Shown here piece by piece: positions 1-64,000 of a DNA stretch of 64,000 nt. How positions within the stretch are numbered: position 1 is the first letter of the stretch; every line of letters begins with the position of its first letter. Made by a program: the position numbers and the translations under genes. The stretch spans positions 38,070,001 through 38,134,000 of the forward strand of contig CM059432.1 of the NCBI GenBank assembly GCA_030390025.1, read 5' to 3'. Below the pieces are notes generated by a model, which was not told where the DNA came from, made no database searches, and was given only the letters and a program-made list of their open reading frames with translations. This DNA comes from Squalus acanthias (taxonomy: Eukaryota).

Positions 1-195
1 GAAAGGGTGGTGAAAGCAGGTTCAATAGTAACGTTCAAAAGAGAATTGGATAAATGCTTGAAGGGGAAAATTTATAGGGCTATGGGGAAAGAGCAGGGGA
101 TTGGGATTAATTGGCTAGCTCTACCAAAGAGCCAGCACAGGCATGATGGGCCAAATGGCTTCATTCTATGCTGTGTCATTCTATGATTCTATGAA
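1..195 (+). mobile_element. CR1 LINE 3' end fragment
   Basis: CR1-type 3' UTR ending in (ATTCTATG)n tail at ~178-194. Confidence 0.8.
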
Positions 196-1067
196 ACCAC
201 CAGTGAATCGGACGGTCCCTATGAGACTGCTTGCCCCAGAACAGGAGCCATAGAGGTGAGCTTGAGTTACTCGAGTTCTTTCATGTATGAGAAAGACCTG
301 TAACCAGGGCCGTCACTTTGTCGTGGAATTATTTTTCTTTTAAAGGAAAGGAACCTCAAAATGCATTCAGTAGACATGGGCCAATTTCACAGCTCTTCAC
401 AGGCTCAATTTTCAGGCTGAATTCTGTTCCTGTTATTCTGACTCCCCCGTGGCAAACATGAAAGAACCACTACATAAAATGTTCTCAACTGGTGTTTACT
501 TTGGAATTTGTACAAATACTTTATGGTTCCTATTAGGCATATTTATGCTCTGAAAATAAATAAAGGGTACACTTTCCTTACTGTTCTTTTACCAATTAAA
601 GCAGCAAATCTTTCAGGCAGTCTTGCGGACTCCTGGCTCATTTTTAGTCAGATGTGTTTATTTGTGCAATCTACCTTCCCTCTCCCCTTCTCAGTTTTTG
701 CCATGGAAAGAGCTATTACAGAGAGGGCAGCGCTTCACAGGATCCGCAACCTTCCACCCCGACAGAATTGCATCCTTGCCCATCACACCTAAGCTGCTTT
801 AGCTGCTTGCCATTTCCAGCACGAACGTCATTGCTCAGATGGACCTCCCCCACCCCCCCCCAAGAAAATGACCACAAAGCTAAGTGAGCTTTAAGCTGGT
901 ACAAAGCCATTAGTTGGTATCATTTCACTTTTAAGTGTTAACAATATTAATAGGTATTCAATAAGTGATCTGCTAGTGGGCGGTATACAAATCAGATTAA
1001 AAAAAATCAATGTAAATCACAGCTCCTCTGAAGCCTTTCATTTCAGGATCAACAGTTAAAGACTTAC

Positions 1068-1362
1068 TAGTCTCATACGGTTGCCCGAATGAGAGAGCAT
1101 TTTAAAGTACCTCCGGTTTCTTTCCTGTTGGAATCTGCGTACAGTAAAAACGGAAAAGTTTCATCTGGTCTCGGTGCTTTGACATGGAAATTACACGATG
1201 CAAGCAAAAGCAAAAACGCAGAACCCATGAAAGGAATCCGGCTTTATTTCCAGATACGTTGCTGCAAATCCAACTGTACTGACTGAATAAGGTTAGACTG
1301 CATAAGTTGTAGAAATACCTTTTTATATTCTCATCATCAAAAGCCAAGTTAGCTTTCAATGT
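1068..1362 (-). other. Candidate host exon (mostly 5' UTR; possible start MLSHSGNRMRL at 1100)
   Basis: Non-repetitive DNA bounded on the minus strand by acceptor TTTTTTATTTTGCAG and donor GTAAGT (1067-1062); peptide not recognised. Confidence 0.25.
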
Positions 1363-2998
1363 CTGCAAAATAAAAAAATTATCACGATTAAGGGGGCAAA
1401 TCTAACTCAATTTAATTTTTTTTAAAACAAATCTGATTCAGTTCTGTTCGCTATGTTGGTTTTTGGATTTAATCATCTAGCGACAATGACTTGGGCTTTA
1501 TCTGGTGGAAATTAAAGCTGGCAGCTGGTTTCAGACATCCAGTCACCAAATTAAAGTACTTAAAATAGAATATCCATGTGTCATCCTCAGTCTGTCTATA
1601 ATATTTTAGTGATACAACAAAGAGACACAGTCAGCGCCAATCACCCTATAGGGAATAATTGGAATAAAAATTAAAACTTATCTTAAAGCCGCACCCTATA
1701 ATTATTCGTTGTTGTTATCAATAATATCAACAAATGAATGAGCATCATCTAAAGTGGCTGCTGAATCTTCAGTTATCATGAGGCCTGATTCCATGCACAA
1801 AAGTGCTGAAGGTGGATTCATGGACCGGTGGGTCCGAGTTATGCTGAATGCTTCCTGCTGGGTAAATCCAAACGAAACTTGTATTTTTTTGGCCTCTTTT
1901 GCCCATGCATGGCCATTGGCATTGAGTGACATTCATGGTTGCTTTAAATTTAAGATGCCCGCCACGATTAGGCAGGCTGTGATGAGTGATATGACGTTAC
2001 AGTACTCAGAATGGGAGGGGTGGGGGGAGAAGTTGAATTCATGCTGCCTGCTTTGCACCCGAATCTGGTTTGGGCCTCACGCCGGCGTGAGCTAGTGGGC
2101 GGAGCGGTTGCCCCAGGGACTTAGAGCACACTTTGGGTGGAAATTGAATTTCTGGAGCGAGGAATGTGGAGGCCAGAATGGAAGGAGTTAGTTTGGAGTT
2201 CACTACTGAGCACACATCTGAATCAATAAAAGCATGAAACCAACCTATGAGGTTGCTCCGATTCCCACTGACTCTGGTTCAGCACATTACATTTAGATGG
2301 GATCTACTGCACATTGAAGGTCATATGGCAATTCTCAGCTGATCTGTCCCATGGTGTACAGCATAATCAGTGTATCAAATCACTTATAGTCACTTTTTTA
2401 TTTATTCGCTAATCATAATCCAGCCTATTAATCATGTCTGGGATCGGTGCCAACAACTATTTATTTTTTAAAATGAGCACCAGTCACAAATTCTAGATTC
2501 TCTGTGAATGGGACTAAGTGGATGTGACAGGAACTGCCATCACAAACAAAAAGGCAAAGAAAATTGAGAGTTGCCGTGAACAATTATATCATTTTATTTC
2601 TTTCGGTAGGGAAAAGTATTAAAATGGAGATTGTAGCTGTAACTTTGTTCAGTGTTTCATTGCTTAGCCTCCTAAAAGTCAGTGAACAGCAGGGACTTAG
2701 GGAAGGGAATCTAAGTAATGAAAAAAAGCATGCTTGCAGGTTTAGCCTTCGAGATGGGGCAGAGATAGCAATCCCACCCAGGACACCAGCCACCAACGTG
2801 AGCATTTTTTGAAATTACTATATATTTTTTGGCTAACACATATCCAATGAATATGCAAGACTAAGGCCATTTCAGGCTGTTATTGTAGAGGGATCCTTTA
2901 ATTTGAAATGGAAAGAATTTCACTGGGGAAAGAGGGTGCTAATTTGAAATATTCAGTGACCTCTAAGTAAGAGCAGCAAAGCAAGTTGTACTCACAGT

Positions 2999-5158
2999 GA
3001 CTCTGAACGATCAGTCCTCAGCAAAGGCCTGAGCTTCATCCCCTTACGCCCCCACCTCAATGAATTTCGAGCTCGGCACGATGCTGAGCTCTTTTTCCGC
3101 CGCCTCCGTCTCCGTGCCCACTTCTCTGGCCAGGAGTCTTCCCCCCGTACGGCTGACCCTTTCTCCCGCTTTCAGAATTCTCGTTCCATCTGGACCCCTC
3201 CTTCTGGCCTCTTACCCTCTCTAGATCTTTTCATTGCTAACTGCCGCCGTGACATCGGCCATCTCAATTTCTCTGCTCCCCTCTCTCACTCCAACCTACC
3301 TCCCTCTGAACTTGCAGCACTCCATTCTCTCCGATCCAACCCTGACAGTGTCATTAAACCTGCTGACAAGGGTGGTGCTGTTGTTGTTTGGCGAACCGAC
3401 CTCTACCTAGCGGAAGTTGAACGCCAACTCTCCGACACCTCCTCCTACCTCCACCTGGACCATGACTCCACTACCGAACATCAAGCCACCGTGTCCAAGA
3501 CTGTCACTGACCTCATCTCCTCTGGAGATCTTCCCCCCACGGCCGCCAACCTCATAGTTCCCCAACCCCGCACAGCCCGCTTCTACCTCCTTCCCAAGAT
3601 CCACAAACAGGACTGCCCTGGTAGACCCATCGTTTCAGCCTGCTCTTGCCCCACGGAACTTATCTCATCCTATCTCGACTCTATTTTTTCTCCCCTTGTC
3701 CAGTCTCTTCCCACCTACATCCGCGATTCCTCTGACGCCCTCCGCCACTTTAACAGTTTCCAGTTTCCTGGCCCCAACCGCCTCCTTTTCACCATGGACG
3801 TACAATCCCTCTACACCTCCATCCCCCACCAGGATGGCCTGAGGGCGCTCCGCTTCTTCCTTGAACAGAGGCCCAACCAGTCCCCATCCACCGCCACCCT
3901 CCTCCGCCTGGCTGAACTTGTTCTCACATTGAACAACTTCTCCTTTGACTCCACTCATTTCCTCCAAATCAAAGGTGTTGCTATGGGTACCCGCATGGGT
4001 CCTAGCTATGCCTGCCTTTTCGTGGGATATGTGGAACACTCTTTGTTCCAGTCCTACTCGGGTCCCCTCCCTCACCTCTTTTTCCAGTACATTGACGACT
4101 GTATCGGTGCCGTTTCCTGCTCTCGCCCCGAACTAGACAATTTCATTCACTTTGCCTCCAATTTCCACCCTTCCCTCACCTTCACATGGTCCATCTCCGA
4201 CTCTTCCCTCCCCTTCCTCGACTTCTCCGTCTCCATCTCTGGGGATAGGTTATTGACCAACATTCACTACAAGCCCACTGACTCCCACAGCTACCTGGAC
4301 TACACTTCCTCCCACCCCGCCTCCTGTAAGGACTCTATTCCCTTCTCTCAGTTTCTCCGTCTCCGCCGCATCTGCTCCGATGATGCCACCTTCCATACCA
4401 GTGCTTCCGACATGTCTTCCTTTTTCCTCAACCGAGCATTCCCCTTTACCGTGGTGGACACGGCCCTCGACCGTGTCCGTTCCATCTCCCGCACTTCTGC
4501 CCTCACCCCGGCCCCTCCCTCCCGGAACCACGATAGAGTTCCCCTTGTCCTCACCTTTCACCCCACCAGCCTCCACATTCAACGGATCATCCTCCGCCAT
4601 TTCTGCCACCTCCATCGTGATCCCACCACCAAACGTATCTTCCCCTCACCTCCCCTTTCAGCATTCTGTAGGGACCGCTCCCTCCGAGACACCCTAGTCC
4701 ACTCCTCTATCACCCCCAGCACCCCTTCCCCTTCACCCGGCACCTTCCTGTGCAAGCGCAGGAGATGCAACACCTGCCCTTATACCTCCCCCCTTCCCAC
4801 TGTCCAGGGCCCCAAACACCCCTTCCAGGTGAAACAGCGATTTACTTGTACTTCTTGCAATCTAGTATACTGTATTCGCTGCTCACGATGTGGTCTCCTC
4901 TACATTGGGGAGACTAAACGCAGATTGGGTGACCGCTTTGCGGAACACCTCCGTTCAGTCCGTAAGGGTGACCCCGAGCTTCCGGTCGCTTGTCATTTTA
5001 ATTCACCCCTCCACGCCCACTCAGACCTCACCGTCCTCGGCCTCTTGCATTGTTCCACGGAAGCGCAGTGTAAGCTCGAGGAACAGCACCTCATCTTTCG
5101 TTTAGGCACTTTACAGCCTTCCGGACTCAATATCGAGTTCAACAATTTCAGATCATAA
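2999..5158 (+). CDS. PLE reverse transcriptase + GIY-YIG endonuclease (5'-truncated, frame open)
   Basis: Frame open from ~2999 (LSKGLSF, IKPADKGG); LPKIHK, GRPIVS, MDVQSLYT, GVAMGT, YIDD; C-terminal VYCIRC...LYIGET...RFAEH. Confidence 0.92.
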   Translation, partial: DSERSVLSKGLSFIPLRPHLNEFRARHDAELFFRRLRLRAHFSGQESSPRTADPFSRFQNSRSIWTPPSGLLPSLDLFIANCRRDIGHLNFSAPLSHSNLPPSELAALHSLRSNPDSVIKPADKGGAVVVWRTDLYLAEVERQLSDTSSYLHLDHDSTTEHQATVSKTVTDLISSGDLPPTAANLIVPQPRTARFYLLPKIHKQDCPGRPIVSACSCPTELISSYLDSIFSPLVQSLPTYIRDSSDALRHFNSFQFPGPNRLLFTMDVQSLYTSIPHQDGLRALRFFLEQRPNQSPSTATLLRLAELVLTLNNFSFDSTHFLQIKGVAMGTRMGPSYACLFVGYVEHSLFQSYSGPLPHLFFQYIDDCIGAVSCSRPELDNFIHFASNFHPSLTFTWSISDSSLPFLDFSVSISGDRLLTNIHYKPTDSHSYLDYTSSHPASCKDSIPFSQFLRLRRICSDDATFHTSASDMSSFFLNRAFPFTVVDTALDRVRSISRTSALTPAPPSRNHDRVPLVLTFHPTSLHIQRIILRHFCHLHRDPTTKRIFPSPPLSAFCRDRSLRDTLVHSSITPSTPSPSPGTFLCKRRRCNTCPYTSPLPTVQGPKHPFQVKQRFTCTSCNLVYCIRCSRCGLLYIGETKRRLGDRFAEHLRSVRKGDPELPVACHFNSPLHAHSDLTVLGLLHCSTEAQCKLEEQHLIFRLGTLQPSGLNIEFNNFRS

Positions 5159-5432
5159 CCCCGGCCCCTACCACATATATATACATTTTATCCACTCTTC
5201 TGGTCCGTGCCTTTTTCCTTTTTTTTTCTCTCTCTCCCCCCACGGCAGCTGTCTCTCATTCTGCCAGCATTTCACACCTCACCTTTTGTTTCTTAACCTG
5301 TCCCATTACCATCTCGTCTTGCATTGAGCATCTCTTAAGGTCTCTACTTACCATAGACCCCCTCCTTTTGTTCTTTTATTCCTCCCCCCAGCCTCCCCCT
5401 TGCATTTTTATCTGTTTAATTTCCTGCTCTTT

Positions 5433-5469
5433 CAGTTCCGACGAAGGGTTTCGACCTGAAACGTTAACT
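5433..5469 (+). ncRNA. Minimal hammerhead ribozyme motif in PLE pLTR (core variant CCGACGA)
   Basis: CAGTT-CCGACGA-stem II-GAAACGTT-AACT; U>C change relative to the CUGANGA core. Confidence 0.6.
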
Positions 5470-5604
5470 CTGTTTCTCTCTCCACGGATGTTGCCTGGCC
5501 TGCTGAGTTTTTCCAGCGTTTTCTGTTGTTATTTCGGATTTCCAGCATCCGCAGTATTTTGCTATCGTATTAGTGTTTGGTTCACTGCCACCTCTCTTCT
5601 AGGA

Positions 5605-5856
5605 ATGACTACCTTGAAGAAGTCCTGCTCTTCTCTTCGACGGGATTTCCGTTTGGCTCGTCAACCTTGTTCATCTTCATTGCTTTCAGTTTCCCTTCTC
5701 ATGTTTGATCAGGTATCTGCCAAGACTCGGTTTCACAGCCACATTACTTTCCTCAGCAACTGTCTCCGGTTCCAACTTATCCCACGTGGATTCCAATTAA
5801 ACTTCCACCCTTCGTGTTTCGTTTCAACCCAGGATTACAAATATCTCCAAGATATT
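5605..5856 (+). pseudogene. N-terminal coding fragment of next tandem PLE copy
   Basis: MTTLKK...HITFLSNCLRFQLIPRGFQL resembles the PLE N-terminal FL..C...IP.G motif; cut at 5856. Confidence 0.7.
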
Positions 5857-8800
5857 TGACCCAGCGACGATGAAGGATCAGCGATATACTTCCAAGTCAG
5901 GATGGTGTGTGACTTGGAGGGGTACTTGGAGGTGGTGGTGCTCGATGCGCCTGCTGCTCTTGTCCTTCTAGGTGGAAGAGGTCGCGGGTTTGGGAGGTGC
6001 TGTCGAAGAAGCCTTGGTGAGTTGCTGGAGTGCATCTTGTAGATGGTACACACTGCAGCCACGGTACGCCGGTGGTGGAGGGAGTGAATGTTTAAGATGG
6101 TGGATGGGGTGCCAATCAAGCGGGCTGCTTTATCCTGGATGGTGTCGAGCTTCTTGAGTGTTGTTGGAGCTGCACTCATCCAGGCAAGTGGAGAGTATTC
6201 CATCACACTCCTTACTTGTGCCTTGTAGATGGTGGAAAGGCTTTGGGGAGTCAGGAGGTGAGACACTCGCCGCAGAATACCCAGCCTCTGATCTGCTCTT
6301 GTTGCCACAGTATTTATGTGGCTGGTCCAGTTAAGTTTCTGGTTAATGGTGACCCCCAAGATGTTGATGGTGGGGGATTCGGTGATGGTAATGCCGTTGA
6401 ATGTCAAGGGGCAGTGGTTAGATTCTCACTTGTTGGAGATAGCCATTGCCTGGCACTTCTGTGGCGCGAATGTTACCTGCCACTTATCAGCGCAAGCCTG
6501 AACATCATCCAGGTCTTGTTGCATGCGGGCATGGACTGCTTCATTATCTGAGGAGTTGTGAATGGCGCTGAACGCTGTGCAGTCATCAGCGAACATCCCC
6601 ATTTCTGACCTTATGTTGGAGGGATGGTCATTGATGAAGCAGCTAAAGATGGTTGTGCCTAGGACACTGCCTTGAGGAACTCCTGCAACGATGTCTTGGG
6701 GCTGTGATGATTGACCTTCAACCACCACAACCATCTTCCTTTATGCTAGGTATGACTCCAGCCAGTGGAGAGTTTTCCCCCCGATTCCCATTGACTTCAG
6801 TTTTACGAGGGCTCCTTGATGCCACACTCGGTCAAATGCTGCCTTGATGTCAAGGGCAGTCTCTCTCACCTCACCTCTGGAATTCAGCTCCTTTGTCCAT
6901 GTTTGGACCAAGGCTGTAATGAGGTCGGGAGACGAGTGGTCTTGGCGGAACCCAAACTGGGCATCAGTAAGCAGGTTATTGGTGAGTAAGTGCCGCTTGA
7001 TAGCACTGTTGATGACACCTTCCATCACTTTGCTGATGATTGTGAGTAGACTGATGGGACGGTAATTGGCCGGATTGGATTTGTCCTGCTTTTTGTGGAC
7101 AGGACATACCTGGGCAGTTTTCCACATTGTCGGATAGATGCCAGTACTGTAGCTGTACTGGAACAGCTTGGCTAGAGGCGTGGCTAGTTCTGGAGCACAA
7201 GTCTTCAGCACGATAGCCGGGATGTTGTCGGGGCCCATAGCTTTTGCTGTATCCAGTGCGCTCAGCCGTTTCTTGATATCACGTGGAGTGATTCGAATTG
7301 GCTGAAGACTGGCTTCTGTGATGGTGGGGACCTCAGGAGGAGGCCGATATGGATCATCCACTCGGCACTTCTGGCTGAAGATGGTTGCAAACGCTTCAGC
7401 CTTGTCTTTTGCACTCACGTGCTGGGCTCCGCCATCATTGAGAATGGGGATATTCATGGAGCCTTCTCCTCCCGTTAGTTGTTTAATGATCCACCACCAT
7501 TCACAACTGGAGGTGGCAGGACTGCAGAGCTTTGATCTGATCCGTTGATTGTGGGATCACTTAGCCCTGTCTATAGCATGCTGCTTCCATTGCTTAGCAT
7601 GCATGTAGTCCTGTGTTGCAGCTTCCCCAGGTTGGCACCTCATTTTTAGGTACTCCTGGTGCTGCTCCTGGCATGCTCTTCTACACTCTCATTGAACCAG
7701 GGTTGGTCCCCTGGCTTGATGGTAATGGTAGAGTGAGGGATATGCCGGGCCATAAGGTTACAGATTGTGGTGGAATAAAATTCTGCTGCTGCTGATGGCC
7801 CACAGCGCCTCATGGATGCCCAGTTTTGAGCTGCTAGATCTGTTCTGAATCTATCCCATTTAGCACAGTGGTAGTGCCACACAACACGATGGAGGGTGTC
7901 CTCAGTGTGAAGACGGGACTTCGTCTCCACAATGACTGTGCGGTGGTCACTGCTACCAATACTGTCATGGACAGATGCATCTGCGACAGGTAGATTGGCG
8001 AGGACGAGGTCAACTAGGTTTTTCCTTCATGTTGGTTCTCTCACCACCTGTCACAGGCCCAGACTGGCAGCTATGTCCTTCAGGACTCGGCCAGCTCGGT
8101 CAGTAGTGATGTTACTGAGCCACTCCTAGTGATGGACATTGATGTCCCCCACCCTGAGTACATTCTGTGCCCTTGCTACTCTCAGTGCTTCTTCCAAGTG
8201 GTGTTCAACATGGAGGAGTACTGATTCATCAGCTGAGGGAGGGCGGTAGGTGGTAATCAGCAGGAGGTTTCCTTGCCCATGCTTGACCTGAAGCCATGAG
8301 ACTTCATGGGGTCCGGAGTCAATGTTGAGGACTCCCAGGGCCACTCCTTCCCGACTGTATATCACTGTGCCTCCATCCCTGGTGGGTCTGTCATGCCGGT
8401 GGGACAGGACATACCCAGGGATGGTGATGGAGGAGTTTGGGACATTGGCTGAAAGGTATGATTCTGTGAGTATGACTATGTCAGGTGGTTGCTTGACTAG
8501 TCTGTGGGACAGCTCTCTCAATTTTGGCACAAGTCTCCAGATGTTGGTGAGGAGGACTTTGCAGCGTCGACTGGGCTGGGTGTGCCATTGCCGTGTCCGT
8601 AGCCGGTGCCGAGGTCGATGCCGGGTGGTCCGTCCGGTTTCATTCTTATTGTGTTTCGTAGCGGTTTGTTACAACTGAGTAGCTTCCGAGGCCATTTCAG
8701 AGGACAGTTAAGAGTCAACCACATTGCTGTGGGTCTGCAGTCACATATAGGCCAGACTAGGTAAGGCCGGCAGATTTCCTTCCCTAAAGGACATTAGTGA

Positions 8801-8870
8801 ACCAGATGGGTTTTTACGACAATCCGATAGTTTCATGGTCACCATTACTGATACTAGCTTTTTTTCCAGA
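5857..8870 (-). mobile_element. Non-LTR retrotransposon (CR1/L2-like group), APE + RT with stops/frameshifts, 3' end missing
   Basis: DIVILTES, GDINVHH (APE); KAMGPDNIP, NYRPISLL, QFGFR, DIKAAFDRV, GVPQGSVLG, FADD (RT). Confidence 0.88.
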
Positions 8871-8914
8871 GTTCAGTGGCCATTACTCCAGCTGATTACT
8901 TGACAGCTTCAAAG

Positions 8915-9484
8915 TGAAAGGGGAAAAGTAAAGAATATCTGGGAAAGTTAGTGTAGAGTAGTGTTGCATGACGGGGGCTTGGTTCTAAGCAGACAATGGT
9001 CAAGGAGAGCAGGGTGCAACATTACCAGACATAATCACGGGACATAATAACAGGGTTGCAAACGCTGCAAAAACTAACAATGTTCTGGTCAACAGACGTG
9101 GCGAAAGAGCTGATGTTGTAAGATAACGTATCTGTGCAGACAGAGAACCGCAATAGGAACCACATGACTTAGGCAGCTGATGATGAGTCGGGCCACAATA
9201 GACATGGAGTTAACAATTCTCAAAATTAGGGCAAGGGTGCGCTGACAGCCACCTGGTATTAACAGGAACTGGGACAAAGGATGTTGTAACATAGAATGTC
9301 CTAGAAAAGAGGCGGGAACAATGTATAACGCGCCATTTGGATGTGTAAATCTCTGACAACTGTTGTAACAATGTGGAGAAGCTTGGCTAAGACAGAGCAG
9401 GCTGTCTCCCCACACATGCGAATAAAGACTGCTTGAACTCTCGATATCAGATTTGTGTTGAGTATTTAAAATTACTCCACAACA
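8915..9484 (+). repeat. 5' LTR of element 1
   Basis: Direct repeat of 13183-13752 with about 18 substitutions by eye (~3%); AATAAA at 9421. Confidence 0.95.
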
Positions 9485-9486
9485 AT

Positions 9487-9504
9487 TGGCGTAGTCGGCA
9501 GGAT
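9487..9504 (+). promoter_or_regulatory. Primer-binding site, tRNA-Ser
   Basis: TGGCGTAGTCGGCAGGAT is complementary to the vertebrate tRNA-Ser 3' end ATCCTGCCGACTACGCCA; 2 nt after the LTR. Confidence 0.92.
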
Positions 9505-9745
9505 CTCAAGCGGACGGCAGACACCAGCAGACGGAAACATGTCAACCGCGTGAGTACGTTTAAAATGACCACGCATTGTTAGGACAAAGTAGAAGTCTGC
9601 TACGTGTCGGCTGCCTGAGAGATCTGAATCTGCAGGTCTGAACGAGACTCCACGCAGTCTATGGATAACAACCCCAGGTGAAACGACTGTACTAATACTG
9701 TGTTATCAAGATTGAATCGGTAACATAGCCTAACGGTGCAAGGTC

Positions 9746-9962
9746 GGTATAGGTTGCAAGTATCTGTCTCACTCGGGAGGAGTCTGGGAAAAGAAAGATA
9801 CCTCTGACAACGAATTAAATTGGTATAAGTTGCAAGTATTCATCTCACTCAGAAGGAGTCTGGGAAAAAGAGAGATACCTCTGACAAAAAATCAATGGTA
9901 TAGGTTGCAAGTATCCGTCTCACTCAGAAGGAGTCTGGGAAAAAGAGAGATACCTCTGACAA
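9746..9962 (+). repeat. Three ~75-bp tandem units in leader of element 1
   Basis: GGTATA(G/A)GTTGCAAGTAT...GATACCTCTGACAA at 9746, 9822 and 9897. Confidence 0.9.
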
Positions 9963-9971
9963 CAAATTACC

Positions 9972-11010
9972 ATGGGGGATAGAGAGATGGATTGGGGACC
10001 AGAAGGGACTCTGACTGAATATGTGGCCAAAAAGAATAAGAAAATGATAACCAACATGCTAGGAGATAAATGGGATCCCAACGCCGTCCCCGCCAAACAA
10101 AAAGAATGGTGGGAAGGCGAAAAGAAAAATAAAGAAGAAAAGGCAGTGATAATAATAACCTGATGGTATTGCGAATTAAGTAGGAGACTTAATAAATCCA
10201 TAGCAGCCCAGAAAAAATAAAAATGCACAAGCGCGACAACACCAACAGCGTCAGTAGTGGCAGCTAACAACGACAACCGATCTATAGACTGGGGAGACTT
10301 AGGACGGAAAGCAACCAAATAGGAAAGAGAAAGAGAAGGCGGGTGGAATACCCCACCCCCATACAGGGAGGATTACACCGGGGCATCAGAAACCACCCTC
10401 CCAAAAAGCCCTAGACCAATGGCCCCTATAAAGGTAGAATTTATACCTGGATTGCCCGGGCAGCCCAATGCTAACCCACCCGTAGCAGTGGGACAAGATA
10501 GAATCAGGTCCACCTACGTACCCTGTTCCCCAAGCGAAAAACTAAAATTACTGGACCGACTCCCCGAATTAAGGGTGAGACAGAGCAATGCCGAATTTTG
10601 GCAGAAAACAAGAGAGATGCGCATATGCCGTCTCTTGCATAATAAGGATGTCGAAGGACTAGTACGAGCAAAAATGCCAGAAGATAAATGGGAACTATTA
10701 CCACAGAATTACAAAGATGGCACATGGTGCCTGGACGTATCACCCACCCCGGCACAGCGTGAGGCAGATTACACAGCCTTTAAAGATGCAGTGTCCCTCG
10801 TGTTGGGCGCGGTTCCCATAAACTGGGGAATAATAATGGGGGTAACACAGAACAAAAGGAGAATCGGCTAATGAATATGGGGAAAGGAAATTCCAGAGCT
10901 TCCAAGCACATTCAGGAATAGTGGCAGGCCTTACCTGAGACAATATAGCCTTTCTAAAAATGTTTAAGGAAGGGTTAAGCCCTGCTCACCAAGCCATTCT
11001 GAAAACTGGA
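9972..11010 (+). pseudogene. gag remnant of element 1
   Basis: accATGg start; N-terminus similar to element 2 Gag (EYV..KK..I..LGDK...W...EKAV); PPPY at 10353-10364; capsid-like segment; in-frame stops. Confidence 0.75.
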
Positions 11011-11402
11011 CAACTGGCCTGACCCCATACGAACTAACGACTGGATGCGCCATGCGCCTGACCGAAGGACGCTCTACAGGAAGTGCAGAGTTAGGGCCAG
11101 TCAGGGATCGAATTAAAAACGATGTTAAAATTCTAGATGAACAGCTCAAGGCCTTGTGGAAGGAGGTAAGGGAACAACAAGCCATTAGAGACCAGGAGAA
11201 CAAATTGGCCAAGGAAACGGAACCTCTACTAAAGGTAGGGGACTCCGTAATGGTCCAGGCACTGCCAGGGCGACCCGGGTTCGCCCCGCGGTGGACCGGA
11301 CCTTATGAAGTAATAATGACCGGAGATACGTGTGCATGTGTGGATATGAATGGTAAAGGGCAGTGGAAACACTGGTCCCAGCTTAAAAAATATAGTGCAT
11401 AA
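11010..11402 (+). pseudogene. Integrase C-terminal remnant
   Basis: TTGLTPYELTTG, KVGDSVMV, PRWTGPYEV (GPY/F module), WKHWSQLK. Confidence 0.85.
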
Positions 11403-11480
11403 GAAACTGCTGTAGTAGATGGCCGCTGACCCTTGGTGATGACCAAGACCATATTATATCCCTGCAGGTAGACCGCCACC

Positions 11481-13129
11481 ATGATGCTGCTATACTGGAT
11501 CCTCGCAAGACTAGTGCTTGCACAGCAGGTCGGGGCTAATCATCAGATAATTTATGGTGCCCACCAGAACACAACATGCCAGGGCAGCGAGATAACGACA
11601 AAAGTAGGAGGGACAGTGTGCATAGGTGGTACAGAAGGAACCCCTACCCTCACCAGATGGAAATCGTGGACTGACGGAACAAGGCTATGTACTGCCAACA
11701 CCAACTCCACAACCGCCGACAACCACAACCACACCGAAACCCCTGGAATGTCCAAAAACATTCCCAGGACCCAAGGGAGGACTGGTATTAGTGGACAATG
11801 GCAGAATATTGTATGATAACGTGCGTCATGAGCTTGTACCTGTGGTATTGAATTTGTCAACAATATATTTCCCAGTGTGGTGTAGCCCACAAGCCCAGCA
11901 GTTGTAGAAAAACCTGATACAGAATGTTACAGACCAAGCTATCCAGGTGTCGGGAACGCGGAGAAGGAGGGTTAGAAGGAAAAGAAGTATGCTAGGAGAC
12001 GTAGGAACAGTATTTAACACAGGTACGTCACTCGTTAATACCTTAGACATCGAAGCAGTAGACAGGGAACTAGGAAGCCTGAATGAAAAACTGAAACGGG
12101 TATTGAAGCAGACAAACACTGAAGCGCAACAAGGAAGTCAGCTGGATAAGTAACAAAAAGCTAAAAGACTTGGCCAGCAGCCCAGGCAACATGTCGGCAT
12201 GTCAATTACGAGGTCTAACCCGAGTATATCCCACAGAAACACACTGTATAACTAACCGGTAATGACCAAAGACCAAGCATCCTATCCCCTGTACCAAGTA
12301 GAAAATATAGGGGTGAATCAGGGAAAGGTCCACGTGAGGTACTAGCCGACCCATAGCTACGCCACAAAAAAAGGAGCCAATGACTGGCGTAGGGAAAATG
12401 TTGGTAGGGATATCCCTGACAGGATGTAAAGAGGATGGAAACGCAGTAATGTGCCCGCACCCAGTAGGGACTGGAGAACAGGCACAATGTGGATTCAATA
12501 AGACCACAAACTGTACTGTGGAAATCACACAGGCTCGATACGAGCCGACTCGTGTTGCATACTGAGGCAGAGGGGAATACTGTGTGAACACAAATGAAAA
12601 ACGGTATAATTACGGACCTATCGTCTGCCCAATCTACAATGCAAGCTTTTGCTTTAAGTCCCAAACACCAGCGACAATCGGACACCAGCATTTGGTAGCA
12701 ATGTATAAGAGACAACAAGTGTCCATCAATGCCACGGAAGAGATTAAAGAGGACCTGCGAAATTAAATAATCCCCGAAGGACCCCAAATCCCCAAACTCC
12801 CAGAGCACCTAACTAAGATGGCCGAGAAACTGGACAAAATGGCCAAACTGTACCACAAGTTACAGGAGGAAATTGAGAAAACTGGGAGGGTAATCTAAAA
12901 CTTGGGAGATTCCCCATGGTATCAAACAATCTGGAATTGGGGACTAAGTGTGCAAATACACCCTTGGATAAGAATAGCACCTCACATACTGGTCTGCCTA
13001 CAAGTGATAGTCATGATATACCTGATGTCAAGCTGTTGCCTCAAAAGCAGGAAGCAAAAGGAAGAGAGACTGGCTGGAGCTATAAACAAGGCAAAAGATA
13101 GGGAACTCACAAATCTATACCAGTTGTAA
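11481..13129 (+). pseudogene. env pseudogene of element 1
   Basis: Splice acceptor CCCTGCAG then GCCACCATG; signal peptide; RRRRVRRKR cleavage site then FNTGTSLVN; Cys-rich region; TM segment; homologous to 56296-58647. Confidence 0.88.
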
Positions 13130-13170
13130 GTAAGCAGTATGGCCACCTTGGGCCGGCATGGCCAAGGGCC

Positions 13171-13182
13171 AAAAGGGGGGAC
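13171..13182 (+). promoter_or_regulatory. Polypurine tract of element 1
   Basis: AAAAGGGGGGAC directly before the 3' LTR. Confidence 0.9.
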
Positions 13183-13752
13183 TGAAAGGGGAAAAGTAAG
13201 GAATATCTGGGAAAGTTAGTGTCGAGTAGTGTTGCATGACGGGGGCTTGGTTCTAAGCAGACAATGGTCAAGGGGAGCAGGGTGCAACATTACCAGACAT
13301 AATCACGGGACATAATAACAGGGTTGCAAACGCTGCAAAAACTAACAATGTTCTGGTCAACAGACGTGGCAAAGGAGCTGATGTTGCAAGATAACGTAAC
13401 TGTGCAGACGGAGAACCGCAATAGAAACCACATGACTTAGGCAGCTGATGATGAGTCGGGCCACAATAGACATGGAGTTAACAATTCTCAAAATTAGGGC
13501 AAGGGTGCGCTGACAGCCACCTGGTATTAACAGGAACTGGGACAAAGGATGTTGTAACATAGAATGTCCTAGAAAAGAGGCGGGAACAATGTATAACGCG
13601 CCATTTGGATGTGTAAATATCTGACCACTGCTGTAACAATGTGGAGAAGCTTGGCTAAGACAGAGCAGGCTGTCTCCCCACTCGTGTGAATAAAGACTGC
13701 TTGAACTCTCGATGTCAGACTTGTGTTGAGTATTTCAAATTACTCCACAACA
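13183..13752 (+). repeat. 3' LTR of element 1
   Basis: Direct repeat of 8915-9484. Confidence 0.95.
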
Positions 13753-14628
13753 AAAGGTACAGTAAAAGCTCCCACCTGCCAGAGATCATTTTCCTCAGCC
13801 ACAAGCTGTTTCTCAGGCCATTTCCAGCACAGATTCTGCAGGCTTTCCACTTTCACTCTCCATCCAGTATCACCTCTTTGGAAGAACTCTCTCACCATTG
13901 ACGCAATGCTTCTGTCATCTCTACTTCACCTGCAATCTATTCTATCAAAATGGGTGCCTTTATACTCTCTCACCTTGGTCCTCAGAATCCGACCACGATC
14001 AGCCCCAACACCAGCAGCACCAGGCACACCAGCAGCAACAACAACACCAACCTTCTCCGCAATCACCTGATGCTGCACACGGACACAGGGCATCAGCACC
14101 CAACCACATTGCTGCCCGGGAGGCCAGAGATGTCCTCACCATGACCAGATTTACTTCACTTGACACTGTACACCCTGGCTGCCACATGATGCGCCAGGTT
14201 GGCACCACCCCACACCAACACCATAAAGCATCCCTACAATGCCCAAGCCATTCTTTTTTGCATTCATCACCATTGCGGGGGGTACCGTTATGTCTCACCA
14301 TTCACTGCAACTCACTAAGCCACTTCCAAAGGTGTACACAAGTCTGTCCAAGAACGCAAAGTGTTGAAGGTTTCAATGTTTGACACCACATTAATAAAAT
14401 CTTTACATGAACATTGCATAAAACACCCAAGTGGCTACTCTTGTGTGTTGTTAGTTGGTATGATTGGACTAGGATGAGGGTGAGTATGAGGGGTGGCTAG
14501 TGAAATGGGGATGTGATAATGTCTTCTCTCTCTCTCTCTATTAGGCAGTCCCTCGGAACCGAGGATGACTTGCTTCCACACTAAACATGAGTTCTCAGGT
14601 GACTGATGAGTCCAATACGAGACCTACT

Positions 14629-14899
14629 GGGCTGGATTTTGTCTTGGGGTCGGGTTGGGGTCGTGTCATCCGCATTTCGTGTTCCCCCCCGACTCCAGAT
14701 TAATGTGGATGAATGATGCAATTTTCACTTAATTGGGCAATTGAGTTCCAGCATGTGGGAACCCATGAACTAATTAGTGGTTTCAGTCTGAAAGTCGCCT
14801 CTGATGATGTCATCATTGCTGCTGCCTGGTCTCAGAGACTGACAGGATGTTGGTGAGAGAGGACCTGCCTGGCTTTTGCTGTGAGTGGACCTGGATGCA

Positions 14900-14937
<38 letters not shown>

Positions 14938-15390
14938 TTATTTGCATCCAAGTCCTCTCACAGCAAAGGCCATACAGTCTCTGAAGACATTCAATGCAAC
15001 AGCAGCAGAGGCGACTTTCAGACCTAATACTACCTTCATCACATCTCTGTTGTAATAGTGGACCTGCAGCTGATAGTCAGCTATCCACTTGTGCTCCCGC
15101 CAGGTTTCACTGGAGTGTTTCACATCAGGCGTACTTCACGTCAGAAAAGGGTTAAACTAGCTAAAACATTTCAAAATGGCATTACAGAGCCAATTTAGGG
15201 CTTGTTAAGGGCTTTAATGGCCTCTCCCACCTCTTGGAGGCGGGATGGAGTCGGGAACCCCGCGACTGATTTTGTCAAAATTGCGTGGAGGCGAGATGAA
15301 GTCGGGATGGGGTCGGGATCCCCGACCCCGCAAATTTAACCCCCTCCACGCCTCCAAACCCGACTCCATGGGTCATTCAAAATCAAGCCC
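14629..15390. mobile_element. Harbinger-type MITE inserted in the RTE 3' end
   Basis: TIRs GGGCTGGATTTT...AAAATCAAGCCC; same family as 38567-39191. Confidence 0.8.
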
Positions 15391-17015
15391 ACAGTCTCCA
15401 TCACAGGTGGGGCAGACGGTGGTTGAAGGGGCAGGTGGGTGGGGTGCTTGGGTTGACGTGCGCTCCTTCCGCTGTTTGCGTTTGGCTTCCGCTTGCTCCC
15501 GGCGAAGAGACTTGAGGTGTTCGGCACTTTCCCGGATGCTTCTCCTCCACTTTGTGCGGTCTTGGGCCAGGGATTCCCAAGTGTCAGTGGGGATGTTGCA
15601 CTTTTTCAAGGGGGCTTTGAGGGTGTCCTTGAAGCGTTTCCTCTGCCTACCTGGGGCTCTCTTGCCGTGTCGGAGCTCCGAGTAGAGCGCTTGTTTTGGG
15701 AGTCTCGTATCGGGCATGTGGACAATGTGGCCCGTCCATCGGAGCTGATCGAGCGTGGTCAGAGCTTCGGTGCTGGGGATGTTGGCCTGAGCGAGAACAC
15801 TGACGTTGGTGCGCCTATCCTGCCAATGGATTTGCAGCATCTTGCGGAGGCAGCGTTGGTGGTACCTCTCCAGTGCTTTGAGGTGCCTGCTGTACATGGT
15901 CCATGCCTCTTAAGCATACAGGAGGGCAGGTATCACTGCTGCTCTGTAGACCATGAGCTTAGTGCCGGGTTTGAGGTCCTGGTCTTCAAACACTCTCTTC
16001 CTCAGGAGACCGAAGGCTGCACTGGCACACTGAAGGCGGTGTTGGACTTCGTCATCGACGTCTGCCCTTGTTGTCAGTAGGCTCCCGAGGTATGGAAAGT
16101 GATCCACGTTGTCCAAGGCCTCGTCATGGATTTTGATAATCCAGGAGCAGTACTGTGTGGCGGGGGCAGGTTGGTAGAGGGCCTTTGTCTTACGGATGTT
16201 TAGTGTAAGGCCCATGCTCTCGTACGCTTCGGTGAAGGTGTTGATGATCGTTTGGAGTTCGGTCTCAGAGTTTGCGCAGACGCAAGCGTCGTCTGTTTAC
16301 TGTAATTCGATGACAGAGGATGGGATGACCTTGGATCTGGACTGGAAGCAACGGAGGTTGAACAGTTTCCCCTTTGTTCTGTAGATTAGCTCCACTCCAG
16401 CGGGGAGGTAACTGAGGGTGAGATGGAGCATTGCACCCAGGAAGATCGAGAAGAGCGTTGGTGCGATGACACAGCCTTGCTTGACCCCGGTCAATACGTG
16501 AATTGGGTCTGTGGTGGATCCGTTGGTCAGGATCACGGCTTGCATGTTGTTGTGAAGCAGGCGGAGGATGATGACAAACTTTTGAGGGCAGCCGAATTTG
16601 AGGAGGACACTCCATAATCCCTCATGGTTGATGGTGTCGAAGGCCTTTGTGAGATCAAAGAAGGCCATGTACAGCGGTTGGTGCTGTTCCCTGCATTTCT
16701 CTTGTAGTTGACGCGCAGTGAAGATCATGTCCATTGTGCCCCTTAGTGGGCGGAATCCGCATTGCGACTCTGGGAGGAGCTCTTCAGCCACTGGGAGAAG
16801 GCGATTGAGGAGGATACTTGCGATGACTTTCCCATTGGCAGACAGCAAGGAGACTCCTCTGTAATTACCGCAATCGGACTTGTCACCTTTCTTGAAGATG
16901 GTCACAATTACGGCATCTCTGAGATCCCCTGGCATGCTCTCCTCCTTCCAAATAAGAGAAATGAGTTCATGTATTCATGCCAATAGTACTTCTCCGCCAT
17001 GTTTTAGTGCCTTGG

Positions 17016-17303
17016 TGGACACACTCACTAGAAGGAGACGCCGCGGGACACACTCACTAGAAGGAGACGCCGCGGGACACACTCACTGGAAGGCGATTCC
17101 GCGGGACACTCTCACTGGAAGGAGATTCCGCGGGACACACTCACTGGAAGGAGACACCGTGGGACACACTCACTGGAAGGAGACACCGCGGGACACACTC
17201 ACTGGAAGGAGACGCCGCGGGACACTCTCACTGGAAGGAGATTCCGCGGGACACTCTCACTGGAAGGAGATTCCGCGGAACACTCTCACTGGAAGGAGAC
17301 ACA
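17016..17303. repeat. 29-bp minisatellite, ~10 units
   Basis: Unit GGGACACACTCACTGGAAGGAGACGCCGC. Confidence 0.95.
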
Positions 17304-17309
17304 GTATAA

Positions 17310-18202
17310 GAGGTCGGGACCCAGGAGCGAGGTGGGGACTCAGGAGTGAGGACGGGACCCAGGAACGAGGACGGGACTCAGGAGCGAGGACGAGGCCCAG
17401 GGGCGAGGACGGAGCCCAGGAGCGAGGACGGGACCCAGGAGCGAGGACGAGGCTCAGGGGCGAGGACGGGGCCCAGGGGCGAGGACGGAGCCCAGGAGCG
17501 AGGACGGGACCCAGGGGCGAGGACGGGGCCCAGGAGCGAGGACGGGACCCAGGGGCGAGGACGGGGCCCAGGAGCGAGGACGGGGCCCAGGGGCGAGGAC
17601 GGGACCCAGGGGCGAGGACGTGACCCAGGAGTGAGGACGGGGCCCAGGAGCGAGGACGAGGCTCAGGGGCGACGATGGGGCCCAGGGGCAAGGACGGGAC
17701 CCAGGAGCGAGGACGAGGCTCAGGGGCGAGGACGGGGCCCAGGGGCGAGGACGGGACCCAGGAGCAAGGACGAGGCTCAGGGGCGAGGACGGGGCCCAGG
17801 GGTGAGGACGGGACCCAGGAGCGAGGACGGGGCCCAGGGGCGAGGACGGGGCCCAGGAGCGAGGTCGGGGCCCAGGGGCGAGGACGGGGCCCAGGAGCGA
17901 GGACGAGGCTCAGGGGTGAGGACGGGGCCCAGGGGCGAGGACGGGGCCCAGGAGTGAGGTCGGGGCCCAGGGGCGAGGATGGGGCCCAGGGGCGAGGACG
18001 GGACCCAGGAGCGAGGACGAGGCTCAGGGGCGAGGACGGGGCCCAGGGGCGAGGACGGGACCCAGGAGCGAGGACGAGGCCCAGGAGCGAGGTCGAGGCC
18101 CAGGAGCGAGGACGGGGCCCAGGGGCGAGGACGGGGCCCAGGAGCGAGGTCGAGGCCCAGGAGCGAGGTCAGGGCCCAGGAGCGAGGTCCGGACCCAGGA
18201 GC
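17310..18202. repeat. 19-bp G-rich minisatellite, ~47 units
   Basis: Unit AGGACGGGGCCCAGGGGCG and variants. Confidence 0.95.
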
Positions 18203-18872
18203 GATGTGATAATGTAGATAGAGAGGGATGGATGGAGGTGCAAGGTAAGTTGGTGTGAGTAAAGATGTGCAGGAGTAGGGTAGGGAAGGCAGAGTGATGG
18301 TGATGTGATGAGAGTCACAGAAGGATGAGGTTGAGTGTGGCTTTGCAGTAACATTTCATGATCTAATGAGATCATTGAAAGGTTTGCGCCACTGCACCCA
18401 GGTCCTCCTGACGACATCCCTGCTTGTGTCCTCCTGTGCAATGTGCAACCAGGCTGTGTTGGTCTCCTGGGGAGGTCTCTTCCGCCCATGGGAAGGGAAG
18501 AGGACCTCCCTGCGTGCTGTGACTCCCTCCATAAGCATATGGAGGGAGTCATGGAGAACCTGGGTGCAGCCCTGCACCTCTGTGCAGTGATTGTCAATGT
18601 TTGCAGCACTTCAATGCTGTAGAACACTGACAGCACAAATGTTAAAAGAAAGTTGGCCATGGTTCCTTTAAGGAAACCGGCTGCTGACGCGTCATGAATG
18701 ATGTCACCAGTCCCACTTCCTCTAATTGAACCGGGAAACGTGCTGGGCGGAATTAACAAACCCTATCAACGGAAATTCAATTTCCAGAGCAGGATGGAAC
18801 CAGCAGCGGTGCCGCGACTCGCCACCGACCCCGGCCTGCACTGGACCCGCTGAGGTGAGGATAATCTTGGCC

Positions 18873-18978
18873 GTTAACTCTGCTTCTTTCTCCACAGATA
18901 CTGCCTGACTTGCTGAGTATTTCCAGCATTTTCTGTTTTTATTTCAGGTTTCCAGCATCCATGGTATTTTGCTTTTGT
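18873..18978 (+). mobile_element. PLE pLTR fragment
   Basis: Matches 5462-5565. Confidence 0.75.
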
Positions 18979-20023
18979 AAGACCAGATTTCTGATTGGTC
19001 CCCTTGGAGGACAAGACACACCCAACAGTTTGTCTGGAATGTGTAATTTGATTCTGCCTGCTGTAGACAACCCTGCAATGTGTAATTTGATCCAGTCTGC
19101 GGTCGTACAGGTTACAGAATATGGCAATCTAGTCAGCTTTGTGAAGATCCTCTGTTAATAATCTTCTGCACTTATAATTATAGTTGTCCTTGGCTGGTAA
19201 AATTACAAAAATTATACTCTAATTAGTGGGTTAGTTAATTCTTTGGAGTTTTATGGGTTTTTTTCCTTCTGGAAGTGATAAAAATTCTTTAATTCTGAAT
19301 GAAGGGACCATGTGTGGGGTTCGTGTGTGTGATGTGCAGCTGTTTTGCCCATCAGTGCTGTTCCTAAGGTTTCCCCGGGTGCGCTCGCGAACACGTGGTT
19401 GGTAATGGCGGCACCCAGGAGCTTCACGTGAGCCCCGTGCCAGGCTGGAGAGTGCGAGAGGTGGGATTTTGAAATCTAATTAGAGGCGTAGGACAGATAA
19501 GATAGATTTGCCTTAATATGTGATGTCCTCTTAAAGAAATGGAAGATGGTACACTGGGGGTTATTATACCTGGAGGGTTTTCAAATGTTCTGCTATTCTA
19601 CAAGGAGTTAACTGGTGGATTATTTTCAACCTTGTAAGTTTAACTGTTTAGGTACAAATCTTTGTAAGTTACTGTATATTCTGTGTATTACTCAAGCCCA
19701 TCAATTAGAACATTAGGTTTGTCCTATTTGCTGCTATGCATTATAATCAATTTAAAAAAAGAATAGAGTTGACCATACTGTCCACCCGTTAATGAATCTG
19801 CTAATGTCCACTAATTGTAAAATCACATTAACATATGTAAGGGCATCTATTTGTACATGGGTTTCTATATTTAGTTATGGGCCTCTAATGTATTTGCAAG
19901 TGACTTGTTTTGCAATATATAAGATAATTATTTTGTGGACTCATGTGGCAGGGTTAGATCTACTACACTGTATTTTGAAAGAGAAAACAAATAAATTGTA
20001 TATCATTAAGAAAGTAAAATAAA

Positions 20024-20180
20024 GGGCTGAAAATATCCTCAGGTTTTCTCCTTTTCTGCCATTGTAACTTCAACAGAAATTTGGTGGAAACCTTAATTAC
20101 GCGTGCAAACGGGGCCTCCGCCGAATGTCCACCAAAGTTATGGTGGCAGAAAGGGAGTAGCCATGAGGGTATTCACCTTC
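20024..20180. mobile_element. Short palindromic MITE-like element
   Basis: Imperfect inverted arms CTCCTTTTCTGCCATTGTAACTT / AAGTTATGGTGGCAGAAAGGGAG. Confidence 0.5.
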
Positions 20181-20965
20181 ATTTCTAGGAATATTGTAGC
20201 AAGTATCTTTTACGTGTATAATCTTTCTAGTGCTATTAAAATCTAAATAGATATTAATAAAACAACTTGGCAAATTAAAAAAAAAAAATTCTAATCTAAC
20301 AAAATGTCACAACTAACGATTAAATAATAATGGCAGAGAAATGTAATTTAGTCCAAATAGAGGTTTTGGTATTTACAGAGATGGAATCAAATCTAGCTAT
20401 ATAATTTAAATTCACATCTTTAAGAATGTTCATGATGTATTATTGTGTAGATGTTTCTGCTTGTATCATTTCAATTTGATTCCTGTGGAGCTAGTCTGAT
20501 CAGAACAGCCACCACATGGTCAAAAAACATTGTAACGTTAAACAGTAAAAAGGTAGCCATAATTGGTTTTTCAGAGTTCGCACAGTCAGAAAACAATTTT
20601 TTTTTAACAATTTACTGTTCAACGTGAAGTAATTTATAATTAGAATTCACTGTATAACACACCCTAGCATTACCAGGAAGGGGTAAAAAGTTATGGAGGT
20701 TTCAAAGGTAGTGTGTTCATGTGTTAGCCTTGGCTCAGTGGTAGCAGTCTCTCACCTCTGAGTCGAAATATTGTGGGTTCAAGTCCCACCTCAGGAATTT
20801 AAGCACAAAAAAAATCTAGGCTGACACTCCAGTGCAGTATTAAAGGAGCACTGCATTGTCAGAGATGCTGTCTTTCAGATGAGATGTTAAACCTGTCCTC
20901 TCAGGTGGATGTAGAAAACCATACTATGGCATGATTCGAAAAAGAGCAAGGGAGCTTTCCTGGTG

Positions 20966-23485
20966 TGTAAGGTTTCCAAAATTTACAGATCCCCAAAACC
21001 TAAGGAAAAAGGACTTGGGAACTACCTCAGAATGATAAAAATGCATTTGGGCCTAACCTAAGGAATATAAGACCAAAAACCAAGTTTTGGCATTTTAAAA
21101 ACATGTCTGGGCCTGTAAAGGGACAAGGTGGTGGGTTCGACCTCTGTAAAAGCAGTTTGGCTATTGCAGTTAATTGCACTGTCTGGGGAACCGGGATGAC
21201 CTCACTCAAGCCCCAGCAGACATTAATATTTGAACAATAGACCCTGGGAGAAGACAGTCCCACCCAAAGTACAGGCCCCATCAAAACCGATTACAGGGCC
21301 CATCAGAAACATGCATAATAAACCCACTCAGGCCCATTCTATAGAAAGACCGAGTCCAGCCTAGAAAACCAAACACGAAATCAATCACCAGTGATCAACC
21401 AAGGAGATCGACAGGATGCAAACCATCCCAAAACCCATTTGACACTTACAGAGCAGTTACTGGTAACAGGCCCGCCAAAATCAGACAATGAACTGAGCAG
21501 ATTTGGCGGGTAGATAAGGCCATGTTCAATGGGTGAGATTGAAGGCCTGTTCACAACCAGTTAACACGCTAGTAAGTCGTTACCGATTAACGAGCCCGCC
21601 AAAACCAGACAATGAACTGAGCAGATTTGGCGGGTAGATAAGGCCACTTCAATTCAGTATAATTGAAGGCCCGTTAAGCAGTTCAAGGAGGCAGAAGAAG
21701 AAAGGAAGCAGACAAGCCGAGCTGGAAGCGAGTTGGCATCGCTCACCACTCAGACACACCTGAGTCCAGCTCGTGAAGATACCACCTCGACGGACCTCCA
21801 ACAATGGTCCCAACACAGTCACCCGGAGCAACAAGCAGCAACAAGTCACCGACGGCTCCACGAGGTCGACCGACACACTAGACAAGGCCTAAAACCATCG
21901 CGGAAACCAAAGGCCTCAAGAAACCAACAACCGCACATTACCCCCAACTGACCGGGTAATAGCAGGCCACCGCGACCAACAAAAAAAACAACTCAAGGGA
22001 AGAAAATCCGAAGAACCGCAAAGTTTCCACTCTACAATCTACTCCTGACTTACCCCTGGGTAAGATTTTCCCAAAGACTCTAAACCCTATTGCTGACCAA
22101 AAGAAATTGGGTACTCACCAGATAAATCCATAACGACATCCTACCACATCAGCGGACTCGCGAAGACTGACCAGAGACTCAGGTGAAGTCCTCTACCGCG
22201 TACGGGGTACGGCAGACACTAAGGGGGAAAAATTCAGTTGGTTGCGCCTCCCGTTAGCGCCTTAAGAGGGCGCTAATGGGGCGCAAAGCAGCTAGCACCC
22301 GGGCACAGCGATGTTTGCGCCACTCGCGAACTTAACTAGACATTTTGCGGCAGCGCTAAACTTTATCGCCGCGATCTCCTGCGCCGGCAGATCATGACGT
22401 CACTCGAGTGCGCAACGCCCCGGTATCACCCCGGAGCGGATATTGAGTGGCGCCCCCTGCCTTACCGCCTGACGTTAGCAATGACAGGTTGAGGGGAGCG
22501 TTCTGCAGTCATGAAGGGAAAGGGGGAGCGCTATTTAAAGGTGACCGCTTCCTGCCTTTTATTGTTGGTGCCATTTTTGAACTACGCATTCTGAGAGAGA
22601 GAGGGAGAGACTTCTGGAGAGATTCAACGTTGTGTGAAGGAGTTTTGGGTATTGAGCAGCACTTTGCAGGTTCATTTTGATTTGCCATTCCTTGTATCGA
22701 TTTAGCAGAGACTGTGGGGGCTGCACTCTGAGCTCTTTGCCTGGTACTCTCCATTGTTCTTTCCAGCACATTTGATGTGCAGGTCTCTCCAGGCCGAGAT
22801 TCAAGGCTGCAATGAGCAGGATGTGGATGGAAAGCAAGATTAACCATCCCCTTTAAGAACTGGCCCGTGCCATTGTGTGTGTGTTCCATTGCTGACAGAC
22901 ATTACATGAGCTTCGCCAGCGCTCTGAGGTAGCGCCTCGCTCCTCGGCCTTTGCGCCTTAAGACAGGTGTGAAGCACCTGATTTAGCGCTGCAATCACAT
23001 CCAGGGGCGATAAAAGTCAAGTTTGCAGTCGGTGGTGATAATTAGCGCCAGGCGCTAATTTTTGCACCCGGACGATATTTGCGCCCCAAATGGGGCGCGA
23101 CTGAATTTTTCCCCCTAACTGCCATAAACAGTGAACCCCAAAACTGCGATTTAGCCCAACTGTCAAAGGATTGGTGAGCATTATCCCTGGTCCTTCAAAG
23201 CCTAACTTAGCTAGTAAAGTGGGGTTGGGAGGGGTGAAGTATTGTTCTACTGTCATTTCCCTCGCTTGTACTGAAGTGTTCCCCACCTTTAGAGTGTTAA
23301 GAGTGTTATTATTTGTGTTTTACCTTTCTAATAAAGATTGAAGTTCTTTTCATCAAACTCAGTTGTCTGCTGCACCTTTTGTCACAACCCCCAAATAAGT
23401 CCAAGGTCTAGAACCAAGGGAGTGGGAGCGATTCGAACCGTTCAGAAGTCAGAGGTGAAGCTGACACAAACCACCACCCCCTACA
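20966..23485 (+). mobile_element. Solo LTR (~1.62 kb without nested MITE), distant relative of element 2 LTR
   Basis: TG...CA ends, GGTG TSD, AATAAA ~23330, shared U5 motif; internal ~52-bp duplication at 21471/21595. Confidence 0.85.
22223..23115 (-). mobile_element. Non-autonomous derivative of Harbinger A
   Basis: TIR GGGGGAAAAATTCAGT, TAA TSD, both ends match 28473-32689 in reverse. Confidence 0.9.
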
Positions 23486-23534
23486 GGTGTCCTGACCAAT
23501 ATTTATCCCTTAACCAACATCGCTAAAACAGATT

Positions 23535-24298
23535 GGCCCTGAAATTCGCCTCTCCGGCTTGCTGCGGGGGTAAGAATCACGCGCGCACTTACCTACCGCG
23601 CCTGCCGTTGACCTCTGGGCCCACGGGAACTTCAGCTCCTGGGCCTGCTCCAAGTGCCGGCGCGCATTGCTTGCGTGTCCCAGGGGCGTAGTTAGTGCGA
23701 TGCGTCCCCTGGGATCACGTGGGCCATGGAGAGCCAATGGCAGCAGACCATCTTTCATTCATAGATTTGACAGGAAGACCTGTCAAATCTATGAATTGAA
23801 ATCGGCCCCAAAAGAACAGCTAAACTTCAAATAAATTTTAAAAAACCATCACATTTATAAAATAACTATAAGTTAAATAAATTAACTACTTTAAACAAAA
23901 ATTTTAATTTTTGAATAAATTAAAATACTTTTTAAGAGTGCTAAAAATAAACTTACCTTTCTTTAAAGTATCTAAAAAAGATAAACCTGTTGAAACTTTT
24001 TTTAAATTATAATTAATTAACCACTTACCTTGTTGAAAATGGGTCCTGCGCCTCCTTTTTAAAAGCGCAGGTTCTTCAATACTTACCCTCTCGTAGAAAC
24101 CTGAAAAAAAACCTAAGTTTGCTGCGTGCGCGCAGACTCTACCGCGCACGCGGTTCACCTATGAACCGCCCCCTTCACCATACCGGAAGTTCCGGTTTCC
24201 CGCACATGCGCAGTGCATGCAGGAAACCGGCACTTCAGGACGCCTTACGGGTGAGTACACAGTGCATACTCACCCGGCAAGGGCCGAATTTTTGGCCC
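23535..24298. mobile_element. Harbinger-type MITE with ATT TSD
   Basis: GGCCCTGAAATTCG...CGAATTTTTGGCCC flanked by ATT; interrupts the SINE. Confidence 0.7.
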
Positions 24299-24849
24299 AT
24301 TATCCGGTTATTATTACATTGCTATTTGTGGGACCTTGCTGTGTGCAAATAGGCTGCTGTGTTATCTACATTACAACAATGATTACATTTCAAAATGTGC
24401 TTAATTGGATGTAAAGTGCTTTGGGACATCCTGAGGTCATGAAATGTGTTATATAAATGCAAGTCTTTATTTCATCCTAAAGGTAGTACCTGCTGAGATC
24501 TGTGAATGCCTCTTACTGATTAGTTGCAAATAGATTAACTATAGCTGGGCTAATTTTGACCAAATTAATAAAAAAAATCCCTTGTTTATTTTCCTCACTT
24601 TGTTTCTTCCTGAATAGACTGTAGTCTGATAGGAGTGTGGAAATATAGCAGTTCAGCTTGCGTAGAGCAATGTGCGGCATATTCTTGGAGGAACAATGGT
24701 TGGTTTTTAGTAGCAGAAATAAAGTTGATCAGCTGTAGAATGTATCCATTACTGTACCCCATCTGAGTGCTCTAAACAATCGAATCGTTGTTTCAGTATC
24801 CCAGTAGTATGCTCTACAATAATTCAGATGGTGACATGGGCCTCATTTT

Positions 24850-26430
24850 ATCGTTGTCTCAGTGTCTGCATGGTCTCGCCGATGTACCATGCTCCGGTGC
24901 ATCCTTTCCTGCAATGTATGAGGTAGACAACGTTGGCCGAGTCACATGAGTATGTACCATGTACCTGGTGGGTAGTGTCCTCACGTGTGATGATGGTATC
25001 TGTGTCCATGATCTGGCATGTCTTGCAGAGGTTGCCGTGGCAAGGTTGTGTGGTGTCGTGGTCGCTGTTATCCTGAAAGCTGGGTAATTTGCTGCGAACT
25101 ATGGTACTTTTGAGGTTAGGCGGCTGTTTGAAGGCGAGTAGTGGAGGCGTGGGGATGGCCTTAGCGAGGTGTTCGTCGTCATCGATGACATGTTGAAGGC
25201 TGCGAAGAACATGGCGTAGTTTCTCCGCTCCGGGGAAGTACTGGACGACGTAGGGTACCCTGTTGGTTGTGTCCCGTGTTCGCCTTCTGAGGAGGTCTAT
25301 GCGATTTTTCGCAGTGGCCCGTCGGAACTGTCGATCGACGAGTCGAGCGTCATATCCCGTTCTTACGAGGGCGTCTTTCAGCGTCCGTAGGTGTCCATCG
25401 CGTTCCTCCTCGTCTGAGCAGATCCTGTGTATTCGCAGGGCTTGTCCATAGGGGATGGCTTCTTTAACGTGGTTAGGGTGGAAGCTGGAGAAGTGGAGCA
25501 TCGTGAGGTTGTCCGTGGGCTTGCGGTAGAGTGAAGTGCTGAGGTGTCCAGGAATGAAACCGATTCAGAGGAGTAGTCCATGGTGAGTTTGATGGTGGGA
25601 TGGAACTTGTTGATGTTATCGTGTAGTCTTTTCAGTGATCCTTCGCCGTGGGTCCAAAGGAAGAAAATGTCGTCGATGTATCTGGTGTACAGCGTTGGCT
25701 GGAGGTCCTGTGCAGCGAAGAAGTCTTGCTCGAACTTGTGCATGAAGATGTTGACGTATTGGGGTGCGAATTTGGTCCCCATGGCTGTTCCGTGTGTTTG
25801 GGTAAAAAACTGGTTGTCGAAGGTGAAGACATTGTGGTCAAGGATGAAGCGGATGAGTTGTAGGATGGCGTCTGGAGATTGGCTGTTGTTGGTGTTGAGT
25901 ACTGAGGCTGTCACAGCGATGCCGTCATCGTGGGGGATACTGGTGTAGAGTGCCGATACGTCCATCGTGGCGAGGAGTGTTCCTGGTTCAACTGGTCCAT
26001 GGGTGCTGAGTTTCTGTAAGAAGTCTGTGGTGTCGCGGCAGAAGCTGGGGGTTCCCTGTACGATGGGTTTCAGGATGCCCTCGACGTATCCAGAGAGGTT
26101 CTCACACAGGGTTCCGTTGCCTGATACGATATGACGTCCGGGTGTGTTGGCTTTGTGTATCTTTGGGAGGCAGTAGAAGTCTCCCACGCGGGGAGTACGT
26201 GGGATGAGAGCGCGTAGGATGCTTTGAAGGTCTGGATCGAAGGTCTTGATCAGTCTATTGAGTTGGCGGGTGTGTTCTTTGGTCGGATCTGCGGGTAACT
26301 GTCTGTAGTGTTCCAGGTTGTCCAGTTGTCGGTATGCTTCTTTGCAATAGTCCATTCTGTTCTGTATGACGATGGCTCCTCCTTTGTCCGCTGGTTTGAT
26401 GACGATGTTGCGGTTGGTCTTGAGAGCGTG
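24850..26430 (-). mobile_element. Second-family PLE fragment (RT + partial GIY-YIG), frameshifted
   Basis: IKPADKGG, LPKIHK, MDVSALYT, GTAMGT, YIDD; VYLIHC...WYIGET. Confidence 0.9.
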
Positions 26431-26432
26431 AT

Positions 26433-26620
26433 GAAAGAGTGGTGGAAGCAGATTGAATAGTAACTTTCAAAAGGGAATTGGATCTCTACTTAAAAAGGAA
26501 AAATTTGCAGAGCTATGGGGAAAGAGCAGGAGAGTGCGACTAATTGGCAGCTTTTTCAGAGTCGGCACAGGCACGATGGGCTAAATGACCTGCTTCTGTG
26601 CTGTCTGATTGTATGATGAT
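26433..26620 (+). mobile_element. CR1 3' end fragment
   Basis: Homologous to 1-195. Confidence 0.75.
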
Positions 26621-27892
26621 ATTTTGAGTCAGCCATCACCAGGAGGAATTCCTGACTAGCAATGCAGAGTAATCCCATGGACAGAATTACCCTGAAATTC
26701 CACAGGATGGGACTTCCTGCCTCCATAACGCAATTTTGCATAGAAAAGTTCCCCACACAGGGAATATATTTTTGTGAATGGAGAATGAACAGTAACAAAT
26801 TATGATCCTGGCAATAGAGAATGCAATCGGCAATTAACAGTAAAAAATATTTACAACTTTACCACTCAGCCAAAAAGGCTTTCTGATAATAACAGAAAAT
26901 GTTTGAGCATGTTGCAATGAGTGGAATGACAGAGCAGAGCTGAGCATGGGTCTGAGGAATGTTTTCATGCAGCAAAAGTGCTTCCCTACAATTAGTTGAA
27001 GAAAATTTTGCCAGACTGGTTAATATTTCACAACACTGACAACAGCAATCTGTGTTGTATGAAGAGAGCTCAACCGACCATCTATAGTGCACTGTGATGA
27101 CTAAAAATAATGCGCGTTGCATAATAAGGGTCAGTTTCTGGTTCAGTGCCAATTGGATATGAATGCTGACATTAAAATGATACTTTAAGTGTTTAACATC
27201 CCTGCAGCGAATGTTTATTTTCTTCTGCAATAACAGAAGTTATGTAAAAATTGCAAATGAATAGCTACACCTTTTTCTTCTCCTATAAATTGTCAAAGAA
27301 CTGTGCTGCTAAAGACTGATCATAACGGGTGCTTTGTTTCCAGATTTCAGAAGCAAATGCAGTTGCAAGTGTGTGTTATTAAAAATGCCAATAATAAGAT
27401 GGCTTCCTAAAATGAGGCCACCACCCAACAGCAATGGCAATCAATCTACTCAACTGAGTATTTGGTTTCTTCTGTTATAGATCCACTACAACATTATAAT
27501 GAGATGTTATTCAACAGCAGGAGATATTTGAAGATTGTTGGAATGTGTTATTATTGGATTTGGGAGTTCTTACAGTAAATTACAGGCACTTTGTGGCTTC
27601 TGGGCAGACCACATAAGAGCATGTGTTGACAAGGATGGTTTCAGAGATTGTAGAAATTCTGAAATGACTCTTCTAAGTGTATTTTATAAGATATAATCAA
27701 GACTGTATAGGGTATGATACAGTGCAAGGTAAAGTCCCCAGTAATCCACTGCTAAAAATAGCATTAAAGATTTCACTGGTAGTTGGAAGTCAATCAACAT
27801 ATGTTTTTAAGTATGCTTGTACAGAGCTGTGTACAGAGGTGAGCAACTGACAGTATAACTCAGTGCTTCTGTTACACATTTCTCAAAAGTAC

Positions 27893-28335
27893 AGAGAATC
27901 AGACAACCTTACAGCACAGAGGAGGCCATTTGGCCCATTATGCCTGTGCCAAAGGAACTATCCAATTAGTCCCATTCCCCTGCTCTTTCCCCATAGCCTT
28001 GAAATTTTCTCTCCTTCAAGTATTTATCCAATTCACTTTTGAAAGTTACTATTGAATTTCCTTCCAGCACCCTTTCAGGCAGTGCATTCCAAGCCATAAT
28101 AATTTCCTGCTAAAAAAAATTCTCCACATCTCACCTTTGTCTCTTTTGCCAATTACCTTAAATCTGTGTCCTCTGGTTGCCGACCCTTCAACCAGTGTCA
28201 AAAGTTTCTCCTAACTTACTCAAAACCCTTCATGATTTTGAACACCTTTATCAAAACGTCCTTTAACCTGCTCAGCTCTAAAAAGAAGAATCCCAGCTTC
28301 TCTAGTCTCTCCGCGTAAGTGAAGTCTTTCATCCC
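27893..28335 (-). mobile_element. CR1 3' end fragment
   Basis: Reverse-complement homology to 1-195 and upstream CR1 sequence. Confidence 0.75.
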
Positions 28336-28833
28336 ATAAACAACATCAACTGAGGTTACTTCTCCACTGGGTCTTCAGCATCTTTAGCAGTGGATAACAT
28401 CAAAAGTCAAAGCAGCAACTACTGCAATGGAGAAAAGTTATATTTCTCCATCGATTCAAAATAGGAGATGAAGGGGGAGAAATTCAGTATCGCCCCGTTT
28501 GGGGCGCAATTATCGGCCGGGCGCAAAGATTAGTGCCTGGCGCTAATTATCGCCTCCGACTGCAAACTTGACTTTTATCACCCCTGGAGGTGATTGGAGC
28601 GCTAAATCAGGCGCTACACACCTGTCTTAAGGCGCAAAGGCCGAGGAGCGAGGCGCTAACTCAGAGCGCGGGCGCAGCGCAGGTGCTGTCAGTTAGCGAT
28701 GGAACACAGACACACTGGCGCCAGACAGTTCTTAAAGGGGAGGGTCGATCTTGCACTCCAGCCACACCCTGCTCATTGGAGCCTTGAATCTCGGCCTGGA
28801 GAGACCTGTGCCTAAATCTTCCAGCCAAGGACT

Positions 28834-30731
28834 ATGGAGAGGGTGAGAGAACGAGCTCAGCGCTTCAGCGAGCGGGCCTTGGATGCTCTGGTTGGCGCGG
28901 TGGAGCGCAGAAGATCTATACTCTTCCCTGAGAGTGGCAGGAGGCCTTTGCCGCGCGAGTACAGAAGAGTGTGGAGGGAGGTGGCTCAGAGCGTCTCCTG
29001 CAGGAGCATGGTGCCCAGGACCCATGTACAATGTCGAAAAAAGTTCAACGACCTCACTCGGATCGTCAGGGTGAGTGGCTTTTTTTCAATACCTCTCCAT
29101 CCCTCCATCTCAACCTCACTCTATGGCCAGAGGGTCTTAAAACCCCAATGCACAACACTCATCCAACACCTATGGCCCTCTCATGAAACACACACGCACA
29201 TCCACACTTTGCATACAGTAAGGGCTATTCACCTATGGGAGGCACATCAGGCAAGACCATGGCTGTATATTTACTCAGACGCCGTCCTTTTTCTTGCAGG
29301 CCAAGCTATCTCATAATAGGAGACAGCAGCAATGGACGGGTGGAGGGCGGCCTCAGCTGCAACCCCTCAGCGATCTTGAGGCGCGCGTCCACAGGATTGT
29401 GGCAAGCCGGGTGATCGGTCCCGTCGCCACTGGAGACGCCGACCCCGTTCTGGACAGCAATGGTAAGGTCAGCACCTTTTTGTCCTCTCTCCTTCCACTT
29501 GTCCCTCACAACACCAGCCTTTGACACTTTCAATCCAACTTACTAAATCGCTGCACTTATTCCTCCCATACTGCCACCCTGTCCTCACGCTAAAGCCACT
29601 CTTGTACCTCCCTGCTTTCAGATGGTGATTCACCAGCTGAGGAGACGGGCCTTCAAGCTGCCAGTGGGAGTGAAGCTGCAGGCGAGGAGGAAGATGAAGG
29701 CGGAGCATCAGTGCCACCCTCTCCCGAGGAAGCCCATGCCCACACTGGGAACACGCCTTCCCTGGAGGGGAGCAGGGGGGAAGGGTCTGATGAGGGTGAA
29801 GCTCCAGGACCCAGCGGGCTGCAGCAACGCCATGGGGGTAGGGAAGAACGGGGGCCTTCTCCCCGGAGGGAGAGTATGCCAGCGACTCCTACTGCACTGG
29901 ACGCAGAGGAGGAGCGGCTCATCGCTGAAATGAACACCCAGGCGGTGGACATGCACACTGAGCTCATGGGTGCAGTGGGAAGGGTACCCGAATGCATTGA
30001 ATCACTGGCAAGGAGTGTGGAGCACTTCGCTGTAGCACGGGCGGATGCCACACTAAAGCTTAGTGCTGCAATTCAGTCACTGGCTGCTCTCATGCAGACT
30101 CAGATTGAGGCCACGCGAGCACTGACTGCTGCCATCCTCGATGGTTCGTACACATTTCCCCGGGGCTCTCACCACGCCGCAGCAGGCCAGCAATCTGTGC
30201 TCCAGCAGATTGCTCCGGATGCTGAAGTGCTGCCCCGTGGGAGTGCCAGTGTGTCAGTCGAGCAGGGAGTTGCTGTCCTCTCTCAAGATGTGGAGATGCC
30301 GGCGTTGGACTGGGGTGGACAAAAATGAGAAGTCGCACAACACCAGGTTATAGTCCAACAGATTTATTTAACTCAGATTTATTTAAATAAATCTGTTGGA
30401 CTATAACCTGGTGTTGTGCGACTTCTCATTTCTCTCTCAAGATGACAGCATTCCTGCTGCCACCACTGTCACTTCTCCACTGCACTTGCCACTGCCTGTA
30501 GGACAGACTGCTGCCGCCCATGCAGAGTTGGTGCAGTCTGCAGCTAGGCCCTCCAGGCCCAGAGCTGGTCGAGGCCGTCCTTCAAGGGCATCTGCAGTCT
30601 CAGGTTCTGACAATCAGCAGCCTTCCACCAGCCTTGCTGCAGCCACTGGGGTCCCATTACGGAGGAGCAGTAGGGTGGGAAGGGGGGAAGTGCGCAAGGG
30701 AAGGAGATCACCCTCGAAGGGCAAAAAGTAG
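28834..30731 (+). pseudogene. Harbinger Myb/SANT-like protein, 3 exons (28834-29070, 29300-29462, 29622-30731)
   Basis: RFSERALDALV...WREVA...RTHVQCRKKFNDL; GT-AG sites; exon 3 disrupted by a PLE mini-insert. Confidence 0.8.
30291..30431. mobile_element. Hairpin mini-insertion resembling PLE termini, 13-bp TSD
   Basis: 47-bp inverted arms at 30324-30370 and 30384-30430; TSD CTCTCTCAAGATG. Confidence 0.7.
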
Positions 30732-30996
30732 GAGGTGTGACAAAATGTTGGTCATTTTTTTATTAAAGGCTAAGGTTCGTGGTCAAACTTTTGAACATTA
30801 TCTCCAGGTTGTGAGAACCAGTTCTGTTAATGACTGTGTTTTTGTGTTTCTTTCTATTAGTTTGTCATGAGGAAATGACACACACAGAGTTTGTGAAATA
30901 AATAAGTTTTTGTATTCAAAATATACATGTTTGGTCTTTGGAATCATTGGTGCCGTGGCCGGCTTAGGGGTTGCGGGTTGGTTTCATTCATGTTGT

Positions 30997-32175
30997 TCTC
31001 AATGGCAGAAGCCATTTCCTCAGCAGGGGCCTAGAAGCGGCTTGCTATCAGCCGTTGACGGACGGCCCTTGCAGTTTCAACATTGTGGGCCACCCTCCCG
31101 CCTTGGTGCTACCGATGATCATCCTCCTCCTCCTCTTCCTCCTCCTCCCCTGGTGGTGCTCCAAGGCCTGGTGGCATTGGCTGGGTCCTGAGGATTGCCA
31201 TGTTATGCAGCATGAAGCACACAACTACGAAGTGGGAAACTTGCTCAGGCGAGTACTGCAGGGCTCCTCCAGAATGGTCCAGACAGCGGAACCATTGCTT
31301 GAGCACGCCGATTGTGTGCTCAACGATGTTCCTGGTAGCTTGATGGCTCTCGTTGTACCGCAGCTCAGCAGGGGTGTACGGAGCGGTGTCATCAGCCAGG
31401 TGCTCAGTGGATATCCCTTGTCCCCGAGAAGCCAACCAACTGGCTGATGTGGTGCCTCGAAAAGTTCTGCCACTGTAGTCTGGCGCAGGATGAATGCATC
31501 GTGGCAGCCGCCAGGATAGTGGGCATTGACAGCGAGTATCAGCTGTCTGTGGTCACAGACCAACTGAACGTTCAAGGAATGGAACCCCTTTCTGTTCCGG
31601 AAATCCTCGGCATTCTCATGCGGAGCACGCAAAGCCACATGCGTGCAGTCAATGGCGCCCTGCACCATGGGGAAGCCCGCTATCCTCGCAAAGCCCATAG
31701 CGCGTTCATGCTGCTTGTCTGGGGTCATGGGGAAAGAGATGTACTCTCGTCTCCTTTTAAAGAGGGCATTTGTGACCTGACGGATGCAGCAATGCACCGC
31801 GAACTGGGAGATATTGGCGATGTCCCCAGTAGCAGATTGAAATGAGCCAGTGGCATAAAAGTTCAGAGCCACTGTGATCTTCACTGCCACCGACAGAGAC
31901 GTCCTGGACCTCAGTTGAGGCTGCAGATCTGGCTGCAGCAGGTGGCAGAGCTCAGTGACCACCTCATTGCTGAAGCGCAGCCTTCGCAAACACTGCTCCT
32001 CAGACATATGAATGTAGGAGAGCTGTTGACGATATACCCTGGGAGGGTAAGGTCTCCTGTACAGAGGCCTGTTGGCCCTCCTTCATCTGGCCATGATTGC
32101 CACTCTCTCTCTGCGTCTCTGTGTCCTCCGATTCTGGTGGTGCAGGACGACGCCCCCAATCAGTGCAGCCCCCAT
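30997..32175 (-). pseudogene. Harbinger (HARBI1-like) DDE transposase, frameshifted
   Basis: GFPMVQGAIDCTHV, NRKGFHSLNVQLVCD, YPGGCHDAFIL, LLGDKGYPL, RNIVEHTIGVLK. Confidence 0.9.
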
Positions 32176-33647
32176 AGTCTCTTAGCAATCAAAGTTATGA
32201 AGGCCAAAAACCAAAGTACCTGCAAAGTTATGATCAGTAGCCAAAACTACCTCACACAGCGTTGACTCAATGCAGAAGTCTCTCTTTCTCTCTCTCCGAA
32301 TCTCTCTCTCTCTCTCTCAGAACGAGTGGTGCAAAAATGTCAACCACAGAGAAAGACAGGAAGAGGCCCCCTTTAAATAGCGCCCCCCCCCAGCCCCACA
32401 GTGACTGGTAGCATTCCAGTCTTCCGGTCGTTGGTAGCGCCAGGCGGAAAGGATGGGGGCGCCACTCAATTTCCGCTCCGGGGCGCCACAAGGGCGTTGC
32501 ACCCTCGTATGACGTCATGATCTGCGTGCGCAGGAGATCGCGGCGGTAAAGTTTAGCGCCGCCGCAAAATGTTTAGTTAAGTTCGCAAGCGGCGCAAACA
32601 TTGCTGCGCCCAGGCGCTAGTTGCTTTGCGCCCCATTAGCACCCTCTTAAGGCGCTAACGGGAGGCGCAACCAACTGAATTTTTCCCCCGAAGTCTTTAA
32701 TGGGTCTTTTTTGTATCAAACTTGTGAAGGCCAATTAAGACCTGTTTATTATATGAACATACGAAATTGACAAGCAGGAAAAGACCATGTGGTCCATCTA
32801 GCCTGCCTCATACTACGATGGCCTGACCATCTTGGCTAAACACTTCTACCCACCCCACCCACCCCCACCTCCCACTCACTCCGGCAGCCATGTAATCTCC
32901 CAGGAGAGGCAAAAAAAGAGAAAAAACCCAGGACCAACAAGGGAAAATATACACTGGAAAATTCCTCTCCAACCCCCTCAGGTGATCAAAACTGGTCCAG
33001 GAGATCACATGAACCAAGTGTTATCTATAAAGGCACTTACCTTCTATATGAGGTGATGTCTGCCCCAGTAAGTAACCGGTCTAGCTCCCTTGTGAAGGCA
33101 GGCAGAGAGTCAACACCCACCACACCAGCTGGCAATGTATTCCAGAGGCTCACTTCTCTGGGAAAAGGGGGAGAAATTGGGCACCTTAGCGCCTCCCGTT
33201 AGCACCTCCGGGGGGCGCTAACGGGATTACCAGCTTTGCGACCGGGTGCGGCGATAGTACCGACGCCCGTGAAATTGAGGTGGAGGTTTGCGGCGGCGGT
33301 AACCACCAGTGCCACGATCTCCTGCGCCCGGAGATCGTGACGTCATCCGGGTGCACAGCGCCCCGGCTCTGAAATTCACTCTCGCCCCCTGCCTGAGCGC
33401 CTGCCGTTAGCAACAACAGGTAGAGGAGGCGGTATGCAGTCGGATGAGCGCTGGAGGAGCGCTATATAAAGGCGTCAACTTCCGGGTTTTCTTTTGTCGG
33501 CAAAGAATGCTGCCTTGTCAGTCTGACATAGGCAAACAGGTGTTTTGAGTGATTTCAGCCTTTTCAACTTGAAGGAGTCTTCTGCCTCAGAAATATTTAT
33601 CACTTTCATTTCGATTAGATTTTATAGTGCACTATTTCCATAATTTA

Positions 33648-34863
33648 ATGGGGGCTGTACTGGCACTGGACCTCGCCCTCCAGCATCAACGCCGGAGGCA
33701 GTGGAAGCAGAGAGAAAGATTGCAAAATGTGGCCAGAGGGAGGAGGGCCAACAGGGCTCTCAACAGGAGGCCTTACCTTCCCAGGGTATTCCAGTAGCAT
33801 TTCTCCTACATCAATCTCACTGAGGAGCAGTGTCTTAGAAGGCTCCGCTTCACCAAGGACGTGGTCACAGAGCTCTGCCACCTCCTGCAGCCAGACCTTG
33901 AGCCTCACATCAGGAGCACCACGTCTCTCTCAGTGGCAGTCAAGGTCACCATCGCCCTCAATTTCTACGCCAGCAGATCCTACAGGAGACATATCTAACA
34001 TATCGTAGTTCGCCGTCCATTACTGCATCCGCGAGGTCACAGATGCTCTCTACAGAAAGAGAAGGGACTACATTTCCTTCCCCATGGCCACAGAGAAGCA
34101 GCACAAGCTTGCATGTGGCTTTGCCAGGATAGTGGGCTTCCCCATGGTGCAGGGCGCCATTGACTGCACCCACGTCACTTTGCGGGCACCTCATAATAAT
34201 CCTGAGGTATTCCGTAACCACAAAGGCTACCACTCACTTAATGTGCAGTTGGTGTGCGACCACACACAGCGCATCCTCACCGTCAATGCCCGCTATCATG
34301 GCAGCAGCCACGATGCCTTCATCCAGCGCCAGACCGGTGTGCCAGCTCTGTTCCAGCCACCACATCAAGCTAGTAGATGGCTGCTGGGAGACAAGGGCTA
34401 TCCGCTCTCCACCTGGCTCATGACTCCCCTCCGCAACCCCAACACTCCTGCCCAGCACTCATATAATGAGAGCCATGCTGCCACCAGGAACATCATCGAG
34501 CAGACAATCGGAGTGCTCAAGCAACGGTTCCATTGCCTTGACCGTTCGGGAGGAGCCCTCCAGTACTTGGCTGAGCAGGTGTCCCTTTTCATCATCATCT
34601 GCTGCATGCTGCACAACTTGGCCATCATGAGGGCACAGCCATTGCCACCATGCATAGCCGCACCACCTCAGGAGGAGAAAGAGGGGGAGGAGGAGAAGGA
34701 GGAGGTGGACGAGGACGAGGAGGAGAAGGAGGAGGAGGAAGAGGAGGACGAGGAGGAGGAGGAGGAACAGGAGCACCAACAGCTGCGACAGAGGAGGCAG
34801 CCACTCCATCGGCCTTGTGGAAGGGCGGCCCATGACTGCCTGATCAGACTGCGGTTCCAATGA
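33648..34863 (+). pseudogene. Harbinger transposase with Glu-rich tail, disrupted near 33975-34010
   Basis: GAIDCTHV, HDAFI, LLGDKGYPL, IEQTIGVLKQRF, CCMLHNLAI. Confidence 0.9.
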
Positions 34864-35029
34864 AATCGAGGCCACTTCCCGGTTGCTCATCCAGTCCCCA
34901 TCCTTCCATCAATTTCTCATTCCATACCACATCCTAGAGCTGAAATGAGACACAGCACCATTTCTGCAACATTCCAATAATAAATTTATACACAATCAGT
35001 AACCACATATATACAACAACAATATAAAC

Positions 35030-36913
35030 AAATCACCCTTGTGCAAACCTTTACTTGCCCTCTTTGCAGTGCCTTTTCCTAATTTACTGCTCCTACGTAG
35101 TCTGTCCCCAGTGGCTGCAGCAGGGCTGGTGGAAGGCTGCTGAGTGTCAGTGCCAGAAACTACAGATGGCCTTGCAGGACGCCCTCGACCAGCTCTGGGC
35201 CTGGGAGGCCCGGCTTTACACTGCACCACCTCAGGTAGGGTGGCGGCAGTCTGGGTTGGCTGGATGACAGTCAGCGGCAAGGGCAATGGAGGAGTGGCAG
35301 GGGTGGGAGCAGGAATGCTGTCATCCTGAGAGAGGACAGCAGGTTCCTGCTCCACTGACCCACTGCCACTCCCCCGGGGCAGCACCTCAGCATCCCTACC
35401 AATCTGCTGGAACACAGATTGCTGGCCTACTGTGACACCGTGAGATCCCCGGTGGACTGTGGTGGTCCCAGCGACGATGGCAGCAGTCAGAGCTTTCGTA
35501 GCATGAAGCTGAGACTGCATGAGATCAGCTTGACACTCGATGGCAGCAACCATTGACTGTATTACAGCACTAAGATGTTGCTTGGCTTCCGCCTGTGCTG
35601 CAATAGATACTGCCACATCGCCCATGACACGCGGCATGAGGTCTGGGGCCCCACGGTCTCTCAGGGAGTCCACCATCCTTGGCAAACTGCATGGTGTGCG
35701 CAGAGCTCTGTGCAATGTTGGAGGCGGACTCCTCCATGCTCCTTACCATTGCCGACAGGCTCTCGGGTACCCTTGCCATTGCACCTATTATCTTGGTGTG
35801 CATGGCCATCACCCTTCTTGTGAACGCCTCTCCATCGAGGTCCTCATCTCAGTCCTGTGCAGCAGAACTCATGCGCGAACTCACCCTCCGGGGAGCTGGC
35901 TCCCGAGCTACCCTTTCCCCCTTGCCTTGCTGCGGCCCGCTCGTCCCCGCTGCATCACCCAGTGCAGACCCTTCTACTAAACCTGCCTCTAAAGATCGCG
36001 TAGTGCCAGCATCTGAGGTGGTGCCTGCGGGTGAGACATGCAGTGATGCGGTGCTTTGCTCCTCCTCTTCTCCTCCTTCATTCTCAGTGGGAGACTCAGG
36101 GACAGGCTGGTCATCTTGTTGCTGATTCTCTGAAAGCATAAAGACACAAGACTCGCGTTAAGGTGAGGGCAGGGGGCAGGCAGGGAGCAAGGAATGCAGA
36201 CAGTAACAGGAGCTGGAAAGTGGGAAAGGCTTGTGGTGTGAGGGGGAAGTGGGATGAGAGAAGGAGAGGGGATGAACATACCGTTGTTACCCCCAAGGGG
36301 GTCGACATTCCCGACGGCCATGTGCCCACCACCTGCTGCCGAATGAGTTGCAGCACTCGCTCCTCCAGGTCTGAGAGCTGCTGGAGCTGCGCATTACCCC
36401 CGTCTGTTCTCTGCTGCTCCCTCCTATTGTGAGCTATCTTGGCCTGCAAGAGAAACGAATGTGTGTGATTCAGAGTCCAGCTATGTGTTTGGAAGATATG
36501 CCTGCCGTAGTTGAATAGCTGTGATTGGAGGCAAGGTGTGAGATGTGGATGTGAGTTTAAGTAGGTGGAGATGCTTGGTGGGTGAGTGGTGGGGTGTGGT
36601 GGTTTGTGCACTGTGTACAGACTGAGGTTCAGATGATGGTATGTAGGACCTGTTGAAGCATTTACTCACCCTGACCGCCCGAGTGAGGTCGTTGAATTTC
36701 CTCCTACACTGTGTCAGGCTGCGTTCATCCACACTACTGGCCGAGACCTCCTGGGCCACTTCCCTCCACATTGCCCTGAAGACCTGGGGCAATGGCCTCC
36801 TTCCAGTGTCCGGGAACAGACACTGCCCTCCTTCGCTCCACTCCAGCCACCAATGCCTCCAATGCCTCGTCCGTGAAACGACGAGCTCTCTCACTGGGAG
36901 TGGGATCAGCCAT
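35030..36913 (-). pseudogene. Harbinger Myb/SANT-like gene, frameshifted
   Basis: MADPTPSERARRFTDEALEALV...WREVAQEV...QCRRKFNDL; exon layout like element A. Confidence 0.8.
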
Positions 36914-38104
36914 CACGATCAGGGGATTGAGTTGCTTGCAGGTCGCCTTCATAGCAAGCACTGCTGATAATGAGGATCTGCACAATGATGCAACCTCCCC
37001 TTTAAGAGCTGGAAGGAGCCAGTGTGAAGGATCATTCCCGATTGCATTGCACCTGAAATTCATTAGCGATCTGCTGGTAGCACCCCTGTAGCGGCCTAAT
37101 GAGGTCATTAGCGCCTGATTTAGTGCTCCAGCTCTCTCCTAGAGCGCTAAAAGCCAATTTAATGGAACCTCAGATTCATTAGCGCCTGCCGCTAATTTTT
37201 CACGAATTCAAAATTTACCGCCCCACAAATTTCTCCCCCGAACTGCCTAACATTGAGGCTATTCCTACTCTTACATAGTTTAAACTCGTGTCTCCTGGTC
37301 CACCCCAATCTGTTAAACTGGAATAATCTATCAATAGGGACGCTATCCAGCCCTTTAATTATTTTATAGACCTCTATCAGGTCACCTCCAAGTCTAAGCT
37401 GCTCGAAAGTAAATAAACTTCAAAAGTACATGTGCTTGAGCCTATCTGATTAGCTGAAGTTCTTTAAGCGCGGAATCATTCTTGTAGCTCTCCTCCGGAC
37501 CTTTTCCAAGGCCACTATATTACTGGTTCCTCTAGCACTACTATTAACCTCACTGGTGATTGTTTACAATTAATTGGAACTGCATTTAAAATAATGGGAA
37601 TGCAGCAAAGGCTGGCACAGTAAGCAGCATTGCCACTATTTCTATTTAGTGCTTAAATGCAAAACGTAGGGAAGCTGAAAGGAAGTGCAAACTACAAAGA
37701 CTCCTCACAGGCCCTGTCATCAGACACTGACTGGAACCTCTGCAGCTTCAGGAGCACCCACCTGGATATGACCACAGTGCACGCAATACTTGTGGTTGCC
37801 CAGGGAGATGGTTACTTAGTTATGCGGCCTTGTAGCACCTCAGCTGGAAAGACAATCAATTGTGGGCTTAGCTCTGCCTGTGACTCTTAACGTGACCACA
37901 GCCCTGAAATAAGACTGAGAAATGCTACCCGGGTAATCATGAAGCAGTGTTTAAGAATCTTCACTATGACTTCACTGCCTGAATCACTCGGGGAGTGGGG
38001 GGGGGGGGGGGGGGGGGGGGGGGGTGGAGGGGGAGAAACAGCTCACTTACAGTACATCCCAGGTGGTGTCCAAAATAATAATAGTGTGCTTTGTGCTCCA
38101 TAGT

Positions 38105-38532
38105 AAAAAGAAAAAGAAAGACTTGCATTTATATAGTGCCTTTCACAACCACCGGATGTCTCAAAGCACTTTACAACCAATGACATACTTTTGAAGTACA
38201 GTCACTGTTGGAATGTGGGAAACGCAGCAGCCAATTTGCGCACGGCAAGCTCCCACAAACAGCAATGTGATAATGGCCAGATAATTGTTTTTTGTTAGGC
38301 TGATTGAGGGATAAATATTGGCAGGACACCAGGAATCTTTTACGTCCACCTGAGAGAGCAGACAGGGCCTCGGTTTAACATCTCATCTGAAAGACGGCAC
38401 CTCCAACAGTGCAGCACTCCCTCGGAGTGTCAGCCTAGCTTTATGTGCACAAGTCCCTGGAGTGGGACTTTGAACCCACAACCTTCTGACTCAGAGGCGA
38501 GTGTGCTACCCACTGAGCTACAGCTGACACTC
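38105..38532 (-). mobile_element. tRNA-derived Deu-type SINE
   Basis: Minus-strand A/B boxes near 38460-38520; 3' end TATATAAATGCAAGTCTTTC. Confidence 0.8.
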
Positions 38533-38566
38533 TAGTATTGTAACTGAGAGAGGCATCAGACATTAA

Positions 38567-39191
38567 GGGCTGGATTTTGATACTGGGGCGGGTTGGGGTC
38601 GTGTCATCCACTTTTCGTGTTATCCACCCGACTGCAATTGGATGTGGGAGATTGATGCGATTTTCACCTAATTGGGCAATTGAGTTCCAGCATGTGGGAA
38701 CCCATGACCCAATCAGTGTTTTCAGTCTGAAAGTCGCCTCTGATGATGTCATCATTGCTGCTGCATTGAAGGTCTGCAAAGACTGTCTGGCCTTTGCTGT
38801 GAGAGGACCTGGAGGCAAAATGAGCAGCAGCAGCCCTAAGTCTGCTCCCAGATATTTTTGCACCACCACTCCCAGATATGTCTCCCAGCCAGCCATCCAA
38901 ATGTGCTCCCGCCAGGTTTCACATTCGTGGTTCAGAACAGGCGTGCTTCACGTAGAAAAAGGGTTAAAATCACAAAGGCCTTTCAAAATGGCATTATAGA
39001 GGCAATTTAGTGCTTGTTAAGGGCCTTAACAGCCTATCCCGCCTTTTAGAGGTGGGACAGAGTCGGGACCAGCAGACACGATTTAATGAAAATTGCATGG
39101 AGGCGGGCTTGTGCTCGCCCGCCAGTTTTCGCAATTTTAACCCCCCACACGCCTCCAAACCCACCTCCACGGGTCAATGAAAATCCAGCCC
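38567..39191. mobile_element. Harbinger-type MITE
   Basis: TIR GGGCTGGATTTT, TAA TSD. Confidence 0.9.
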
Positions 39192-39686
39192 TAAGACATT
39201 GATTAGAGCAGCAGCCTCAAGGGGATCAGCAAGATCAAGAGGAATCTGTGGATGTGGCTGCTCTGGACAAGTCATTACCGCCTGCAACCAGTGGCATCAC
39301 CAAATCATTACCATATTCTTCAGCTGAGCTCCAACATGCTCACTTAGGCTTATGATAGGGTAAATAGTGGTCGGCTGTTACCCCTTGTTGACAAAACAGC
39401 CACAGGTGGGCACAAGATAATTCCAAAATGAATTAAAGCGCAGGTAGAAAAAAAATTCTCTGCACAGAGAGTGGTTAGAATTTGAATATTAATCTTCTTT
39501 GTCACAAACTGTTGTCATAGCAGAATCCAAAATCTTTTAAAAGGAAATTAAACTGCTTATTGAAAAAGAGGAATATTAAAGGTTATGGAGGCAAAACAAG
39601 TAGGATTAGACGAGGTAGCTCATGTGGAGAAAATCACCATAGAATCATAAAATTATACAGCACAGAAGGAGGCCTGTTGGCCCAGT

Positions 39687-40100
39687 CAACCCAACAAATT
39701 CTTCCTCACTAACATCTGGGGATTTGTGCCAAAATTAGGAGAGCTTTCCCACAGACTAATCAACCAACAACTTGACATCTTCTTCGACAGCATCTCCTAA
39801 ACCCGCGAACTCTACCACCTAGAAGGACATGGGCAGCAGGCACATGGGAACACCACCACCTGCAAGCTCCCCTCCAAGTTATACACCATCCTGACTTGGA
39901 AATTTATCGCCGTTCCTTCATCGATGCTGGGTCAAAATCCTGGAACTCCCTCCCTAACAGCACTGTGGGAGTACCTTCACCACACGGACTGCAGCGGTTC
40001 AAGAAGGCGGCTCACCACCACCTTCTCAAGCAATTAGGGATGGGCAATAAATGCTGGCCTTACCAGCGACGCCCACATCCCATGAATGAATAAAGAAAAT
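39687..40100 (+). mobile_element. Internally deleted copy of the 5857-8870 LINE family, inside CR1 fragments
   Basis: 39700-39780 matches the ORF start (~8480-8560 reversed); 39780-39940 matches the 3' part (~5860-6010 reversed); then the 3' terminus. Confidence 0.65.
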
Positions 40101-40584
40101 CGTGCCTGTGCCGGTTCTTTGAACGATCTATCCAATTAGTTCCACTTCCATGCTCTTTCCACATAGCCCTGCAAATTTTTCCTTTTCAAGTATATATCCA
40201 ATTCCCTTTTGAAAGCTCCTATTGAACCTGCTTCCACTACCCTTTCAGGCAGTGCATTCCAAGATCATAACAACTCGCTGAGTAAAAAAAATACTCCTCA
40301 TCTCCTCGCGGTTCTTTTGCCAATTATCTTAAATCTGAGTTAAGATAATTGCAGACTTGATGGGACAAATTGTCTGTTTCTGTGCTGTAACATTTTACGA
40401 CTTTGGCTTATGATTCTATGAATTCTCATAGGGGCAATGGTGACTGCTGATGCTGCCCTGCAGCTTACAATAAAGCTATGTAATCATAGAATATACAGCA
40501 CAGAAAGAGACCATTCAGTCCGTTGTACCAGTCCCCATACCACTTCTTTTCAGCTGAAGCTATTTATTTTAATCCCTACTTTTA

Positions 40585-41271
40585 GCGCCCTGAAAAAGTT
40601 AGCGTCCCTGCGCCCGAAATTGAATGGTAGCGCCCCAAGCAGGAGGCGGGGTGCCACTGGAAGCTCTCCCCCGCCCACTTGGGGCGCTCCCATTGAATAT
40701 CACGGCACTACGTGCAGCAGCACCACGCGTGTCGGCACGTATCGCCGCGGTTTTGCAGGCCTCCCTCCCCTGATTAAAGGGGAGGGGCCTAGCGCAGCAC
40801 AAACCGGGGCCCAGCTGGACCACCGGGGAGTGGGGTGCCAGCAAAAGAGCCCGGCACACAAGAGGAGTGCCGGGCTGATGGATCGTGGCCGTCACCCTGC
40901 AGGAGGAGGCCAGAGGAGGCAGATGCTGGCAGGCGGCCCAAAAAAAATGGCCGCCCGGCACCTGCTCTTTAATTTACGCTGCCCCGGCCGCAAAAACGCC
41001 CCCCTGACCCTGTCGGACATAGCGTCCAGCGGTAGGTCAGGGGGCGCGAGCCAAGTTTGTGGCCGGGGCGCAAGTGGGGCGTGAGCGGGGCGCTGCGCAC
41101 ACCGATGATGTCATTGCCGGAGGCGCATCGCCGCGGGGAGCTACCGGCTACCGCCGCTAACCTCCCACTGAATTTCGAGGGAGGTGTTAGCGGCACTGCG
41201 CCCGGGCGCTAGGTGCTTTGCGCCCCCTTGGGGCGCTAACGGGAGGTGCAAAGCAACCGAATTTTTCCTCC
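40585..41271. mobile_element. GC-rich Harbinger-derived fragment
   Basis: Right end GGCGCTAACGGGAGG...CCGAATTTTTCCTCC resembles the terminus of element A. Confidence 0.6.
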
Positions 41272-41947
41272 TTCTTTTTAAATACTTTTCCAATTCTTTT
41301 TAAATTATGTTATAGTCTCTCTCTCTTTCCCTCTCTCTCAATAGTGACTTGTGCTAAAACATTCCATCTTATAAAAACCAAGGACGAAAAATTCGGTTGC
41401 AGTGCGCCCGTTATTTGGGCGTTACAGGTGCCATTGTGGTTCAAAATGGCGAACGAGCAGCGCGCGTGCACTTCTGGTGCGGGCTGCGCCGGACGCCATT
41501 TTGGTGAGGGCGTTAGTGTTGGCGCTGGGAGTGTGCACCGTAAGTATGCAGAGTGCGCAAATCGTGACGTCAATCAGTGTGTAATGATCATTTTAAGCCA
41601 GCGCTGCCATTTTCAACCTCAACGCCCTCTCTTAACCCCACACAGCTGAACATGCGTTCAGCATCAGGAAAGACCCCCCACCAGCACTATTTAAAGGGAG
41701 CATTACCTACTTATAGATTAGTTGCTGATTGATTTCTACGCGCTGCTGCTGATTTTGTAGAAGTGTTTGGCGATTTCTAGACTTCTTCAAATTTGCATAA
41801 AGTCTACAAGAAGTGGTGTGGCACGTGCTCAAGGACTTGGTATTGACTTGCAAGGGGTCTGCTCAGACCAGTTGCTCCCAGACATAGGTGCAGTAGTTTG
41901 TATCCCTCTTTGCCTGCAGCATGACAGGGAGAATGAGCAGAGGCGAC

Positions 41948-42364
41948 ACATAGAAACATAGAATCTAGGAGCAGGAGTAGGCCATTCGGCCCGTCGAGCC
42001 TGCTCCGCCATTCAATACGATCATGGCTGATCATCCAAATCCAGTACCCTGTCCCTGCTTTAATCCCCACAGTACACATATCCCACCCTACCCCTGTAAC
42101 CCCACGTATTTAATTCCCCCTAACATATCCCATCCTATCCCCATATATTTAATCCCCCCTAACACTAAGGGTCAATTTATCATAGCCAAATCAACCTAAC
42201 CCACACATTTTTGGACTGTGGGAGGAAACCGGAGCACCCGGAGGAAACCCACGCAGACACGGGGAGAATGTGCAAACTCCACACAGACAGTCACCCGAGG
42301 TCAGATTCGAACCCGGGTCTCTGGCGCTGTGAGGCACCAGTGCTAACCACTATGCCACCGTGTT
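41948..42364 (-). mobile_element. HE1-like V-SINE with CR1-derived tail
   Basis: tRNA head with B-box GGTTCGAATC; V-domain (plus strand GGAAACCGGAGCACCCGGAGGAAACCCACGCAGAC); CR1-type tail. Confidence 0.8.
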
Positions 42365-43101
42365 GACACAGAACAGGACAAGCTGCTAGAAGAGGCCGGA
42401 GGAGGAGGGGGAGCAGGGCTCTCAGCAGGAGAGTCAATGCCTTGTCCTTGAGCACATATCCACCAAGGCTCTTCAGGGAGCAATTCTCCTACCTCAATCT
42501 CGGTGACGAACAGTGCATGCAACATCTCCGTTTTACTAAGGAGGTGCTCACTGAAATCTGCAACCTACTGCAGGCAGACCTGCAGCCTCAGTTCAGGGTG
42601 AGGATGGCTTTGCCAGTGGTTGTAAAGGTGACCATGGCCTTGAACTTCTTTGTGTTGGGCTCCTTCCAGACTGGAGCAGGCGACATCTGTAGCATCTCCC
42701 AATTCGCCATCCACTCCTGTATAAGGGAGGTGAGTGAGGCTCTGTATGCAAAGAGAACTGAGTACTTTTCATCCTCTCTTGCCAGAGAGAAGCAGGCAGA
42801 GCGAGCACGCAGCTTCGCCAGGATAGCAGGCTTCCCCATGGTGCAGGGTGCCATTGACTGCACGTACATCGCTTTGCGGGCGCCGCATCTCAATTCGGAG
42901 ATGTACTGCAACCAGAAGGGATTCCATTCCCTCCATGTCCAGCTGGTGTGCGACTATATTCAGTACATCAGGCAGGTCAATTCTCGGTATCCTGGCAGCA
43001 GTCATGATGCCTTCATTCTGCAGGCAGTCCACTGTACCATCAGCATTTGAGCCACCACGACAAACCAGAGGGTGGCTACTGGGTGATGAGGGCTATCTGC
43101 T

Positions 43102-43420
43102 ATAATAAAAACAGAAAATGCTGGTCAGGAGCAGCAGGTCAGGCAGCATCTGTGGAGAGAGAAACAGAGTTAACGTTTCAGGTCGATGACCCTTCGTCAG
43201 AACTGGAAAAAGCTGGGGATCGAACAGGTTTTTAAGCAAGTGCAGGGGCAGGGAAAGGGGGGAGGGGAGGAAAGAACAAAAGAGAAGGTCTGTGATAGGA
43301 TGGAAGGCAGGAGAGATTAAGAGACATTAAGAGATGGTGCAAGGCAAAAGGAGATGGTAATGGGACAAGTTAAGAAACAAAAGATGGCTCTAGATAAAGT
43401 GTAAATGGCGACTGGCACCC
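43102..43420 (-). mobile_element. PLE pLTR mini-insertion, 13-bp TSD
   Basis: TSD AGGGCTATCTGCT at 43089-43101 and 43421-43433; homologous to ~5260-5530. Confidence 0.85.
43168..43205 (-). ncRNA. Minimal hammerhead ribozyme motif with intact core
   Basis: Minus strand CAGTT-CTGACGA-AGGGTCATCGACCT-GAAACGTT-AACT. Confidence 0.72.
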
Positions 43421-44489
43421 AGGGCTATCTGCTGATCACCTGGCTCATGATTCCGCTGCGCAACCCATGCACACATGGGCACCATGCGTACAATGAGAGC
43501 CATGCTGCCACATGGAATCTGATAGAGCAGACCATTGGCGTCCTTAAACAATGCTTCCGCTCCCTGAACCGCTCTGGAGGAGCCCTGCAGTACTCGCCAG
43601 AGCGCTTCTGAAGATTCGTCTTGGTCTGCTACAAGCTCCACAACCTCGCATTATGAGGATACAGCCCTTGCCACCAGGCATACGGCGACCAGCTGAGGAG
43701 GAGGAAAAGGAGGAACGGAAGGGAGGAGCCAATTCAGACAGCCCCTTTCTGCCCGGGCTCTCCGTGATCGACTCATCCGAACACAACCCCAATTCCCCGT
43801 TCACCAATAGTCCCACACCTTACCTTCCGTCTATTCCTGACCATCACAGTGTCCTCTTGGCCACAATGCTAAAATAAAAGACACCATAAAACAAACATTC
43901 AAAACCAATATTATGAATCAAACCATTACAATATTTTATTCAAAAGGCAACTAATCACCCTTGTGCATTCCCTTAGTGCCTGTGTTCCATGTGCCTTTGC
44001 CTGTCCAAGTACTCCTACGCAGTGCTACCCCAGTGGTTGCAGCATGGCTGGTGGAATGCTGCTGGCTTTCAGTGGGGGAGACAGCAGATGGCCTTGCAGG
44101 ACGACCTCAAGCAGCTCTGGGCCTAGTAGGCCCGGCTTCGGACTGCACCACCTTGGCATGGGCGGCAGCAGTCTAGGCTGGCTGATGGGCAACAGCAAGG
44201 GCACTAGTGGAGTGAGTGCCCATTAAAGCTCAAAAATGTAGAAGCTTTATGTTCTTTAAAGTTCCTATGCCTGGAGGACTGGATAAAGCTGATTTCTGAT
44301 TGTCATTAAAGGACTGCTGCCTGATAAGTCTACACCCATCAGTTATGGAGCAGTCTTTGCCAGTTGTCCAGGCCTAGAAACCTTAAAGAGCTGAAGTGAA
44401 ACCAGTTGCACACAATAAAATGGCAGGAACTTTGTAGAATGGATCAAAGGAGCTCACAGACCACATTTAATACACAAGCTAAATCTTGG

Positions 44490-45090
44490 ATACTCCCAGT
44501 TTAGCGAAATACTTCCTTTTACTGTTCTATTCTCCAAAATGTACTACATCATATTTCTTTGCATTGAACTTCATCTGTCACCTACTTGTCCACTCTGCTG
44601 ACCTGTCTATGGCCTGATCCAGTCTCCCTCAGAGTATACCATGCCCTGCGAGATGGTATCATCAGCAAACTTCAATAGTATTGCTCTTATGCTAATGTAT
44701 TTTGATTGCACTTCTTTTGTGCATATGTCTTAACGACTTATATAAATAGAAAACAAAAGAGATCCTAGCAGCAATCCCTGCGGCTCATATCCTGCCAAAC
44801 TGAAAAAACATCCCTTTACCTCCACTCTTTGATTTCTGTCCCAAGTCATCTCTCCGTCCATGCATCTACACTTTCTTTAGTACCACGTGCTTTAATTTTC
44901 ATAACAAGTCTCACATGTGACTGTTCATCAAAAGAATTCTGAAAATCCATGTATACAAGATCCATTGCTTTATCTGTAAATCGTGATATCCTCAAAAAAA
45001 TCAATTAAACTAATCATGACCTGCCTTTTATAAGTCCGATTAGCCCAGGTCTTTCTAAATGTTCACTAACGTCATCCTGTATTATGGACT
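44490..45090 (-). mobile_element. Old CR1 RT fragment
   Basis: Degenerate KFADDT and PQG.LLG motifs on minus. Confidence 0.6.
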
Positions 45091-47066
45091 CTAAGGGGTA
45101 ATTTTCTGAGTTTGAGTTGATGGCTGGGAGCCTCGCCCACCGGAACACATATCAGATTGTGCTGCCAGCAAAGAAGGTCCACCACTGCTCGCAGATACTT
45201 GGACAATTACCTCCTCGAGGTTTGCTCACACCGAGTTAAGGCCAACAGTGAAGTATGGCCGCTCACTGAAGCAGACAGCTACCAGGTGTTTCCCAGAAAT
45301 TAATGGCAACATTCCTGTGGGATAGTACTGATCTCATCCAGCCCCTTGTAAAAGGTTAGCTATTCTTCCCCCAGTGAAGATTTACACATGCCTATCTATG
45401 GTGCCTATGGCATGAACCCCTGGACTATTTTGCAAATCAGTGGATATGAGCTTGGACAGTGCTTGGATCACTGTCAGCAGTGACTTTGCAGCTGCACAAA
45501 CTCCTGCCTTCCCTCCATAAGATACTCCACCCTTTTCCCCCAGAGTCAAAACCAATCTTGACAGCTTCTTGTACTCTGATACAATGCATCCAGAGCAGCT
45601 GTGTCCGCAGATGTTACGTTTGCATACACTATGACTATTCCCTTAGAGACTGAGGATGTAATCTGAAATATGTCACCATACACCCCTGCAGTATGAGTCT
45701 AACTAGTTGGCCTTTATTTGTGGATATTTAAGTCATGAACTCCTACATAGATATTCACTCATACTATGCACCATGGAGCTGAGTGACCTTTCCATGTTCC
45801 AACATCCGTTGTTCCAAAGGATATGCAGAAAGATTTTCAATCCCTAAGCAACACAGAAATAACAGTAGATGACATGGACCCCTGCAAAGAATTTGCTACC
45901 CTCTCTGTAGACCTTCCTGGATCTAAAACCTTTACCTTGTGCTGTGCATCCTTACTAGCATGTTCAAAGGGCTTAATACCATTTTAAGGCACCTGCCAGA
46001 GACACCTCTACAGCGCCCGAACCAATGTAGTGTCAGACGTGCTTCTGATGCTGCTTGGGCGCGGGAGGTAGGCCCCCTAATTTGGACACCTTTGCATTTG
46101 TTTTCCACTTGGAGGTCTAATGTCACACGCAGAGCGAGAGAAAAAATGAGGGAGGTGTCAAGAGTGGAAGGCAAACAAAGACTGAGAGGAAGAGACAGAA
46201 GAATTAAAGATTGGAAGCGATGTAGCGAGACAGCTGTAGGAGGAGGCACAGATCTTCTTCTAACTTTTATCTGTGAACAATGCCACAAGAGATTAACAAT
46301 ATAATATAATGATACATTGGGGAGATTTTGAGACTCCTGCCCAGTGGAAATGGAATGGTAGTGCCCTGAAAATGGTGAGAAATTACTTATCAGCACTGTT
46401 GTGGGCGCAGCAATCTTCCCCCGAGCCTAACGCTGAGCAGCAGGCCCTTTCAATATGCAGATTAGGATACTATGATGTACATATCCTGTACCAAGACCTG
46501 CTCACCCATTACCTCTATCTTCATGGATCTCCACTGGCTGCTTGTCCTCCAATACACTGAATTCCAAATCCTGGTTCTTGGTTACAAATCCTTTCAATGC
46601 ATTGCCGCACCCTGCCTTTGCAACCTCTCCTAGCGCATTTGCTCCACTGACTCTAGCCTTCTCTGCATCATGCCTCCTGTGTTTGCTGTGGCTCAGTGTG
46701 TACCATTCTCACCTCTGCATCAGAAGGTTGTGGGTTCAAGTGCCACTCCAGAGACTTGAGCGCATAATCCAGGCTGACACTTCAGTGCAATACTGAGGGA
46801 GCGCTGCACAGTCAGAGGTGCTGTTTTTGGATGAGATGGTAAACTGAGGCCTTGTCTGCCCCTTCAGGTGTACTTAAATATCCGAAGGCACTGTTAAAGA
46901 AGAGGCAGAGAGTTCTCCTCGGTGTCCTGACTAATATTTATCCCGCAATCAATGTCAGTAAAACAAATTATCTTGTCGTTTATCTCATTGCTGTTTGTGG
47001 GATCTTGCTGTGTGAAAACTGGCTGTCGTATTTCCTACATTACAACAGGGACTACACTTCAAAAGT

Positions 47067-50000
47067 CTTCTTCTTAGGCAGTCCCTCGGAACCGAGGATG
47101 ACTTGCTTCCACACTAAAAATGAGTTCTCAGGTGACTGATGAGTCCAATGTGGGACCTACAGTCTCTGTCACAGGTGGGGCAGACGGTGGTTGAAGGGGC
47201 GGGTGGGTGGGGTGCTTGAGTTGATGTGTGCTCCTTCCGCTGTTTGCGCTTGGCTTCCGCTTGCTCCTGGCAAAGAGACTCGAGGTGTTCAGCACCTTCC
47301 CAGATGCTTCTCCTCCACTTTGTGCAGTCTTGGGCCAGGGATTCCCAGGTGTCGGTGGGGATGTTGCACTTTTTCAAGGAGGCTTTGAGGGTGTCCTTGA
47401 AGCGTTTCCTTTGCCCACCTGGGGCTCTCTTGCCATGTCGGAGCTCCGAGTAGAGTGCTTGTTTTGGGAGTCTCGTATCGGGCATGCGGACGATGTGACC
47501 CGTCCTTCAGAGCTGATCGAGCGTGGTCAGAGCTTCGATGCTGGGGATGTTGGCCTGAGCGAGAACACTGACGTTGGTGAGCCTATCCTGCCAATGGATT
47601 TGCAGGATCTTGCGGAGGCAACGTTGGTGGTACCTCTCCAGTGCTTTGAGGTGCCTGCTGCACATGGTCCATGTCTCTGAAGCATACAGGAGGGCGGGTA
47701 GCACTACTGCTCTGTAGACCATGAGCTTGGTGCTGGGTTTGAGGTCCTGGTCTTCAAACACTCTCTTCCTCAGGCGACCGAAGGCTGCACTGGCACACTG
47801 AAGGCGATGTTGGACTTCGTCATCGACGTCTGCCCTTGTTGACAGTAGGCTCCCGAGGCATGGAAAGTGATTCACGTTGTCCAAGGCCTCGTCGTGGATT
47901 TTGATAATCGGGGGGCAGTACTGTGTGGCGGGGGCAGGTTGGTAGAGGACCTTTGTCTTATAGATGTTTAGTGTAAGGCCAATGCTCTCGTATGCTTCGG
48001 TGAAGATGTTAACGATCGTTTGGAGTTTGGCCTCAGAGTATGCGCAGACGCATGCGTCGTCTACATACTGTAATTCGATGACAGAGGAAGGGACGACCTT
48101 GGATCTGGACTGGAAGCAACGGAGGTTGAACAGTTTCCCGTTTGTTCTGTAGATTAGCTGCACACCAGCGGGGAGCTTACTGAGGGTGAGATGGAGCATT
48201 GCAGCCAGGAAGATCGAGAAGAGCGTTGGTGTGATGACACAGCCTTGCTTGACCCCAGTCCGTACGTGAATTGGGTCTGTGGTGGATCCGTTGGTCAGGA
48301 TCACGGCTTGCATGTCGTCGTGAAGCAGGCAGAGGATGGTGACAAACTTTTGAGGGCAGCTGAATTTGAGGAGGACATTTCATAATCCCTCACGGTTGAT
48401 GGTGTCGGAGGCCTTTGTGAGGTCAAAGAAGGCCATGTACAGCGGTTGGTGCTGTTCCCTGCATTTCTCTTGCAGTTGACACGCGGTGAAGATCATGTCC
48501 ATTGTGCCCCTTAGTGTGCGGAATCCGCATTGCGACTCTGGGAGGAGCTCTTCAGCCACTGGGAGAAGGCGATTGAGGAGGATTCTTTCGATGACTTTCC
48601 CTGTGGCAGACAGCAGGGAGACTCCTCTGTAATTACCGCAATCAGACTTGGTCACCTTTCTTGAAGATGATCACGATTACGGCGTCTCTGAGATCCCCTG
48701 GCATGCTCTCCTCCTTCCAAATAAGATAAATGAGTTCATGTATTCACGCCAAGGACGCTCGTATCACCCTCGCCATGACAGGAGCTGACGACTGCTGAAC
48801 AGGCCACCGCCTAATCCTGTTCTGTCATCACCATCAATGTAGCCCCAAAACAGCAGCGGCAACAGAAGCAATGCCGCAGGAAAATCAACGCTGGAGCACT
48901 CAAAGACCCCACTAAGAAAGCCCTATTCAGCCTGCACCTCACAACCAACCTGACGACTCCCAGTGATTCAGAGACACAGAGTGTCCACAGCGCCTGGTCT
49001 GCACTCAAGGCCTCCATAATCAGCACCTGTGAAGAGACGCTCGGACACTCGACTACAAAACACCAAGACTGGTTCGACGAGAACGACCAGGAAATCCAGG
49101 AGCTAATAAGCTGCAAGCTCAAGGTATACCTGATCTGGAAACAGCAACAGAACTCGAGAGCAAGAAAGCAGCTCTACAGACGCCTGAAGGCCAAGGTCCA
49201 AAAAAAAACTCGCGACCTAAAGAACAGATGGTGGGTGGAGAAAGCGCAGGAGATCCAGCAGCTCGCCGACAACCACGACCATGCATGGATTCTTTAGCGC
49301 AGTCAAGACCACCTACGGCCCAAGCACCCAAGGTCCTACCCCACTGCGGGCCAAGAACGGAGAGGCAGTCAGTGCCTGCTGGAAGGAGCACTTCGAAGAT
49401 TTCCTTAACCGAGACTCTGTCTTCGACGCGAATGTCCTCAACTCCATCCCGCAGCATGCTACCCGCCACCACCTCAGCACAACCCCAGCCCAGCATGAGG
49501 TTGAAAAGGCCATCTGACAACTGAAGAACAACAAGGCCTCAGGAGCAGATGGAATCCCCGCCGAGGCGGCTAAAACATGGTGGAGAATGTAAAGTTTCGC
49601 AATTATCGCGATTCAAAATAACATAAGAGAAGCAGATTCGTTTGATCAGTTTTATTAAACGAAATGCTGTCCTGATAATAAAGGACACAGAAGCCTGTAA
49701 AATGGCCGCCTGCGCATCGTGGCAGAAGCTTCCAGAAACACAGTGGGCAGACAAAATGGCGTCGAATATACATTCAGTATAAGATTGGATCATACTCGGT
49801 AAACACTGATAAAGGCAGGATGCAACCCGTTTGCATTTGGAACAATAGCAAAGATATAAGTGCTGGAATCGTTTTCCTATGCACAGTAAGGATCATTGTA
49901 CTGGGCAATCGAAGGCCCATCCAGACACATCAATACACAAATACCCCCCCGGCTCTACAATGAGAGAGACATTGACGGGTGATTAAGCCAGTATTCGGGG

Positions 50001-51255
50001 GGCCCCAAAACCAGTCGAGGAGACGATTCATACAATCCTGGCTGGCTCAACAATGGAGAAAACATTAACGGATAGTTGGCCAGTTTCAGGTGCTACCGAA
50101 ACCCGTTAAAGAAGATAATCGCCCCATGCTGGGAGTTTTGAGCGCCAAATATTACACAAAGGATAAACATTAAGATTTGAGCGGAAGATAAGCGGACACA
50201 TCACTATAACTATAGAGAACAAATGTCCATCGCTCTCTTGATTCGACTCTTATCCTCTGGTATCGCTCTCCTGGACGGGCAGCCTCTTGATTTTCTCTCT
50301 GGACTTTGTTGACTCTTGACTCTTAGCCGTACTGGTCGGTTATTCGAGTGTTGGGTGGAGCTCAATCGGTACGAGCCGCCCCGACAAGGGCAAGTAACAG
50401 GGTACACCATCCCGAGTGTCGGTAAACGGTGTCTGGACCCGGAGGCCCGAGGAGACGAGACGAGAAGAAAACGAGAAGAAATTCCACGTGCCGCCACGGT
50501 CAGTAAACCCCGACCGCGCCCGAAAATATAAATACAGGACTTTTCTTTGAGTTCTACCGACTACAACCTGTGTCGAGCACAGGAAGACTCTTCTTTGAAC
50601 TGTGTCCGAGGTCCGTTGAGTTCTTCATGACAACAGGGAGTCTGGCCTGCTTTTCGCAGCAGCGAAAGTAAACAAGTGGGGCCAGAGACCCTTCCAAACA
50701 CGTGACAGTCAGGCGCTGCTGCGAAACGAGCTGAGTGCCTCACTTTAAAAATCTCCGAAGTAACACGAGTGGTGAGCATGTTTTCTGATCCTACAAATCC
50801 AGACGTAGTGTAGGTATTGTTAAGGGAGGGTGGTTTTAATAAGGTTAAGATATAATGTGTTCCCCTTTCTACGATGTGCCGTGTGTTCTCCATTTCCATA
50901 GACCAAGCTTTATGAATGTATGTATACTTGTACTATCTTTGATTTGCGCCTATGACATGTATTTCATGATTTTAGATGCCATGCAATAAAGATTTCCATT
51001 TTGTACTATTCAACCGGGTCTATTTGAGTTTTTCTCTGCATTACTGCTCCCTGCACCTAAGTCCAGTGTTAGAACCGTAAGGGCGAGTGGGTCGAACCAC
51101 TCACAGGTGCTTATTGCAAAAAGGGCTGGCCGGAGACCAGAGCAAGCAATAGTATAGGCAACAAAGGCCTAACCTCGCACCAGCACCGTCTGAGCACCGT
51201 TTGAAACCCCTTACAAGAAGCACTATTGACACGAATACATGAACTCATTTCTCTT
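47067..51255 (-). mobile_element. RTE LINE with 5' inversion, 11-bp TSD
   Basis: (AAG)n tail; RT segment 47067-48752 on minus; upstream APE/linker segment 48753-49587 and 51220-51255 on plus; TSD ACTTCAAAAGT at 47056-47066 and 51256-51266. Confidence 0.88.
49588..51215 (+). mobile_element. Solo LTR (1628 bp) related to element 2 LTR
   Basis: TGTA...CCCTTACA ends, AGAA TSD, collinear homology with 51422-53034. Confidence 0.92.
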
Positions 51256-51421
51256 ACTTCAAAAGTACTTAATTAATTGTTAATTGCTTTCTAATGTCTT
51301 GAGGTCATGAAAGGCGCTATGTAAAGGCAAGTTCTTTCTTTCAATGGCAGAGCCTTTAGCCACCTCAGTCCTACACTTTGGAACTTCCACCTTAAACTTC
51401 ATTTCCTTGGTGCTTCTCTCC

Positions 51422-53034
51422 TGTAGAATTCGCAATTATCGCGATTTCATTTTTATAAGGAGAAAACACAAAGTTTCGTTCAAAACAGCTTTTATTTCAG
51501 CGAAATGCTGTCAGGTTTAAATTGGACACAAGCAGCCTGTAAAATGGCCGCCGCACCGCGTGACAGAACATTCTAGACTTTTCAGCAGGCAGACAAGATG
51601 ACGTTCCAATAAACATTCTTGCAAGATCGATAACGATTCAGCACAGTGAAGACAATACACAGGACATTATGGGTTTACAGTATAAACATCGATACTGGAA
51701 TCGGTCTCCCAGGTACAAAGGAAAGCCATCAAGGGCCCATCCAAAGGACATTAATATGTAAACTCCCAACGGCTCTACGATGAGAGAGCCGTTAGCAGGT
51801 AGTTATACAGGACACTTGGAAGCCCCAAACCCCTCCAGGGGGAACGCCGACCGATTTAACAATGGGAGAGATATTAACAGGTACTCAAACATTCAGGAGT
51901 AGCCCCGAAACCCATTAAGGACAGAGATCACCCATACAGGACTTTTTGGGCGCCAAACCTTAAACAAAAGAATGGACATTGTAGTTGGGCGGGAAACGGA
52001 AGAACTGTGCACTATAATTGCAGGCCCCAAACCGTCCATTCGCTCTCTTGATTCTTGCTCTGGCCTCTTGCTCTTGCTCTTGCCTCGTGTTCTTGACTCT
52101 TGCCGCTTGTTGCTGTTATCATCGTGGCTGCTCCTGTGTAAAAGACTGTTGCAAAGACCTATGTTGGTAGCTGGCAGCGGAACCGAAGGCCCGGGATGAG
52201 ATGAGATGAGATGAGATGAGAGGAGAAGAGAAGAAGACCTTATCCATCGCCACGGTCAGTAGATCCCGACCGCGCCTGTAGGTCGATCAGCCAAGTCTTC
52301 TCGACAGGAAGTTTTCTTCTTTAACAAGACATATTGCATCAATGATAACTGGACTGTGTAAACACATCGTATCAGTGATATTGACAACGGTGCTCCACGA
52401 TTAAACTTTGAAGCCCACCAACAGAGGTCTTCACTACAGCGGACGGTCCAGCCGACTGACCGAGCAGCAGAAGCAGTAAACAAGTGAGACCAGGAGATCT
52501 CCTGACCAACACGTGGGTGCTGCGGTGAAAAACATCCGATCAGCTATTCGGGATTTCTCCGAGTTATTACGAGTGGTGAGCATGAGTCTCGGGATCCTAC
52601 GAAGCTAGTTTAGGATAGACATTGATAGGGGAGGGTTTTAAAGATTAAGGATATTTGTAATGTGTGCCCTATTTACGTTGTGCTGGTCGTTCCTCGTTTC
52701 CCTAAGAGTGATTATAACTGTTTGTAAGATTGTACTGTCATTAATCTGTGCATATGACATGTATTTCATAATTTTAAGTATCATGCAATAAAGATTTTCC
52801 ATTTCGTACCGTTCAAACCAAGTCTACATGAGTTTTACCTCCATTACTGCTCTCGCATCTAAGTCCAGTGTCTAGAACCGTAAGGGAGAGTGATTCGAAC
52901 CACTCACAGGGGTGTCTAGTGTTCCCAGACTGGCTGGAGACCAGGCCTAGACCCGCACTGACATACAGGCTGCACAGAGCCGCGTGAATCTCACAGGCTA
53001 CGAGACACGCAGGGTCAGGAGAGTATCCCTTACA
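51422..53034 (+). repeat. 5' LTR of element 2
   Basis: TG..CA; no difference from the 3' LTR seen by eye; TATA-like ~52013; AATAAA 52787. Confidence 0.97.
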
Positions 53035-53038
53035 GAAA

Positions 53039-54850
53039 ATGGCGACCGCGGCAGGACACTGGCAGCGAGAGGGTAGTGTGTTAGATTTTGGAATGACTGT
53101 ACGAAATGTGATGCAGGAAAAGATAGCGGATTATGTGTTTGGAAAGGTTAATCTAACGAAAAAGTGGATAAGCGAATTGTTAGCGGATAAGAGCCCACTA
53201 GAGGCAGCTGAAAGGTGGACGGATAGTAAGGAGCATAAAAAGGCAGTTGAGAAAGCAGTCTGGCTTATGTGCTACAAAAGGCAGGTTCAGATTTCAAACC
53301 AGACCAATACAGCGCTAACCGCTCGAATCAAGCATCTAGAGGAGGAAATGGAGGAGAAGGTTTCTGGAGGGGAGGCGCTCATTAAGAGTTTAAATGAGTT
53401 ACGCCAGGAAAGCCAGGAAGTCTCCAGTTACCTTAAAACAAGGGTAGAGTATCTCGAGTGCCAGATCACTGAAGCAAAATTAAACGAGAGTAGGATGAAG
53501 GAAAGATGTAACCGTCAAGCTGCCCAGATAAGAACTCAAGAAGAGAGCTTAATGGGGGTTAGGTCGGCGTATAAGTTGGCCCTTGAGGATAAGTTTCAGG
53601 GAGCCGACCATAGCGCCTGCGAAAAAGAGATAGAGAGCCTCAAAAGGGCCGTGAATAATGCGAACGGCATGGTGTGCCTTATTAATCCGTCGGCACGCCA
53701 GCCGCTAGTAAATGAGAGATTTAGAAATTCCCCACCAAGTAAAGCAGAAGAAGTAGTAGCCAGTGCGCCCTCCGCACCACCCAGCTATTCAGAAACCTGG
53801 GTTAGGGAGGAAGCAACGGAAGAAGCAAAAGAGCCCGTTGAAAAGGAGGTAGAAAAGGGATCGTTGTATCCAGTAACGGGTATTAAAAGGGGCCCAAGCA
53901 GAAACGGTGGGGAAGAACCGGGGGATCTCCTCGGACAGCTGGTGTTGCCTCACAGTTCACATCAGCTGAGGGCCATGATAAACCACGTAAGGAAGCTGAC
54001 CGAGATAGACGACCCTTCCGTACATTTTAGGGAAGTTGAGCAAGCCGCAGCCATCAACGGCTGCGATGATGGGGAGACAGCAAAAATGCTGCTGTTCTCG
54101 TTAGATAGCTCGGTCCTTCAGTGTCTCTCAGGCGATAGCAAGAGGGGTAATAAAAGTTATGAGGAATTGAAAAATGAGGTCCTAGAAGTAGTGGGAGCGA
54201 ACGACGGAGGTCCGTTTGCTAGAGTGGGACAGACAGTGCAGATGGAGGGAGAACCCCCGAAGGTTTTTGCCGACAGGCTGTGGCCAGTATATGAGCGCAG
54301 CTGTCTAGGTGCGCCCGAGCGCGAAGATGTGGAAGGCGCCGCTTTAATTCATTGGCTTAGGTGCATAATAGCCAACAGTTTACCAGCCGTTAGAGAGCAG
54401 GCAAAAGCCTGGTTCGATCCCAATGACCTCAACCTTACGGAAGAGTCGGTCTTGAATCGACTCACGTTAGGTTACCGTAACATAAGGGGTATGGCAACAC
54501 GTCCCTTTAAGGGGAGAGTACATGAGGTACGACCCGCAGCCCCGGCTCAGAGAGAGTGGCATCAGGAGGGTAATCGCGCCCCACAGGCAAGTAATGCCTG
54601 TTACGGGTGTGGGAAGACAGGGCACTGGCGCAAGCACTGCAGGAACCCTTGGAAGGATTCCAAGGATAAAAATCCCGCGGTCCGAACCCAGGCGCCTGTC
54701 CCGGCTAAGGAAGCAAAGGCACCCACCTCTCCCGAAGACCTCGAAGCAGTGTTAGGAGTCATGCGCAAGATGGTTTTGAATGCGCGTGGACAGGTGGCGG
54801 TCGCAACCGGCCCCGTAGGTGCCGCAGGACCGTCTAATAGTACCCCATGA
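53039..54850 (+). CDS. gag: Gag (603 aa): coiled coil, PSAPPSY late domain, capsid-like region, CCHC zinc knuckle
   Basis: CYGCGKTGHWRKHC knuckle; position directly after the PBS. Confidence 0.9.
   Translation: MATAAGHWQREGSVLDFGMTVRNVMQEKIADYVFGKVNLTKKWISELLADKSPLEAAERWTDSKEHKKAVEKAVWLMCYKRQVQISNQTNTALTARIKHLEEEMEEKVSGGEALIKSLNELRQESQEVSSYLKTRVEYLECQITEAKLNESRMKERCNRQAAQIRTQEESLMGVRSAYKLALEDKFQGADHSACEKEIESLKRAVNNANGMVCLINPSARQPLVNERFRNSPPSKAEEVVASAPSAPPSYSETWVREEATEEAKEPVEKEVEKGSLYPVTGIKRGPSRNGGEEPGDLLGQLVLPHSSHQLRAMINHVRKLTEIDDPSVHFREVEQAAAINGCDDGETAKMLLFSLDSSVLQCLSGDSKRGNKSYEELKNEVLEVVGANDGGPFARVGQTVQMEGEPPKVFADRLWPVYERSCLGAPEREDVEGAALIHWLRCIIANSLPAVREQAKAWFDPNDLNLTEESVLNRLTLGYRNIRGMATRPFKGRVHEVRPAAPAQREWHQEGNRAPQASNACYGCGKTGHWRKHCRNPWKDSKDKNPAVRTQAPVPAKEAKAPTSPEDLEAVLGVMRKMVLNARGQVAVATGPVGAAGPSNSTP
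53040..53057 (+). promoter_or_regulatory. Primer-binding site, tRNA-Arg(UCG)
   Basis: TGGCGACCGCGGCAGGAC is complementary to the vertebrate tRNA-Arg-TCG 3' end GTCCTGCCGCGGTCGCCA. Confidence 0.88.
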
Positions 54851-56011
54851 CTAGAACCGGCGCAGCCTGCCTACCTGTGTCCTTTTAAAAGACACGCACA
54901 GGAGGGGGTCTGCGGTAAGGAGGCCAGGTTAAAAGAGCAGGCCTTGCGGGAGGAGAACGCCCGCTTAATAGGGAAAATAGATGGGCTGGAAGGGCAGCTT
55001 AGAGAGCAGGCCCTGCGGGAGGAGAATGCCCGAGCAATGGGAAAGTTAGACGTGCTCAGGCTAGAAGGGCAGCTTAGAGAGATAAAAGCAGCCTACAGGG
55101 TAGCCAAAAGCAGGGAGTATGAGTATTTAAAACAGGATAGAAATCTGCAGCCTCCAGCAGGTGAGATTTCACAGAAACAAGCAGGGGCGGTGGCCTGTCT
55201 TAAGGGAGGGGCCAGACCTGCGAATGGGAAAACACAGCCCCAGGTAGGACCACAAGGCACACAGGCAGGCGTAGCAGCTTGCATCAGGGGAAGGGACATC
55301 CCGGACGATCATGCAGCGTTTTTCTGGAGTTGGGGGTTAGATGACGAAGAACCCAGGGTACCCTGGTCAGATGAGGATAGTGCAGATGAGCATAGTGATG
55401 ATGACGGGTGGTTTCAGAGGAACGGTCTGGAAGGATTGGGGCCGCTAGGTAGAGATCCATACGGGGTGGACACACAAGCTGCAGGTCCCGACAGCAGGAG
55501 GAAGGAGCTAGAGGAGGCCGGGCCAGCCGCTATGTGGTTCCCAGAGGTGTGGCCGCCCGCTTTGAACGTCCAGTCCTCAGGGGAGGCAGAGTTCGCGAGT
55601 GAAGGGCCGCCTGCTGGGCCGAGCAGGGCGGGGCCCCGAACTGCCAGCCCCGAGGTTAGGGAGGCGGAGTCAGCGGAGGCGGGGCTGGCGCCTGTGATGG
55701 AACCCCAGGTCATCCCATTGAAGGTCTCGGGACCCGGTCCGTCCGTCACGGAGCCCCCGCCCATAGCAATTCCCCGTAGGTCAAGCAGAGTACCCCAGCC
55801 CAGGAAGATGTGGTCAGGTCCACAGGCTGCCCCAGGGCGTAAGTTTCAGGTTAAGATAACCCGGGTAGAGACAGGCCACATCGAAGCAGTAACAGGCTGC
55901 GGCAGATCAGAGGAAAGGGTCAGCGCAGCAACAGGCTGCGGCAGATCAGAGGGAAGGGTCAGTGCCCTCCCACCGTCGGGAAGAGCTCGCAGCAGCCTTC
56001 TCAGGATTTAA
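54851..56011 (+). CDS. ORF X (386 codons), in frame with gag after UGA; coiled-coil and low-complexity, non-Pol
   Basis: No stop between 54851 and 56009; UGA-CUAG context; no enzymatic motifs seen. Confidence 0.7.
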   Translation, partial: LEPAQPAYLCPFKRHAQEGVCGKEARLKEQALREENARLIGKIDGLEGQLREQALREENARAMGKLDVLRLEGQLREIKAAYRVAKSREYEYLKQDRNLQPPAGEISQKQAGAVACLKGGARPANGKTQPQVGPQGTQAGVAACIRGRDIPDDHAAFFWSWGLDDEEPRVPWSDEDSADEHSDDDGWFQRNGLEGLGPLGRDPYGVDTQAAGPDSRRKELEEAGPAAMWFPEVWPPALNVQSSGEAEFASEGPPAGPSRAGPRTASPEVREAESAEAGLAPVMEPQVIPLKVSGPGPSVTEPPPIAIPRRSSRVPQPRKMWSGPQAAPGRKFQVKITRVETGHIEAVTGCGRSEERVSAATGCGRSEGRVSALPPSGRARSSLLRI

Positions 56012-56295
56012 AGGGGCCGCCCTGAGAACGGGCGGCATTGTAAAGTCATTAGTTTAAGGTTTTAAGTTTTAGTTTAAAGTTTTAAGTAGTTTTAATAAGG
56101 TTAAGTTTGTAGTGTTTTTAACAGATAACGATAAAATGATGGGAGTTTTAAGGCTAGGTTTAGAGGAAGTCTATTTAGCAAACGTTGAAGTTTACGTGAG
56201 GCGAGGTCAGGGGACCCGCTCACCCTTCACAAAAGCCAGAGACTTTTTGCGAGGCTGGCTACCTCATTCTATCTGATCACAGGAACCAAGGAAGG

Positions 56296-58647
56296 ATGGA
56301 ACGACTCATAGTATTGCTCGCGGCAATCGGATGTGGATTGGCCTATCGGGGCCTCACCAAGGATGTCGTGGTGTTTGGATGTTCCGGGGACACGGCCCCC
56401 ATCGCGGTGGATGGGACCGGGAGACGGAAGGCAGAAGGGACCAGCACCTATTTCCACAAGGGAAGGTGGCCAGGATGGCTGGGAACGAACTCAACGGAGT
56501 ATTCCAGCACATCGGGGTTCGCCTACAAAGAGACTTCTTTAATGTGCCCCAAAGTACGGATCATCGCACCCAGGATCAGCGTCACCGTCGGCAAACGGAT
56601 TTGTTTGACCTGCAGTGGGAATGTCCCATTGAGCCGATGGTGGTGGCTGCGAAAGCTGAGCAAAACTATGAGGAACTCTTCGGTTGAGTGGGAGCGACTG
56701 GGTAATAATACCCATCGGACAATTACGGGGACAGATGGACAAGTGAAAGTCTGTTGGGACAAATGGTGGGAACCGGATGAGGGGATTTATGTTTGTATGT
56801 GGGGGTCAAAGTACGTTTGCCCCAAAGGCATCTCCATATTCTTTATTAACCAGTGGCAGGATAACGGACAGGGGATGAGGTGGGATGCGAGCACCAGGGG
56901 GTGCGGAGCCCCATACTCTCCGATCCCAGTAAATGCCACTGAGCTCATTACGCGCCCACGCAAAGCCCCGCCCACGATTCCGGTAGTTCTAACTGAGGAA
57001 GAAGGGTGCCCTAAAACTAGTAAGGGACCCGGGAACGGTTTGGTACTGGTCCTCACAGACCAGATACTATTTCAGGGAGTGCATTACGCGGTGGCCTCGG
57101 TGATTTTAAATCTCACTGAGGTACGGTTACCAGAGTGGTGCCCCAAAAAGACGGAACAGTTGTACCAGGTCCTGTTGACCAAGATGTTCAGGCAATTTTA
57201 CGAGTTTGATTTTGCAGAAATTGATAAGACAAGTTTATATACCGCACCGCAGGAAGTTTTGGATCAGGTGGGGAGACAAAGAAGGGGTTTGGTGAACGAT
57301 GCGTTCACTGCTTTTAACACAGGGACATCTGTGGTCAACGCTCTAGACAGTGTGGAGCTGCAGACCCAGATTAATGGTTTAAAAACACAGTTAAAGGATA
57401 TTCTTACAGATGAGAATAAAGTGGTAGGGTCGGGTCTGCACGAGGACCAAGCCATGACACTACACTTAAAGGAAATCATAGCAGAGCTGGAGAAACATGC
57501 GCGTACGGTAAATGCCCTGATTCGGGAAGATCGGAATGCATCCGATCAAGCTGCGCAGAACGAGGTGTGCGTGCTTTACGGGGCGTGGTTACTGGGCGAG
57601 GGCCGCAGTAATTTGGAGGATTTAAAACAAGGTTTGGTTCCGTCCTGGATAAGTAACAAACACCTGCGGGCGCTCCACCCTTTTCAGAACGCATTAAGTC
57701 CGTGCCAGCTCAGGCTAGCTTCAGAAGCTTACCCAGTCCCCGTGGACTGCGGACGTTCAAACCATACTATTATGGGAATAGTATTACGCATGCCGGTTTT
57801 GGGCAACACAGCAAAGCCCGCCCCGGTATATCGGGTAGAGAACATTGGTGTCATTCAGGGGGGAGCCCACATTCGTTATGCAGCGGTTCCACCTTACGTC
57901 ATCCGCTGGGAGCAAACGATGACAGGTACAGATCTCTCTGGTTGTCGTGGCAGGGGAGCACACATAATACTGTGCCCCCAGCACTTGAATGCCTTTTTAA
58001 CACCACAGTGCGGGTTCAGAACGGCTGGCGCCAAGTCCATGAATTGCACCATGGAGGCAATGGCACAAGATCATGTGCCTCCGCAGGTAGCATACATCGG
58101 GGGTGGAACATATTGTGTTACCACTGCAGCGCAACACTACCAGCATGGAAACCGTAGCCGGTGTCCGGTGAGTGACAGCAGTTTCTGTTTTAAACCCAGG
58201 GCTGAAGTTCAAGTAGCACAACAGCGAATTATCCCAATCCCTGAACCATCCACTGTTCATCTCACAGTAAAAGAGAATTTTACCGACTTGCAGCGATTTG
58301 TCGCACATTTTGGGTACCTCATTCCCCCTCTCCCTGAGCATTTAACCAAACTTCTGAAAGCCGTCGCGGTGTCACAAAAGCATTTCTATACATTAGAACA
58401 GAAAACCGTCGAGATAGGTACAGACATTTTGGACATAGTGGTTCCACCATGGTGGAATCTGTTCACGAATATTGAAGTGCCCTCATGGGTCAGAATAGCC
58501 TCCCACATTTTAGTCGTCTGTCAAGTGTTTATTGTAGTATACCTAATGTTCATACATTGTAAAAGAGACAAACGCCTCACCAAGCATGAGAACACGGGAG
58601 AGTGGCGAGAACGTTACGTGCGCGTGCACGACGAGAGCGCAGTGTAA
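56296..58647 (+). CDS. env: Envelope glycoprotein (783 aa): signal peptide, Ig-like domain, RQRR cleavage, long Cys-rich fusion subunit, TM anchor
   Basis: Splice acceptor ~56282; RQRR|GLVNDAF at 57274-57285; TM ~58495-58555; N-glycosylation sequons. Confidence 0.92.
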   Translation: MERLIVLLAAIGCGLAYRGLTKDVVVFGCSGDTAPIAVDGTGRRKAEGTSTYFHKGRWPGWLGTNSTEYSSTSGFAYKETSLMCPKVRIIAPRISVTVGKRICLTCSGNVPLSRWWWLRKLSKTMRNSSVEWERLGNNTHRTITGTDGQVKVCWDKWWEPDEGIYVCMWGSKYVCPKGISIFFINQWQDNGQGMRWDASTRGCGAPYSPIPVNATELITRPRKAPPTIPVVLTEEEGCPKTSKGPGNGLVLVLTDQILFQGVHYAVASVILNLTEVRLPEWCPKKTEQLYQVLLTKMFRQFYEFDFAEIDKTSLYTAPQEVLDQVGRQRRGLVNDAFTAFNTGTSVVNALDSVELQTQINGLKTQLKDILTDENKVVGSGLHEDQAMTLHLKEIIAELEKHARTVNALIREDRNASDQAAQNEVCVLYGAWLLGEGRSNLEDLKQGLVPSWISNKHLRALHPFQNALSPCQLRLASEAYPVPVDCGRSNHTIMGIVLRMPVLGNTAKPAPVYRVENIGVIQGGAHIRYAAVPPYVIRWEQTMTGTDLSGCRGRGAHIILCPQHLNAFLTPQCGFRTAGAKSMNCTMEAMAQDHVPPQVAYIGGGTYCVTTAAQHYQHGNRSRCPVSDSSFCFKPRAEVQVAQQRIIPIPEPSTVHLTVKENFTDLQRFVAHFGYLIPPLPEHLTKLLKAVAVSQKHFYTLEQKTVEIGTDILDIVVPPWWNLFTNIEVPSWVRIASHILVVCQVFIVVYLMFIHCKRDKRLTKHENTGEWRERYVRVHDESAV

Positions 58648-59061
58648 TGGGAAAATGGCGTCACTCCCGCTCGCCACGTGCGCCGCGGAAGTTTGTACTC
58701 ATTGTAAATACGTTGGAAACTCGACATGTTTAAGAGTTGGGATTTGTTTATTTTGGTGATGGCGTTGAATTGTTTGGTTTTGGGTTTTGTTTTTTCCTTC
58801 CCCTGAATAAAAGACAAATATACAGGTGATGCGTGAGGTATCGGCCTGGTTACGCCGGGAAGGAAAACAAGTGGTGTAAGTTTAAGGGCAAATGATGCCT
58901 ATGGTGATATAAAATGTGATTTTCTTGGGAAATGAGGACGACACAGAGACCCTAGCGAAGTTAAAATTTATGGGATTAATTTACTGGATTCGGAGTGAAA
59001 TCGAGATAAGATTGCTCACCACTGAGATTTTTTTGATACGATAAGCGGAGTTATTCGCATC

Positions 59062-59073
59062 AACAGGAGGGAC
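59062..59073 (+). promoter_or_regulatory. Polypurine tract of element 2
   Basis: AACAGGAGGGAC directly before the 3' LTR. Confidence 0.8.
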
Positions 59074-60686
59074 TGTAGAATTCGCAATTATCGCGATTTC
59101 ATTTTTATAAGGAGAAAACACAAAGTTTCGTTCAAAACAGCTTTTATTTCAGCGAAATGCTGTCAGGTTTAAATTGGACACAAGCAGCCTGTAAAATGGC
59201 CGCCGCACCGCGTGACAGAACATTCTAGACTTTTCAGCAGGCAGACAAGATGACGTTCCAATAAACATTCTTGCAAGATCGATAACGATTCAGCACAGTG
59301 AAGACAATACACAGGACATTATGGGTTTACAGTATAAACATCGATACTGGAATCGGTCTCCCAGGTACAAAGGAAAGCCATCAAGGGCCCATCCAAAGGA
59401 CATTAATATGTAAACTCCCAACGGCTCTACGATGAGAGAGCCGTTAGCAGGTAGTTATACAGGACACTTGGAAGCCCCAAACCCCTCCAGGGGGAACGCC
59501 GACCGATTTAACAATGGGAGAGATATTAACAGGTACTCAAACATTCAGGAGTAGCCCCGAAACCCATTAAGGACAGAGATCACCCATACAGGACTTTTTG
59601 GGCGCCAAACCTTAAACAAAAGAATGGACATTGTAGTTGGGCGGGAAACGGAAGAACTGTGCACTATAATTGCAGGCCCCAAACCGTCCATTCGCTCTCT
59701 TGATTCTTGCTCTGGCCTCTTGCTCTTGCTCTTGCCTCGTGTTCTTGACTCTTGCCGCTTGTTGCTGTTATCATCGTGGCTGCTCCTGTGTAAAAGACTG
59801 TTGCAAAGACCTATGTTGGTAGCTGGCAGCGGAACCGAAGGCCCGGGATGAGATGAGATGAGATGAGATGAGAGGAGAAGAGAAGAAGACCTTATCCATC
59901 GCCACGGTCAGTAGATCCCGACCGCGCCTGTAGGTCGATCAGCCAAGTCTTCTCGACAGGAAGTTTTCTTCTTTAACAAGACATATTGCATCAATGATAA
60001 CTGGACTGTGTAAACACATCGTATCAGTGATATTGACAACGGTGCTCCACGATTAAACTTTGAAGCCCACCAACAGAGGTCTTCACTACAGCGGACGGTC
60101 CAGCCGACTGACCGAGCAGCAGAAGCAGTAAACAAGTGAGACCAGGAGATCTCCTGACCAACACGTGGGTGCTGCGGTGAAAAACATCCGATCAGCTATT
60201 CGGGATTTCTCCGAGTTATTACGAGTGGTGAGCATGAGTCTCGGGATCCTACGAAGCTAGTTTAGGATAGACATTGATAGGGGAGGGTTTTAAAGATTAA
60301 GGATATTTGTAATGTGTGCCCTATTTACGTTGTGCTGGTCGTTCCTCGTTTCCCTAAGAGTGATTATAACTGTTTGTAAGATTGTACTGTCATTAATCTG
60401 TGCATATGACATGTATTTCATAATTTTAAGTATCATGCAATAAAGATTTTCCATTTCGTACCGTTCAAACCAAGTCTACATGAGTTTTACCTCCATTACT
60501 GCTCTCGCATCTAAGTCCAGTGTCTAGAACCGTAAGGGAGAGTGATTCGAACCACTCACAGGGGTGTCTAGTGTTCCCAGACTGGCTGGAGACCAGGCCT
60601 AGACCCGCACTGACATACAGGCTGCACAGAGCCGCGTGAATCTCACAGGCTACGAGACACGCAGGGTCAGGAGAGTATCCCTTACA
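59074..60686 (+). repeat. 3' LTR of element 2
   Basis: Direct repeat of 51422-53034 followed by CTCC. Confidence 0.97.
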
Positions 60687-60927
60687 CTCCCTACTTTTCA
60701 CCATGTCTTCAACCATCTGTCCTAATTCTTTTCTGAATGCTTAGTACCTTGGAACATTTTATTACATTAAAGGTAGTAGAAAAATGCAAGTGTTTGAGTT
60801 ATGTTGTGGATTTTTCACCCCCTATCATTAATTGTTTATGATTAACTGAAAGGTGGTACATTACCCCTTGTTGCATTTGGCCATTGGCTGGTGTTCTGTC
60901 CTGTACCTAACCAAATATAGCAAGTTA

Positions 60928-61607
60928 GGGGGTAATTTTAACACCCCTCCAGGATGAGCAGGACAGTGTCAGTGGGGGAGGTTAAATGATTAAAAATGGG
61001 AAACCCGACCCTAACCTGCCGCAAACGCACTTACTTCCGATTTAACCGGGGCGGGTTTGAGGTCGGCTGAGTAACCTGCTCTTGAGAGACGGTTCGGTAA
61101 TTATAATATTTAAATGAGGCTCTGTGCCTCAGATTTTGTCAAAGATTTGCATTTAATGGCTGTGGTCTAGGTTTCCCAGGGCTTGGGAAACCTGGCAGCT
61201 GAAAGGAGGTGGTACCTGTCAGATTTAGCAGGTAAGAGCTTTTCCAGCACTGCTTGTGGGCCAGGAGGAGCAGGAGTGCTTCCCCCAGTCCCTCAAGCAA
61301 ATCTGCCACGATCTCTCCCTCTCCTCGCGATCTCCAGACACTTGCCCACCACCCCCCACCCGTGAATGGCCGAACCCCGTGACCTCTCCCTCCGCGATCT
61401 CTCCTCGCGACCTCTCCTCTCCCTCGTACTGCAGGCTTTTCCGCCCGGCAGCCGGTTAGCCTCTCAATCAGGCTGGCTGCCAGACAAAAAACAGAGTAAA
61501 AAAATTCTAATGAGATCCTGCCATTAAATTTGGTGTTTCCGGGTTCCCGGTCACTGACAGGCGCCCCATCTCAACCCCTCCCCACCTCCCTGTAAATATC
61601 GCGGCCT
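60928..61607. mobile_element. Probable degenerate Harbinger-type MITE
   Basis: Begins GGGGGTAATTTT like other MITEs here; right terminus poorly matched. Confidence 0.4.
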
Positions 61608-62645
61608 TTTTAGTGTCCAGAACTAACAGGCAGCTTTGGATTTTGCCTGGGGAGCACGGCATCATACTGCTGGGATTGAAAATTATTATATCCAGTGATG
61701 GAGTTCCCAAAACATTTCAACTTTATTTTTTTTGTAATTTAGGTGCAGAACAGAATAACATAATTATGGTGGCGGAAGTGAAGGAATGAAGGAAAATATA
61801 CTGTTCTTGAATTCTTGACAGAATAAATTGTGGACTGTTGTTTTAATTAAGGATAACAATTGGGAAATAGCAGAGACTCAACTGGGCCAAATATGGGTGA
61901 ACTGGATGACCTCATCTACATTTTATTCACACTAATGCTTCACAAAAGAACAAAACACACTTACCTGTTACAACCCAGTGGAAGTAAAGACAGTTTCATA
62001 CAATACAATTTCATACATGATGGAGCTTAAAGCACCCTGAGGTTGTATGTTAAACGATGCTTTTACTTCCTGGGCTTCTGTTTTCTAAGTCCAAATAACA
62101 GCTGCATCACACAGAATGGTATTTGTCTGGCTCTTGTTGTGCTAATCTTGTGTGGCCTGCACCTGTAAGCACCGACCCTAACCTACTCTCAGGCTCCATT
62201 CATTCAGATACATAAAGCACTCCTTTGTTGACCTGTTTCTATAGTTGCTGGTTGGCCTGGGCCAAAGCGTACCATCTGGTCTACTTGGAGAAAACAGCTT
62301 CTGCACAGCTGTTTTTCTGAAAATCATAACGAAGTCCACAGCTAATCATGATTTGGAAAATTGACACAAAGGTTTCAGGAAATTATCTCAGCATTGGAGT
62401 CTTGTGCAGCTTTCTGAATACTTGAACAGGAAACAAACCCAACTGTGCTACCTTCATTGCTCATGTGAAAGTACAGTACACAGAGAAAGTCAATGCTTTT
62501 GCCAAGGAAATCTATTAAGGTCAAAGCATGACGACTTTTGCTTGTAATGTAAGAAAGAACTTTGTTTTTATTTGTTTGTTCTTGCGAGGCAGCATTTATT
62601 GCCCATCCCCTTGTGGCCCCGAGGGCATTAAGAGCCAAGCACATA

Positions 62646-63050
62646 GGGCTGAATTTTAATGAGGAAGGCGGGTTGGGAGCTGGGGGGGGGGGCGGGGCCC
62701 CCGAAGCGGTTGGGAAACCCGGGAGAACATGATTTGCATGGGAAGCCTCTGTTTCCCAACCACAGCCAGCAAGATTGAGAGGCTAGCTGCCTCCAGGCGG
62801 GTAGGCCTACGGCACGAGGCCGCAGAAAGGAGGGAGGGCGGCCGGAGGAGCAGTATGGGGGGGTAGCATCTGAGAAGGATCGAGGGCTGGGCCAACACGG
62901 GGGTGGGGCAGGTGAGGTCTGAGATGGATCAGGAGCTGGGACAAGCACACGGCGGGGGGGGGGGGGGGGCGTAATCGGGTGAGGATCAGGGGCCGGAGGA
63001 GTAGGGAGACAGTGATACAGCAAGATAGAAATGTAGCACAGGAAGACATT
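62646..63050. mobile_element. Truncated Harbinger-type MITE
   Basis: Starts GGGCTGAATTTT; cut by CR1. Confidence 0.4.
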
Positions 63051-63085
63051 GTGAGTATCCAAAGCTGTATCCAAAGCTGTATCCA

Positions 63086-63604
63086 AAGAGTGGCAGGGCT
63101 ATAGTAATAGGGGATTCGATTGTAAGGGGAATAGATAGGGGTTTCTGTGGTCGCGACCGAGACTCCAGGATGGTATGTTGCCTCCCTGGTGCAAGGGTCA
63201 AGGATGTCTCGGCGCGGGTGCAGAACATTCTGGAGGGGGAGGGGGAACAGCCAGTTGTCGTGATACATGTTGGTACCAACGACGTAGCTAAAAAAAGGGA
63301 AGAGGTCCTACAAGTAGAATTTAGGGAGTTAGGAGCCAAGCTAAAAAGTAGGACCTCGAAGGTAGTAATCTCTGGATTACTACCAGTGCCACGTGCTAGT
63401 AAGAGTACAGAGAACAGGATAGTTAGGCTAAATACGTGGCTTGAGCAGTGGTGTAAGAGGGAGGGTTTTAAATTTTTGAGGCATTGGAACCAGTTTTGTG
63501 GTAGGTGTGACCTATACAAAAGGGACGGTCTACACCTGTGCAAAGATGGAACTGATGTTCTCGGGGTAATTTTTGATAAAGCAGTTCGGGAGCATTTAAA
63601 CTAG
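63086..63604 (+). CDS. CR1 ORF1 C-terminal SGNH/GDSL esterase-like domain (5'-truncated)
   Basis: IVIGDSIVRG, CLPGARV, VIHVGTND, DGLHL. Confidence 0.88.
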   Translation, partial: KSGRAIVIGDSIVRGIDRGFCGRDRDSRMVCCLPGARVKDVSARVQNILEGEGEQPVVVIHVGTNDVAKKREEVLQVEFRELGAKLKSRTSKVVISGLLPVPRASKSTENRIVRLNTWLEQWCKREGFKFLRHWNQFCGRCDLYKRDGLHLCKDGTDVLGVIFDKAVREHLN

Positions 63605-64000
63605 TATGGCAGGGGGCTAGAAACCTATGTAGTGAAATAGAGGAAAGTGAAAGGCAGACAGAAATAAATGGTAAAAGGGTGAGGAACAAAAAACAAAGGG
63701 CCAAACTAATTCATAAAAAATGTGAGCATAAAAAAAGCCTGAGGGTTTTATACCTTAATGCGAGAAGCATCAGGAACAAGGTAGATGAATTAGCTGTGGA
63801 AATAGAGGTTAATAATTATGATCTAATTGGGATTACGGAAACATGGTTGCAGGGTGAGCAGGGCTGGGAGCTTAACATACAGGGGTATTCAGTATTTAGG
63901 AAGGATCGACAAAAAAGAAAGGGAGGAGGGGTAGCATTGCTGGTAAAAGAGGGGATAAATGCAATTGAAAGGAAGGATATTAACTCAGTTAATACAGAAT
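63601..64000 (+). CDS. CR1 ORF2 N-terminus (APE endonuclease), runs off window
   Basis: LYLNARSIRNK, LIGITETWL, RKDR...GGGVALLVK. Confidence 0.88.

Follow-up and report, generated by a model that had tools for sequence, protein, structure and literature searches.

A young pol-less provirus in Squalus acanthias is very probably a helper-mobilised form of a highly active endogenous retrovirus family

The window, a 64,000-nt stretch of Squalus acanthias DNA (assembly GCA_030390025.1, contig CM059432.1, positions 38,070,001 to 38,134,000 of the forward strand), contains an LTR-flanked element with gag, an open reading frame termed ORF X, and env, arranged as follows:

51418..51421, + strand: 5' target-site duplication, CTCC
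51422..53034, + strand: 5' LTR, 1613 bp, TG...CA, with AATAAA at 52787
53040..53057, + strand: primer-binding site for tRNA-Arg(TCG), 5 nt past the LTR, overlapping the first gag codons
53039..54850, + strand: gag, 603 aa, ATG at the primer-binding site; omega 0.27
54848..54854, + strand: TGA-CTAG, putative type II readthrough-type context
54851..54882, + strand: ORF X part 1, the first 32 nt (11 codons) of pol
54883..55132, + strand: ORF X part 2, insert with homology to the coiled coil of sister-family-B Gag; right edge approximate
55133..55216, + strand: ORF X part 3, unit from the pol tail of a B-like lineage; left edge approximate
55217..56011, + strand: ORF X part 4, the last 264 codons of helper pol
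56296..58647, + strand: env, 783 aa, with signal peptide, furin-type site and TM helix; omega 0.08
57274..57285, + strand: RQRR furin-type site in env
59062..59073, + strand: short polypurine-tract-like run
59074..60686, + strand: 3' LTR, identical to the 5' LTR
60687..60690, + strand: 3' target-site duplication, CTCC

The hallmarks listed by an earlier sequence-only reading hold on direct comparison. The two LTRs match letter for letter, and CTCC is duplicated on either side of the element. Of the 18 nt of the primer-binding site, 15 match, in reverse complement, the 3' end of host genes classed by ARAGORN as tRNA-Arg(TCG), and the remaining three are complementary to CCA; the short purine tract has its last base at 59073. 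The frames of gag, ORF X (386 codons) and env are uninterrupted, and a Pfam search of all three at E<=1 detects no PR, RT, RNase H or IN; the same search finds all four enzymes in the pol of the sister family. Gag is composed of an N-terminal coiled coil, a conserved central region, which its position suggests to be the capsid, and one CCHC knuckle.

ORF X lies in frame with gag directly behind TGA-CTAG and lacks a start codon near its 5' end, its first Met being codon 62. It joins 11 pol codons, a 334-nt insert and the last 264 pol codons, so that the two pol ends account for 275 of its 386 codons; the insert combines a piece of Gag coiled coil with a pol-tail unit, the latter from the sister family. 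By this composition, ORF X is mostly a leftover of the enzyme gene, not the new ORF in the pol position that had been proposed. Part 2 contains an internal duplication (54921-55006 versus 54991-55081, 77%). The unit in part 3, which is 81% identical to L098 over 75 nt, is carried by the window element and by 8 of 20 sampled X copies. Part 4, 99% identical to the nearest helper in the sample, is the low-complexity pol tail downstream of the integrase SH3-like region. A search for X homologues among 8000 candidates of 212-676 aa returned none at E<=0.001, every atlas look-alike of X residues 12-95 scored under 0.9, and similarity between X and the element's own Gag was not significant (z 2.9 in one test). 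No source family for the coil insert was found among its 150 best matches, all of which are X-type frames. The predicted complex of Gag 70-218 with X 12-95 scored 0.02.

Motif counts give 889 exact X-start sites and 1911 pol-start sites behind the same junction; on contig C1, X follows 30 of 94 gag-end sites. Both LTR ends could be resolved for 17 of the first 20 X sites on C1, a small set from one contig chosen by exact motifs. The LTR pairs of these 17 copies are 97-100% identical, and 14 of them are flanked by perfect 4-bp duplications, all different. X copies diverge from the window element by up to about 23%; among the 20, gag is open in 15, env in 15 and all three frames in 10. Some copies are tandem, about 7.7 kb apart with a common LTR, and many lie on small unplaced contigs.

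These counts bear on two ways of explaining ORF X away. It is not a scar left in a single copy after insertion, nor an assembly artefact: besides the 889 exact matches, contigs of four independent public runs bridge the left X junction, no evidence for such an origin was found, and we consider this reading, whose probability is practically nil, refuted. Copying of one deleted provirus by segmental duplication or gene conversion, which would make Pol in trans unnecessary, fits the tandem copies and those on unplaced contigs, but it is contradicted by 14 different target duplications in 17 resolved copies and by LTR pairs that stay nearly identical within copies that differ strongly from the window element. 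The distinct flanks largely refute it, and we hold it to be very improbable. The window element is one very young copy of a pol-less form of about 900 copies.

A pol-bearing partner is present as well. All 20 sampled non-X siblings carry pol, in 19 of them as a single open frame of 1494-1511 codons, and share gag end, pol tail, env and 3' LTR with the X form. These siblings, about twice as numerous, are the likely helper. Of the helper dependence proposed from sequence, the young, multi-copy, pol-less state and the presence of pol-bearing siblings are thus observed, and we strongly infer from them that Pol is supplied to the X form in trans. Sister family B was rejected as a helper: its Gag shares only about 41% identity, and none of the sampled B copies has pol in one whole open frame. 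Family B includes a morph of its own in which pol is deleted and env retained; three sampled copies have open frames of ~400 codons.

X and helper copies are interleaved on the env and tail trees. The env tree requires 11 changes between X and helper labels, 9 of them forced by strong branches (shuffled mean 12.9), and 10 of 16 X copies have their closest env in a helper. The interleaving therefore argues for transfer of the cassette from one helper background to another, with recombination inside shared particles as the most likely route; gene conversion between integrated copies could account for part of the pattern.

Pairwise omega, whose values share ancestry so that the intervals are too narrow, was 0.81 (0.63-1.02) for X, 0.66 (0.42-1.09) for the X insert alone, 0.95 for the helper tail and 0.13 for the helper pol core; gag and env gave 0.27 and 0.08. 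Of the shared changes in the insert, 74% are non-synonymous (expected 73%), compared with 25% in the capsid. X thus evolves near-neutrally and shows no amino-acid constraint. The purifying selection on gag and env is not creditable to the pol-less form alone because both genes are exchanged with the helper.

The UGA-CUA(G) between the in-frame gag and X matches the type II readthrough motif (UGA-CUA, as defined in the available part of PMC13517186). TGA-CTAG is common to the X form, the helper gag-pol junction and the sister-family junction; it occurs in 58 of 58 loci picked by motif or similarity (some duplicated) and in 18 of the 20 C1 copies. Folding z-scores for a stimulatory stem-loop 3' of the stop are -1.08 (X), -2.05 (helper) and positive in three B copies, and the signal for a conserved hairpin is weak, arm homology being not significant (403/2000 shuffles). 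About five junction variants of the insert occur in the sampled copies, all frame-preserving: presence or absence of a 75-nt repeat unit, forms shorter by 9 nt and 6 nt, and one with an additional 33-nt sister-family unit; the 75-nt skip also appears in public run X9. Frames of at least 368 codons are found in 136 of the 150 best coil matches, and 118 of these 136 fall short of a helper pol length class by one of two fixed offsets. Indel lengths are multiples of three in 20/57 cases for X and in 10/49, 19/109 and 21/82 for non-coding controls, but alignment noise makes this comparison unusable as a test of the frame. A 131-codon frame is common to four copies on four contigs, and the full X product is therefore probably dispensable.

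Frame retention raises the alternative that the element is helper-dependent but that selection acts on the Gag-X readthrough protein. With a second coil of Gag type and a basic/acidic tail, this protein might co-assemble with Gag or tether its own RNA to the particle, a cis advantage analogous to that of the IAP 1-delta-1 fusion protein (available text of PMC6466679). The frame-preserving variants would fit some selection on translation, and the long frames, the invariable stop context at the picked loci and the in-frame morph of the sister family point the same way. Homologous crossovers, however, preserve the frame by themselves, and the near-neutral insert and the shared 131-codon frame speak against a needed protein; we consider a selected Gag-X unlikely.

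Our preferred reading, which we hold with considerable confidence, is a non-autonomous, helper-mobilised form within a highly active family of endogenous retroviruses. The 3.68-kb catalytic core of pol was once swapped for a short related-retroviral insert, in frame between the 11 first codons and the tail. X-form RNA would be packaged beside helper RNA in particles supplied with Gag-Pol by helpers; helper RT would copy the X RNA and switch template, so that the cassette reaches a new helper background each time, and the copy would be inserted by helper integrase. Recombination would renew Gag and Env and so largely explain why they are intact. Readthrough of UGA-CUAG probably carries a few percent of ribosomes on into X, the Gag-X product would most likely be a near-neutral by-product, and the open X frame may be inherited or bring an RNA-level benefit such as protection from nonsense-mediated decay. 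Possible, if doubtful, is a long-lived retroviral "satellite cassette", in which the pol-replacement module would persist as a selfish allele that passes from one helper background to the next, possibly in several host species, still making Gag and Env for the shared pool, with Gag-X readthrough (protein or act of translation) giving its RNA a cis advantage. If so, the sister-family morph would represent a repeated evolutionary solution.

Helper/defective pairing is of a known kind (cattle ERVK C/D, recKoRV, IAP 1-delta-1); unusual here is that gag and env are kept whole, together with an open readthrough-type frame. A literature search found no description of the family; subscription papers, Repbase and bioRxiv supplements, outside its scope, could hold one. 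In the available text of PMC10924933, the central segment is replaced by a piece of another retroelement in cattle ERVK[2-1-LTR] C/D, recKoRV/KoRV-A and ETn/MusD, as here; trans-complementation is assumed there, and the two morphs likewise recombine in both flanks. The D-type copies described there lack intact ORFs, whereas gag and env are mostly open here and the swapped segment continues the gag frame past a readthrough-type stop. Mouse IAP 1-delta-1 is, as far as the accessible text of PMC6466679 goes, likewise a non-autonomous form with an internal deletion and a novel in-frame ORF derived from Gag/Pol, and full siblings mobilise it; it has lost part of gag, lacks env, and makes a fusion protein with a reported cis function, whereas here gag is whole, env is kept, and X retains its frame with neutral residues. 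The zebrafish BHIKHARI elements Bik-1 and Bik-2 are described in the available portion of bioRxiv 2024.03.25.586437 as young, pol-less lokiretrovirus relatives with a coiled-coil Gag that need complementation, as here; Bik-1 is a single gag ORF with no partner identified there and Bik-2 lacks pol and env, whereas the present form retains env and has an abundant partner. The pol-bearing and X forms make up a large natural competent/defective pair that is still spreading, with junction copies numbering ~1900 and ~900, many of which have identical LTRs, and questions raised in cattle, koala and mouse, namely competition of defective morph with helper and retention of gag and env, become testable from genomes alone.

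The Env model (mean pLDDT 57.8) has 1ztm as its best Foldseek match (E 9.5e-12), and Env is predicted to fold like paramyxovirus F; Pfam PF00523 has no match in env. Lokiretroviruses, in the available text of PMC7947760, have an F-like Env with an RXKR-type site and a tether plus RNase H, as does the helper lineage; tether plus RNase H, present in sister family B pol, is shared with other retroviruses and not diagnostic. Lokiretroviral RT carries NSPAEF, and that text reports no such viruses from cartilaginous fish; the RT here reads LPQG. Lokiretrovirus identity was rejected: RT is placed inside retroviruses (support 100/99) and not in the clade that is sister to all others, and grouping with two loki-motif proxies, chosen by motif and not published loki sequences, is rejected (p-AU 0.005). 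A scan of viral contigs with a single RT query gave 0 matches. The snakehead retrovirus clade ("Huo") is basal among retroviruses with an in-frame gag-stop-pol, like here (available parts of PMC12193657, PMC6001957). RT is 45% identical to that of record L149, which in its RT sequence resembles the SnRV row of the loki supplement; both fall into the same basal polytomy among retroviruses, the family forms no resolved clade with L149, gag/env similarity between the two is not detectable, and the L149 junction is UAG. The closest RTs, at about 50-53%, are those of unnamed frog and coelacanth ERVs. The pairing of an F-type fusogen with a non-loki RT bears on the spread of F-type Env among retroviruses.

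LTR features of the window
51422-60686, provirus under study, LTR-to-LTR span
49588-51215, solo LTR of an older, related family, TG...CA, 4-bp duplication AGAA

Exact alignment of the two proviral LTRs, described as apparently identical in the sequence-only reading, reveals identity across all 1613 bp. The 4-bp target-site duplication (CTCC on either side), the 18-nt tRNA-Arg primer-binding site (PBS; 5 nt past the LTR, complementary to host tRNA-Arg(TCG) genes) and uninterrupted gag (603 aa), X (386 codons) and env (783 aa) were also confirmed, as was the lack of Pol enzymes, with no protease, RT, RNase H or integrase matches in gag, X or env. No start codon lies near the 5' end of X, the ORF in the pol position; gag's frame goes on into X past TGA-CTAG, a type II readthrough context as described in PMC13517186. 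The closest Gag match is a skate protein (51% identity), and the host of this 3.7-Gb genome is thus probably a cartilaginous fish. The first ATG of gag shares bases with the PBS (window 53039-53057), and the tRNA complement thus encodes the N-terminal residues. The overlap recurs in family B, an older sister family, and the Gags of the skate and of protein record P0005 likewise begin MAT.

X is not a lone post-insertion scar. A 35-mer at its start occurs 889 times in the genome (exact match; control, 0), X copies have distinct target duplications, and every one of the 40 scored matches to the gag-X-env junction region spans it in full, with 98–100% identity. The first 20 X-start sites along contig C1 are ~77–98% identical to the window element. 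LTR pairs are 97–100% identical in the 17 copies with both LTR ends resolved; 14 of these have perfect, mutually different 4-bp duplications, two have seemingly 3-bp duplications and one a mismatch. Of the 20, 17 have an open X; gag and env are each open in 15, and 10 copies have all three ORFs open. Four public runs, bearing the codes of four organisms, have contigs that span the left junction with 5–8 differences in 140–464 nt, and three of these runs also contain helper-type loose ends. Tandem X proviruses ~7.7 kb apart, as expected if neighbours share an LTR, lie at C1:143.66-143.67 Mb, C2:133.59-133.60 Mb and C6:35.14-35.15 Mb of the host genome (G000). One X copy, L136, carries a 754-bp insertion within the cassette that replaces pol, yet its LTRs are identical over the part read. 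Near the 3' end of another, L130 (G000:C1:20953224), a pol-bearing junction lies ~<=200 bp from the 3' LTR end, a gap too short for a whole gag.

A search for a pol-bearing partner identified a likely and abundant helper, whose tail, env and 3' LTR are ~87–98% identical to the window element. A gag-end 31-mer occurs 1856 times in the genome; on C1, X follows 30 of 94 such sites. The first 20 C1 sites without X (L109-L128) all have pol behind an identical TGA-CTAG, as a single open frame of 1494–1511 codons in 19, 17 of which contain all five scanned motifs; env is open in 14 of the 20. Divergence between the window copy and its closest sampled helper is 0.9% at the end of gag, 0.8% across the tail and 1.2% over env. 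A pol-start 31-mer occurs 1911 times genome-wide, ~2 per X copy. These ~1900 sites, with mostly open pol and env when sampled, represent an unusually big, young endogenous retrovirus burst.

Comparison with the helper contradicts the proposal that X is a new ORF: it comprises pol's first 32 nt, a 334-nt insert (54883-55216) and pol's last 264 codons, with 3676 nt of pol missing and the reading frame preserved. The Pol homology that the sequence-only reading named as a refutation is thus present in part, in regions other than the catalytic domains. Residues 47–91 are ~46% identical to the family B Gag coiled coil (z 6.8; 1/300 shuffles), and the insert contains an internal duplication. Its last ~28 codons form a B-like pol-tail unit (81% identity over 75 nt), present in the window copy and 8/20 sampled X copies; where it is absent, pol resumes ~56 nt earlier. 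Built from pol ends, a Gag coil and a B-like pol-tail unit, X is a patchwork of retroviral remnants. A separate pol-deleted morph exists in family B (L095-L098, L101, L103, L105-L107), in which part of protease, the end of RNase H, fragments of integrase and the tail are fused in one frame of ~400 codons; five of these copies retain env.

X copies and helpers interleave in the env tree (11 label changes, 9 forced; shuffled mean 12.9; 88–108/500 shuffles with as few) and, with residual clustering, in the tail tree (9 changes, 8 forced; 2–8/500 shuffles as low). Among the best 150 coil matches, 136 have long frames, 118 of which equal a helper pol length class minus 1114 or 1125 codons. A single cassette is thus placed on many helper backgrounds on its 3' side. 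The gag-end signal is weaker, the nearest neighbour being a helper for 5/17 copies. Template switching within shared particles would be the simplest cause of the interleaving; gene conversion could also produce it. For the helper-dependent element originally proposed, structure, copy number, an abundant partner, a mosaic X and interleaved trees are established, while the supply of Pol in trans itself is what we infer; X RNA would be co-packaged with the helper, with low-level readthrough from gag into X.

Pairwise omega among open X copies (broken frames omitted; pairs share ancestry) is 0.27 (0.22–0.34) for gag and 0.08 (0.06–0.11) for env, but 0.81 (0.63–1.02) for whole X and 0.66 (0.42–1.09) for the insert; in helpers it is 0.13 for the pol core and 0.95 for the tail. 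The low env omega suggests that the family spreads by reinfection. Shared polymorphisms (63–68 of 72 copies) number 17 non-synonymous and 6 synonymous in the insert, the neutral expectation, versus 12 and 36 in capsid. Amino-acid constraint on X is thus not visible. The reading frame of X, unlike its residues, may be constrained, because all ~5 junction variants of the insert (counted by eye) are in frame and family B has a parallel pol-deleted, env-bearing morph, with open ~400-codon frames in three sampled copies. Against this, a 131-codon frame is common to 4 of 150 copies, on four contigs. Readthrough can shield RNA from nonsense-mediated decay (PMC5360307), and such protection could be an RNA-level reason for an open yet unconstrained frame; that the Gag-X protein itself acts in cis seems to us improbable.

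Cattle ERVK, recKoRV and ETn/MusD already provide examples of a defective morph whose central segment has been swapped and which recombines with its competent siblings (PMC10924933); also described are an in-frame fusion morph of IAP (PMC6466679), the gag-only fish elements BHIKHARI and complementation-driven spread of canid ERV-Fc (PMC6407205). Whole gag and env, the open readthrough frame, scale and host group set the present case apart. Literature searches returned no account of this family, and the portions seen of PMC8672886, PMC10435555 and bioRxiv 2023.10.26.564294 contain no match to it.

The Env model (mean pLDDT 57.8; <50 for most of the first 235 residues) matches the F proteins of paramyxoviruses and pneumoviruses (lowest E 9.5e-12), and the env profile matches foamy-virus Env (E 9e-5). 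A lokiretrovirus identity, proposed because Env resembles F (PMC7947760), was dropped because of the RT motif and tree. Lokiretrovirus RTs bear NSPAEF (57 occurrences in that paper's supplement), whereas the helper RT has LPQG and falls within retroviruses (support 100/99); grouping with two loki proxies, picked by their NSPAEF motif, is rejected (p-AU 0.005). Thus, Env is loki-like, but RT is not. The helper RT lies in a basal polytomy with L149, a record resembling snakehead retrovirus, and is closest to frog and coelacanth ERVs; L149 is 45% identical in RT, but its junction is UAG and its gag and env have no match. Window 56533-56800, in the Env N-terminus (env aa ~80–169), gives a weak immunoglobulin-like signal (Pfam Ig_3, E 0.43; JAM-A, E 1), and individual relatives match Ig_3 and V-set.

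The solo LTR, 206 bp upstream of the provirus, is 69–80% identical in matched pieces. By eye, from ORFs, we take window 2960-5158 and 24848-26466 to be Penelope-like RT/GIY-YIG pieces, including one 732-codon open frame; 5835-8668, 15373-16974 and 47507-48379 are presumably LINE fragments, and 31225-32082, 34009-34863 and 42367-43050 presumably Harbinger-like nuclease pieces. A GC-rich minisatellite with a 19-bp unit (by eye) occupies 17017-18204. The 3' end of the primer tRNA, tRNA-Arg(TCG), has 427 matches genome-wide and is matched by long tandem arrays (period ~1623 bp) at G000:C26:39.0-42.2 Mb; the one array unit checked includes tRNA-Ser(GCT).

Follow-up and report, generated by a model that had tools for sequence, protein, structure and literature searches.

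The closest described systems for the junction examined here come from alphaviruses and retroviruses. SINV and VEEV show type II readthrough of the stop codon UGA with an extended stem-loop, at a level of 6–8% in cells, and in the portion of that study available to us a smaller loop raised readthrough (PMC3159437). The type II contexts in the available sections of a 2026 readthrough review are UGA-CUA/G and UGA-CGG (PMC13517186). In the same sections, gamma- and epsilonretroviruses have a stop, in frame, that separates the zinc knuckle from the protease DTG, and use UAG, in MoMLV with a pseudoknot, and the retroviral cases with UGA (UGAAGA, UGACGA, and UGAAGU) are given with structure unknown. 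These sections hold no retrovirus with UGA-CUA or a long-range extended stem among their cases, and they describe the readthrough cis-elements of fish retroviruses as unknown. Mouse IAP 1-delta-1 is a non-autonomous element of high activity whose in-frame deletion produces a Gag-Pol fusion, and in the part of the source available this fusion protein is reported to act in cis (PMC6466679). Lokiretroviruses and Bhikhari, as far as the available parts of the sources describe them, have dual RNase H, an F-like Env, and a coiled-coil Gag (PMC7947760; bioRxiv 2024.03.25.586437).

The window analysed here is a stretch of 64,000 nucleotides from Squalus acanthias. It contains a young pol-less provirus that consists of LTRs, a primer-binding site, gag, an open reading frame called X here, and env, all on the forward strand. 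The two LTRs (51422–53034 and 59074–60686) measure 1613 bp each, run from TG to CA, and are 100% identical, and the target duplication is CTCC (4 bp). The gag gene (53039–54850) has 603 codons, ends in TGA, and encodes a coiled coil, a capsid region, and one CCHC knuckle; named relatives of Gag are those of skate, sharks, and Xenopus. The env gene (56296–58647) encodes 783 aa with an RQRR site. An Atlas feature search gave values of 0.91–0.92 to the Baculo_F and Fusion_gly clusters, pointing to an F-type fusogen, and this assignment received no confirmation from Pfam or PDB sequence searches. A splice donor for the env message at 52575–52581 is indicated by one contig of a run guessed to be RNA (X3), in which 52574 is joined to 56282 with GT..AG and 25 nt on the short side. 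The Pfam search found no enzyme domains in the element, no Rfam family matched anywhere over it, and no relatives were found in the viral and metagenome contigs searched. Genome-wide, a 22-nt pattern taken from behind the stop matches exactly at 1018 places, which puts the pol-less family at more than 1,000 copies. We analysed 70 copies, taken from 100 among the matches listed, on contigs C1 and C2, with some tandem neighbours skipped. Just upstream of the provirus (49596–51107) lie older fragments that are 72–76% like the LTR.

A preliminary description of this DNA had claimed that gag ends in TGA-CTAG and that the same frame then stays open for 386 codons. Both statements are correct: TGA at 54848–54850 is followed by CTAG, a type II context (54848–54854), and the frame runs to the TAA at 56009–56011. 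The stop is UGA-C, and not the UAG-G of the gammaretroviral type III context. A fusion of gag, read from the ATG at 53039, with X would be 990 aa long. The context was TGA-CTAG in 60 copies and TGA-CTGG in another 7 (67/70 with TGA-CT(A/G)G), and the frame was open for at least 335 codons after the stop in 59/70. Conservation of the stop context and the open frame, proposed in that description as a test, is therefore found across copies, and the comparison of copies and relatives places both features beyond chance. A genome-wide search confined to changes in the first base of the stop gave one copy; the flanks used occur with TGA in 56/70 sampled copies. Single copies have GGA (with a 1004-codon open frame), AGA, or TAA in place of the stop (L099, L170, L123), with no spread seen in the samples.

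The frame behind the stop had been regarded as a non-Pol ORF, and here the description needs revision. Codons 1–11 of X (54851–54882) correspond to the N-terminus of Pol, with 33/35 nt from the TGA matching a pol-bearing relative. At the other end, X120–386 (55207–56011) lies in the gag frame and corresponds to the post-integrase tail of Pol (Pol 1234–1507 of a relative, 78% identity). The window DNA tracks that of a pol-bearing parent to 54882 and resumes at 55207–55217. The 324 nt in the middle (54883–55206) form an insert in place of protease, RT, RNase H, and integrase; they are similar to the coiled coil in the Gag of a sister family and are partly duplicated, as seen from an internal repeat. 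In an older copy, the insert aligns to residues 130–187 of the sister-family Gag with a score of 93, which 0/300 shuffles reach. The integrase-end motif (N/D)QCK is kept by 43/59 open copies. Since X is made of the start of Pol, a Gag-like coil, and the post-integrase tail, it is a Pol remnant. A Pfam search with ORF X gave nothing significant (best E 0.01, below the cut-off), and a homolog search found none among 8000 candidates; its origin is known only through relatives in its own genome.

The parent family was located by the integrase-end motif, which gave 320 matches; 17 of the 20 that were fetched are pol-bearing parents. The closest parent is 89% identical to the window element in Gag and 96–97% in Env. 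One parent copy has 1507 open codons after the TGA, reaching through the tail, and over the first 20 nt from the stop the window is identical to one parent. Parent-type junctions (n=18) comprise 15 with TGA-CTAG, 2 with TGA-CTAA, and 1 with TAA. A sister family (Gag 42% identity; 30 loci) has TGA-CT(A/G)G at 27/29 located junctions, and where its copies carry pol, the frame continues beyond the stop into protease, RT, two RNase H domains, and integrase. In a third family (Gag 21–26%), 11 loci with TGA-CTGG and 5 with TGA-CGGG were counted among 18 with a protease match (20 fetched). These two contexts belong to two subfamilies (L217–L236) and mirror those of SINV and VEEV. No Met occurs between the stop and the catalytic DTG of the third family in the ten stretches read, all of them intact translations, and readthrough is therefore needed for Pol. 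The search for autonomous relatives with the same cassette followed by protease, which the preliminary description had recommended, was thus successful: TGA-CT(A/G)G is present and an in-frame protease comes after it. The proposed ancestral gag-pol recoding junction is likewise borne out, as the relatives' stop precedes protease, RT, RNase H, and integrase in frame. Because the pol-bearing relatives share the junction and the in-frame protease, the junction in the window is the ancestral gag-pol cassette. These relatives combine a UGA-CUA or UGA-CGG context with an essential in-frame ORF that has no other entry, as in type II readthrough, and from their sequences it is very probable that readthrough is close to required in them.

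With a helper family present and its own enzymes deleted, the window element is a non-autonomous pol-deleted ERV. Type II readthrough and the pol-deleted ERV are both known kinds. An independent pol-less lineage exists in the sister family (L064, L066, L074, L097, L098, L103), in which one ORF chains fragments of protease, RNase H, integrase, and tail, and the Pol frame is regained after each of four deletions. A junction-variant pattern aimed at helpers returned two old pol-less copies, and the matches of an RT search were all of a close sister type.

Folding of the parent and sister junctions predicts a long-range stem. The 5′ arm at +13 to +32, counted from the U of UGA, would pair with +198 to +219 within the protease gene, with core probabilities of approximately 1. 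The fold z values are −4.75 and −4.4 for two parents and −4.41 and −2.72 for two sisters. Over 29 distinct copies, 92.5% of the cells are paired vs 23–40% when the arms are slid; the changes are one-sided only, with no double changes. When parent and sister families were compared by eye at synonymous sites, the arms were not clearly more conserved than the loop. The pol-less sister lineage keeps both long-range arms, the 3′ arm in 14/15 copies. The third family has its own, different long-range stem (z −2.23 and −1.3), in which three compensatory pairs all come from one split between the two subfamilies and two other pairs are broken. By prediction, the pol-bearing relatives thus have the alphavirus-like arrangement of a conserved stem, a spacer of 8–12 nt, and a long loop, while the window has a short-loop form.

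In the window itself, the preliminary description had identified a hairpin of four helices behind a 10-nt spacer. All four were found at the positions given for them, and the minimum-energy and centroid structures agree, with a predicted energy of −27.1 kcal mol−1. Compared with shuffled sequences, z is −1.73 for 54851–54920 (10/200 as good) and −1.21 for 54841–54920 (24/200), and 88/1965 random 40-mers of the element (4.5%) give an equally low energy with the same 5′ arm. On energy alone, the predicted hairpin is only borderline. It had also been regarded as ancestral, which applies to the 5′ arm (54861–54880) alone: in the parents, this arm is predicted to pair approximately 170 nt downstream in protease. 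In the window lineage the distant arm is lost, and the same 5′ arm is predicted to pair at +50 to +67 from the U of UGA. The replacement 3′ arm (54897–54914) occurs in the pol-less lineage only and has no match in parents; a captured piece of gag, a fold-back, or the old arm may be its source. The expected conservation of the stem across copies was seen for the inner helix (paired in 69/70) but not for the outer one, which is complete in 41/70.

A variant in the 5′ arm that creates a C-G pair is present in 69/70 pol-less copies and 0/17 parents; part of this arm is fixed by the 22-nt search pattern with which the copies were collected. The three main arm types have mean stem energies of −21.6, −22.2, and −27.8 and, in the same order, median terminal branches of 0.0135, 0.0073, and 0.0043. 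The subfamily with the shortest branches, the youngest, thus has the strongest predicted stem, a pattern that would fit a stem gaining strength with time. In energy, the older local stems do not stand out, as 303/1960 and 438/1946 random 40-mers (15–23%) are as good. No double changes were seen in the local stem of the 70 copies, and the variability of the 3′ arm (1/15 columns) is not clearly lower than that of the coil (43/198).

As in alphaviruses, the junctions combine UGA-CUA or UGA-CGG with a spacer of 8–10 nt and, in the relatives, arms more than 100 nt apart, as far as the available part of that work allows the comparison (PMC3159437). Unlike in alphaviruses, the site is a retroviral gag-pol junction, the stem is only predicted, and the 3′ arm of the window lineage is a different, nearby sequence. 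A stop that is in frame and lies after the zinc knuckle and before the protease DTG is shared with gamma- and epsilonretroviruses, from which the UGA-C stop sets these elements apart (PMC13517186, available sections). The element also resembles IAP 1-delta-1, as available descriptions have it (PMC6466679), in being non-autonomous and highly active and in having an in-frame deletion with a Gag-Pol fusion, which is only predicted here. However, the IAP deletion cuts into gag and makes the fusion constitutive, whereas the element here has complete gag and env genes and retains both the stop and the recoding signal.

Since the leaky-stop signal and a predicted stem were kept after the enzymes were lost, a small amount of a fusion of Gag to the end of Pol is likely. 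We propose that in this pol-deleted, helper-dependent lineage, selected low-level readthrough gives a Gag-Pol-remnant fusion that acts in cis, and we assign this reading a probability of roughly 0.6. In the parents, the 5′ arm would pair with its partner in the protease gene. Deletion of pol would have removed this distant partner, the Gag-like insert would have provided a new one close by, and the local helix would have been lengthened by subsequent substitutions. UGA-CUAG and the predicted downstream stem probably allow readthrough by a few percent of ribosomes, a level taken by analogy from alphaviruses. The selected trait would be that a frame of Gag-Pol shape, with the sequence-tolerant tail of Pol at its end, is translated in cis and in low proportion to Gag. 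The fusion might then help its own RNA to be packaged with the helper's enzymes, as reported for the IAP 1-delta-1 fusion.

The residues of X are near neutral while its frame is kept. Among 53 measurable copies, 17/20 distinct lengths of X are multiples of three vs 12/31 in the intergenic stretch next to it (Fisher p 0.0014, with lengths that are non-independent events), and in the mostly lineage-specific part 10/11 distinct lengths are in frame (66 copies). On shared variants omega is 0.82 for X vs 0.36 for gag, and pairwise values are 0.82–1.21 vs 0.30–0.72; the N-terminal part of X gives 0.41–0.57, which is not significant. In pol-bearing copies the tail has an omega of 0.95 vs 0.19 for integrase. 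As the tail drifts equally in copies with pol, the drift of X does not mean that the protein is idle. In the gag and tail trees, pol-bearing and pol-less copies interleave; the outgroup root of the gag tree, placed on two long and broken branches, was left out of the reading. Helpers can therefore be the source of the stop context and of the tail frame. Drift and recombination with helpers together keep one rival in play, that readthrough is needed in the helpers and pol-less copies simply recopy gag, junction, and tail, so that the local hairpin would be incidental and Gag-X a by-product. The interleaved trees, the 20 nt from the stop shared with a parent, an omega of X near 1, and the weak hairpin statistics all agree with such recopying. 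Helper recombination can explain part of the conservation, but not the frame of the insert, which is mostly specific to the lineage. Moreover, the second pol-less lineage holds both arms and the frame across four deletions, and changes specific to the window lineage add pairs, and we consider the recopying account unlikely.

Low-level readthrough can protect RNA from nonsense-mediated decay. Ribosomes crossing X might shield the unspliced genome in this way, in which case any open frame would suffice and a frame held while residues drift would be expected; the available sections of the review treat a link between readthrough and decay of retroviral RNAs as open (PMC13517186). This account seems quite unlikely to us, as the tail drifts equally in pol-bearing copies and both pol-less lineages have retained the Pol tail itself in frame. 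Production of X by a spliced message, stop-start reinitiation, or frameshifting is highly improbable. The element does splice, judging by the X3 contig, whose run is presumed to be RNA, and in most copies an ATG overlaps the stop (ATGA), but this frame ends after 13 codons in window and parent, the first Met of X is codon 63, and the third family requires in-frame entry at the stop. The early closure of the ATGA frame rules out stop-start reinitiation. No splice joint into X occurs in the contigs of four runs guessed to be RNA, which does not count as absence.

Several traits of lokiretroviruses recur here: dual RNase H (by Pfam on a sister copy), an F-like Env (by feature search), the RQRR cleavage site, and a coiled-coil Gag. 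Bhikhari differs from the window element in having gag only, according to the available part of its description (bioRxiv 2024.03.25.586437). In the available supplement of PMC7947760, 4/4 separately annotated loki gag genes end in TGA-CTA(G/A). For Loki-Bsp in this supplement, inspection by eye shows the gag frame continuing into the motif that starts other annotated loki pol ORFs, and this continuation suggests unreported readthrough. The available main text of PMC7947760 does not mention readthrough, and we found no open-access paper linking lokiretroviruses with it.

The RT of the pol-bearing relatives lies nearer to the RTs of MLV and foamy viruses than to that of Ty3 and is 42–43% identical to frog and coelacanth elements. 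In a tree built with no labelled loki, snakehead, or foamy RT, its clade is one with dual RNase H (100/100); it lies apart from the class I-like group and beside the frog and coelacanth elements. A snakehead-like and a loki placement are both compatible with this tree. A wider proposal is that aquatic-vertebrate retroviruses broadly, this clade and lokiretroviruses, express Pol through UGA-CUR/CGG readthrough of the alphavirus type, including a long-range stem, and that a pol-less parasite of theirs re-evolved and tuned the stem to dose a Gag-tail fusion with a coil from the Gag of a rival family. This combination is doubtful; if true, the dosed fusion would bias assembly or packaging toward the parasite. 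The families supply concrete, testable cassettes, and their natural series of long loop, short loop, and weak and strong short stems bears on why defective retroelements retain recoding signals after enzyme loss.

The primer-binding site (53040–53057) matches tRNA-Arg(UCG); at 3/3 loci scanned, its complement lies in a host gene called as tRNA-Arg(tcg). The snakehead retrovirus also uses a tRNA-Arg primer, and tRNA-Arg(UCG) is near-cognate for UGA. The first in-frame ATG of gag overlaps the primer-binding site (53039–53057). The tRNA-Arg(UCG) genes lie in tandem arrays with a spacing of approximately 1.6 kb on contig C26 (approximately 38.9–42.2 Mb), with 427 pattern matches genome-wide.
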